Origin: Somniosus microcephalus
Taxonomy: Eukaryota
Assembly: GCA_052327205.1 (NCBI GenBank)
Contig: CM126220.1
Coordinates: 21,638,001 to 21,702,000, forward strand
Direction: 5' to 3'
Length of the DNA stretch: 64,000 nucleotides
The notes beneath the pieces were generated by a model that made no database searches, had not been told where the DNA came from, and saw only the letters and a list, made by a program, of their open reading frames with translations. Made by a program: the position numbers and the translations under genes. Of the stretch, positions 1-64,000 are shown one piece after another (positions within the stretch are counted from its first letter, which is position 1; each line of letters starts with the position of its first letter).

Positions 1-1080
1 CTTATCTATTTTACCAGTTACATCCTCAAAAAATTCCAGTAGATTAGTCAAGCACGATTTACCTTTTGTAAATCCGTGTTGACTTTGTCCGACCCTGTCG
101 CTGCTTTCCAAGTGCTCTGCTATTACATCTTTTATAATAGACTCTAGCATTTTCCCCACTACCGATGTCAGGCTTACAGGTCTATAATTTCCCGCTTTTT
201 CTCTACCACCTTTTTTGAACAGTAGGGTAACATTAGCTACCCGCCAATCCATGGTTACTGTTCGAGTCTATCGAGTTCTGGAAGATGACCAGCAATGCAC
301 CTACTATCTCCAGGGCCACTTCCTTAAGTACCCTAGGATGTAGATTATCAGGTCCTGGGGATTTATCGGCCTTCAATCCCGTCAACTTCCCCAACAGCAT
401 TTCCCTACAAATACTGATTTCTTTCAGTTCCTCCCTCTCATTAGTCCCTATGTTCCCCGACATCTCTGGGAGGTTATTTGTGTCCTTTTGTGAAGACAGA
501 ACTAAAATATGTATTTAATTGGTCTGCCATTTCTTTGTTCCCCATTATAAATTCCCCTGATTCTGACTAAGGGACCTACGCTTGACTTCACCAATCTTTT
601 TCTCTTCACATATCTATAAAAGCTTTTACAGTCAGTTTTTATGTTCCCTGAAAGCTTACTTTCATAATCTATTTTCCCCCTCTTAATTAATCCCTTTGTC
701 CTCCTTTGCTGAATCCTAAACTGCTCCCAATCCTCAGGTTTGCTGCTTTTTTTGGCCAATTTATATGTCCTCTCTTTGGATCTTATGTTATCCCTAATTT
801 CCCTTGTTAGCCACGGTTGAGTCACCTTTTTTGATTTATGTTTATGCCAAACTGAGATAAACAAATTCTGTAGTTCATCCATGCGATCTTTGAATGTTTG
901 CCATTGCCTATCCACCGTCAACCCTTTGAGTGACATTACCCAATCAATCCTACCCAGCTCGCATCTCATACCATCATAGCTCCCTTTATTTAAATTCAGG
1001 ACATTAGTCTCTGAGTCAACTACTTCAGTCTCCATCTTAATGAAGAATTCTATCATATTATGATCGCTCCGACCCAAGAG
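1..1080 (-). mobile_element. CR1 LINE ORF2 fragment (endonuclease end, tether, RT start)
   Basis: SDHNMIEF, KSFYRYVK, DKSPGPDNLHPRVLKE motifs. Confidence 0.9.
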
Positions 1081-1764
1081 GCCTAGGACTTGTATTTGTA
1101 CGAGTCCACTATTCTCTCGTTAAACTCGCTAAGCCTGTTGGTTTTAAGTTGAATTTGTGGAAATGCCACAGTGGTCAGCAGCTTATTTTAATCTTTTTGA
1201 AGGAAATTGTGTGTCTTTATCTAACCTCAGTAAGAATTAAATCCTTATTTATGCCTCAACATAGTTTACAATTAAAGATGTTAAGTTTGGTTTAAAAACC
1301 CAAAATGATTTTCAAGAAAGATGATCTTGTCCATGACTTGTATGGAGGCAGCTAAGGTGCAAGAAAGTTGGATTTTATACCATTGTGGGAAATCAATAAC
1401 TTTAATTAAAAAAAACCTTCTTGCCCTAATGAGCCATGCATGTGCGCAGGGGATACTTGTACTAATGGGGTAATTACTGATGCAAGCGGTATACTGATGG
1501 GTTTAGTACAGGGGGATGTCCAGCATTTCAATTTGGTTACTGTATATACTTGTGTATGATTAGCAATGTAGGTCATTGGGGATTGAAAGTAACAAGGTAG
1601 GTGACGTTACACAGTTGCGTTGGATGGCATTGTAACTTGCCTTGGGGTGTTCACTTGTCTGCTCCTAATCCAGTCCTGTGGTCATGACCTACTTATTCTG
1701 CACTCTCCAGTACTGCTCTCTTCCCTCCCTCAAGGCTCCTGGTCTCGCTGTCTGCATTTGGAGT

Positions 1765-1910
1765 AGAATCTTGCAGCACAGAAGGCGGCCATTCGGCCTG
1801 TTGTGCCTGTGCAGGCTCTCTGAAGGAACTATCCAACTTTGTGCCACACCCCAGCCTTTTCCCCATAACCCTGCAAAATAGTCCTCTCCAAGTACAGTGC
1901 GTTCGAGTCT
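1765..1910 (-). mobile_element. CR1-type 3' tail fragment
   Basis: cagcacagaaggcggccattcggcc tail motif. Confidence 0.55.
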
Positions 1911-2099
1911 CATTTCCCGGATTGTGGGGAGGCGGTGTGACTGAGTTAGGAATTGTTCATTATCTCTTTGGGCTTTGCTTGGAAAGTAGGGTGTGGTTGT
2001 CAAACTTTGGGATGTTAATTTTTCTCAAAGGGTTGGAAAAAGGTTACTTTTAACTGTTTGGGTTCTGTTGCCTCAACAACAACAACAACAACTTGTATT

Positions 2100-2325
2100 T
2101 ATATGCGGCCCTAAGCTCTTTAATTCTCTGCCTAAACCTCTCCGCCCCCTAACACACTCTCACTCTTTTAAGACGCTCCTTAAAACCTACCTCTTTGACC
2201 AAGCTTTTGGTCATCTGCCCTAATTTCATACGTGGCTCGATGTCAATTTTTTGTCTTCTAACACTCCTGTGAAGCGCCTTGGGACATTTTACTATGTTAA
2301 AGGCCCTATATAAATACTTGTTGTT
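2100..2325 (+). mobile_element. L2-type LINE 3' end
   Basis: ggccctaagct...ttaagacgctccttaaaacctacctctttgaccaagc (FKTLLKTYLF) and tail gtgaagcgccttgggac...ctatataaat. Confidence 0.7.
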
Positions 2326-2669
2326 AAAGCAAAGTTCATTCATACACGTTTTAAAAAAAAAAAAAAAAAAAGGCAATGATGCTCGTTTCTCAAGTCTCTG
2401 TAATCAATTAAACACCTCACAATACCATGGTGTTGGGATGTTTTTGATCCCCTGCGCTCAACAATAGTTGTCTGGCAGGCTTTCCCTTCTGGTTCTGAAC
2501 ACTTGAGTGATTCAAAACAGGTCTTCAAGCAGACATCTGAGGGGCAAAACTTTGACCAGGCTCAGACGTTTTGAGTGTAGGAGGGAAGGAGTCATCAAGT
2601 CAAGTAGGATGACCAACTGATGTGGGGGAGCATAGCGTGTAATTTTTTTTTGTAGATGAGTTATGTTGA

Positions 2670-3665
2670 ATTTGATTGAGAGTTCAGTCATAACTGTTGA
2701 TCTGTACGTTCACTTGCTGAGAAATAGAGATTCTCAAAAATAAAAGTGCACGCAGTTGGAGGTAACCTTTGTACTGTAATATGGGTTGGCAATTTGTTGG
2801 GCGGTCGGAGACAGTAGGGATAAAAAGAATGTACTCTGGTGGGTTGTGACCAGTGGTGTTCCCTATGGATCTGTACTGGGGCTTCAACTTTTCACCATAT
2901 ACTGTATAATGACTTGGATGAAGGAATAGAGAGTTGTGTTTCTAAGTTTGCAGATAACACTGTTAGGCACAGGTCATTGTGTGGGTGGGAGGAGGAAGTT
3001 ACAAAGGGGCATAGACAGAAGTGAGTGGATAAAACTGGCAAATGGAGTTGCATGTGGGGAAGTGAGGTCATCCACTTTGGAACTGAGACAAATCAGAATT
3101 TTTCTTAATGGAAAGGCTGAACTGGAGGAGCAAAGGGATTTGGGTCCCCATGTATACCAATCACTAAAATCTAGTGCACAGTTACACAATGCAATCGAAA
3201 AGGCTAATGCAACGTTAACCTTTATCTCCAGGGGGCTGGAATACGATGGGGGAGGAAATTCTGCTTCAGTTATACAGAGCATTAATGTGACTTGTATTCC
3301 CTTGAGTTTAAAAGGTTGATCTAATTAAGGCCTTTAAAATGATGAAGGGATTCAATAGGATAGATAGATCTGGTGGGAGAATCCAGAACAAGGGGTCACA
3401 GTCTTGATTCAAGCTAGTCCATTCAGGAGTGAAATCAGGGAGCATTTTTCACAGTGGGTAGTGGAAATCTGGAATCCTCCCACAAAAGGCTGTGGATGCT
3501 GGGCCAATTAAAATGTGCAAAACTGAGCGATAGATTTTTGTTAGGTAAGAGTATCTAAGGATATAGAGCAAAGGTGAGTAAATGGGAGTTAAGATACAGA
3601 TCAGCCATGATCTGATTGGAGGGCTGAATGGCCTACTCCTGCTGCTATGTTCCTGGTCCTTATGT
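2670..3665 (+). mobile_element. Degraded CR1 LINE RT and 3' end
   Basis: SKFADN, QRDLG remnants and gaatggcctactcctgct tail. Confidence 0.7.
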
Positions 3666-3939
3666 AAATAAAGTAGCTTAAAGGATTTGTGTTGGGCCTT
3701 GTCTTTCTCGGGTACTTTCTCAGCCTGCCTTTGAAACGATTGCACTTTGTAGGATTCCTACTGTTCCCTTTTTCTAATTGAAGAGCGCTGTGATCAATTC
3801 CAAATAATCCAGATTCTAATTTTAAACTATGGAGATATATTTTCCAGATGTGCTTCACAAACTTTATTTTTTCCATCAACACTATCACCCACCCTCTTTC
3901 ACCACCCCCCCCCCCCCCCCCCCCGCCTCAATGACTGCT

Positions 3940-4800
3940 TGATCTTCACTGGTACTCTACAACCAGAGCTTATGTACCATCTCTCCACTGTCCAGGGCCC
4001 CAAATGCTTCCCTGCGAGACAACAGTTGACATGTGCTCTTTTTCCCTTTCTATAGTGTGTTGCATTTGCTGCTCGTAGCACAGCTTACTGTACATTGGGG
4101 AGACATTAGAAACATAGAAGATAGGAAAAGGAGTAGGCCATTCGGCCCCTCGAGCCTGCTCTGCCATTCAATGCGATCATGGCTGATCATCCAAATTCAG
4201 TACCCTGTCCCTGCCTTCTCCCCATATCCCTTGATCCCTTTAGCCTTAAGAAATATATCCAACTCCTTCTTGAATATATTTAATGAATTGGCCTCTACTG
4301 CCTTCTGTGGTAGAGAATTCCACAGGTTCACCACTCTCTGGGTGAAGAAATTCCTCCTCCATTCTGTCCTAAATGGCCTACCCCTTATCCTTAGACTGTG
4401 ACCCTTGGTTCTGGACTCCCCGACCATCGGGAACATCCTTCCTGCATCTAGTCTGTCCAGTCCTGTCAGAATTTTATAAGTTTCAATGAGATCCCCTCTC
4501 ATTCTTCTAAACTCCAGCGAGTATAAGCCCAACCGACCCAATCTCTCCTCATACGTCATTCCTGCCATCCCAGGTATCAGCCTGGTGAATCTTCGCTGAA
4601 CTCCTTCCATGAGACCAAACACAGACAGGACAGTCGCTTGCTGGGTACCTCCATTCTGTCTGCAGATTTGATTGAAGGGTTCACATGTGAAACCTTAACT
4701 TGTCTAACCTACTGTGTCCAGAATTTTTTTTATTTCCAGCATCTGCAGTTTGTTCTTTTGCCAGTTCTGATGAAGTTCTACACCTGAAATGTTAACCCAT
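3940..4800 (+). mobile_element. Degraded Penelope-like GIY-YIG fragment of another family with degenerate hammerhead units, split by a CR1 insertion
   Basis: Remnant VCCICCS...LLYIGET before 4104 resumes at 4611 (ETK...); GAGAC duplicated at 4100-4104 and 4611-4615; hammerhead-like AGTTCTGATGAAG...CCTGAAATGTTAAC at ~4763-4797. Confidence 0.6.
4105..4610 (-). mobile_element. CR1 LINE 3' end
   Basis: EGVQRRFTRLIPGM...RGDLIETYKI...FFTQRVVNLWNSLP. Confidence 0.9.
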
Positions 4801-5434
4801 CTATAACAAAATTTCATCTTGTCACTGTATGTAGGTAGGTAGATAGAGGTGGAATTTGCTTGGCATAGAAATAATATGTATTTTGTAGTGCCAGGTGTAA
4901 AGCTATGGTTAGTCTCCAGCATGCCTGATTGCCAGAAGCTGCCCTTTGTCTTTGAGTTCCAAACCGTATTGTGTTAAAGAGAGAACCTGTATTTGTACAT
5001 TAACAGGCGTGAACGTCACCCACCTATAGATCATTCAATCTGGAAATGGGATTATCTGAGGGAATATTAATCCTTTTGGAGGAATAGTAAGCCACTGATG
5101 TGCCGTCTAGACAGTTCCGAGGCTAACTGCTGAATTAAGTCTGATGCCCAAGTGAAAGAGACAACCAGAGAAAGCATGAGAACCAGGCTGGTTCTGGGTG
5201 AAACCACTGCAAGCCAGTCCTGGAGCATATTGCAGACTGTTGGTAAAGAGACTGAGTAAGCAGAGTAAAGAAAATAAATATCAGACCATTTACTGTGGCT
5301 GTAAGTTTTTTTTGCAGTTCAGTCTCTGTACCTATGGCCACGGGTTTAAATAATCCATTGGTCTTCGAACTGTTTGGGATGTACATCAGTGGCTTAATAT
5401 TTCCTCAGATGGTCCCATTTGCAGGTTGAATGGT

Positions 5435-5782
5435 CCTTTCACGACCTTGGGACGTCCGAAAGTGCTTCTCAGCCGACTTTTGAAGTGTAGTCACTGTTGT
5501 AATGTAGGATAATGACCAGACAATCTGTTTAAGTGAGGTTGGTTGAGGGATAAATATTGGCCAGTTCTTCTGCTATGGGATCTTTTATGACCACCTGAGG
5601 TGACAGACAGGGCCTTGGTTTGACATCTCATCCGAAAGACGGCGCGTTCAACAGTGCAGCACTCCCTCAGTACTGCACTGGAGTATTGGCCTAGATTTTT
5701 ATGCTGAAGTCTCTGGAGTGGGACTTAAATGACCTTCTGACTGAGACGAGAGTGCTACCAACTGAGCCATGGCTGACACTAT
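5435..5782 (-). mobile_element. tRNA-derived Deu-domain SINE (SacSINE1/AmnSINE1-like)
   Basis: aaagacggc...acagtgcagcactccctcagtactgcactggag core and gtgctaccaactgagcca head. Confidence 0.7.
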
Positions 5783-7789
5783 TACAGGTGGGTGCTGTTC
5801 ACACCCATCTTCTAACCACGGTCTTCCTATCTAAACACATTAATACTGTTTGGAACCCAAAGATAAAAGACCTCTTGTGCCCTACTTGTGGAATTTTTGG
5901 ATTTAAATCTAGATAGTTACTTTAGAGCCAGAGACGAGCGAGACTGTGGTGTTTTGATTAAATACAGTCTTCCGGAGTGGCTTGGAGAAAAAATGTGAAG
6001 TGCAGTGAACACTCGTGTTTGAGGATTATTTGAGTCCTAAAGGATGAACAGTCTCTGCAGGGGTAGAAAACAGTAGGTTTGCAGCCTCTGCCTCGTAAGT
6101 GACACTATATAGCTTGTAGGAAGTGCGCTGACCATAGCAAGAGGGTATGGCTCATCAAGTGCCCTACGTCGCTCTGTTTGTAGCGAGTTGAGATACCTGT
6201 ACTGTCACCATCTCTTCCAGCCCTGACAGACTGACGTTTATTTCCACGATATTACGACTTTAATTCTTCAAAATGTAGATTTTATATCTGTGTGTTTGTG
6301 TATGTCACTAATTTCTGAAGTAATTACTTACAAGTGTCACTGGGCAATAATTTTTCACAAAAACTTTTACTTTTTTTCAGCTCACTAATTGCAGATAGTT
6401 TCCAGATCTCTCTCTCTCTTTCTGATTCATTGCTGCTGCAATCATCCGACATTAAACCCTCACCCCATACTCCGAATCATTCTGTCAGACTGAACTGAGC
6501 AGCTTCTGTCATGTCAAATCTCAGATACGTTCAGAAGTTTGTCCCAAATACGGAAACCATACAAAAAGCCTCCATATGCAGCTATTTAATCTTCATTCCA
6601 AATTGCCATTCCTCTACCAAAGAGCTGGCACAGGCACAATGGGCTGAATGGCCTCCTTCTGTGCTGTATTACTCTGCTTCACCGTGACCTAGCAGACACA
6701 ATGAAATGGGTCTTGTGATATTTTTGAGTGATGGAAAGCGAACAGCAAACATCAGGCTATCTCTGCCTACTCTGATCAGTGTTAAATTTGCAATGTTCAG
6801 AAACCAAATTAATGTTCATGCATATCTGAAGCTTACCTTCACCGTTGCAATGAAATCTATAAACCCTTGGTCAGCAGTGTCACCGGTGACAGCCGGATCT
6901 CAGCTGCAGTATTGATAACCACCTAAAGATGTTAATCTTCTCGGCCACTGCAACATAGTTCAGTAGAAGCTGCCGAATGTTTGAGCATGGTCACTTGAGT
7001 GCTCAGATCACCTGTACAGGTCATTGTGATTTTCCAGTTACTGCCCTATACAGATCTTACTCCATTGTTGTAAAATAAAGGAAGCATTAAACACATATTA
7101 ACCACTCACTGACTGACTACTAGGGTTTTCAAATTAAGGTGAATTGTTAGGGCTATGTTTCTCATTGATGAGGGAAGTAATTATCCCCCTTGGCTTGCAA
7201 AAATAAATCTGCAAACATTACATTTTAGTATTTTGGTTCATAATTTGCCAGACAATACCCGAACCATTCATTATGGCTGACTTTCCCTTTACTGTATTTT
7301 ACAAGATATCACTTGTTTCAGGAGCTCGATAAAGCAAGTAATTTTTCTACCACTTTTTTCTTCGCGAAATGCTGGGTTTCATTGTATAGTCTGCAAAAGC
7401 AAAAATTGCTTCAACCAGACATTCTTCCCAGAGGAAGTCATTTACTGAACAAAATAACTTGAATCCTGCTCCGCAAGCGCGCACTGCTGGGTTGAACAAT
7501 TCAATAGTTGGGGCCCTTCCTGCATTTTAATCCCAGGCAGGATGCATTTCCTTTGGAGTGAGAGGCCGCTGTGCTTTACCTCAACACTACAGCTGTTGGT
7601 CTTAAAATAGTTCTGGGGTGGGGGGGGTGGGTGGAAGGAGAAAAGATAAATTATTTAACCAGAAGTTAGTTTTGATGCAGGTGAATCACTGGAGACGAGG
7701 GCAATTGTCAAATCCATTCTTAATTGCATGGCATTTTACTGGTCTTTTGGATACTGTGTTCTGCGATTTGTATTTGGGCCAATTGCTGC

Positions 7790-9020
7790 TTAACGATTGA
7801 ACAAGCTAAATTACTTTTTCTTATTGATGAGGTAACAGAGGGTTGATGAGGGCAATGCAGTTGACATGGTGTATATGGACTTCCAAAAGGTGTTTGATAA
7901 AGTGCCACATAATAGGCTTACCAGTAAAGTTGAACCCCATGGAATAAAAGGGACAGTGGCAGCATGGATACGGAATTGGCTGAGTGACAGGAAACAGAGA
8001 GTAGTGGTGAACGGTTGTTTTTTAGAATGGAGGAAGGTATACAGTGGGTTCCCCAGGGGCCAGTACTAGGACCACTGCTTTTCTTGATATATATTAATGA
8101 CTTGGATGTGGGTGTACAGGATACAATAAAAAAAATTGCAGATGACAAGAAACTTTGAAGGTATAGTGAACAGTGAGGAGGATAGTGATAGACTTCAATA
8201 AGACATAGGCAGGCTGGTGAAATGGGCGGACACGTGGCAGATGAAATTTAGCGCAGAAAAGTGCGAAGTGATACATTTTGATAAGAAGAACGAGGAAAGA
8301 CCATATAAACTAAAGGATGCATGAACAGAGACCTGGGGGTATATGTGCACAAATCGTTGAAGGTGGAAGGGCAGGTTGAAAAAGCATATGAGATCCTGGG
8401 CTTCATAAATAGAGGCATAGAGTACAAAAGCAAGGAAGTTATGATGAACCTTTTATAAAACACTGGTTTGGCCTTAACTGGAGTACTGTGTCCAATTCTG
8501 GGCACTGCACTTTAGGAAGGATGTGAAGGCCTTGGAGAAGGAACAGAAAAGATTTAAGAGAATGATTCCAGGGATGAGGGACTTCAGTTACGTGGATAGA
8601 CTGGAGAAGCTGGGGTTGTTCTCCTTAGAGCAGAGATGGTTGAGAGGAGATTTGATAGAGGTGTTCAAAATCATGGGTCTAGACAGAGTAGATAGAGAGA
8701 AACTGTTCCCATTGGCAGAAGGGTCGAGAACCAGAGGACACTGATCTAAGGTGATTGGCAGAAGAACCAAAGGCGACATGAGGAAAAACTTCTTTACGCA
8801 TCGAGTGGTTAGAATCTGGAATGCACTGCCTGAAAGGGTGATGGAGGCAGACTCAATCATGGCTTTCAACGGGGAATTGGATAAGACCTGAGGGGAAAAA
8901 ATTTGCAGGGCTACGGGGAAAGGGCGGGGGAGTGGGACTAGCTGAAGTGCTCTTTCAGAGAGCCAGCACAGGCTCGACAGGCCGAATGGCCTCCTTCTGT
9001 GCTGTAACCATTCTATGATT
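7790..9020 (+). mobile_element. CR1 LINE RT and 3' end
   Basis: YMDFQKVFDKVPH, RGDLIEVFKI, tail gccgaatggcctccttctgtgctgtaa. Confidence 0.9.
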
Positions 9021-9034
9021 TTATTACAAAATTT

Positions 9035-9265
9035 TCCTGGATATTTAGCAGTATTTCCTGCTGTCCTGTTAACATCTATCCCTCAACCAACACCACTACC
9101 ACAGTTTAATTGGTCGTTTATCTCATTGCTATTTTCGGGAACTTGCCTTGTGTAAATTGGGTGCTGTGTTTCCCTATATTGCAGCAGTGACCACACTTCA
9201 AAAGTAATTCATTGCCTGTAAAGCACTTTGGAACGTCCTGAGGTTGTAAATGGCGCTATATAAAT
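9035..9265 (+). mobile_element. Deu-SINE 3' part
   Basis: Similar to 14330-14515 (cctcaacca...acttcaaaagta...gtaaagcactttgg). Confidence 0.5.
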
Positions 9266-9329
9266 AAACCCCACTACCCTCGCTTCCAACAAGTGTAAAG
9301 AGTTCATGGACTTCCCTGTCCTAGCAACA

Positions 9330-9810
9330 GGAACAGGCCATTCAGCCCCTCAAACCTGTTTTGCCATTCAATTAGATCATGGCTGATCTGTACCTCCAAT
9401 ACCATTTATTTGGCTTTGATCCTTATCCCTTGATACACTTGCCTAACAAAAATCTTATCTATTTCGGTCTTGAAAGTTTCAATTGACTCAGCATCCACAA
9501 ACTTTTGGGGAGAAAGTGTTCCAGATTTCTACTGTCCTTCTCCTTGGACTGGTTGGGCCGAATGGCCTGATTCTGTTCCGTATATCCTATGTAATGTGAA
9601 GAAGTGCTTCCTGATTTCACTCCTGAATAGGCTGCCTCAAATTTTACTGTTGTGCCCCCTTGTTCTAAATTCCCCTACAAAAGGAAAGAGTTTCTCTGAA
9701 TCTACTCTATCGAATCCCTTAATCATTTTACACACCTCGACTAGATCACTCTTTAATCTTCTAAACTTAAGAATACAAGCCAAGTTTATGCAACCTTTCT
9801 TCATAATTTA
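9330..9810 (-). mobile_element. Degraded CR1 3' end
   Basis: aggccattcagcccctc...gatcatggctgatct tail and RT C-terminal remnants. Confidence 0.65.
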
Positions 9811-11520
9811 ACCTCCTCACAGGCTCTCTTGTGGCCTAGCCTGGAAAACATGTCACTTCCATTTCCCTCGTGCTCTCTCTGCGCTCACCTTGTCCTTGAT
9901 GCACACCTTTTGCTCCCTTGACCCCATTCTCACTAAACTGCTGACCATCTAACTTCCCTACCATGTTAGCTGACATTGTAAATGGTTCCCTCCTCGGGTA
10001 CTCACAGAATCACAGAAACCCCACAGTACAGATAGAGGCCATTTCGGCCCATCGAGCCTGCACCGACACATATCCCACCCAATCCCCGTAACCCCACGTA
10101 TTTAATCCCCCTAACACTAAGGGTCAATTTATCATAGCCAATCAACCTAGCCCGCACATCTTTGGACTGTGGGAGGAAACCGGAGCACCCGGAGGAAACC
10201 CACGCAAACACGGGGAGAATGTGCAAACTCCACACAGACAGTCACCCGAGGCCGGATTCGAACCCGGGTCTCTGGCGCTGTGAGGCAACAGTGCTAACCA
10301 CTATGCCACCGTGCTGCCCTGTCCCCTTCCTTTCAAAACTCCCATCATCACCCCTCCTCTTGGGAAAAAAAATCATCTTTGACCCCTCTGCTGTTGTAAA
10401 CTGCCGCTCCCTATCCCATCACCCTTTTCTCTCAAGTCCTTGACCGAGTTGTCGCCTCCCGAATTCAGGCTCATCTTCCCCGCAACTCTGTTTACATCTC
10501 TCCAATCAGATTTCCACCCCTGCCACAGGACTGATACTGTCCGAACCAAAGTCACACATGACCGTTCTCGATGCCCATGATGCATTATCCCTCCTCATGA
10601 CCTCTGCAGCCTTTGATGTGATCACCCACACCTCCAACACACCTCTTGCGTTGTCAAGCTCAGGTGGGACGGCCCTTGCATGGTTGCACTCTTCTGAGCA
10701 TAGCCAGAGCACCATTGCCTCCTCTCTCTGCCACTGCACTGAACACCAGAGTCCCACAAGTATTTATCCCTGGCTCCTTCCTCTTCCTCATCTACATGCC
10801 GCCTCTTGGCGAAATCATCGGCAGGCATGGAGTTACCATACACATATGCCAATAACACGCAGCGCCACCACCTCTGTTGTCAACATCCGTTATTGGATGA
10901 GTCGCAATTTCTTCCAACTTAACATTGGGGAAAACGTAGCCATCATCTTCGGCCCCAGCCACAAACTTCCATCTCCCTTCCCGGCCATCATCTTGAGCTG
11001 AAGTAGACAGTTGGCAATTTTGGTGCCCTATTCGACCCCATATTCTCTCCATTACAAAGACCTTTTGCTTCCACCACCATAACATTGCCTGCCTCCACCC
11101 CTACCCCAGCCCATCTGCAGAAACCTAGGTCTTTGACACCTCTAGACTCCATTGTTCCAATGCTGTCATCCTCCTCTTTAAATCCCTGGATACCCTCACC
11201 CATCTCTTGCTCTAATATCCTCCAGCTCTACAACACCCTCTCCAGATGCCCTGTTCATTCAACGTTGGCCTGGTGTGTATCTCCCCCTTCCTTCATTCTA
11301 CCATTGACTGGTTTGCCTTCAACCACCTAGGTCCATGCTGTGTAATTCTCTCCCTCTACCTCTCCACCTCCCTCTCTTCCTTTAAGATCCTTCTTAAATC
11401 ACACATCTGACTAGGCTTTTGGTCCCCCCCCCTTCTAATATCTCTTCCTTTGGCTCGTAATCTATGTTTCTTCTACTTCTATGCAGCACCTTGAGATTTT
11501 TCTACGCTATATAAATGCCA
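9810..11520 (+). mobile_element. Degraded L2-type LINE (RT and 3' end), interrupted by a SINE
   Basis: SAAFD, WMSRNFFQLNI remnants; tail gctatataaatgc. Confidence 0.65.
10002..10319 (-). mobile_element. Full-length tRNA-derived V-SINE (HE1-like) with CR1-derived tail
   Basis: Minus strand A box ggtggcatagtggttagc, B box ggttcgaatcc, V-core gtgtggagtttgcacattctccccgtg...gggtgctccggtttcctccc, CR1-like tail. Confidence 0.85.
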
Positions 11521-12359
11521 CTTCCTTCCTTCCTTCCTTCCACTGGTTCTGTTTCTCTGTTCCTTTCCCTGACTCATCTGTGCATATTTCTGCAGCCAGG
11601 AGGAACTGGACCAAGTATACCCTGGAGTTGCTTTGCAGGAGCTGTTGTGGTCTAATGACGAAGAATGTGATTGTCCTATGGTCCTTCCTAGATTGATGGG
11701 TGTGGTCACAATTTGCATCAAGTTGGTGACATAGTTGAACTTTGCATTGAATTCTTGTAACCTGTTTGTACAGTATCGATTGATGATATCTTGACTGATC
11801 TACGAACAGTATTGGGTGTGTCTAATTGTGAAATGTCATCCAGAGCGCTCTTGGGTTCATTAATCCACTTGTTCAATGACTAACTCCAGTTTCCATTAAA
11901 CTGTTGCTTTTTAGCCTTTTGTGGGTGGATTAGGTTTCTTTAAGATAGTTTAGCTTCAGGCTGCAGGCCTAAATCAGTAGGTTATCGAGTGCTGCTGGCT
12001 AACAAAATGAGTTTAAAATCTGATTTCTAATCCACTCAAAGGGAAAGCATCTGTTTGTTTAAGGCAAGGAATGTGGGAGGGCAGTTTTTAATAACTGTTC
12101 AATGCTGGCAATAAATTAGTCCTCCTGCATCTGAAAATAAAAGCTGGGTTAAGGTTAATTTTTGGGGGGTTGAGATGCTAACAGACCTGCTCTGCGATTC
12201 CAGCATTTCCTGTATTTAAAAAGTGGAAAAAAGAAATGAGCCCCTCCAATAAACCCTCAAACAGTGAAAGATGTAGCAGGAGCAAATTTAATATGACTAA
12301 AATATATATGCAATGGTACGTACAAGATCTTCAAGCCACAGAGTGTTTACCTACTTGTG

Positions 12360-12770
12360 GCCAAGGTTAATTATGAGGAGCGACTTGAGATACTGAGACT
12401 ATTTCTGCTGGAGCAGAGAAGGTTAAGAGCAGATTTTAGAGGTCTTTCAAATTCAAAGGATTTTAATGGTGATTAAAGAAAGACACTTTACACGGGGCCA
12501 TTAATTTCAAATTATTACGAAGGGCATAGGTTAGGAGAAATGTATTTACGTGGCGGATTATTAGATCATGGGATGCTTTGCCGCAGGGACTGGTTGAAAC
12601 ATACACCATTGCACCTTGTAAGTGAAAATTGGATAATTTTTTGAAGCAGAGGCGGATAAGCGATGAGCAAAGAATGATGTAGTGGGAATAGTTTGGATCA
12701 CTCTACTGAAGAGCTGGCACAGACATGATGAGCTGAAATGCCTCTGGGCTGTAAACGTGTATGGTTCTAC
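12360..12770 (+). mobile_element. Highly degraded CR1 3' end
   Basis: ttatgaggagcgactt...ctggagcagagaaggttaagag remnants. Confidence 0.5.
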
Positions 12771-12939
12771 ATAAGGCAAATGTGCAAAACCAGGAATGAG
12801 GAATGGAAAAGAGCAGGAACCAGCCACGTTAATAATGCAAACCTACAAGAAGTGTAGCACAGAAACTTAACAACCTCCCTATCAGACCCAACCCAGTACA
12901 AAGGTGGCCCCAACAGTCGAGTGCAAATCTACTGCTCTG

Positions 12940-13350
12940 GCAACACCTCGATTTTAAAATTCTCATCCTTGTTTTCAAATCCCTCTGTGGCCTTGCCTCT
13001 CCCTATCTCAGTAACCTCCTCCCAACCTACAACCCTCCGAGATCTTTGCGCTCCTCCAATTCTGGCCTCTTGCACATCCCCGATTTTCATCGCTCCACCA
13101 TTGGCGGCCGTTCCTTCGGCTGCCTAGGCCCTAAGCTTTGGAATTCCCTCCTTAAATCTTTCCGCCTCGTAATCTCACTCCCCTCCTGTAAGATTCTCTT
13201 TAAAACCTACCTCTTTGGCCAAGATTTTGGTCACCTGTTCTTATATCTCCTTATTTGGCTCGTCGAATTTTGTTAATCGCGCCTGTGAAGCGCCATGGGG
13301 GGGGTGGGGGTTTACTACGATAAAGGCGCTATATAATTGCAGTTTGTTGT
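12940..13350 (+). mobile_element. L2-type LINE 3' end
   Basis: RSSNSGLL...IGGRSF.CLGPKLWNSL...FKTYLF. Confidence 0.75.
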
Positions 13351-14099
13351 AGTATGCAGTCTTGCCAGCGCCCCATTACAATAATGCGGAGATGTTTAAC
13401 CACACCCACATGTCCAGAAAACCTGATTTCTCAGATTGCGCTATTTGCCAGAGTCTTTGAACCATATTGAGTGTGAAGCGCAGCATAATCTGCTGCAAGT
13501 GAGCCAGAAGATGCTGGTGTACCACAGAAAGTTCAGTGAGATGAGTTAATATAGACACTCAACGGGATCTCGACCAGGAACCTGAAAATGCACCACGTAA
13601 TGGGTTGAGTTCCAATGGGCAAAAAACCATCGAGTTTGACCCATGACTACTCCAAAGAATTTGTGGTTTAAAAAGCAGTTTTTTTTTTACGTTTGTGCTG
13701 GAGGAAACCGAGAAATGTATCGCTAAGATTAGTGAAAGATATTTGCACGTGTCTTTGACCTTTTGTTACTGCGGCACTTACTGTCATCCTGTCCTGAAGC
13801 AGTGCCTTGTGTTGGGGCGAGGTTTCACAGGTACTTGGCAGCCTTCCCATTGTTGGGCAATAGCATTGTGGGAAGCATCATCGTTGTGCTTGATCATGTC
13901 TGTGTGAACACGTTCCAGCTAGGTCACTGGGTAGCGATCAGGAAGTGGTGACTCAGGCTGGTAACTTCTATCCTGGCCTAAAGCAGTAGGAGGAAAAGCT
14001 CTTAATGTTCACGCCAATACCCTAGCTGGGAGCTGCTAACCTGATGCACAACAGGGATCAAATCTGAGACTTTCTCTTACTGTGTGACTTAGTAAGTCA

Positions 14100-14520
14100 C
14101 TAAGGTTGGTAGCACTCTCTCCTGGGTCAGAAGGTTGTGCGTTCAAGTCTCCCTCCAGAGACTTGAGCACAAAATCTAGGCTGACACTCCCAGTGCAGTA
14201 CTGCACTGTCTGAGGTGCCGTCTTTCGGATGAGACATTAAATCAAGGCCCTGTCTACCCTCTTGGGTAAGCGTAAAAGATCCCATGGCACTATTTTGAAG
14301 AAGAACGGGGAGTTCTCCCCGGTGTCCTGGCCAATATTTACCCCTCAACCACCATCACTAAAACAGGTTACCTGGTCATTATCACATTGCTGTTTGTGCG
14401 CAAATTGTCTGCCACGTTTCCCACATTACAACAGTGACTCCACTTCAAAAAGTACTTCATTGGCTGTAAAGTGCTTTGGGACATCCTGAGATTGAGAAAG
14501 GTGCTATAGAAATGCAAGTC
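14100..14520 (+). mobile_element. Deu-domain SINE
   Basis: tggtagcactctc...gttcaagtc head, cagtgcagtactgcactgtc...gccgtcttt core, L2-like tail. Confidence 0.72.
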
Positions 14521-15273
14521 CTTCCTTGTGCAGTGCATTTAACCATTGAAGTGTTATAGACATCTGTGTTGTGATTTTCAGACTGTCAATTGGAGATAGG
14601 CTGGGTAACAGTCATTTTGTGTCATGCAGTCCGACAATGTGACGTTCTTCCAGCAACACCATGAAACGGGACTTTGAGTCCATTTCATGTCATTTCAGGG
14701 GGCATTCTACACACAATGTATAGCAAGGTGCCTTTAACCAGCAATTCTAAAGTGCAGAATGCAGCATCGGGGGGAGGTAGCAGTATTAAGTGTGTACAGA
14801 TGTCACACTTGTAACACTTGGGATTAAATTGCAGAAACAGGCCAAGCTCTGATTGGTCTGCAGTTGTGCTAGAAACTCCCACTGACGCGCATATAATATA
14901 TACACCATTTTGAAGGTGGGAGAATTTGATGCCTGTACTCCCAGACTTATTCACAAATTCCGTGGTGTGAAGGAAAAAAGGTGCTGGCTGCCGTAGAATA
15001 AGCCAAAATATGTACAAACTGGAGCCTAACATGTCAACCTTGAAAGTTGTCGGTGTCAAAAGTCTTGGCTTTTGCCTTATTCCTTGCTCTCGAGACCAAC
15101 AACCCAGAAAGATGGGGGAGGGGAGGCAAAAGGAAATATTCAAGGAAGACTAGCTCAATGTTGTCACTAGGTTTACTGTATTCAGTTCATTACAGGTAGA
15201 CTATCCTTTATCCGAAAACCTCGGGACCAGCCGTGTTTCGGTTTTCGGAGAATTTTGGATTTCGGAAGGTGGG

Positions 15274-15502
15274 TGATGTGCCATCAATTACTCAAAAGAC
15301 TGAGGTTGAGCGAGTAACAATCAGGCTTTTATTAACTAAAGAATGAAGGTCTTGTCTCGAGTGGTCGACCCGTCCAGAGTACTAAGGGACTGGGAGGTAG
15401 TCACTTATATACCTGGAATAGTGGGAGGAGTCAGCCGAGGCATGTCCAGACCTGTACCTAGTGGAATACACATACAGACAGGTATGACAGTGGTTTACCA
15501 CA
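15274..15502 (-). repeat. 3' LTR of Gypsy family A (229 bp)
   Basis: Matches 19437-19671 apart from about 3 substitutions and one 6-bp indel; TATA-like TATATAA and AATAAA on the minus strand. Confidence 0.95.
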
Positions 15503-15545
15503 TTCACCCCTTGTTTAAAAATGAGTCCGGCGGGGTGAAGTGTAT

Positions 15546-18350
15546 TTAAAAGTTCGTGTATTGGAGTCTCTCCGGAGGTCTTGTCTGCCGCTGTGATCGA
15601 CGTGGCGACGGCAGGGGTGGTGGAGCTTCCGGCGTCGCGTCCCGTGTAGGCTGGGGCCCTGGAGTGTAGTCCTCGTGGGTGACGGTCCAAGGCGAGCCGG
15701 CTGCTGGGGTTGGATATCGGGTCGTGGGGGGGGGTGGTAATGGGTAGTGGGTTACAGCGGTCCCCGAGGGTGCGAGGTCTCGTATGGAGACTGTGTCCTC
15801 CCGCCCGTCCGGGTATGCAATGTAAGCGTACTGGGGGTTGGCGTGGAGGAGGTCGACCCTCTCGACCAGGGGGTCCGTTTTATTGGTCCTCACGTGTCTT
15901 CTCAGTAGTACCGGCCCTGGGGACGTCAGCCATGGCGGTAACGATGTCCCCGATGTGGACTTCCTTGGGAAGACAAACATTTTCTCGTGAGGGGTGGCAT
16001 TGGTGGCAGTGCAGAGCAGTGACCGAATCGAGTGGAGCGCATCGGGGAGCACCTCCTGCCAGCGGGAGGTCGGAAGGCCCCTAGACTTTAAGGCTAGTAG
16101 GGCGGCCTTCCAAACTGTTGCATTCTCTCTTTCCACCTGTCCGTTCCCCCGGGGGTTGTAACTGGTGGTCCTGCTTGTGGCTATACCCCTAGCGAGCAGG
16201 TACTGGCGGAGTTCGTCGCTCATAAACGATGAGCCCCGGTCGCTATGGATATAGCTGGGGAAACCGAACAGGGTGAAGAGGCTGTTCAGAGATTTAATGA
16301 CCGTGGCACTGGTCATGTCCGGGCAGGGGATAGCGAACAGGAACCGGGAGTACTCGTCAATGATGTTGAGGAAGTACACATTGCGGTCGGAGGAGGGGAG
16401 AGGCCCTTTGAAATCGACGCTCAGGCGTTCGAAAGGGCGAGTGGCTTTTATCAGGTGGGCTCTGTCTGGTCTATAAAAGTGCGGTTTGCACTCAGCGCAG
16501 ACTTGGCAGTTCTTGGTCATGGTCCTGACCTCCTCGATGGAGTAAGGCAGGTTGCGGGCCTTGATGAAGTGGAAGAACCTGGTGATCCCCGGGTGGCAGA
16601 GGTCATTGTGGAGGGCCCTCAGCCTATCGATCTGCGCGCTGGCGCAGGTGCCACGCGATAGGGCGTCTGGGGGTTCATTGAGCTTCCCAGGCCGGTACAA
16701 GATCTCGTAATTGTAGGTGGAAAGTTCGATTCTCCACCTCAAGATCTTGTCATTTTTGATTTTGCCCCTCTGCTTGTTGTTGAACATAAAAGCAACTGAA
16801 CGCTGGTCAGTGAGCAGGGTAAATCGTTTTCCGGCCAGGTAGTGCCTCCAATGACGCACAGCCTCCACGATAGCCTGGGCCTCCTTCTCGACCGCGGAGT
16901 GTCTGGTCTCCGGGCCCTGGAGGGTTCGTGAGAAGAATGCCACAGGTCTCCCCGCCTGATTAAGGGTGGCGGCCAGAGCGAAGTCGAACGCATCGCTTTC
17001 CACCTGGAAGGGGATGGATTCGTCCACTGTGTGCATGGTGGCTTTGGCAATGTCTTCCTTGATACGGTGGAAGGCTAAGCGGGCCTCTGCCGTCACGGGA
17101 AAAGAGGTGGACTTGATCAGCGGACGGGCTTTGTCTGCATAGTAGGGGACCCACTGAGCGTAGTAGGAAAAAAACCCTAGGCACCTCTTCAGAGCTTTTA
17201 GGCAGTGGGAGTTCCATAAGGGGACGCATCCGGTCCGGGTCGGGACCGATGACCCCGTGTTCCACAACACGGCCAAGGATGGCGAGGCGGTCTGTGCGGA
17301 ATATGCACTTCTTGTTATATGTCAGGTTCAGGAGTTGGGCGGTGCGGAGGAATTTCTCGAGGTTTGCGTCATGGTCCTGCAAGCCATGGCCGCAGATGGT
17401 CACATTATCTAGGTAAGGGAAAGTGGCCTGCAGCTCGTTTTGATCGACCATCCGGTCCATCTCCCTTTGGAAGACGGAGACCCCGTTGGTAACGCCGAAG
17501 GGAACCCTAAGGAAGTGATAGAGACGGCCGTTTGCCTCAAAAGCAGTATACTGGCGGTCTTCAGGGCTGATGGGGAGCTGGTGGTACGCTGATTTCAGGT
17601 CAATGGTCGAAAAGACGCGGTACTGCGCGATCTGGTTGACCATGTCAGCTATGCGGGGGAGTGGGTAGGCGTCCAGCAGGGTGTAGCGGTTTATTGTTTG
17701 GCTGTAGTCGATGACCAGGCGTTGTTTCTCACCGGTCTTAACGACCACAACCTGGGCTCGCCAGGGGCTGGAGCTGCCCTCAATAATCCCCTCCTTCAGG
17801 AGCCGCTCCACTTCGGTTTTGATGAAAACCCTGTCCCCGGCACTGTATCGCCTGCTCTTTGTGGCGATGGGCTTACAGTCGGGGGTGAGGTTAGCAAACA
17901 GTGGGGGGGGGGTGGGACGCTGAGTGTGGAGAGGTTGCATCTGGTGCACGGCGGGCAATTTGGAGGCTGCTGGCTGCGGACTGTGAGTGGGGGGAGGGGG
18001 CCACCATACGCCATCGTAACGCTTTTGAGGTGGCACTGGAAATCCAACCCCAGTAGAACGGCAGCGCAGAGGTCGGGCAGGACCAGGAGTTTAAAATTAT
18101 TGAACACAGTCCCGTCTACTACTAGTGTCACCACGCAGTAGCCGCCAATGTCCGCTGACTGGGACTCGGAGGCCATAGAAATCCGCTGGTGTGCAGGCAG
18201 GACTGGGAGAGAGCAACGCCGCACCGTGTCGGGGTGGATGAAGCTCTCTGTGCTCCCGGAGTCAAAAAGGCAGTTTAATGCATGGCTGTTTACCTTAACG
18301 TCCATTTTGGACCGAGCTAGCTGGTGCGGTCTCGTTTGGTCCAGCGTCAC
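15546..18350 (-). pseudogene. pol (protease-RT-RNase H-integrase) of Gypsy family A, frameshifted
   Basis: LFDSGS protease, DLKSAYHQ/PFG/YLDN RT, VAFFSR/EKEAQA RNase H, H-H-C-C zinc motif and SDRG...GQVER integrase core across three frames; shifts near 17905 (G run) and 17205. Confidence 0.92.
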
Positions 18351-18488
18351 AGAGGCCAGCGCAGGGGTCGGTGTGTCACTGCGAGTATCAGATGGGGGGG
18401 GGGGGTTGGCGGTCTGCTGCGTCCCGGCTGGTGTCCAAGATGGCGGCGTCCATGATTCCCATGTGGCTGGAGTCGTCCAAGATGGCTG

Positions 18489-19412
18489 CTACTGCGGTGG
18501 TTCGCACATGGCTGGGGAGGCCCAAGATGGCGGCCCGCACGGCCCACACGCGGCGCTGTTGGGGGCCCAAGATGGCGGCTCGCACGGCCCACACGCGGCG
18601 CTGCTGGCGTTCGGGGTGGCTTTGGCCTTGCAGACGCTGGCGTAGTGTCCCTTTTTCCCGCAGCCCGAGCAGGTCGCATTCTTCGCCGGGCAGCGCGCTC
18701 TGGGGTGTTTGGCCTGGCCACAGAAGTAGCATTTCTGGCCTTGGGATACTGCTGTCTGGCTTTGGGACACTGCTGCGGTAGTTGGGCCGTTGTTGGGCTG
18801 TGGCTGGGGTGGCACGGTGCTATGGGGCTGTCCTACCGTGTCCCAGGTTGTCGTTCCCCGCGGCGTCCACGGTGCAGAGGAGTAGGCATCCATGCCCCGG
18901 AAGGCTGCGTCCAGCGTTAGTGCGATGTCGGAGGCTTTGTCGAGGGTGAGGTCACTCTGCTCCAGCAGTCGCTGTCGGGTGTAGTTGGACCTGTGGCCTG
19001 CTACGAAGGCATCCCGGATCAGTTCCTCCGTGTACTTAGTGGGCGTTACCGCCTTACACCCACAGGCCCGGCCAAGCACGGACAGTGCTTGGAGGTATTC
19101 CTCAGTCGATTCCCCAGGTTGTTGCTTGCGACTCCCCAGAAGGTGCCTAGCGTATACTTCGTTCACAGGGTGCGTGTACTGGGTCTTGAGGAGCTGGAGG
19201 GCGGCTGTGTACGAGGTCGCGCCCCGGATGACTGAGTACACTCGGTGGTTCACCTTGGAGAACAGGACAGACAGTTTGTCCGCATCCGTTTCGACCGCAG
19301 TGGAGGCAGTCAGGAATGTCTCGAAGCACGTGAGCCAGTGAGCAAACTTGGTGGAAGCGTCCGCTTCCCGACTGTCCAGGTCCAGGCATGCTGGTGTGAG
19401 GATCTTCTCCAT
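18489..19412 (-). CDS. Gag of Gypsy family A with tandem Cys/His zinc knuckles
   Basis: 307-aa ORF with CYFCGQAKHPRARC and CSGCGKKGHYASVC; continues in frame into the protease after a single TAG. Confidence 0.88.
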   Translation of the reverse strand: MEKILTPACLDLDSREADASTKFAHWLTCFETFLTASTAVETDADKLSVLFSKVNHRVYSVIRGATSYTAALQLLKTQYTHPVNEVYARHLLGSRKQQPGESTEEYLQALSVLGRACGCKAVTPTKYTEELIRDAFVAGHRSNYTRQRLLEQSDLTLDKASDIALTLDAAFRGMDAYSSAPWTPRGTTTWDTVGQPHSTVPPQPQPNNGPTTAAVSQSQTAVSQGQKCYFCGQAKHPRARCPAKNATCSGCGKKGHYASVCKAKATPNASSAACGPCEPPSWAPNSAACGPCGPPSWASPAMCEPPQ

Positions 19413-19436
19413 TATAAAAAATTTAGTTAATAAAAT

Positions 19437-19671
19437 TGGTGTGCCATCAATTACTCAAAAGACTGAGGTTGAGCGAGTAACAATCAGGCTTTTATTAACT
19501 AAAGAATGAAGGTCTTGTCTCGAGTGGTCGACCCGTCCAGAATACTAAGGGACTGGGAGGTAGTCACTTATATACCTGGAATAGTGGGAGGAGTCAGCCG
19601 CGGCATGTCCAGACCTGTACCTAGTGGAATACACATACAGACACAGACAGGTATGACAGTGGTTTACCACA
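19437..19671 (-). repeat. 5' LTR of Gypsy family A (235 bp)
   Basis: Direct repeat of 15274-15502; gag ATG (19412) lies only 24 nt inside it. Confidence 0.95.
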
Positions 19672-20275
19672 GTGGGTCGGCAGGGGTCCGTGGGGGGGTC
19701 GTGCGCACGACCCCCGCGAACCACCGCCGACCCCGACCCCCACCGACTTATGGTCGGGGCCGGCGGGGGGTCGTGCGCACGACTTACGCTGACGCTCAGC
19801 GTAAGTCGGCGGGGGTCGGGGTCCGCGGGGGGGGGTCGGCGGGGGTTGGGGCCGGCGGGGGGTCGTGCGCATGACTTACGCTGGACTTACGCTGACCGAA
19901 AAAACCTTCGTTTTTTTTTGTTTTTTTTTATATAGAGGGTTTCGGTTTTCGGAAGTCCGGATAAAGGGTAGTCTACCTGTACCAATATGCTATAGGAAAA
20001 GTTAAATGGGCTGATATGTTACGTGGTTGCTGCACTTTAATTCACAACCTTAAATGGGTACCAGTAGCTTCCCTATGAGAGGTTTGCATTTATATAGTGC
20101 CTTTATACACCTCTTCAATTTCTCAATGCTTCCCATATCATGAATTAATTTGAAGTGTACTGAGGTGGGAACAGAGTGAGAGTATAAGGGCCTATAAAGC
20201 AGATGGGTAAGGAAGTGCTAAGTAGACTCGTTGATGCCACACAAGTAATACAAATTTTAAAGTGGAACAAACTAA

Positions 20276-21150
20276 ACTTAATACGATTTGGACAGGTTGG
20301 GTGATTGGGCAGAAACATGGCAAATGCACTATAATGTGGATAAATGTGAGGTTATCCACTTTGGTGGCAAAAACAGGAAGGCAGATTATTATTTGAATGG
20401 CAATAGATTGGGAGAAGGGGAAGTGCAAAGAGACCTGGGTGTCCTTGTGCACTAGTCGCTGAAGGTAAGCATGCAGGTGCAGCAGGCGGTTAAGAAGGCA
20501 AATGGTATGCTGGCCTTCGTAGCAAGAGGGTTCGAGTACAAGAACAAGGATGTCTTGCTGCAGTTGTACAGGGCCTTGGTGAGACCGCACCTTGAGTATT
20601 GTGTGCAGTTTTGGTCACCTTACCTGAGGAAGGACGTTCTTGGCATGGAGGGAGTGCAGCGAAGATTCACCAGGCTGATACCTGGGATGGCAGGAATGAC
20701 GTACGAGGAGAGATTGTGTCAATTGGGCTTATACTCACTGGAGTTTAGAAGATTGAGAGGGGATCTCACCGAAACCTATAAAATTCTGTCAGGTCTGGAC
20801 AGACTAGATGCAGAAAGGGTGTTTCTGATGGCTGGGGAGTCCAGAACCAGGGGTCATAGTCTAAGGATAAGGGGTAAGCCATTTAGGACTGCAATGAGGA
20901 GGAATTTCTTCACCCAGAGAGTGGTGAACCTGTGGAATTCTCTGCCACAGAGGGCGGTGGAGGCCAGTTCATTAAATATATTCAAGAAATAGTTGGATAT
21001 ATTTCTTAAGGCTAAAGGGATCAAGGGCTATGGGGAGAAGGCAGGGACAGGGTACTGAATTTGGATGATCAGCCATGATCTCATTGAATGGCGGAGTAGG
21101 CTCGAAGGGCCGAATGGCCTACTCCTGCTCCTATCTTCTATGTTTCTATG
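20276..21150 (+). mobile_element. CR1 LINE 3' portion
   Basis: LYRALVRPHLEYCVQFWSP...FFTQRVVNLWNSLP; tail tctatgtttctatg. Confidence 0.92.
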
Positions 21151-21334
21151 TAATGTCAGCAAAGGGACAGTGATGTGTCTTTCCTGCAAGATGTGGGAGT
21201 CTCCAGCACCAGATGTTGACTCGGTTAAACGAAATGTCAACAAGCTCAAAATCTCAAGTTGAGGAGGAGAGGGATACAAGGGTGGGTAGTAGTTTCTGGA
21301 GGTAAAGTTTGAGGGTATGAAAGAGAAGAAAAAG

Positions 21335-22040
21335 GCCTGCATTTATATAGTGCCAAGGTGTTTTACAGTCAATTAAGTACTTTTGAATTGTTCTCCTGTA
21401 GGGAAATGCAGCAGACAACTTGCGCACAGCATGCTCCCACAACCAGCAATGAAATAAATGACCAGACCATCTGTTTTTGCTCTTGGTTGAGGGATAAATG
21501 CTGACCAGGATACCGAGAGAACTGCCCTGCCGTGGGATATTTTGCATTCATCTGAGAGGGCAGACAGGGCCTCGGTTTAATGTCTCATCTGAAAGACGGC
21601 ACCTCTATTCGTTCATGGGATGTGGGCGTCGCTGGTAAGGCCAGCATTTATTGCCCATCCCTAATTAAGAGTCAACCACATTGCTGTCTCGCATAGGCCA
21701 GACCAGGTAAGGACAGCAGATTTCCTTCCCTGAAGGACATTAGTGAACCAGATGGGTTTTTACGACAATCCGGTAGTTTCATGGTCACCATTACTGATGC
21801 TAGCTTTCTATTCCAATTTTTTTTAAATTTAATTAACTGAATTTAAATTCCCCAGCTGCCATGGTGGGATTTGAACTCATGTTCCCCAGATCATTAGTCC
21901 GGGCCTCTGGCTTACTAGTCCAGTAACATAACCACTATGCTACTGTACCCAGTATGTTCAATTCTCTGGAGTGGGACTTGAACCCACAACCTTGTGACTC
22001 GGAGGCAAGAGTGCTACCCACCGAGCCACAGCTGACACCT
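21335..22040 (-). mobile_element. Deu-domain SINE interrupted by a second SINE
   Basis: Tail and core at 21335-21605, head (gggacttgaacccac...gtgctacccaccgagcca) at ~21960-22040. Confidence 0.65.
21606..21950 (-). mobile_element. tRNA-derived SINE with the 3' tail of the LINE family at 27330 and 51232
   Basis: Minus-strand A box tagcatagtgg, B box gagttcaaatcc; tail ttcatgggatgtgggcgtcgctgg...ttgcccatccctaatt shared with the LINE ends. Confidence 0.7.
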
Positions 22041-22682
22041 TGAGTAGTGGGTCGTCACACCAGTGAGAGATGGGGAGTGAGTGGTGAAGGAGGAACGATG
22101 GGTGACTATTCGATGGGCATAGAGGAACGGATAGAACAGGAGCACCCAGAGCAGCTTGTGTTCTCGAGCTGATTTAAAGCTGTAGATTGGTGTGGGGAAA
22201 ATGATGACCCTGGGAAGGGTCATCGAATCTCAATGGCACCAACAAAGATGATGGCTTTGGAAGGCAGGGTGGGGGGAGATTAACACAGTTAGAAATGTAA
22301 TAGTGGGTGGGGCATTCAATAATTGGAGCGGCTGACTTTGGGTGTTAATCTCGGCCTTATTTCCCTGGCCAAGCGCTAGACTACGGAATGTTGGGAAGAT
22401 TAGGGAAATCAGTGCACGGCTGAAGGTGTGGTGTCAGGAGGAGGGATTCCACTTTGGGCATTGCCACCAGTTCTGGGACAAGTGGGAGTTATCCCACCAG
22501 GACAAGCTACATCTCAGCAGGCAGCATGCATAAAGTGGACAAGAATGGGAAATAAACATCTTGGGAAATATTCCGGAGGAACAGATGAGGGGTGGAGTGG
22601 CAATATTGGTTAAAGGGTAAAACGTGCTGTAGAGAAGGTTGATGTAGACAAGGAAGAGGGGTACAGAGGCAATGTGGCTGGA

Positions 22683-22923
22683 TCACAGAATCACAGAATC
22701 TACAGTGCAGATAGAGGCCATTTCGGCCCATCGAGCCTGCACCGACACATATCCCACCCTATCCCCGTAACCCCACGTATTTAATCCCCTAACACTAAGG
22801 GTCAATTTATAATAGCCAAATCAACCTAACCTGCACATCTTTGGACTGTGGGAGGAAACCGGAGCACCCGGAGGAAACCCACGCAAACACGGGGAGAATG
22901 TGCAAACTCCACACAGACAGTCG
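22683..22923 (-). mobile_element. HE1-like V-SINE lacking the tRNA head
   Basis: Nearly identical to 10002-10245. Confidence 0.8.
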
Positions 22924-23305
22924 CAAAGATAAAGGAGCTTGTTGCATTAATAGGGGTGTATTACAGATCGCCAAAGGAAATGAAAGAGGAAGTCTGCAGT
23001 CGGATTAGAGAGATCAGTAGGAATAACTATTGTTCTGGGAGATTTCAATTATCCACTTATCAGTTGGAACAGAGAGGGAGTAAATGGGGGGAAAAAAGGA
23101 ATGGAATTCCCAAAATGTGTGCAGGATTCCTTCCTAAAGCAGTACGTTGGACCTACAAGGGTGGAGGTGTTGCTAGTTCTGGTTATGTGTAATGAAATAG
23201 GTCAGGTAGATGAGCTAAATGTGGGTGAGCACCTTGGGAGCAGTGACCACAATGTGATGAGGTTTAAGATCCAACTCAATATGAAAAAAGTCAGTACAGA
23301 AACTA

Positions 23306-23518
23306 AGGGGGGAATTTTGCCAGCCCTTTGGAGGCGGGACTGCCGGGAAAATGGCAGAAACTGGGAGCGGGTACCGAACCCACTCCCAACCCGCCTCCGT
23401 GTCACCTTCCCGGGAGGCGGGTCCCCGACTCGCACACGGACCCGTCTCCTCGAGGCGGGAAGGGGATTACAGCCACGTAACTGCCTGTTAACAGGTAGTT
23501 AACAGGCAGTTAAGAGGC
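23306..23518. mobile_element. GC-rich MITE-like fragment inserted in the old CR1
   Basis: Abrupt CpG-rich segment beginning gggggaattttgcc with internal inverted motifs (ggaggcgg/ccgcctcc, cctgttaacagg). Confidence 0.4.
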
Positions 23519-24977
23519 TTATCCCCATTTTACCAACACAAGCCCTAAAACACCAGATTGGATTAGGACAGATTTTAGGAAGAGCTGTGAGCTAACTGAG
23601 GTGAGGTAGAAGGAGAAATTGGCACAAAGGACTGTCGAGCAACAGTGTGATGGTTTTAAAAAAAAAGAGGCTGCAAGAGTACAGAAGAAGTATATTTCAT
23701 TAAAGAAGGAAACTACTTGTAGTTTTAGGATGCTATGGATAAATAGAGGAAACCAATGAGCGGGCCAATTAGGACTAAAAGAATAGTGATGGAAAATAAA
23801 TAGAATATAAGGCAATAGGTCTTGAGCAGATAGGTAAGCTTAGGAGTATGAGGAAAAACATTTCAAAAACATCAAAAGAAAGTCAAGTATTTTGCAAGTA
23901 TATCAGTAAAAAGAGAATTGTTCAAAGCAAGGTGGGACCCCTGAGCAGAGAGGATTGTCAATTTGCAGATGATCAAAAAATGGCAGAGTTATTTAATAAG
24001 TACTTTGCATCGGCCTTTACTAAAGGGAAGGATGTCAGAGGTGTAGTATACTGGAGTGTTTGAGCACGAGATGAGCAATATTATGATGGGTAAATAAACT
24101 CAAGGAAGACAAAGCACCCGAGCCTGACGGGATGCATTCCGAGAGGAAAGAAATTGCAAAGCTCCTCGAAATTATATTTCCGGGCTCCATTGAGTGTGGA
24201 TGTGTGCCAGAGGCCTGGAGAATGGCCAATGTAATACCCATTTTTAAGAAGGGAGACGCCTAATCCAAGTAATTACAGACCAGTAGGCTTAACTTCTGTG
24301 GTAGCAAAGATTTTAAAGCCTTTTAATGAAATTACCACATATCTAGATGGAGAAAATAGTTAGATGTAGCCAGCATGGATTTCAAAAAGGATGATTGTGC
24401 TTTGACGAACCTCCTAGAATTCGTTGAGGTGGTAGATGATGGAAAATGAAGTGGATATGCTGTACATCGACTTTATGAAAGCCTTTGACAAGGTAGCACA
24501 TGAGAGAGTACTGGAGAAGATTGGTTAGAAGGAAGAAATCAGAGTAGGGCAGTTTTTCAGAATTGTTGGAAGTGGATTCAGTTTTCGGGCCACTTCTGTT
24601 CACTGCGTATATCAATAATTTGGATTTATGGCCTGGAAGGAGTGGTGTCAAAATATGTCGATACCAAAATAGCAAATGTACTTAATTCCTTAGACTGAGG
24701 GATAAGATGCGACCCAACTCAACTTTGGAAGGGTGGAACCTACACTTGTGCTGCTGGGTGTTATTTTGCAGTTCAAATCAGCAGAGTGCAAACATTTCAT
24801 ATGCCCATTATAATTTACTGGAATCCTAGTTTTGGGCAGGAAGAGGGAGAAGCCACAGTGCGTCTGCATGAAAATTTCTCACATCCACCATAACGCTACC
24901 AAAATCCACTGACCGTGCTGCCATCTGTTCTAGATTGAGCGTTTTTGTTGACTGCATGGTATTAACACGTTTTTTAA

Positions 24978-25238
<261 letters not shown>

Positions 25239-25439
25239 TGAGTTGGTAATCTTCTCACAGTTTACTTGGGATAACTTGAGCAGTAATGCTGGACCCCATT
25301 TCCTCCTCCTTGGTTCATAAACTGGGAAAATTCAACAGAAATTAAGCATGTATTTGCATTAACTAGACTTTGGAATTTGGAAAAGTAATGATAGATGCCC
25401 ACCTCACCATGCTGCAACTGTGGGCAAACTTACATTTAT

Positions 25440-26700
25440 TATATACGCCTTTCATTTAGAAATAAGTGTCCCGAGATGCTTCACAAAAGTGTAACTGGGG
25501 GGTGGGGAATGGACACCAAGCCAAAGAATAAGATATTGGGATGACCAAAAGCTTCATCGAGGAGATGGTCAAGGAGCCTCTTGGAGAAGAGAGAGGTGGA
25601 GGGGTTATGCAGGAAATTCCAGGGTGTGGGGCCTCGTCGGGTGAAGGAGTGTTTGCCATTGTTAGGTGAAATGTTTTGAAGATGATAATGGCGGGTTTGG
25701 CAGGGAGTGGGACAGTACCGGAGGAGCGGGAACCATTTACAGTGTTAGCTAGCATAGGGGGAGGAGGGAAGTCGGGTGTTCAGCAATTTAGTGGGAATGG
25801 GGTCAAGGGAGCAGCAGGCAGGTCTCGGGCGAGATGAGCTCGGCAAAGGCATGAAAGGAAGGAGAGGGAAATTGGAGAAAGGCGCAGCCAGGACTGGGTG
25901 AGGGTTGGGGGGAGCGGGTGGAAGGTTAGGTTTGGAAGGCAAGTGAAGGAGCAGGGATAACTGAACAGATGGTCACAATCTTACTGACAAAGTTCATGAG
26001 CTCCTCGTGCTTTTATAGTGGGGGGCAGAGGAGATGGGATAAAGGAGACCTTTAGTAGTGAAGAAAAGAAGCTGGGGGGCTATCTTTGCTACCCAGGATG
26101 CCTTTGGAGTAGTGGGTGGTTTTGAAAGAGGCAAGTGAACTCCAATAGCTCTTGATCTGGCCCAGTCAGATCTGGTGGTTGGCTAAACTAGTAGTGTGCC
26201 AGCTATGCTCCAGTTTGCACCACTTGGGCTTGAGGGAGCAAAGGTCGGAGCCATTCCAGGATGTATGACTGGAGTGGGAGAGAATAAAATGATGCTGGGG
26301 ACAAGGGCATCAAAAGTAACGGAGAGAGTGCTTTAGCAAATCGACAGTTGCAGAAGTAGTGATTTTGAGGGTCAAAAGCTAGGCAGTTGGGAGTTGAAAG
26401 TACAGTTGTAAGTGACTTGGGGAATTTTTTTTTTCCCTGGGGCAGACATAAAAGGAAGTGGGGTTAGAAGGAGATACAAGGATATGGATGGTGAAAGATG
26501 CAAGGAATTAGTCTCGTCAGTGATTGAGAACATGGGGAGTAGAGAAGGGATAGGTGAGTGGGGTGGAATCAAGATGAAGTGTTCGAAGGTATCCGAGGTG
26601 TAGGGGGCAGAGACCAAGGTGTTACTTGGTGTTGAGGGCCACACCACTGCCATGGTTGTGTGGGCAGGGCAGGTGGTGGAAAATATAGTAAGCTATCACC
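25440..26700 (-). mobile_element. Degraded L2-type LINE
   Basis: CSLDPIPTKLL motif and L2 tail remnants. Confidence 0.55.
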
Positions 26701-27329
26701 ACCCATGATGCAAGTTTAAGTCAAAGCAAGGGTGTCAATGCAGTCCTCCATAATCAGATCGTAGATGACAAGGGCCTTGTTCTCAAGTGAATGGACATTT
26801 TGGAGGGATATATGGAGGCGGGTGATTTGTTGATTTGATCTGGCAGAGTTCAAAGAGGAAGTGGTGAGTGGGATGAGCAAATGGAACAGAGGTTGATGGA
26901 GCCAGCCTCCTCGCGGGTATGCTGGACAGGAAGGTCAGCAAGTGGATAGGATGGATCAGTTGGTAAGGAGGCAACGATGTGTGCCTCGATGGGCCCTTCT
27001 AAGAATGCTAAGAGAGGCACAGAGGGTAGCTGTGGGTTTATTCAAAGGTGATTCAAGCCTGGGATGGTGGCAGGAGAGTAGTGATGGCGGGGGGCGCAAA
27101 GTATTTATTTTCTCCTTTTTGGTAAGTGGTTAGATTCCCTGCTATGTTTGGACCAGAATGGGCCGTAACAGGTTTATGAGCATGTATCAGTCTTCTCCCC
27201 TTCATTGCTAAATGTATTAGAGTACAATGGACTGCCCTACCAGAGTCCAGTTGAGTGAAATTTCAAAACCAGTTGATGTAATTTGCTTGGGGAGGGAAAC
27301 TACAAACTCAAGTTGAGCTTTGGTTTTTT

Positions 27330-28455
27330 TTATTCATTGATGGGATGTGGGCGCCGCTGGCTAGGCCTGCATTTAGTGCCCATCCCTAATTGCCCTTGAG
27401 AAGATGGTGGTGAGCCGCCTTCTTGAACCGCTGCAGTCCATATGGTGTAGGTACACCCACAATGCTGTTAGGAAGGGAGTTCCAGGATTTTGGCCCAGCG
27501 ACAGTGAAGGAACGGCGATACAGGTCCAAGTCAAGATGGTGTGTGGCTTGGAGGGGAACTTGTAGGTGGTGATGTTCCCATGCGTCTGCTGCCCTTGTCC
27601 TTCTAAGTGGTAGAGGTCGTGGGTTTGGAAGGTGCTGTTGAAGGAGCTTTGGCGAGTTGCTGCAGTGCATCTTGTAGATGGTACACACTGCAGCCACAGT
27701 GCGCCGGTGGTGGAGGGAGTGAATGTTGAAGGTGGTGGATGGAGTGCCAATCAAGCGGGCTGCTTTATCCTGAATGGTGTCGAGCTTGCGTGTTGTTGGA
27801 GCTGCACTCATCCAGGCAAGTGGAGAGTATTCCATCACACTCCTGACTTGTGCCTTGTAGATGGTGGAAAGGCTTTGGGGAGTCAGGAGGTGAGACACTC
27901 GCCGCAGAATTCCCAGCCTCTGGCCTGCTCTTGTAGCCACAGTATTTATATGGCTGGTCCAGTTCAGTTTCTGATCAATGGTAACCCCCAGGATGTTGAT
28001 AGTGGGGGATTCAGTGATGGTAATGCCATTGAATGTCATGGGGAGATGGTTAGAGTCTCGCTTGTTGGAAATGGTCATTGTTGAAGATGGTCATTGCCTG
28101 GCACTTGTGTGGTGCGAATGTTACTTGCCACTTGTCAGCCCAAGTCTGAATGTTGTCCAGGTCTTGCTGCATATGGACACGGACTGCGTCAGTATCTGAC
28201 GAGTCTCGAATGGTGCTGAACAGTGTGCAATCATCAGGGAACATCCCCACTTCTGACCTTATGATGGAGGGAAGGTCATTGATGAAACAGCTGAAGATGG
28301 TTGGGCCTAGGACACTGCCCTGAGGAACTCCTGCAGTGATGTCATGTGATTGAGATGAATAACCTCCAACAACCACAGCCAACTTCATTTGTGCTAGGTA
28401 TGATTCCAACCAATGGAGAGTTTTCCCCTTGATTCCCATTGACTTCAGTTTTGTT
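27330..28455 (-). mobile_element. CR1/L2-group LINE RT and 3' end
   Basis: GVPQGSVLGPTIFSCFINDL, FPDD, LGVTID, IYKAQVRSVMEY. Confidence 0.88.
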
Positions 28456-31400
28456 AGCAGGGTTATGTAGTTATAACTGATATATTGCTGTAACAATCAG
28501 TGTCAATTCATTTAGCTTCTGCTAATTCCCAATATATCTGCTCACATGGGAGACCCAATATGAGGGCTATGAATTTGAACAATTTTTTCAAACATCCAGC
28601 ATGATGGTGCTCCTTGTAAACTTGTTAGTCAGCTAGGAATCCTTTTCAAATCAAAATGACTTTTTAAAACTTAAAAAAGACATTTGTAGGAAAAGTGAGC
28701 AGACAGTGGTATTCCAGAGTAGCATGGTTACAGATGTGTGGATTTTAACAATACAGTAAATGCTTTTTAAAAAAGAAAATTCTACTTTCTGCCTAATGCA
28801 GTATGATTCAAATGATGGTAACAGAGGCTTGTACACACATGGACATTGACTCCCTGGGGCCAAGTACAGGCCACGTTTCAATCAGTTGACTGCCTGTGCT
28901 GTCTATAGCTGAAATGTACACTTCTGTTGTACAGTTTAAAGTTCTCTTTCCCACCCCCCTCCCCTTTGCTTTTCGTCACCCTATTTCTTTATAAAACAGT
29001 GTGGGTAATTCTCCTCAGTTAGGATCCATGCTTCTCATTAATCAGCTCACCAGAAGGTGTTGTTCCACCGCAGTACTGGACTTTCGTTGAGCTGTAAGCC
29101 GTTCAGCCTTGATTTCAACCTGGGGAGATGGCGTCTCCTGGTCAAGTGCTTAAAACGCGGGTGCTCCCATATTGTTAACCCTAGTGGATGCTAGATTTAA
29201 ACATTGTAGTCACTTTTTGCTGCCTCGAGCAAATTGCAGCAGTTTCAAAAGCCATCTGTTAAAACTTGTACATGAGTTTCTCTATTCCAGCCCATAAATG
29301 AATAACACACTCTCCAAGACAAAAACCGCGTCCTTTGTGTGTTGGGTAGATGGCTGGATGGTTGCTTGCTGTACCGGAACGCATCAGCTGCTTCTACTTT
29401 TAATCAGTTTTTCTCTCGTGTATTGACAATAGCTTGAGGTAGGATTTCAGTGTCCTTTGGAGAACTTTTTTTTATTTTGTTTATGTATACATACAGCAAA
29501 ATGGTATTGCTAGAGGGCAAGAAAAATTAGCTATTGGCAGTGATAACCAGCAGCAAAAATGTACTACCTAGGAGAACAAATTAGATTCCAGTAATGGAAA
29601 GCATCTCTCAATCCTGAAAGAGGCAAAGGAAATTGAGCTTGACCTGCAGTAACCTTCTGACTGCAGCAGTGTGATCTAATTGGATCGGACTGTCGATACT
29701 GTACTGACGGATTAGTGGAGTACGGTATTGCGATTTAAGTGTCCCAGTTGGATGATCCCTCCTTTGTTGGAAAGTTTTTTTTTTGCAAGAGATTTTGGAG
29801 AGTTCCTTAATACAAAAATAAAGTCTGCCGTATATCGAGCATTAAATCATGCAGCAAATCCAGATGTTTGCGGGGCAAAGCTGTTTCTTCGAAAAATGCA
29901 ACGGAAAGCAGATGCCCGACCCCCCACTCCACCACAGGTTCAAACAGTCAGAGACTGCCTTTGAAGACAATGCACCACCCCAAGCAATGTTTTGACCTAG
30001 ATGTGGTTGTATTTAGGTAGCCTTGATGTCAAGGTGGCGTACAATGCTGCAGTGGATACTGAGTGAATGGTTCCAAGAGTCGGGCTGTATTACGCTGTAG
30101 ACAGGATGTGGAGAGGGAGAACTGCTGCACACTATAGGGTTTTAACATTTTAATTTAAAATTGGGTGTGAAAAAAAATTGCTCTGCAAAATTAAATGTCT
30201 TCTGCAGTCATTAAGGGCCTTAAATCTTTACGTTGTCTCTTTATCCATCTGCTTATTATTTCACTCTCTTGTGCAAGCTTTCTTTAATTTTATTCAGTGA
30301 GGGGAATTGAAGCTCATTTTTCTGTTTGATGCTTCTATAGCCTTTCTCCCCTTCAGATTCTTCTGGCACCGTTTCTTTCTGTATTCTGCTTATTGATCAG
30401 TGCCTTTTTTTAATGTGTCCTTTACATTGCTCTGCTTTTCCATACAGCTATCTAAGTCTACTAATGCTGGATTGAATTTGTACTAAAGTGGTAGATTCCA
30501 ATAGCGAGGGTTGCAGGAACTAGGCAGAGGAGTTCTATCCCTGCTGTCTCTTCTGCCCTGCTGTGATGGCCTCAAATTGAAAATGGTGCATTTAACATGA
30601 GATACACTTTGCAAGCTGGCAGGGTGGGTCGGGGGTCGGGGGGGACACACCGCATACTAAGAATCTCCCCTCTCCTGCTGAACATTTTCATTTATTAAAA
30701 ATTGTTAACTTAACCCAAAACAAAATTCCCAGAAAGGAAGGCCATCTAGGTGCATTCACACTCCAACTGTCCTGTTGGTACCATGGTGATTTTGCCTGAA
30801 TCCAGAATCTGGGCCCTGACCTGACCAGACAAGTGTGAAGATGAATGTGCCCCGGAGAAGGCAGTGTCACTCCACTCCTCCGTTTTGCTTCAGAGTCCAT
30901 CTGAGCATGGATGACTTTGTTTGTTTAAGCTGAGTTTAGCATCAGTGTGAAGCTAAAAACAGCTTTGCACCAACGATACCTGTCTGTGGAAACACCACAG
31001 GGGATGGGGGGGGGTCTCCAGACCTGCTGTAACCTTGGCAGGAGACTGGTGGAATCCCCGGCGAGAGAGTAACTGGCTGAACATGGCCATTCTCTAGGGG
31101 TTCTGCTGAAGTTAGTGCAGACAATCCTATGAGTAGCTGAAGTTAACACACAGGTTGAGCAATAAGTGAGGAAACACACAATGAAGAGAATTTCACTAAT
31201 GGTAATAGAAGCTGGCCTGTTTTTGTTTTTCAGTTTATGGGTAGACAATGACTCATTTCTGGCTAGTTGACTGAGGTTTTCTACGGCTGGGATAAGTAAT
31301 GTTTATTGAATAATCTGCATTTATTTAGGTTTTCTGTTGTGTACATCCGACATTTGTTGTATCTAATGGAAAAAGGAAAAATTGATAAACAGTGTTTCAG

Positions 31401-31659
31401 AAACTGGAGCTAAATAAGATAATTTATGGTGGAATCAGTAGCTGTGGAAGTAGTTAGGAATGCTGAGGGATTACAAGATCACTGGATGTGATCCAGGAAC
31501 AAATGGTCACAAGCCTGCAATATAACATACATTCTGTCCCTAAGACATGGAATGCATCCTGTCTCTGGCTCTTGCCCCATTCACCATGATCCCGGAATCC
31601 AGCTTTTGGGGTCGTGGGGTGGAGTGGCTATATGCAAACCACTGAATACAAACAATTCA

Positions 31660-33990
31660 TGAACAGATAGATTGGCAGCTAACATAAAAGGGAATCCAAA
31701 CGTCTTCTATCGGCATATAAATAGTAAACGAGTAGTAAGAGGAGGGGTGGGGCCAAATATGGACTAAAATGGAAACCTACGCATGGAGGCAGAGGGCATG
31801 GCTAAGGTACCAAATGAGTACTTTGCATTTGTCTTTACCAAGGAAGAAGATGCTGCCAAAGTCATCGTGAAAGTGGAGGTAGTTGAGATACTGGATGGGA
31901 TAAAATTGATAAAGTGGAGATACTAGAAATGCTGGCTGTACTTAAAGTAGATAAGTCACCAGGACCAGATGGGATGCATCCTAGGATGTTGAGGGAGGCA
32001 AGCGTGGAAATTGTGGAGGTACTTGCTATAATCTTCCAATCCTCCTTGGATACGGGGGTGATGCCAGAGGACTGGAGAAAATATTACACCCTTGTTCAAA
32101 AAAGGGTGCAAGAATAAACCCAGCAACTACAGGCCAGCCAGTTTAACCTCGGTAATGGGGAAACTTTTAGAAATGATAATCCAGGACAAAATTAACAGTC
32201 ACATGGGCAAGTGTGGATTAATTAAGGAAAGCCTGCGTGTATTTGTTAAAGGCAAATCGTGTTTAACTAACTTGATTGAGTTTTTTGATGAGGGTAATGC
32301 GGTTGGTGTGGTGCGCATGGACTTCCAAAAGGCGTTTGATAAAGTGCCACTTAATAGTCTTGCCAGCAAAGTTGAAGCCCATGGAATAAAAGGGACAGTG
32401 GCAGCATGGATAAGAAATTGGCTAAGTGACGAAACAAAGAGTAGTGGTGAATGGTTGGTTGTTTATCGGACTGGAGGAAGGACACAGTAGTGTTCCCCAT
32501 GGGTCGGTACTAGGACCACCGCTTTTCTTGATATATATTGATTTCTTAGACTTGGGTGTACAGGGCACAATTTCAATTTGCAGATGATCTAGAGGGAGTG
32601 CAACGAAGGTTCACGAGATTGATTCCTGGGATGGCGGGACCGTCGTATTAGAAGAGATTGAGTAAACTAGGCCTGTATTTTCTTGAATTCAGAAGAATGA
32701 GAGGGGATCTCATTGAAGCATAAAAAATTATTACAGGGCTTGATGGGGTGGATGCTGGGAGAATATTTCCCTTGGCTGGGGAGTCTAGAACCAGGGGCCA
32801 CAGCCTCAGGATAAAGGGTAGGCCATTCAGGACTGAGATGAGAAGACATTTCTTCAGAGGGTGGTGAATTTTTGGAATTCTCTACCCCAGAGGGCTGTGG
32901 AGGTTCAGTCATTGGGTATATTCAAAACAGAAGTCGATAGATTTCTGACTAGTAAAGGCATCAAGGGATATGGTGATAGGGCCGGTGAATGGAATTGAGG
33001 CAGAAGATCAGCCATGATCTCATTGAATGGCAGAGCAGGCTCGGAGGGCCGAATGGCCTACTCCTGCTCCTATTTCTTATGTTCTTATGACACAAAACTT
33101 GGAAGTATAGTGAACAGTGAGGAGGATACTGATAGACTTCAAGAGGACATAAACAGGCTGGTGGAATGGGCGGACACCTGGCAGATGAAATTTAATGCAG
33201 AAAAGTGCAAAGTGATACATTTTGGTAGGAAAAAGGAGGAGAGGCAATATAAACGAAAGGGTTCAATTCTAAAGGGGGTGCATGAACAGAGACCTGGGGG
33301 TATATGTGCACAAATCGCTGAAGGTGGCAGGGCAGATTGAGAAAGCGGTTAAAAAAACATACAGGATCCTGGGCTTCTTAAATAGAGTTAAGAGTTACAA
33401 AAGCAAGGAAGTTATGATGAACCTTTATAAAACACCGGTTCGGCCTCAACTGGAGTATTGTGTCCAATTCTGAGCATCGCACGAATGTGAAGGCCTTGGA
33501 GAGGGTGCAGAAAAGATTTACAAGAATGGTTCCAGGGATGAGGGATTTCAGTTACGTGGATAGACTGGAGAAGCTGGGGTTGTTCTCCTTCGAGCAGAGA
33601 AGGTTGAGAGGAGATTTGATAGAGGTGCTCAAAATCATGAGGGGTCTAGACAGAGTAGATAGAGGGAAGCTGTTCCCATTGGCGGAAGGGTCGAGAACCA
33701 GAGGGGACAGATTCAAGGTGATTGGCAGAAGAACCAAAGGCGACATGAGGACAAACCTTTTTACGCAGCGAGTGGTTAGGATCTGGAATGCACTGCCTGA
33801 AAGGGCGGTGGAGGCAGATTCAATCGTGGCTTTCAAAAGGGAGTTGAATAAGTACCTGAAGGAAAAAAAATTGCAGGGCTACGGAGAAAGGGCGGGGGAG
33901 TGGGACTAGCTGAACTGCTCTTGCAGAGAGCCGGCACGGGCTCGACGGGCCGAATGGCGGCCTCCTGTGCTGTAACCATGCTATGATAAC
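31660..33990 (+). mobile_element. CR1 LINE ORF2 (RT to 3' end) with a nested CR1
   Basis: DKSPGPDGMHPR, NYRPASLTS, DFQKAFDKVP; a second CR1 3' end occupies ~32589-33087. Confidence 0.9.
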
Positions 33991-34019
33991 CTGTTTGATT
34001 TTTGTCCTTGGATTACATT

Positions 34020-34222
34020 GTCAGCTTGCCTCAGTGGTAGCACACTGGATTGGGTCAGAAGGTTGTGCATTCAAGTCCTAATGCAGGACATGAGCACCAG
34101 GTTGAAACTTGAATGGACTGCTGCTTTATTGGAGATGCCGTTTTTCAGATGAGACACTGATGGGGTCTTGTCTACCTCTTCAATTGGCTATAAAAGATCC
34201 AGCCGCATTTTTTTTTGAAGAG
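34020..34222 (+). mobile_element. Degraded Deu-SINE 5' part
   Basis: ctcagtggtagcac...ggtcagaaggttgtgcattcaagtc...gccgtttttcagatgagac. Confidence 0.5.
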
Positions 34223-35924
34223 CAGATGGAGCTTTATCAGCAGAACCAATCATGATGTGAGCTGGTGGGGTGGGGCGAGAAGCTGGAAGGTCTGACATTA
34301 GCCCAGCTGGCTACAAATATTCAGATTTTCCTTCTGGTGCTTTAACATGCTGTGCCTCCGTGTAACTCAAACATTTTGGATTTTCATGAACATGATGGGA
34401 ATGTTATACACATCTTGCAATTAGCAAACATGGATTTTTGCCTGTGTTGAAATTTGAACTTTTATTTTGTATTGGTAGAAGCAGCAGGTAATGGTCACAG
34501 CATTTTTTCAGAACAGAACCATTCAGAAGAAGGATTGCTTGCAAAGGACTCTACAAGGTGCTAATTTATGGGACAATTACTGTACAATGACTTATCTAAA
34601 ATGTTAATTGGTTAATCAAGCCCGGACCATTACGTTCAGTTGCAAACATTTTTGCTATTAAGTGTTGGCTGTCTATTCAATATTGACGAATGGCTGTTTG
34701 ATCTCCTATAAAGAAAGCCGGATTGCAATTCTATGGATAGTCTGTTTCTATTGAGGGGCAGTGTGCAGTTTGAGTCCTGCAGCGAACAGCTACAGAACAG
34801 CTTTGTTCTAAGTTTAACTCACCTGGCTAGAGTCGAGCCATATAAACTGCCATGTAAAGTTGCTGTTTCGAGGCAAAGTAAATATTTTTATTATTTTCAC
34901 GTATCGATCAATGAGGATAGAGAAATGTGCACTTCACACACAATGTTTACTGTTCATTTGTTTTACGTAGATTAAACCACATGGTTCAACACCTGGCTCA
35001 TCAGTAATAGTTTGTGTGCAGTCTGCTTGAGAAGAGAATCGTATATGGCGGCATGTGATGCATTATACTAGTAGGTATGCAGAGTTAAGGGTTCTCTGTC
35101 ACAATCCCTGGATCTTGCTACTATTCACCTAAATATTAGGCAGAAAAGATGTACTCTGGATCATTAAGGATGCAAGGTTAGCTTGCTAAGCCTGAGAAAA
35201 TATCTAGTGTATGTGCTGCACTGATCTTACAATTTTGTGTATGTCCATCTCCCACCCACCCTGCTGGGCATAATAACTCCAGGCTAGTTCCCCATCCTAA
35301 TATTGGTAGCATTGACTGTTGAGACACGCATTTGACATAGAATAGGGTTAGTAATCCTTTGTAACATTCTAATTTTATTTTTATAAAGGGAATACTGGCG
35401 ATGAGATGCTCTAATGTGGAATTGACTCTTGCATTTTGCCTGATGCACATCTGCCAATGCACTTTATTATGGTTATGTTTATGTTAATGTATTACAAGCC
35501 AAATGTATGTGGAATGTTTAAATGTCTTAATCTAAATGTACACTCTCGGGAGCCGCAAGCCTACATTTCGTTGTACTGCACTTGTGCACAAACAATGACA
35601 ATAAAAGTTGATTTGATTTGATTACTATCTTGATTTCCTTTTATGACCTTAATGTATGGGATGGAAGACATTAATCCTTTATTCTATGATCATTGTATAG
35701 CTGCTTATAGCTCCTGCAAAAGCTGCTTTTCAAATATTTCTCTTTTTGATAATGGTGTCTTAACGCCTCAGGGGCACATTTTTGTTCAAATGGAATTTTA
35801 AATGGAAAAAACTGCGCACGCACGATAATTTAAATGGGCCACGCAGCCCATTAAAGGGGCCGTGCGCCCAATGGGATCCCCATGGCATTTTATTTTCTAA
35901 CCAGAGAAACATTACTGGCAAGAT

Positions 35925-36465
35925 TTAATTCTCGCCTTATCTGAGGAAGGATGTTCTTGCCATGGAGGGAGTGCAGCGAAGATTCACCTGACTGATACCT
36001 GGGATGGCAGGAATGACGTATGAAGAGAGATTGGGTTGATTAGGCTTATATTCGCTAGAGTTTAGAAGAATGAGGGGGGATCTCATTGAAACATAAAATT
36101 CTAACAGGACTAGACAGACTAGATGCAGGAAGGATGTTCCCGATGGCCGGGGAGTCCAGAACCAGGGGTCACAGTCTAAGGATAAGGGGTAAGCCATTTA
36201 GGACAGAGATGAGGAGGAATTTCTTCAGCCAGAGAGTGGTGAACCTGTGGAATTCTCTACCACAGAAGACAGTTGAGGCCAATTCATTAAATATATTCAA
36301 GAAGGAGTTAGATATATTTCTTAAGGCTAAGGAGAATCAAGGGATATGGGGAGAAAGCAGGGACCGGATACTGAATTTGGATGATCAGCCATGATCTCAT
36401 TAAATGGCGGAGCAGGCTCGAGGGGCCGAATGGCCTACTCCTGATCCTCTCTTCTATGTTTCTAT
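35925..36465 (+). mobile_element. CR1 LINE 3' end
   Basis: Same family as 4105-4610 and 20276-21150. Confidence 0.88.
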
Positions 36466-36544
36466 TCTAGTTTTCATTTTTCATGGGACATTTCATTCCG
36501 AGTTGTCTATCTGGGTATCAAAGCAGCTTAATGAACAGGTTTAA

Positions 36545-36642
36545 AATAAAAACAGAAAATGCTGGAAATACTTAGCAGGTCAGGCAGCATCTGTGGAGAG
36601 TGAAACCGAGTTAACGTTTCCGGTCGATGATCCTTCGTCAGA
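36545..36642 (-). mobile_element. Short non-autonomous Penelope-pLTR-like element carrying a hammerhead motif
   Basis: Minus strand CTGACGA-AGGATCATCGACCG-GAAA-CGTTAACTC followed by cacagatgctgcctgacctgct...ttccagcattttctg, similar to the 3' UTR of the Penelope elements. Confidence 0.65.
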
Positions 36643-38741
36643 TAATGAACAGGCTGTCTGTTGTCTCAAATGACATTTGAGCATTGGATAGAAAAATAGT
36701 GGTTCAGTGGAGTTGTTGGAGAAAGGTTGTTGCCTATAATTCCCCACATGGGAGGTCCCTGATTATCTGGGGTGCCATGAAGCCGAGCTGCAGGGCAGAA
36801 TTTAGAGTACGTTGCCACAAAGAGAAAATCAGAGGGTGAATTTTGCTCGTGCACTGCCTAATGTGTTCAAAAATAATCTTGGCAGAAACTTGGAGAAAGT
36901 CACTTGGCAGCCCCCAAGAAAATGATGGGGTAAGATGAAGGTGGGACGCAGCTCGTGTGGAGCATAAACACCAGCATAGACCTGTTGGGCCGAATGGCTT
37001 GTTTCTGTGCTGTAAAATTCTATGTAATTGAGCATAGCTCTCTTTGAAAAGTGCTGGAAAGTCTCTTCCCCCCCCCGGCAGAAATTTTTCTGTGGAACTA
37101 TTCAGTTTACTCCTCAGTAGCTAGACCTTCAGTGCTGACAACCTAGTTAGCCTGAGTCCTACCAAATCAGAACCACTTCTCCTCCTGGAGCCTTCACCCT
37201 GCACATCAACCTCCATTTTATTAGGATCAGCCTTGAAAATGGAGAGCACCTGGGACTATCATGATGCATGTCTAATTCCTAGCATCCCACATGCTCGCCA
37301 TCTAGGACAACACATCTCCAAGACCAGGATCCCAGTGACTCACCACTTCCAGAGAATGGCTCTTTCAGGGAGTAATGCCACCTAAGTCTGTTTGTGAACT
37401 GAAATATTAGATCCTCTGTTTATGTATCTACAATATGTATTGTACTAAAACTATTTGCAGTTTAAAAAAAAAGAAACTAGAGAGTGGTTGAGTACCAACT
37501 AAAATGAATAATCATCCCTTTCAAATGTTGGATGGGTTGGTGCTGACCTCACAGCACCATGGAGGGATGTGAACTCACTCCATTGAGCGCCGAATCTTCT
37601 CTGTATTGGCGGCCTGCAAATAAGTTGCTATTGTTGGAATGTAATACACTATCACCCAAAACGATCACACTTTCGTGGGGCTGTACAACAGAGATTCTTG
37701 CTTGCAAGTTCCTGTTTTGGGGAGGTAACTTCACCTCGAGGGAAAATTACATTGTAAATAAAATTGTGCCGTTGTCGTGCATTCTCTAACAGCTGATAGC
37801 AGCATTGCCAAAGACCTGGCAGCAGTTTGTTTCACTTCTTACTTTTAGAATAAATGCGGTGTTAGGGCCGTGCAACCTGTACAATTGCACTGGGCCCTGA
37901 GCAGATCCACTCCCCAAGGTACACGCCACCCCTGCTTTAGGAGGAGGGGAACGAGGCACTTTAAAAGTCTGAAAAGAATCGATTTTGTTTTCATGTTTTC
38001 TCACACTGGTACGCATGCGAAGTGGTTCCGACATGGCAAGGTGGTTTTGTAGAATTCCCTGAATAATTGTTGGTGATAGTGAAATGTAAAAAGATGGTTA
38101 TTGCAAAGAAGTTGGTGATAACCAGCATTGAGGAGATGCCTTTGATGTGAATGAGTTGGAACATCTTGTGACAATTGCAGGTTAGGCTTGTATGTCAATT
38201 AAAAGTCGTGCTTACTCAGTTCTGAGAAGTATTCCGTGAACTTTATTGTAAACTAAATTGGATGATCAGATAATTTACCTGAAGCACGTGCAGAATCTTT
38301 GATCAGCAATTAGTCAAGATGAATACGGAGTGTTTAAACTGCTAATACAAATCTGCAGCGTATTAACTTTACTGTAATTGTGTTGTGTTGCAACGTTAAT
38401 GAAATCTTTTTTTTATCTTTGAGCGTCTGCATGGTTGTCTAACGTTAAAACTGGTTAAGACGTGTGAAAAATACAGGTTGGGGTTGTGATTATCTCAAAC
38501 CACCATTGTTGTCTAAGATGTTAGGCTGTTAAGATTCTGCTTGCTTTAGAATCTTTTAAGAATTGCTTTATAACTGCAAACGGGGAAGTAACCTTAAAAC
38601 ACAATAACCTCTGGTTGGCCTTTCAGCTGTAACACCGATATATGCTGTGTGCAGTCTGCTCCATAGGAAGATGGCTTATAGAATTGAATGAAAAGGAGAT
38701 GGAAGAACGGTGTCTCAGTCAATCATCGTAGTTCCTTAATA

Positions 38742-38956
38742 ACAACAGAAAATGCTGGAAAAACTCAGCAGGCCAGGCAACATCCGTGGAGAGAAATTAG
38801 AGTTGACGTTTCGGGTCGAAACCCTTTTTCAAAACTGGAAAGGAAATAAAATAGATCGAAGTCAGGGCTGCAATAGAACAAAAGAAGTAAAAGAGACATT
38901 AAGAGGTATTCAAAACCAGACGAGATGCTGGTAACCAGCATCTGCAGTATTTTGCT
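38742..38956 (-). mobile_element. Degraded copy of the same hammerhead-bearing short element
   Basis: aacagaaaatgctggaaaaactcagcagg...agttgacgtttcgggtcgaaaccc; ribozyme core mutated. Confidence 0.5.
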
Positions 38957-39009
38957 ATCGTCGTAGTTCCTTGTCTTGCAAACTGCCACTGTGTTAAGTA
39001 GTATTTTGC

Positions 39010-39630
39010 CTGAGGAAGGGAGTGTTTGAAGACCAGGACCTCAAACCCAACACTAAGCTCATGGTCTACAGAGCAGCAGTGATACCCACCCTGCTGTATG
39101 CCTCCGAGACATGGGCCATGTACAGCAGGCACCTCCAAAGCACTGGAGAGGTACCACCATCGCTGCCTCCGCAAGATCCTGCAAATCCATTGGCAGGATA
39201 GGTGTACCAACGTCCGTGTTCTTGCTCAGGCCAACATCCCCAGCATTAAAACTTTGACCACGCTCGATCAGCTCCAATGGATGGGTCACATCGTCTGCAT
39301 GCCCGATACGAGACTCCCAAAACAAGCGCTCTACTCGGAGCTCTGGCACGGCAAGAGAGCCCCAGGTGGGCAGAGGAAACGCTTCAAGGACACCCTCAAA
39401 GCCTCCTTGAAAAAGTGTAACATCCCCACCGACACCTGGGAATCCCTGGCCCAAGACCGCACAAAGTGGAGGAGAAGCATCCGGGAAGGCGCCGAACACA
39501 TCGAGTCTCTTCGCTGGGAGCAAGCAGAAGCCAAGCGCAGGCAGTGCAAGGAGCGCACGTCAACCCAAGCACCCCGCCCCTTCAACCACCGTCTGCCCCA
39601 CCTGTGACAGAGGCTGTCGGTCCACAATCT
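39010..39630 (+). mobile_element. RTE-clade (BovB-like) LINE 3' fragment
   Basis: LERYHHRCLRKILQIHWQD...WMGHIV.MPDTRLPKQALYSEL..GKR.PGGQRKRFKD. Confidence 0.82.
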
Positions 39631-41803
39631 GATCAGTTGTGCAGGTGCTAAGTGGTCTAGAGTTCATATCTTCCACCTTCCAGAATGATGGGAAATGTAG
39701 TGGGTGTCTTGCGTGCTCTTCAGTAAACAGTTTATTCTTTTGCATGAGAGAGCCTGGGAAAATCCCAATCCATGACAACCTGGCCATGGTAGGTTGTGAT
39801 CTACGTTCAGAAGATGTTGGATGTGAACTTGAATATAACTTGCCTTTGGGAGCATTTGTTTCTAATGACTGACTGGAAGGATTTGCAAAGCAGAGGTATT
39901 TTTTGTTCATGCTTTCTCAGTCCGAATCAGAAGGTGCAAATAGTGGGCTTCACCACAGCTCTTGAGACACTTCAACGGCCAATGGGGAATTGGCTCAATT
40001 TGTTAAGTAATAACCAAACCTCCTGGGACGAGAGGACTGGGATATGGACAGGATTAATAGCCATTCTCATTAACTTGAATGAAAAATAAGGTTCATCTTC
40101 AAATCGGGGTCTAGGTTTCAACGTGCAGGCTTATCTCTGTGATTTCAGTGAAATGTATTGGGTGTCTGAAATTTAATGGCCACCTCAATGGTGAAAAAAC
40201 ACCCAGCAGTATACAGTAATTATAGGTGTTGTCCTTCCAAGTTTGAGCTGTCTGATCCTCCAGGATGAAGTAGTGGTGGTTACCGGGCTCTTGCTGGTAT
40301 TGGCTGCAATTTAAGGTGACAAAGGATCACGCATTGAGCGTGTCTGTGCTGTGCAGCAGCAAATCGGATGACCTTTTAGTGAACACAGCAGTATTTTTTT
40401 GTCTCTTGGCTGTTGATGTGACACATTTTGTCTTCCTGTAGATTAGGATTAGTTACTTGTAAACCTGCTCATTTCTAACCATAGTTATAGCTTGCATCAG
40501 ATGGTTCCTTCAGCCACTTTGCAGTTTCTTTAGTGCATTTTGGAGTTTTGTTAAGGGGCTGTTTTTCCCACGGAGACTAATAACCTCCCTATATAGTTTC
40601 AAAATTGAGCAGCCGTCCGGTGCTGTCGTTGGCCACGCTGGTGTTTTTAAACTTCACTTTCTGGAAGGGTGGGGAAGCTTCTGAAGTCATAACAATACAA
40701 TATGCAGCCTTCTGCTGAAGGGAGATTATTCTTGGCAGGCTGCTAACTCATCCACCACTCTGAAACAAATAGAAATAACTGACATTATCTTGCATTGCGG
40801 ACACGTCAGGAAATTAGACATTCTAGGAATTCTCATTCCTCTCCCTCTCCCTGCTTTGAAGGTTTGCCCATTGTGGAGTAGATATCCAGTTGGAAGGACA
40901 ACTGTCGACTTTTTTTCTCCAGTGCACTGTATTGCATACGATTTTAAAATATCTTCAATGCAAGATTTCTGAAGATTGCACACTCGCATTTGACTAACCA
41001 GAAATTCACTTGCACCTTCCTGGTGTTTCATGGCAAGAGTACTGTTGGTCAAGTCGTTACCAATTTTATGGGATTGACGATGAAAAAAAGGTGTAGAATA
41101 ACCAATCAAATTTCCCATTTGGGTTTATGATTGATTCTGGTACTGGAGGGCCACTGGCACTCGAACTGAGTAATGTTTCCTCTAAAAAATTTGTGCGTGG
41201 TCCCTTTAAATTTGCTGCGCAGGATATCCCGATCGATGTGCACCTTAGGGAGAACGTTGGTCATGAGGTACTTCAAAAGAGGAAAAAGGCAAAAATTGTT
41301 TGGGGGTTGGAAGGAGTGCTTGAGGGTGTATAGCCAAAAGAGCCCTGCGCCACTTATTACAATGTCCTGTGTGGGACATGATGGTACGTGGATGCGATGT
41401 ACAGTACGTGCATTTCATGAAGGCAGTGTCTCTTTAAAGGAAACTTGAGTGAAACAAAGGTCAGTAAATCGTGTTGACATGCAGCAGTATCCAAAGTCTT
41501 GAAATCAGCTGCAATGCATTCAAAGGTTAAACTATTAGCGAATAAGTTTATAGCCACTGCTGCTGTCAGAGTTATACAGCACAGAAAGAGGCCCTTCGGT
41601 CCATCGTGTCTGCGCCGACCATCAATCCCTGTCCAGTCTAATCCCATTTTCCAGCATTTGGTCCATAGCCTTGTATGCAATGGCATTTCAAGTGCTCATC
41701 CAAATGCTTCTTGAATGTTGTGGAGATGCCGGAGTTGGACTGGGGTGGACAAATGTAAGAAATCACACAACACCAGGTTATAGTCCAACAGCTTTATTTG
41801 AAA

Positions 41804-41840
41804 TCACAAGCTTTCGGAGCGCTGCTCCTTCTTCAGGTGA
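41804..41840 (-). ncRNA. Minimal hammerhead ribozyme (inverted copy)
   Basis: Reverse complement of 43568-43604. Confidence 0.8.
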
Positions 41841-43567
41841 AGTGGAGAAATGCATAAAGACACAGCTTATATAGTCAGAGAATCATGTCAGATGTTTACA
41901 GGTAACCTTTCCAACTGCCATTTGTCACACCTCGGCAGAGAGATAATCACAGCAGTCAAAGGTGTGAATGGTGTCCAAACAGGTCAGTCAGGGAAACATT
42001 ACATCAAAGAACAATGAGGTGGGGTCACAAGGGGTCAAATATTGCAGATGCTGGGGTCTGTATGAAAAACAAAAAAACAGACAAAAAACATTTTTTTTGG
42101 CTGGAAATCACAGCAGGTCCGGCCGCATCTGTGTAGAGAGAACAAGCCAATGTCGACTCGAGTCTGGATGACCCTACATCAGGTGGGGTTACATGTAGCG
42201 TGACATGAACCCAAGATCTCGGTTAAGGCCGTCCTCATGGGTGCGGAACTTGGCTATCAGTTTCTGCTCGACGATTTTGCGTTGTCGTGTGTCTCGAAGG
42301 CCACCTTGGAGAATGCTTACCCGAAGATCGGAGGCTGAATGTCCTTGACTGCTGAAGTGTTCCCCGACTGGGAGGGAACACTCCTGCCTGGTGATTGTTG
42401 CGCGGTGTCCGTTCATCCGTTGTCGCAGTGTCTGCATGGTCTCGCCGATGTACCATGCTCCGGGGCATCCTTTCCTGCAACGTATGAGGTAGACAACGTT
42501 GGCTGAGTCACATGAGTATGTACCATGTACCTGGTGGGTGGTGTCCTCACGTGTGATGATGGTATCTGTGTTGATGATCTGGCATGTCTTGCAGAGGTTG
42601 CTGTGGCAGGGTTGTGTGGTGTCGTGGTCGCTGTTCTCCTGGAAGCTGGGTAATTTGCTGCGAACGATGGTCTGTTTGAGGTTAGGCGGCTGTTTGAAAG
42701 CGAGTAGTGGAGGCGTGGGGATGGCCTTAGCGAGGTGTTCGTCGTCATCGATGACATGTTGAAGTCTGCGAAGAACATGGCGTAGTTTCTCCGCTCCGGG
42801 GAAGTACTGGACGACGAAGGGTACTCTGTTGGTTGTGTCCCGTGTTTGTCTTCTGAGGAGGTCTATGCGATTTTTCGCTGTGGCCCGTCGGAACTGTCGA
42901 TCGACGAGTCGAGCATCATATCCCGTTCTTACAAGGGCGTCTTTCAGTGTCTGTAGGTGTCCATCGCGTTCCTCCTCGACACTGCGACAACGGATGAACG
43001 GACACCGCGCAACAATCACCAGGCAGGAGTGTTCCCTCCCAGTCGGGGAACACTTCAGCAGTCAAGGACATTCAGCCTCCGATCTTCGGGTAAGCATTCT
43101 CCAAGGTGGCCTTCGAGACACACGACAACGCAAAATCGTCGAGCAGAAACTGATAGCCAAGTTCCGCACCCATGAGGACGGCCTTAACCGAGATCTTGGG
43201 TTCATGTCACGCTACATGTAACCCCACCTGATGCAGGGTCATCCAGACTCGAGTCGACATTGGCTTGTTCTCTCTACACAGATGCGGCCGGACCTGCTGT
43301 GATTTCCAGCCAAAAAAAATGTTTTTTGTCTTTTTTTGTTTTTCATACAGACCCCAGCATCTGCAATATTTGACCCCTTGTGACCCCACCTCATTGTTCT
43401 TTGATGTAATGTTTCCCTGACTGACCTGTTTGGACACCATTCACACCTTTGACTGCTGTGATTATCTCTCTGCCGAGGTGTGACAAATGGCAGTTGGAAA
43501 GGTTACCTGTAAACATCTGACATGATTCTCTGACTATATAAGCTGTGTCTTTATGCATTTCTCCACT

Positions 43568-43604
43568 TCACCTGAAGAAGGAGCAGCGCTCCGAAAGCTT
43601 GTGA
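43568..43604 (+). ncRNA. Minimal type-I hammerhead ribozyme in Penelope pLTR
   Basis: TCAC-CTGAAGA-A-GGAGC(AGC)GCTCC-GAAA-GCTT-GTGA: stem I TCAC/GTGA, CUGANGA and GAAA core, stem II GGAGC/GCTCC, palindromic AAGCTT in place of stem III. Confidence 0.8.
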
Positions 43605-46600
43605 TTTCAAATAAAGCTGTTGGACTATAACCTGGTGTTGTGTGATTTCTTACATTCTTGAATGTTGTGAGGGTTCCTGCCTCTACCACCCTTTCAGGCA
43701 GTGAGTCCCAGATTCCAACCCACCCTCTGGGTGAAAAAGTTCCTCCTCAAATCCCCTCTAAACCTCCTGCCCCTTACCTTGAATCTATGCCCCCTTGTTA
43801 TTGACCCCCCTACTAAGGGGAAAAGTTCCTCTTTATCTACCCTATCTATGCCCCTCATCATTTTGTACACCTCAATCAGGTCCCCCCTCAGCCTTCTTTG
43901 CTCCAAGGAAAACAACCCCAGCCTGTTTAGTCTTTCTTCATAGCTGAGGCGCTCCATCCCAGGTAACATCCTGGTGAATCTTCTCTGCACCCTCTCCAAA
44001 GCAATCACATCCTTCCTATAGTGAGGCGACCAGAACTGCACACACTACTCCAGCTGTGGCCTCACCAGCATTTTGTACAGCTCCATCATAACCTCCCTGC
44101 TCTTATATTCTATGCCTCGGCTAATGAAGGCAAGTATCCCATATGCCTTTTTAACCACCTTATCTACCTGTTCTGCTGCCTTCAGGGATCTATGTACATG
44201 TACACCAAGGTCCCTCTGACCCTCTGTACTTCCTAGGGTCCTACCACTCATTGTGTATTCCCTTGCCTTATTTGTCCATCCAAAATGCATCACCTCGCAC
44301 TTTTCAGGGTTAAATTCCATTTGCCACTTTTCCGCCCATCTGACCAACCCGTTTATATCGTCCTGTAGCCTGAGGCTTTCCTCCTTGCAATTTACCACCC
44401 CACCAATTTTCGTGTCATCTGCGAACTTACTGATCATACCTTTTACATTCTCATCCAAATCATTTATGTAGATCACAAACAGCAAGGGTCCCAGCACCGA
44501 TCCCTGAGGTACCCCACTGGACACAGGCTTCCAGTCGCAAAAGCAACCTTCGACCATCACCCTCTGCCTCCTGCCACTCAGCCAGTTTAGGATCCAATGC
44601 GCCAAGGCACCCTGGATCCCATGGGTCCTTGACCAGTCTCCTATGTGGGACTTTGTCAAAAGCTTTACTGAAATCCATGTAAACCACATCCACAGCATTT
44701 CCCTCATCCACACACCTAGTCACCCCCTCGCAAAATTCAATCAGATTGGTCAGACATGATTTACCCTTGACAAAGCCATGCTGACTATCCCCGATTAATC
44801 CTTGCCTCTCCAAGTGGAGACTAATTTTGTCCCTCGGAATTTTTTCCAATAATTTCTCTACCACAGATGTTAGGCTCACTGGCCTGTAATTCCCTGGTTT
44901 ATCCCTGCTACCCTTCTTGAATAATGGTACTACGTTAGCTGTTCTCCAGTCCTCTGGTACATCCCCTGTGGCCAGAGAGGTTCTGAAAATTTGTGTCAGA
45001 GCCCCTGCAATCTCCTCCTTTGCCTCATACAACAGCCTGGGATACATCTCGTCCGAGCCTGGGGATTTATCCACTTTTTGGCCTGCTAAAACCACTAGTA
45101 CCTCCTCCCTCTCGATGCTAATATGTTCAAGTATGTCACAGTCCCCTTGCCCGATTTCTATGTCTACATCGTCTTTCTCCATAGTAAACACAGATGCAAA
45201 AAATTCATTCAAAACCCCGCCTACATCATCTGGCTCTACACACAGATTGTCACTTTGGTCCCTAATGGGCCCTACCCTTTCCCTCGTTATCCTCTTGCCC
45301 TTAATATACTTATAAAACATCTTAGGATTTTCCTTTATTTTGCTCACCAGTGTTATTTCATGGCCCCTCCTCGCCCTCCTAATTTCTTTTTTAAGTATGC
45401 CCCTGCACTTTTTATACTCCTCTAGGGTTTCCTCCGTCTTTAGTCTTTTGTAACTGCCAAAAGCCCCCCTTTTTTTCCTAATGCATTTTTGTATATCCCT
45501 TGTCATCCAAGGTTCCCTTTGCTTGTTGGTCCCACCCTTGACCTTTACAGGAACATGTTGGCGTTGTACTCTCTCTCTATTTCCCTTCTGAAAGTCTCCC
45601 ACTGCTTTGATGTGGATTTTCCTATAAGTAGCTGCTCCCAGTCCACTTTGGCCAGATCCTGCCTTATCATATTAAAATCGGCCTTCCCCCAATTTAGAAC
45701 CCTTATTTCCGGGCCGCCTTTGTCTTTTTCCATGACCACCTTAAATCTCACCGAATTATGGTCACTGTCGCCAAAATGCTCTCCTACTGACACTTCCAGC
45801 ACTTGCCCGGCTACATTCCCTAGAATTAGGTCCAGTACCGCCCCCTCTCTTGTAGGACTTTCTACATGTTGGCTCAAAAAGCTCTCCTGGATGCACTTTA
45901 AGAATTCTGCACCCTCTAAGCCTTTCACACTCTGACTATCCCAATTAATATTGGGGAAGTTGAAATCCCCCACTATTATTACCCTATTATTTTCGCACTT
46001 CTCTGAGATTTGCCTACATATCTGTTCCTCTATCTTCCCCCTGACTGTTTGGGGGCCTATAGTACACTCCCAGCAAAGTGCTTGACCCCTTTTTGTTTTT
46101 AAGTTCTACCCATATGGCCTCATTAGAGGAACCCGCTAATATATCATCCCTCCTTACAGCAGCAATTGATTCCTTAATTAATATTGCAACACCCCCTCCC
46201 CTTTTACACCCCCCTCTGCCTCACCTGAAGATTCTATACCCCGGAATATTGAGCTGCCAGTCCTGACCCTCAACCATGTCTCCGTGATAGCAACAATATC
46301 GTACTCCCATGTGTTCAACAACAACTTCAGTTCATCCACCTTATTTGCAAGACTCCTTGCATTAAAATAAATGCCTTCCAGCCTTGCCATATTCCCTTTT
46401 GCCTTCACATATTTGCTCTGCCTTCCCAGCTGACTTGTTTTTTCCTCCGTATTTGGCTGTAAATCACCCCCTACTATAGTTCCACTCTGTATCCCATTCC
46501 CCTGCCAAGTTAGTTTAAACCCCCCCCCCCCCCCCCCCCCCCCCCCCAGCAGTGCTAGCAAACCTCCCCGCAAGGATATTGGTCCCCCTCTGGTTCAGGT

Positions 46601-48294
46601 GTAAACCGTCCGACTTGTACAAGTCCCACCTTTCAGTTGGCAAGCTGCAGTTTGCGTTCATGGCAGCTATGAAGGCAAATAAACAAGTCAATTTTTGCCT
46701 TTTTTTAAAAATCTGAAGACTGAAGGCTAGAGATGTTGGAGAAACGTCAGTAGTAATAGAATTTGGGGGGATTTTTTTTTAATCTGATCAGCGTGGGTTA
46801 ATGCTGCCATTTATTTTTAAATGGGATGTGAAATGCCCCTTGACTCAGTCCTTTTAAAGGAGCACAATGTAAGTGCTTGGCAAGCTTTGTGTCTACGAGT
46901 ACATGATGTCTGTTATACAGATAAACTATTGTCATTTGCAAGATAGTGTCACATGACTCCTGGCTCTTTAGTTCTTTTCCCTATTTTTGCCCAGACGCAT
47001 TTTTTTTCCCCAATGTTTGCTCATTTTCTTCCTTGCTCTCCTGAAGGTGAAACTTGCACGACAATATGGTTGAGTTTGATCAATCCTTCTGCACCCATCC
47101 AGACTCTCTGCAACAGCATAAATGGGCTTTTTGACGGTGACCGCGAGCTTCTAGTCTGTGTGGCTCGGCACCAAGTGATGCATTTATCCACTGTACATCT
47201 AAGATGGGAAAGATATAAGCCTCGTCTCAGGCAGCTGCTTACTGTGCGCACAGCCCTGGATTTCGCTGGAATGCAGACATTAGACCTAAAATCATCAGTT
47301 CTTTTACTTCTGAACTTTCCCCTTGGTTTTTTGCATTTAAATGGTGGCAGATGTCGTCTTTTCTGCAATACTGCAATTTCAGACCTTTAATATAGCAGCA
47401 TAGACATCTTGTGGCCTTTCTAATCAGGACTGTTTAACTGGCAATTTGTGCCAAATGATCTTTCTATACTGCTCTTGTACACTTGGGTACTCAATCTGAG
47501 ACTGCTCAAGCTCCTTATTGCTCTTCAGAGGAAACGCTCTAGTACTGTGACAAAACTGGAAAATTGTTTTGTTCCCTGTTTTGTACACTTGCAGGTCGTG
47601 TATGATGCAGATTAGAAGAAAAATATCTTAACCTCGGACTCAGTAGAACTCCTCAATTTGTGATGTATTTTTATCTTCTACACTAGTTGACCATGTGGCC
47701 TCTGGGATTGTTGAATAAGTAGAGAATTAGTCAGTTTTGAGTTGTGTACTTAGTGCTATGGCCTCCAATCCACTTCAGTTTGTCAGCAGAGTACTTAATC
47801 AGTCTGGGCTGGATTGGAACCTGGGTCCTGGAGGGGAAAGGGGAGTACTGCATTGCATCATCCTTGCGTTCGCTCTTCTCTTGATGGCGTTTACAATAAT
47901 TGTACTGGACAGCAGGAATACAGACTTCCAGGTTACTTTTAATTTGGTTTGGATTACTGTCCTTATAAGTTTGAATATTTTATATATGTAGCAAGTAAGT
48001 ACAGAGCTTTCCATCCAAGTTGGCTGTGTAAAGCAGCAGCATAGTGCTTTTCCAGACCCGTTGTACTGCCTGGCGATTGTGCATCAATTTAGTCACTTCC
48101 AACGCTGCCCTGTTGTGGGATCCTGACGAGACTTTCTCTGCGGGTAGGCTGGGGTCCTTTTAGTTCTCGGAGAAATTATTGTTTCCGTATTTAACAAGGA
48201 AGAGTAATTTGGGGGATTTCTGGATGTAAAATGGTTTGAAGTATTAACTGGCCCAATATAATAGGAATTGTTGCTCACTTGGTTTCTGTAGTGT

Positions 48295-49640
48295 ACAAAT
48301 GTAAGAAGTCACACAACACCAGGTTATAGTCCAACAGTTTTATTTGAAATCACAAGCTTTCGGAGCGCTGCTCCTTCGTCAGGTGAAGTGGAGAGATGCA
48401 TAAAGACACAGCTTATATAGTCAGAGAATAATGCAAGATGATTACAGGTAATCTTTCTAACTGCCATTTATCACACCTCGGCAGAGAGATAATCACAGCA
48501 ATCAAAGGTGTGAATGGTGTCCAAACAGGTTAGTCAGGAAAACATTACATCAAGGAACAATGAGGTGGGGTCACAAGGGATCAAATGTTACAGATGCTGG
48601 GGTCTGTATGAAAAACAAAAAACATTTTTTTTGCTGGAAATCACAGGTCCGGCCGCATCTGTGTAGAGAGAACCAGCCAACGACGACTCGAGTCTGGATG
48701 ACCTTACGTCAGGTGGGGTTACATGTAGCGTGACATGAACCCAAGATCCCGGTTGAGGCCGTCCTCATGAGTGCGGAACTTGGCTATCAGTTTCTGCTCT
48801 ACGATTTTGCGTTGTCGTGTGTCTCGAAGGCCGCCTTGGAGAATGCTTACCCGAAGATTGGAGGCTGAATGTCCTTGACTGCTGAAGTGTTCCCCGACTG
48901 GGAGGGAACACTCCTGCCTGGCGATTGTTGCGCGGTGTCCGTTCATCCGTTGTCGCAGTGTCTGCATGGTCTCGCCGATGTACCATGCTCCGGGGCATCC
49001 TTTCCTGCAACGTATGAGGTAGACAACATTGGCCGAGTCACATGAGTATGTACCATGTACCTGGTGGGTGGTGTCCTCACGTGTGATGATGGTATCTGTG
49101 TTGATGATCTGGCATGTCTTGGCGGTTGCCGTGGCAGGGTTGTGTGGTGTCGTGGTCGCTGTTCTCCTGAAAGCTGGGTAATTTGCTGCGAACGATGGTC
49201 TGTTTGAGGTTAGGCGGCTGTTTGAAGGCGAGTAGTGGAGGCGTGGGGATGACCTTAACGAGGTGTTCGTCGTCGTCATCGATGACATGTTGAAGGCTGC
49301 GAAGAACATGGCGTAGTTTCTCCGCTCCGAGGAAGTAATGGACGACGAAGGGTACTCTGTTGGTTGTGTCCCGTATTTGTCTTCTGAGGAGGTCTATGCG
49401 ATTTTTCGCTGTGGCCCGTCGGAACTGTCGATCGACGAGTCGAGCGTCATATCCCGTTCTTAGGAGGGCGTCTTTCAGCGTCTGTAGGTGTCCATCGCGT
49501 TCCTCCTCGTCTGAGCAGGTCCTGTGTATTCGCAGGGCTTGTCCATAGGGGATGGCTTCTTTAACGTGGTTAGGGTGGAAGCTGGAGAAGTCGAGCATCG
49601 TGAGGTTGTCCGTGGACTTGCGGTAGAGTGAAGTGCTGAG
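48295..49640 (-). mobile_element. Penelope-like element of the same family, 5'-truncated (RT thumb/linker, GIY-YIG, pLTR)
   Basis: ORFs 49077-49598 (SFHPNHVKEAIPYGQALR) and 48719-49309 (VYLIRC...YIGET); 3' UTR closely matches 41752-42188. Confidence 0.92.
48350..48386 (-). ncRNA. Minimal hammerhead ribozyme in second Penelope copy
   Basis: Same fold with core CTGACGA; differs only at the variable N7 position. Confidence 0.8.
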
Positions 49641-51231
49641 ATTTAAAGGTCTTTATTCAGCACAAAAGTTTAACTCCATTTCTTCTCCTTTCCCTGCCCT
49701 TCCCTACTTCTCTGAGTTCTCTCCTAGCATGTGCCACCTTCAACAGAGGGAGAGGATTCCACACCTGTTAGCAACCCTCTAATACCTTTCCCAGTCTGAG
49801 CACGTGGGTGTCTGCAGGCTAGATAACCAAATGGTGCATCACAGTTGATGCAAAACCTATCTGCACATGTGCCCTTAGCACCATGAGGTCAAATTTGAGA
49901 TGCCTCCTTGTTATCCATGCGTTTATGATCCTGTGGAGTGCAACCAGTGGAGGGAAAATTGTGCATCTGCCATTGTTTGCACTGCCCTGCTATAAAAGCA
50001 CCTAGTGAGGTGCTGGGGACTGTATCATACGCAATCTTGGTGTCCTGGGCTCACTTAGTGCATTGATGCCCATTGCTCCATAGCATAAATTACCTTTGGG
50101 CCAATATGCTTCAAGGCTGTGCAATATATCGCACGTGTGATCTTAAATTTATCACCTCAATTTGCTCTAAGCCATCCCATTACCATCAGTACGTCACACT
50201 AGTGTTACACGGTTCCGAATGTGTCTCAAAACATTTAACCCCAAGTTTGGGGCGGCAAAAGTCTATAATTGTGATTTGTAGATCGCAATTTTTCCACAGT
50301 TCAAATGGACGCTGCAGAAATGTTGCACACTCGCTGAAATCTTAATGGTGACATTACCATAAATGGACTGCACTCCAGCGTATATTGTGTAACCGCTTCA
50401 GTATCCGATAGCTGGGTAGCAGCTGATTAGATAAATGGTTAATTTGATTTTATGACTACAGTAATTTTATTTTTATGCCGTTATTCACGAGAAGCATCAT
50501 TAAACACCTCCCTTTTTACCCTGCCAGCTGGCCGATAGTAATGGCAGATATTAGATATGTGAAGAACTGTACTCTGGCTGCCATTTATCACAAGCGTGTA
50601 GAGACTGACTGAAGCAGCGTTTTGTTTTGCTGTTTAAATAAAAAGCCTTGCTCCCTGTGCATAGCAAATTTCTGATTTAACATTTTGAGATATTTCCACT
50701 GAAACGCTGACTGTTACAGCACCTCCTGCTTGACGGCAGTTTTCACACCTTGGGCAATCAAGTAACTTCCATTCAGGTGACGGGGGCCTCGGTACCTCAC
50801 CAAAATTGGTAATTTGTGCATTGGCGCTATGGTTATGAGACGCAGTACTGTTGTACAGTGAAGGAGTAACCCGGAGTCAGGTTTGGGAGGAGTCTGCAAG
50901 GTTGATTGGCTATCCAAGTGGCATAATATTTTCTGGGTGACAAATGTAGTAATGCACTCGAATAGACTTTGTAATTTCACCTTTTCTTCCACTGTCAACC
51001 CCCATTTCAAAATTGTCAACAATTTACTCAATAGTATGGAATCTGTCATGGCAATTAAAGCAGTTGAAAGTAAAGCAGCCTTTCGTGGGCTATAGATTGT
51101 TAGAAAGAAAAGACATATTCATGTAGAGCCTTTCATGATCTTAACATCAGAACATAAGAATGTAAGAATTAGGAGCAGGAGTAGGCCATACAGCCCCTCG
51201 AGCCTGCTCTGCCTTCAATAAGATCTTATTT

Positions 51232-52790
51232 TTAATTCGTTTATGGGATGTGGGCATCGCCGGCAAGGCTGGCATTTATTGCCCATCCCTAATTGCCCTC
51301 GAGAAAGTGGTGGTGAGCTGCCGCCTTGAACCGCTGCAGTCCGTGTGGTGAAGATACTCCCACAGTGCTGTTAGGGAGGGAGTTCCAGGATTTTGACCCA
51401 ACGATGATGGAGGATCGGCGATATACTTCTAAGTCAGGTGTGTGACTTGGAGGTGGTGATGTTCCCATGCGCCTGCTGCCCTTGTCCTTCCAAGTGGTAG
51501 AGGTCGCAGGTTTGGGAGGTGCTGCCAAAGGATCCTTGGCGAGTTGCTGCAGTGCATCTTGTAGATGGTACACACTGCAGCCACGGTACGCCGGTGGTGG
51601 AGGGAGTGAATATTTAAGGTGGTAGAGGGGATGCCAATCAAGCGGGCTGCTTTGTCCTGGATGGTGTCGAGCTTCGAGTGTTGTTGGAGCTGTACTCATG
51701 CAGGCAAGTGGAGAGTATTCCATCACACTCCTTACATGTGCCTTGTAGATGGTGGAAGGGCTTTGGGGAGTCAGGAGGTGAGACATTTGCCGCAGTATAC
51801 CCAGCCTCTGACCTGCTCTTGTTGCCACAGTATTTATGTGGCTGGTCCAGTTAAGTTTCTGGTCAATGGTGACCCCCCAGGATGTTGATGGTGGGGGATT
51901 CGGCGATGGTAATGCCATTAAATGTCATGGGGTGGTGGTTAGACACTCACTCTCTCTTGTTGGAGATAGTCATTGCCTGGCACTTCTGTGGCGCAAATGT
52001 TACCTGTCGCTTATCAGCCCGAGCCTGAGCGTCGTCTAAGTCTTGTTGCATGCGGGCATGGACTGCTTCATTATCTGAGGTGTTGTGAATGGTGCTGAAC
52101 ACTGCAGTCATCAGCAAACATCCCCATTTCTGACCTTCTGTTGGAGGGAAGGTCATTGATGAAGTAGCTGAAGATGGTTGGGGCTAGGACACTGCCCTGA
52201 GGAACTCCTGCAGTGATGCCCTAGGACTGTGAGCATTGACCTTCAACCACCACAACCATTTCCCATTGTGCTAGGCATGACTCCAGCCAGTGGAGAGTTT
52301 CCCCCATCCCACCGCCCCCCCGCAATTCCCATTGACTTTAGTTTTATCAGGGCTCCTTGATGCCACACTCTGTGACTGCCCTCGACATCAAGGATGCATT
52401 TGACAATCACCTCACCTCTGGAATTCATGTTTGGACCAAGGCTGTAATGAGGTCTGGAGCCGAGTGGTCTTGGCCTTGGCGGAACCCAAACTGGACATCA
52501 GTGAGCAGATTTTTGGTGAGTAAGTGCTGCTTGATGGCACTGTCGCTGACACCTTCCATCACTTTGCTGATGATTGAGAGTAGACTGATGGGGTGGTAAT
52601 TGGCTGGTTTGGATTTGTCCTGCTTTTTGTGGACAGGACATACCTGGACAATTTTCCACATTGTCAGATAGATGTTGTAGCTGTACTGCAACAGCTTGGC
52701 TAGCGGCGCGGCTAGTTCTGGAGCACAAGTCTTCACGATAGCCGGGATGTTGTCCGGGCCCATAGCCTTTGCTGTATCCAGTGCGCTCAG
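51232..52790 (-). mobile_element. CR1/L2-group LINE fragment, same family as 27330-28455
   Basis: KAMGPDNIP, NYHPISLLSIISKVME, QFGFR, IYKAHVRSVMEY. Confidence 0.85.
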
Positions 52791-52919
52791 ACATGGATCA
52801 TCCACTCTGCACTTCTGACTGATCTTCGATCTCAACTCCACTTTCCCGTCCGATCTCCATATCCCTCGATTCCCCTAGAGTCCAAAAATCTATCTATCTC
52901 AGCCTTGAATATACTCAAC

Positions 52920-53512
52920 TTGAGACATCCCAAAGCCCTTCACAGCCAATGAAGTACTTTTGAGGTGTGGTCATTGTTAAAGAAAGACCTTCATTTATAT
53001 AGCACTTTTCACGACCACCGGACGTCTCAAAGCGCTTTACAGCCAATGAAGTACTTTTGGAGTGTAGTCACTGTTGTAATGTAGGAAACGCGACATCCAA
53101 TTTGCGCTCAGCAAACTCCCACAAACAGCAATGTGATAATGACCAGATAATCTGTTTTTGTTATGTTGCTTGAGGGATAAGTATTGGCCAGGACACCAGG
53201 GATATCTCCCCTGCTCTTCATCGAAATAGTGCCGCGGGATCTTAAACTCTCTCGGGTGGATGTAAAACGTCTCATCCGAAAGACGGCACCTCCAACAGTG
53301 CAGCACTCCCTCAGCACTGCAATGGAGTGTCAGCCTAGCTTTATGTGCTCAAGTCCCTGGAGTGGGACTTGAACCCACAATCTTCTGACTCGGAGGTGAG
53401 TGTGCTGCCCACTGAGCCACGGCTGACACTGTTGTAATGAAGGGAGACAATTTGTGCACAGGAAGGTCCCACAAACGGCCCTGAGATAAATGACCAATTA
53501 AACTGTTTTAGT
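52920..53512 (-). mobile_element. Nested Deu-domain SINEs
   Basis: Complete copy ~52980-53430 inserted into the tail of another copy. Confidence 0.7.
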
Positions 53513-54374
53513 GAGATTGTTGCCCGAGACGGTCAGGAAATGAGCTAACAAGTTAAGTGTTTATCACCAGAGTTATGCAGAAAAGGATCTATAATTATCC
53601 TTGGGACTGGTTCTGAATTGAACTACTGAGAACAAGATACAGCAAAGGAAAGAGGAACTGCTCATTGCACACATTTCTGTTAAAGCATAAATGTTCTCCT
53701 GCAGAAAAAAATGCAATTTGTTGCCAGTCTCTGGGTTGTGCTGTGTAAGCAGAGACACAATTGCTATTGAGTGCAAATGCATTTTAATTTGCAGGAACAA
53801 TTGGACTTGCCCTGGTGGCAAATTTCTAGCTCCAGATTTTCATGGGTCTGCAAGATTGTTGATTCTATTGACCGTGAGTTGTTTATACTAAAGCGGGAGA
53901 GCTGCGTGTCTGCTGTTGACTGTACTCCTTTACAAAAACACCGAATCATTCCTGTAACCTGGTATTATTGGGCTGGTCAGGCTGAAGGACCGCTGGACAT
54001 GGGAGGCAATGTGTTTCAAAAAGCAGTAACAAAACAAACTTTGATCTGTTCGCAAATTATAATGTTCCTGTGCGGATAGTTCAAATGTTTGTTGCACTGT
54101 ATGCACCCTTTTGGCGACATTATATTTAGGCCTGAAGTCACCTTCCATGTGTATGCTGACCGCTCGCGACTCGCCTCCACTTCACAATCGCCACTGTGCT
54201 GTGACTGTTTGCCTGAAATCGCGCCATGGATGAGGCTTGTTCAACACACTCTCAGATGAAACAAAACTTCCTTCAGCTCAATATTGGCAAGAGTGAAGCC
54301 ATTCTTTTGGGCTCACACTTAACATTCTGCACCCTAGTCTCCAATCCCATCCTTCTCTCTGGCTGTTCACTCAA

Positions 54375-57300
54375 AGGTTGTAATCTCTGGATTACTCCCG
54401 GTGCCACGTGCTAGTGAGTATAGGAATAGGAGGATAGAGCAGATGAATGCGTGGCTAAAGAGTTGGTGCAGGAGGGAGGGCTTTAGTTTCCTGGATCACT
54501 GGGTCTGCTTCTGGGGAAGGTGGGACCTGTATAAGTCGGACGGGTTGCCCCTGAACCGGAACAGGACCAACATCCTTGCAGGGAGGTTTGCTAGTACCGT
54601 TGCAGGGGGTTTAAACTAATTAATTTGGCAGGGGGATGGGATACGGCGTGGAGCTATAGTAGGGGGTGATGCACAGCCAAATATAGAGGAAAAAACAAGT
54701 CAGCCTGGAAGGCAGAGCAAATATGTAACAGCACGAGGGAGTATGGCCAGGCTGGATGGCATTTATTTTAATGCAAGAAGTCTTGCAAGTAAGGCAGATG
54801 AATTGAAGGTGTTGATGAACACGTGGGAGTATGATATTGTTCTTATCACAGAGACCTGGTTGAGGGAGAGGCAGGACTGGCAGCTCAATATTCTGGGGTA
54901 TAGAATCTTTAGGCGAAACAGAGGGGGGGTGTAAAAGAGGAGGGGGTGGTCGCAATATTAATCAAGGAGTCAATTACTGCTGTAAGGAGGGATGATATCT
55001 TAGGTTCCTCTAATGAGGTCATATGGGTAGAACTTAAAAACAAATAGGGGGCAAGCACTTTGCTGTGAGTGTACTATAGGCCCCCAAACAGTCAGGGGCA
55101 GATAGAGGAACAGATATGTAGGCAAATCTCAGAGAAGTGTGCAAATAATAGTGTGGGATTTCAACTTCCCCAATATTAACTGGGATAGTCAGAGTGTGAA
55201 AGGCTTAGAGGGTGCAGAATTCTTAAAGCGCATCCAGGAGAGCTTTTTGAGCCAGCATGTAGAAAGTCCTATAAGAGGGGGCGGTACTGGACCTAATTCT
55301 AGGGAATGTAGCCAGGCAAGTGGTAGAAGTGTCTGTAGGAGAGCATTTTGGTGACAGTGACCATAATTCGGTGAGATTTAAGGTAGTCATGGAAAAGGAC
55401 AAAGATGGACCGGAAATAAAGGTTCGAGATTGGGGGAAGGTCGATTTTAATATGATAATGCAGGATCTGACCAAAGTGGATTGGGATCAGCTACTTGTAG
55501 GAAAATCCACATCAGAGCAATGGGAGTCTTTCAGAAAGGAAATAGAGAGTACAATGCCAACATGTTCCCGTAAGGGTCAAGGGTGGGACCAACAAACCAA
55601 GGGAACCCTGGATGTCGAGGGATATACAAGAATGGATTAGGAAAAAAAGGGAGGCTTTTGGCAGATACAAAGGACTAAAAACAGTGGAAGCCCTAGAGGA
55701 GTATAGAAAGTGCAGGGGGGTACTTAAAGAAATTAGGAGAGCGAAGAGGGGGCATGAAAAAATACTGGCGGGCAAAATAAAGGAAAATCCCAAGGTGTTT
55801 TATTTATAAGTATATTAAGGGCAAGAGGATAACCAGGGAAAGAATAGGGCCCATTCGGGACCAAAGTGTGTAGAGCCGGAAGATGTAGGTGAGGTTTTAA
55901 ATGAATATTTTGCATCTGCATTCACTATGGAGAAGGACGATGTAGCCATAGATATCAGGCAGGGGGATTGTGATATACTTAAACAAATTAGTATTGAGAG
56001 GGAGGAGGTACTAGCGGTTTTAGCGGGCTTAAAAGTGGATAAATCCCCAGGCCCAGACGAGCTGTATCCCAGGCTGCTGTGTGAGGCAAGGGAGGAGATT
56101 GCAGGGGCTCTGACACAAATTTTCCAAACCTCCCTGGCCACAGCGGAGGTGCCAGAGGACTGGAGAACAGCTAACGTAGCACCATTATTCAAGAAGGGTA
56201 GTAGGGATAAACCAGGGCATTACAGGCCAGTGAGCCTAACACCAGTGGTAGGGAAATTATTGGAAAAAATTCTGAGGGACAGAATTAGTCTCCACTTGGA
56301 GAGGCAAGGATTAATCAAAGATAGTCAGCATGGCTTTGATGGGGGGAGATCATGTTTGACCAATTTGATTGAATTTTTCGAGGGTGACTAGGTGTGTGGA
56401 TGAGGGTAGTGCAGTTGATTTAGTCTACATGGACTTCAGTAAGGCTTTTGACAAAGTCCCACATGGGAGACTGGTCAAGAAGGTAAGAGCCCATGGGATC
56501 CAGGGTAATTTGGCACATTGGATCCAAAATTGGCTTAGTGGCAGGAGGCAGAGGGTGATGGTCGAAGGTTGTTTTTGTGACTGGAAGCCTGTGTCCAGTG
56601 GTGTACCGCAGGGATCGCTGCTGGGTCCTTTGCTGTTTGTAGTGTACATTAATGATTTAGATATGAATGTAGGAGGTATGATCAGTAAGTTCGCAGATGA
56701 CACGAAAATTGGTTGAGTGGTAAATAGCGAGGAGGGCAGCCTCAGGCTACAGGACGATATAGATGGGTTGGTTAGATGGGCAGAACAGTGGCAAATGGAA
56801 TTTAACCCTGAAAAGTGTGATGTGATGCATTTTGGGAGGACTAACAAGGCAAGGGAATACACAATGAATGGTAGGACCCTAGGAAGGACAGAGGATGAGA
56901 GGGACCTTGGTGTGCATGTACATAGATCCCTGAAGACAGCAGGACAGGTAGATAAGGTGGTTAAAAAGGCATATGGAATACTTGCCTTCATTAGCCGAGG
57001 CATAGAATATAAGAACAGGGAGGTTATGATGGAGCTGTACAAAACGCTAGTTAGGCCACAGCTGGAATACTGTGTGCAGTTCTGGTTGCCACACTATAGG
57101 AAGGATGTGATTGCATTGGAGATTCACCAGGATGTTACCTGGGCTGGAGTGCTTCAGCTATGAAGCGAGACTGGACAGGCTGGGCGGGGGGGGACCTGAT
57201 TGAGGTGTACAAAATTATGAGGGGCATAGATAGGGTAGATAGAAAGGAACTTTTCCCCTTACTAGAGGGGTCAATAACCAGGGGGCATAGTTTCAAGGTA

Positions 57301-57550
57301 AGAGGGAGGGGATTTGAGGAAAAAAAAATTCACCCAGAGGGTGGTTGGAATCTGGAACTCGCTGCCTGAAAGGGTGGTAGAGGCAGGAACCCTCAACATT
57401 CAAGAAGCATTTAGATGAGCACTTGAAACACCATAGCATACAAGGCTACGGACCAGGTGCTAGAAAATGGGATGAGAATAGACGGGGCTTGATGGCCGGC
57501 GCGGACACTATGGGCCAAAGGGCCTCTTTCTGTGCTGTATAATTCTATGA
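54375..57550 (+). mobile_element. Long CR1 LINE (ORF1 SGNH-esterase end, endonuclease, RT, 3' UTR)
   Basis: NAWLKSWCRREGF.F.DHW...YKSDGL.LN esterase; YFNARSL; DFSKAFDKVPH; SKFADD; same family as 41568-46632 in opposite orientation. L2 remnants on both sides (54140-54370, 57590-57830). Confidence 0.92.
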
Positions 57551-58464
57551 CTCCAAGTAAACCATACGGTATGTAACCTCCTGTTTGATCATGGGTTGTG
57601 TTTCATGCCCCATATTCAGTACATCACCAAGACTGCCTATTCCCAGCTTTATAGCAATACCTGCCTCTGCCTTTCTCACTTCAATGCTGAAACATTTTCA
57701 ACTCCGCTTCCAACTTGTCTCAAGCTCTGCCGCCCACATATTATCCCACTTGGCTGTCACTCCTGTCTACGCTCCCCACAGTTGGCTGGCTGTCGCCCAA
57801 TGTATCTCCCACATTCAAAGTTACCGCAAACCCTGTTTCTTTGACACTGCCTTCCGTCACCTCTCCTAACTTTTCTAATGTATTGTATCTGTATTTATCT
57901 TTTAAGCATTTTTTATTTTAACAAAAATGCCCTAATTGAAAGGTGGTTGGCTATGGAATTGGAGAACAATATCAGAAGAGATTTTCAAAGAAACTTGTCA
58001 TTCTCAACAGAATGGCAGTATACCAAACTTCCACTCCGCACTGTTATCGAGTCAGCCCAGCTGGAACTGCATGTGTGTGTGGATACCAGGAGACAGCAGA
58101 ACTGACTCGAATGTGATGTCTCCCGTATGGTCAAATGACCCATTGGCTCTCATTGTCCAGATTCTTGCATGAAGAATGGTTGATTGAATGAGGTACAGGA
58201 GGATTGTCATAACCAACTGCAGAACTATTCCTCAGTGGTTTTCCTTCAGGTGAGGAAGTCTAAAGGGAGACAAAGGAATGGTGGGGAAGGGAAATTGCAT
58301 GAGGGGGAAAAAAATCATTGGAAAGTAACCTGCACAGCAGCTGTGTCTGATTGGAGGTGTAGGTCTCTAATCTGTGCAGACTAGTCATTCAATCAGTCTG
58401 GACATTAACGACCTAATCAGAGAAAAAGGTGATTCACCTTTCCGAGTAAACCCTGAAATGTTAC

Positions 58465-58709
58465 TGATGCGCTATCAACAATACCAAAGACTACGAAATG
58501 GACTTCTATGAAGTAGGCTTTTATTGACTAAGAACTAGAGCATGCCTCTGCTAGTGAATCCATCCTAAGAGCTCCCGGGGGAAGGGTGGTGAGTCACCTT
58601 TATACCCGGGCTTAGGGGTGGAGCCAGGGGCTGAGACATGCCTGGACTTGTACAGGGTTAACAGTGGTTTACCACACAGGCATGTACAGGTTAACAGTGG
58701 TTTACCACA
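58465..58709 (-). repeat. 3' LTR of Gypsy family B
   Basis: Direct repeat of 62552-62796; internal ~30-bp tandem duplication ending in CAGTGGTTTACCACA. Confidence 0.95.
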
Positions 58710-58751
58710 TTCACCCCTCGTTTAAAAAAGAGTCCGGCGGGGTGAAGTGTT

Positions 58752-61700
58752 TCAAAAGTTCGTATACGAAAGTCTCTCCGGGGGTCTTGTCTGCCGTAAT
58801 GATCTTCGTGGCGCTGGTTGCGGCGGTTCTTTGCCCGCGGCCGCTTCTCGCGTGGGACGGAGCACTGGCGTGTCGTCCTCTCGGGGTAGGGATGGCACCG
58901 GCATGTCGTCAGTTCGTGGTAGACACCCCGGTGGTGCGTCGTGGGTAGTGGTGGTGGGTGGAGGTAGTGGATGGTGATCGATGGTGTTTCGGGTGGTACC
59001 TGAGGGTGCGAGGTCTCGAATTGAGACTGTGTCCTCCCGCCCGTCAGGATACGCCACGTGGGTTGGCGTGGAGGAGGTGAACCTTTTCGACCAGGGGGTC
59101 CGTCTTATGGCTCCTCACGTGTTTCCTGAGCAGGACGGGTCCCGGAGACGTCAGCCATGGCGGTAGTGATGTCCCCGAGGTGGATTTCCTGGGGAAGACG
59201 AACATCTTCTCGTGAGGGGTGGCGTTTGTGACAGTACAGAGCAGTGAGTGGAGCGCATCGGGGAGGACATCTTGCCAGCGGGAGATTGGGAGGCCCTTGG
59301 ATTTTAGGGCGAGCATGGCGGTCTTCCACACCGTTGCGTTCTCCCTCTCTACCTGTCCGTTACCCCGGGGGTTGTAGCTGGTAGTCCCGCTCGTGGCTAT
59401 GCCCTTCTCGAGCAGGTACTGGCGCAGCTCGTCGCTCATGAACGACGAGCCCCTGTCGCTGTGGATGTAATTGGGGAAGCCAAATATGGCGAACAGGTCG
59501 TGGAGGCACCTGATGACTGTGGCGCTGGTCATGTCCGGGCAGGGGATGGCGAAGGGGAAACGGGAGTACTCGTCAATAATATTGAGGAAGTACGTGTTGC
59601 GGTCAGAGGAGGGAAGGGGCCTCTTGAAATCGACGCTGAGACGTTCGAAGGGGCGGGTGGCTTTAATCAGGTGTGCCCTGTCTGGCCTATAAAAATGCGG
59701 TTTGCATTCGGCGCAGACCTGGCAGTTCCTGGTCATGGTCCTGACCTCCTCGATGGAGTAAGGCAGGTTGCGAGCTTTAATAAAGTGGAAGAACCTGGTG
59801 ACCCCCGGGTGGCAGAGATCATTGTGGAGGGTCCGTAGCCTATCGACTTGTGCGTTGGCACATGTCCCACGGGATAGGGCGTCTGGGGGCTCATTAAGTT
59901 TCCCGGGCCGGTATAAGATATCGTAGTTGTAGGTGGATAACTCGATCCTCCACCGCAATATCTTATCATTTTTGATTTTCCCCCTTTGTCTGTTGTTAAA
60001 CATAAATGCTACTGACCGTTGGTCAGTGAGCAGGGTGAAACGTTTACCGGCCAGGTAATGCATCCAGTGCCGTACAGCCTCCACTATCGCCTGGGCCTCC
60101 TCCTCGACTGAGGAGTGTCGAATTTCGGGGCCCTGGAGGGTCCGTGAAAAGAAGGCCACGGGTCTCCCCGCCTGGTTAAGGGTTGCGGCTAGGGCGAAGT
60201 CGGATGCATCGCTCTCCACTTGGAAAGGGATGGACTCATCCACTGCGTGCATTGTGGCCTTAGCAATGTCCTCTTTTATGAGGGTGAAGGACGCACGGGC
60301 CTCTGCCGTCAGGGGGAAGGAGGTTGACTTGATGAGGGGCCGGGCTTTGTCCGCATAGTTGGGCACCCACTGGGCGTAGTAAGAGAAGAACCCTAGGCAT
60401 CTCTTCAGGGCTTTTAGGCAGTGGGGGGGGGGCTAGTTCCAGGAGGGGGCGCATTTGGTCGGGGTTGGGGCCGATGACTCCGTTTTGCACCACGCAGCCA
60501 AGAATAGCGAGGCGCGCGGTGCGGAACATACATTTTTCTCTGTTGTATGTCAGATTCAGCCGTTGGGCCGTACGGAGGAATTTTTCTAGGTTGGCGTCGT
60601 GGTCCTGCCGGTCATGGCCGCAGATGGTGACGTTGTCTAGATAGGGAAGGTGGCCTGCAGCGCGTTCTGGTCAACCATCCGGTCCATCTCCCTTTGGAAG
60701 ACCGAGACCCCGTTGGTGACGCCGAAGGGGACTCGGAGGAAGTGGTAGAGGCGACCGCCAGCCTCGAAGGCCGTGTACTGGCGGTCCTCAGGCCTGATGG
60801 GGAGCTGGTGGTATGCTGACTTCAGATCAATCGTCGAGAATACCCGGTATTGTGCTATCTGGTTGACCATGTCAGATATGCGGGGAAGTGGGTATGCGTC
60901 TAATTGCGTGTATCGATTGATCGTCTGGCTGTAATCAATAACCAGGCGCTGTTTTTGGCCGGTCTTTACTACCACCACTTGGGCTCGCCATGGGCTGGTG
61001 CTGCCCTCGATAATCCCTTCCCTCAGGAGTCTTTGTACTTCTGATTTAATCAAGCTCCTATCCCCGGCACTGTACCGCCTGCTTTTAGTAGCAATTGGCT
61101 TGCAGTCTTTGGCGAGGTTAGCGAACAACGGTGGGCGTTTGACCTTCAGGGTGGACAGGCTGCATACATTGCGCGGCGCCGTGTTTAAATTCTGCTGGCT
61201 GCAGACTAAGTGGGGGCAGGGGCCCGCCATATGCCATCGTGACGCTCTCCAGATGGCACTGGAAGTCTAATCCTAGCAGTACGGGAGCGCAGAGCTGTGG
61301 CAGGACGAGGAATTTAAACTCTCTGTACTCCACGCCGTTCACGGTCAGAGTCGCTGCACAGTAGCCGCCGACGTCCGCCGTATGGGACTTTGAGGCCATA
61401 AAGACCTGGTGGCGTGTGCGCATAACTGATCTGGAGTAGCGTCGCACCGTGTCGGGGTGGATGAAGCTCTCCATGCTTCCGCAGTCGAAAAGGCAATTTG
61501 TGGCATGGCCATTTACCTTTACGTTCATCATGGACCTGGCTAGTTGATGGGGCCTAGATTGGTCCAGGGTGATGGAGGCCATCGTCGAGGTCGGTGGGTC
61601 GCTGTGGTATTCGCCCGCGCCGAGGGCCTGGTCCCGAGATGGTGTCCAAGATGGCGGCTCCCCCTCGGCTGGTGGTGTCCAAAATGGCGGCCCGCACAGC

Positions 61701-62529
61701 TCACACGTGGTTGGTGGGGTCCAAAATGGCGGCCTGTACGGTTCACACGCGGCGCTGCTGGAATTGGGGGTCGATTTTGCCTTGCACACTCTCGCGTAGT
61801 GGCCTTTCTTGCCGCATTTGGAGCAGGTCGCGTCCTTTGCTGGGCATTGCTGTCTGGGGTGCTTGGCCTGGCCGCAGAAGTAGCATTTCTGGCCTCTGGT
61901 CATTGCAGCTGTAGTTGGGCTGCTGGCGGCTCGTGGCCTTACCGGGTCCCAAGATGGCTGCTCCCGTGGCATCCACGTGGCCATCCAGTCAGGGGGGTAG
62001 GCGTCCATGTTCTGGAGGGCCACGTCTAACGAGTTAGCGAGGGCCACCGTCTTCTGCAGGTCGAGCCCCCTCTGTTCCAGCAGCCTCTGCCGAGTATAGT
62101 TGGACCTGATGCCGGCTATGTAGGCGTCTCGGATCAGGTCTTCCGTGCATTCCTTGGCCGTCGCCGCTTTGCAATTACAGTCCCGGCCGAGGACTCTCAG
62201 TGCCAGTAAATATTCAGCGCCCAATTCCCCGGGGCGCTGTTTTCGGGTAGCCAGGAGATGTCTGGCGTAGACCTCGTTAACAGGCCTCACGTATTGTTCC
62301 TTTAGTGTCGCGATAGCGGCCACGTAAGTAGTGGCGTCTCGGATGATCGAGTAGACTCGTGGCTCACCCGTGAGTTCAAGACAAGCCGTTTCGCGTCATC
62401 TGTAGTGACAGTAGTGCTGGAGGCCTCCAGGAAGGCTTCGAAACAGCTCAGCCAGTGTTCAAAGTTATTGGCTGCATCTGCTGCTTGAGGATCCAGGTCT
62501 AAACGTTCCGGCTTCAAGATTTGCTCCAT
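58752..62529 (-). pseudogene. gag-pol of Gypsy family B with several frameshifts
   Basis: ORF pieces 62302-62529 (MEQILKPERLDLDP), 61118-62323 (gag knuckles plus LFDCGS protease in one frame), 60637-61230 (RT), 59044-60366 (RH-IN), 58752-59057 (IN C-terminus). Confidence 0.92.
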
Positions 62530-62551
62530 GTTGAAAATTAGTCAATAAAAT

Positions 62552-62796
62552 TGATGCGCCATCAACAATACCAAAGACTACGAAATGGACTTCTATGAAG
62601 TAGGCTTTTATTGACTAAGAACTAGAGCATGCCTCTGCTAGTGAATCCATCCTAAGAGCTCCCGGGGGAAGGGTGGTGAGTCACCTTTATACCCGGGCTT
62701 AGGGGTGGAGCCAGGGGCTGAGACATGCTTGGACTTGTACAGGGTTAACAGTGGTTTACCACACAGGCATGTACAGGTTAACAGTGGTTTACCACA
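62552..62796 (-). repeat. 5' LTR of Gypsy family B
   Basis: Direct repeat of 58465-58709; gag ATG at 62529. Confidence 0.95.
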
Positions 62797-62839
62797 GTTA
62801 CGTCTCGTATGCATAATTAATTAGAAAAAATGTCCTACA

Positions 62840-63190
62840 GATACTCGCCCTTCCCTATCTCTCTGACCTCCTCCAGCTCTACAACCTTCCGAGATCTCTG
62901 CACTCCTCCAGTTCTGGCCTCCTGCGCGTCTCTGATTTTCTTCATCATTGGTGGCCGTGCCTTCAACAGTCGAGGCCCTAAGCTCTGGAATTCCACCCCC
63001 CCCCCCCCCCCGAAATCTCTCCGCCTCCCCTTTAAGACGCTCCTTAAAACCTACCTCTTTAACCAAGCTTTTAGTCATGTCATCTAATATCTCCTTATGT
63101 GGCTCGGTGTCAAATTTTGTTTGCTTTTGTGAAGTGCCTTGGGACAGTTTGCTACGTTAAAGGCACTATATAAATACAAGTTGTTGTCAA
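62840..63190 (+). mobile_element. L2-type LINE 3' end
   Basis: IGGRAF..GPKLWNS...FKTLLKTYLF and tail. Confidence 0.75.
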
Positions 63191-63473
63191 ATCTGTTAAC
63201 TGGACGTAGGTCCTGGAGGGTATTTTGTTGGACCAGTAATGAAGTGCTCAAGTTGTACTGTTTCACTTATCTTGTGAAGCCAAGATTTTGAAATTCTGAA
63301 AAATACAGCCTAAAAATCTGGGATGTAGAGTGTAATCCACGCTCTTTGTCAGATTCCTGTTGAACGTTAGGCTCAGCATGTAGCAGTATTGTCGAGGCTT
63401 ATTGCCATACTGTAGTTCTGTCTTGTTACAAAATTCTTTCTTGGGGTGGGGACGAATAAGAGGCCGAGAAAAG

Positions 63474-63918
63474 ACTCCGCCTGCCCCCAGGGCCGGAGCT
63501 GCTGACTCGGCCTGCCCCCAGGGCCGGAGCTGCTGACTCGGCCTGCCCCCAGGGCCGGAGCTGCTGACTCGGCCTGCCCCCAGGGCCGGAGCTGCTGACT
63601 CGGCCTGCCCCCAGGGCCGGAGCTGCTGACTCGGCCTGCCCCCAGGGCCGGAGCTGCTGACTCGGCCTGCCCCCAGGGCCGGAGCTGCTGACTCGGCCTG
63701 CCCCCAGGGCCGGAGCTGCTGACTCGGCCTGCCCCCAGGGCCGGAGCTGCTGACTCGGCCTGCCCCCAGGGCCGGAGCTGCTGACTCGGCCTGCCCCCAG
63801 GGCCGGAGCTGCTGACTCGGCCTGCCCCCAGGGCCGGAGCTGCTGACTCGGCCTGCCCCCAGGGCCGGAGCTGCTGACTCGGCCTGCCCCCAGGGCCGGA
63901 GCTGCTGACTCGGCCTGC
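63474..63918. repeat. GC-rich 31-bp minisatellite, about 14 identical copies
   Basis: Unit GCCTGCCCCCAGGGCCGGAGCTGCTGACTCG in direct tandem with no spacers. Confidence 0.95.
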
Positions 63919-64000
63919 CACAATCTGCTCACAGATGCATGTTTCTCCCCTGAGACATGCCGCTCGCTCCATTGTCCTTTCATATTTTTTTTCTCTCTCT

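Follow-up and report, generated by a model that had tools for sequence, protein, structure and literature searches.

To our knowledge, self-priming of reverse transcription has been shown experimentally for the retrotransposon Tf1 alone, and it is usually read as a mark of the Tf1/sushi chromoviruses. In the accessible parts of the reports on this system, self-priming is demonstrated for Tf1 and described as a common feature of Tf1/sushi chromoviruses, and the Tf1 RNA adopts a three-duplex fold in which the primer is the 5' end of the RNA itself (PMC4600332, bioRxiv 10.1101/2022.12.06.519325, PMC11042837). Self-primers have also been predicted in plants, for the Ty3/Gypsy element Tcn1 and for the Ty1/copia elements TAR, Houba and Osr-1, according to the available text of PMC6317226. 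The elements analysed here belong to a Ty3/Gypsy lineage that has no chromodomain, and we consider it probable that they use Tf1-like self-primed reverse transcription, with a primer site that would be re-copied from the primer.

The window, i.e. the whole 64-kb stretch of DNA that was analysed, contains element B and its sister, element A (Table 1), which match each other at 74% over 4,264 nt in blastn. Element B displays the protease-RT-RNase H-integrase order of Ty3/Gypsy elements, together with TG...CA LTRs, a polypurine tract and a target-site duplication. Its gag portion has two CCHC knuckles, and neither a chromodomain nor an env gene was found in or beside its gag-pol frame. This particular copy is broken: the frame changes near positions 62357 and 61215, and near 60637 it contains an in-frame stop. 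In the direction of the element, the LTR end at 62552 is followed by one base, by a 13-nt site in the place of a primer-binding site, by 8 nt and then by the gag ATG. The first base of this site pairs with the 3' end of a complementary stretch inside the LTR, hereafter the arm. The 13-mer of the arm occurs three times in the whole window if the primer site is counted, the other two occurrences being those in the B LTRs, and ARAGORN predicted no tRNA within the 64 kb. The first ~30 nt of the element B LTR are tandemly duplicated (62745-62796 and 58658-58709), and some other copies have one unit only.

Table 1. Positions of the features of elements B and A in the window
Feature	Position	Strand	Remarks
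Element B	58465-62796	-	Ty3/Gypsy LTR retrotransposon, ~4.3 kb
5' LTR, element B	62552..62796	-	245 bp, TG...CA; 2 mismatches vs the 3' LTR
3' LTR, element B	58465..58709	-	Arm copy at 58519-58531, primer site not adjoining
TATA-like TATAAA	62686..62691	-	73-75 nt upstream of the 11-mer of the arm; families A, A' and B only
LTR arm, element B (candidate self-primer)	62606..62618	-	AATAAA at 62612-62607
GCCT motif	62602..62605	-	Just 3' of the arm; putative cleavage junction AAA|RCC
Hairpin at LTR end	62551..62565	-	Families A, A', B and C
Spacer, element B	62551..62551	-	One base between the LTR end (CA) and the primer site
Primer-binding-site position, element B	62538..62550	-	Complementary to the LTR arm over 13 nt; without TGG
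gag-pol, element B	58755..62529	-	Single frame: gag, protease, RT, RNase H, integrase
Polypurine tract, element B	58710..58719	-	
5-bp target-site duplication, element B	58460..58464		Partner at 62797-62801
Element A	15274..19671	-	Sister family; LTRs 15274-15502 and 19437-19671
Primer site and arm, element A	19422-19435 (site), 19490-19503 (arm)	-	Sister of element B

Several other repeats lie in the window. Just beyond element B, a GC-rich unit of 31 nt is repeated in tandem ~14 times with hardly any change (63473-63910). At 41740-43656 lies a large inverted repeat that is nearly perfect, its arms being 98-99% complementary across a 545-nt spacer, and a second, direct copy of its sequence is found 6.5 kb away at 48286-49509; the open reading frames of this inverted repeat have no Pfam match. 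Two LINE-like copies, ~90% alike and in opposite orientation, are located at 43714-46515 and 54618-57315, with an RT match at 44460-45671.

The initial annotation of this DNA had reported that positions 62538-62550 (TTAGTCAATAAAA on the plus strand) are the exact reverse complement of LTR positions 62606-62618 with a loop of 55 nt (54 nt in A), that a hairpin TTGAT-GCGCC-ATCAA is present at 62551-62565, and that one pair is changed on both sides between the two families. All of these observations were reproduced, the changed pair being C-G in B (62613 with 62543) and T-A in A. In element A the helix joins 19423-19435 with 19490-19502, or comprises 14 bp if one extra pair is counted. In contrast, the LTRs of A and B are not largely unalignable, as the same annotation had stated: the 5' LTRs match end to end at 159/230 columns (69%), with an alignment score of 111 (best of 300 shuffles, -30), and the loops are identical at 35/52 columns. 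A versus B alone thus amounts to a single compensated pair in two related sequences, which by itself is little proof. Folding energy alone is also weak evidence for the helix, with MFE z-scores of -1.5 (B) and -3.5 (A) for the 98-nt 5' region and of +0.9 and -1.0 for longer fragments.

Further families were picked by gag homology, blind to the helix, from this genome and from metagenomes. The 6.4-Gb genome gave ~50,000 first-look gag candidates, and the gag searches within it yielded families A, A', B and C as well as two subfamilies of D (D1 and D2). For the metagenomes, the best 80 of 428 confirmed stretches were considered, and the gag start was present in 32 of those 80. Named relatives were found in rays, a catshark, corals, a sea anemone and a nematode; scans of viral contigs with gag and with the alignment returned no relative.

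The presence of the helix was assessed without prior anchoring by searching for the longest perfect inverted repeat between the leader and the DNA upstream of it, at 7 loci of this genome and 32 metagenome loci; in all, 4 loci were dropped for too little upstream DNA. The search found 11-18 perfect bp at 29 of the 35 loci left, with at most one of 200 shuffles performing as well. Of the six loci below this criterion, four (L067, L083, L087 and L097) still have the helix, interrupted by one or two mismatches, and another, L118, had been anchored on a decayed copy, its other copy having 15 bp as judged by eye; neither arm nor helix was found at the L115 locus. Among 140 copies of the genome itself, the helix has 12/12 pairs in 125 copies and one or two mismatches in 9, and 6 copies were not anchorable.

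The covariation test over more families that the initial annotation had proposed gave a strong signal. The set comprised one row per family or subfamily, excluding near-duplicates, short loci and L118; 25 rows were tried and 24 anchored by a best-register rule combined with a motif. This procedure overstates the pairing at the first 11 positions, a bias that the unbiased repeat search does not have. Over these 24 families, 98.7% of the 312 cells of the 13-bp helix are paired and 10 of its 13 pairs covary, with two-sided changes in 66 cells versus a one-sided change in a single cell, a G-U. None of 500 shuffles reached the score, controls with a slid register pair at 22-54%, and permuting the arms among families left 115 +/- 6 pairs as against 190/192 in the real combinations. 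RNAalifold, unprompted, returned the same 13 pairs. Parsimony on the gag tree (positions 1-13) counts 47 changes in the arm, 49 in the primer site and 50 jointly, ~46 of these 50 inferred changes being simultaneous on both sides of the helix. There are 22 distinct 11-mers among the 24 families, and no family (0/24) has the TGG of a tRNA-type site; the presence of such sites is what the annotation had named as contrary to its reading. The three pairs closest to the LTR end are A-U without exception. Beyond the 13 bp, pairing fades, with 42/72 cells paired at positions 14-16 and 11/48 at positions 17-18.

The same pattern is found at short evolutionary distance, as the near-identical subfamilies L058/L059, D1/D2 and A/A' are one compensated pair apart. 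Single mutated copies behave differently: changes in the primer site were uncompensated in 3/3 cases, and changes in the arm in 6/6 copies that have a primer site. The latter came from a set of 8 changed-arm copies, and 4 of the 6 represent a single copy that was duplicated; all of these counts are lower bounds from exact-pattern searches. The mismatches in 9 of the 140 copies of the genome are likewise uncompensated. These uncompensated copies fit mutation after insertion, and they neither show nor exclude templated copying.

The register of the helix is fixed. It starts one base past the LTR end in 24/24 families as anchored, the LTR ends having been checked against the 3' LTR and, in several loci, against 5-bp target duplications; the loop varies from 21 to 80 nt across the clade and the register remains the same. 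The LTR end of a retrotransposon is set by the start point of minus-strand synthesis. On its 3' side the arm is followed by (A/G)C, mostly (A/G)CC, across families. AATAAA or ATTAAA lies inside the arm in 16/24 families, and the eight others, with neither hexamer, keep the helix. Many families have a second short helix that starts from the junction. These junction stems add up to 92 bp versus 72 +/- 5.5 in shuffles, none of 1000 of which reached the real value; G-U pairs are frequent in them, and the stem is weak in element B itself. As for the hairpin at the LTR end, four of this genome's six families share it, but across the clade it does not exceed shuffles (96 paired positions versus 89 +/- 6, a value reached by 135/1000 shuffles).

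In the mechanism that we propose, the 5' region of the RNA would fold back on itself, bringing a stretch of 13 nt (11-18) within R into a duplex with the site located one base after the LTR end. A cut at the 3' end of the R stretch, at the conserved AAA|RCC junction and probably by the RNase H of the element as in Tf1, would generate a new 3' OH that primes minus-strand DNA and thereby sets where the LTR ends. The primer would then be copied in plus-strand synthesis, so that the site is rewritten from the arm and changes appear as pairs. The same helix may, in addition, mask the poly(A) signal of the 5' LTR while that of the 3' LTR stays accessible. An RNase H domain is present in element B and in the clade proteins, of which 16 full-length ones were profiled. 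As a positive control, an 11-bp duplex at LTR end + 1 was recovered by the script in 4 of the 6 sushi-type loci fetched from the same genome, the LTRs being unresolved in one locus and another being a tandem array. In the sushi-type loci L244 and L246-L249, the 11-bp self-primer at LTR end + 1 is followed by a hairpin, and a TATA-like word lies ~30 nt before it.

The initial annotation had left a choice between selection on an RNA structure and templated copying of a self-primer, either of which it preferred to a chance match of AT-rich sequences, and this preference holds on the wider evidence of the 24 families. Between the two options, the fixed one-base register and the scarcity of G-U and one-sided changes favour the self-primer. 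These features, together with the sushi control, point to a primer rather than to a general RNA structure, as re-copying of the site from the primer at each cycle should leave hardly any G-U or one-sided states; junction stems, in contrast, often hold G-U pairs.

A chance match inherited from a common ancestor would suit the AT-richness of the words, the relatedness of A and B (69% LTR identity) and the z-score of -1.5 for B, but it would have to account for ~46 simultaneous two-sided changes across families whose loops are unalignable. The covariation counts rule it out, and we give it next to no credence. Another idea is that the helix serves only to hide the poly(A) signal of the 5' LTR, preventing premature 3'-end formation, and that the primer is something else. 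It would explain why the arm contains AATAAA or ATTAAA in 16/24 families and why the three terminal A-U pairs are invariant, and the TATA-like box of A, A' and B, which suggests an internal arm, agrees with it. Nevertheless, masking is not the whole story, since 8/24 families keep the helix with neither hexamer. It has no need for a register fixed to one base from the LTR end, and it should tolerate G-U pairs, contrary to the 1 one-sided versus 66 two-sided cells of this helix and unlike what is seen in the junction stems. It also leaves the element primerless, given the 0/24 families with TGG. We regard masking as very improbable when taken as the only role of the helix, although it may be a second one.

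Alternatively, the elements could be self-primed by the 3' copy of R, in the same RNA or in a partner RNA, so that the length of the primer would not be set by the transcription start. That the arm is present in both LTRs is compatible with this, as is the extension of the pairing past an initiator-like AG(T/C) motif, with positions 12-13 covarying and positions 14-16 paired in 42/72 cells; yet heterogeneous 5' ends explain a ragged extension equally well. Moreover, a junction cut of the 3' copy would presumably remove the R overlap required for strand transfer unless a second RNA supplies it, and a local fold-back is predicted with pair probabilities of 0.79-0.96. We consider this variant very improbable. 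Priming by a host RNA, i.e. an internal tRNA fragment or another small RNA, the LTR match being secondary, has a precedent in the half-tRNA priming known in Ty1/copia lineages (available text of PMC6317226). A host primer, however, would keep its site constant, whereas the 24 families have 22 different 11-mers that each track their own LTR, which makes this explanation highly improbable. We prefer self-priming from the fold-back of the 5' RNA. It is tempting to go further and to picture an animal-wide Ty3/Gypsy lineage in which self-priming arose separately from that of Tf1/sushi and in which the poly(A) signal of the element doubles as primer, with one helix that would hide the signal and then be cut at AAA|RCC, the primer being internal or derived from the 3' R. 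This fuller scenario is tentative, and we hold it to be rather unlikely as a whole.

Where transcription starts relative to the arm bears on the nature of the primer. If judged by the TATA-like box of A, A' and B, transcription would begin ~30 nt ahead of the 13-nt arm, and the primer would be internal. A TATA word at a fixed distance from the arm was not found across the clade, most other families being without it. In RNA reads from a related organism, no pile of starts or ends was found in the LTR. Over gag, sense reads dominate (L031:134-830, runs X7 and X8), and both letters that distinguish A' (positions 305 and 380) are frequent, albeit unphased, so that A' is probably transcribed in that related organism.

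Composite arrangements of these elements were also observed. At one locus (L050, G000:C1:101243900-101253000), three family B elements are arranged head-to-tail with shared single LTRs and a 4,110-nt period, and spacings like those of this array recur in other match lists. Tf1 forms such tandem arrays, as reported in the accessible part of PMC11042837. Upstream of gag at locus L172, a family C leader lies head-to-head with the inverted LTR end and primer site of an apparent further family. At the 5' end of locus L032, the 5' LTR of a family B copy begins mid-way, directly after a family D-like LTR end.

With this clade, the geometry is seen in a second Gypsy lineage, one that is abundant and occurs in animals, which suggests that priming without a tRNA is either widespread or a trait that evolved several times. 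Self-primed elements would escape silencing by tRNA fragments, and annotation procedures that require a tRNA site miss them. In addition, the 22 natural primer sequences, the three invariant A-U pairs and the conserved junction together offer a map of what the cutting enzyme needs.

In quick trees of RT-RNase H, the clade forms a separate long branch (SH-aLRT 100), distinct from three sushi rows, all of them from vertebrates, to which it is ~30% identical. The AU test does not reject sushi as its sister group (p=0.19), which makes an independent origin plausible but no stronger than that. The outgroup rows among the fetched loci are, as we take them to be by motif, Mag, CsRn1 and Gmr1/Barthez. 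They fall apart from the clade in the quick trees, which speaks against membership in Mag (A, B, C), CsRn1 or Gmr1/Barthez. A search of the PDB with the clade RT returned only Ty3 and more distant RTs, and the ESM Atlas gave generic gag clusters. Relative to Ty3, the clade RT has a one-residue insertion in the region of the DY-x motif, which may be a signature of the clade.

The clade is possibly Cigr-1, a tentative assignment by tabulated markers. The single open reading frame of ~1,210 codons and the 245-bp LTRs are presumably further points of likeness. Cigr-1 of Ciona intestinalis (Gypsy-Cigr in RepeatMasker) is tabulated in the accessible part of PMC2774666 with two CCHC arrays, a lost GPY/F module and neither chromodomain nor env. 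Our clade likewise has two CCHC arrays and is devoid of GPY/F, chromodomain and env, a combination shared with some Osvaldo-clade elements. The protease flap of Cigr-1 is tabulated as TANG, whereas the clade proteins have MAS-x at the likely equivalent place; the table lists classes and not an alignment (PMC2774666). The Cigr-1 clade is reported in molluscs too (available text of PMC6238403). We found no statement on priming in the literature on Cigr-1, no mention of self-priming for this lineage in the accessible portions of PMC3601003, PMC10886601, PMC3670739 and PMC2577118, and no report of self-priming in a non-chromovirus animal Gypsy clade, in a literature search that reached few subscription papers. 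The feature is real and strongly covarying; it probably represents a variant of a known mechanism, in a lineage to which the searchable literature had not previously tied it.

Other retrotransposons also have non-tRNA sites. The Conserved Hairpin Site of the fungal GalEa copia elements is also a non-tRNA structure at the position of the primer site, but both its arms are downstream of the LTR and conserved in sequence, whereas in our clade one arm is inside the LTR and the arms covary (accessible text of PMC5445492). The GalEa hairpin, Skipper and the bivalve TRIMs all have a layout that differs from that of the clade, as far as the available parts of the sources describe them (PMC5445492, PMC5006619, PMC6934838). 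The elements of the clade share with Tcn1, TAR, Houba and Osr-1 the criterion by which those were predicted to be self-primed, namely a complementarity of 10 bp or more whose start lies 0-5 bp beyond the LTR (available text of PMC6317226). In contrast with this animal Gypsy clade, these four belong to plant lineages, of other clades or of another superfamily, and their existence indicates that self-priming is not confined to a single lineage.

The closest parallels are with Tf1/Tf2 of Schizosaccharomyces pombe, Tj1 and sushi, which, in the accessible parts of the reports, also have a site complementary to their own LTR and no tRNA site (PMC4600332, bioRxiv 10.1101/2022.12.06.519325). The sushi copies of the same genome share the LTR end + 1 register, with a duplex of 11 bp. 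In contrast, the duplex of the clade is 13 bp long, AT-rich and often holds a poly(A) hexamer, and its loop is short (21-80 nt). Unlike Tf1/sushi, the clade has two CCHC knuckles, and a chromodomain or SH3_Tf2-1 was detected in 0/16 full-length clade proteins (E<=0.01), whereas other elements of the genome carry SH3_Tf2-1. The three-duplex fold of Tf1 is partly mirrored, as the junction stem is enriched (0/1000 shuffles) but the LTR-end stem is not (135/1000); the second helix of the clade is a hairpin next to the primer end and not clearly a 'pretzel'. While the Tf1 primer consists of the first bases of the RNA, that of families A, A' and B would be internal if judged by their TATA-like box. 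Judged by its sequences, the clade is thus Tf1-like in its predicted priming, yet it is not a member of the Tf1/sushi group.
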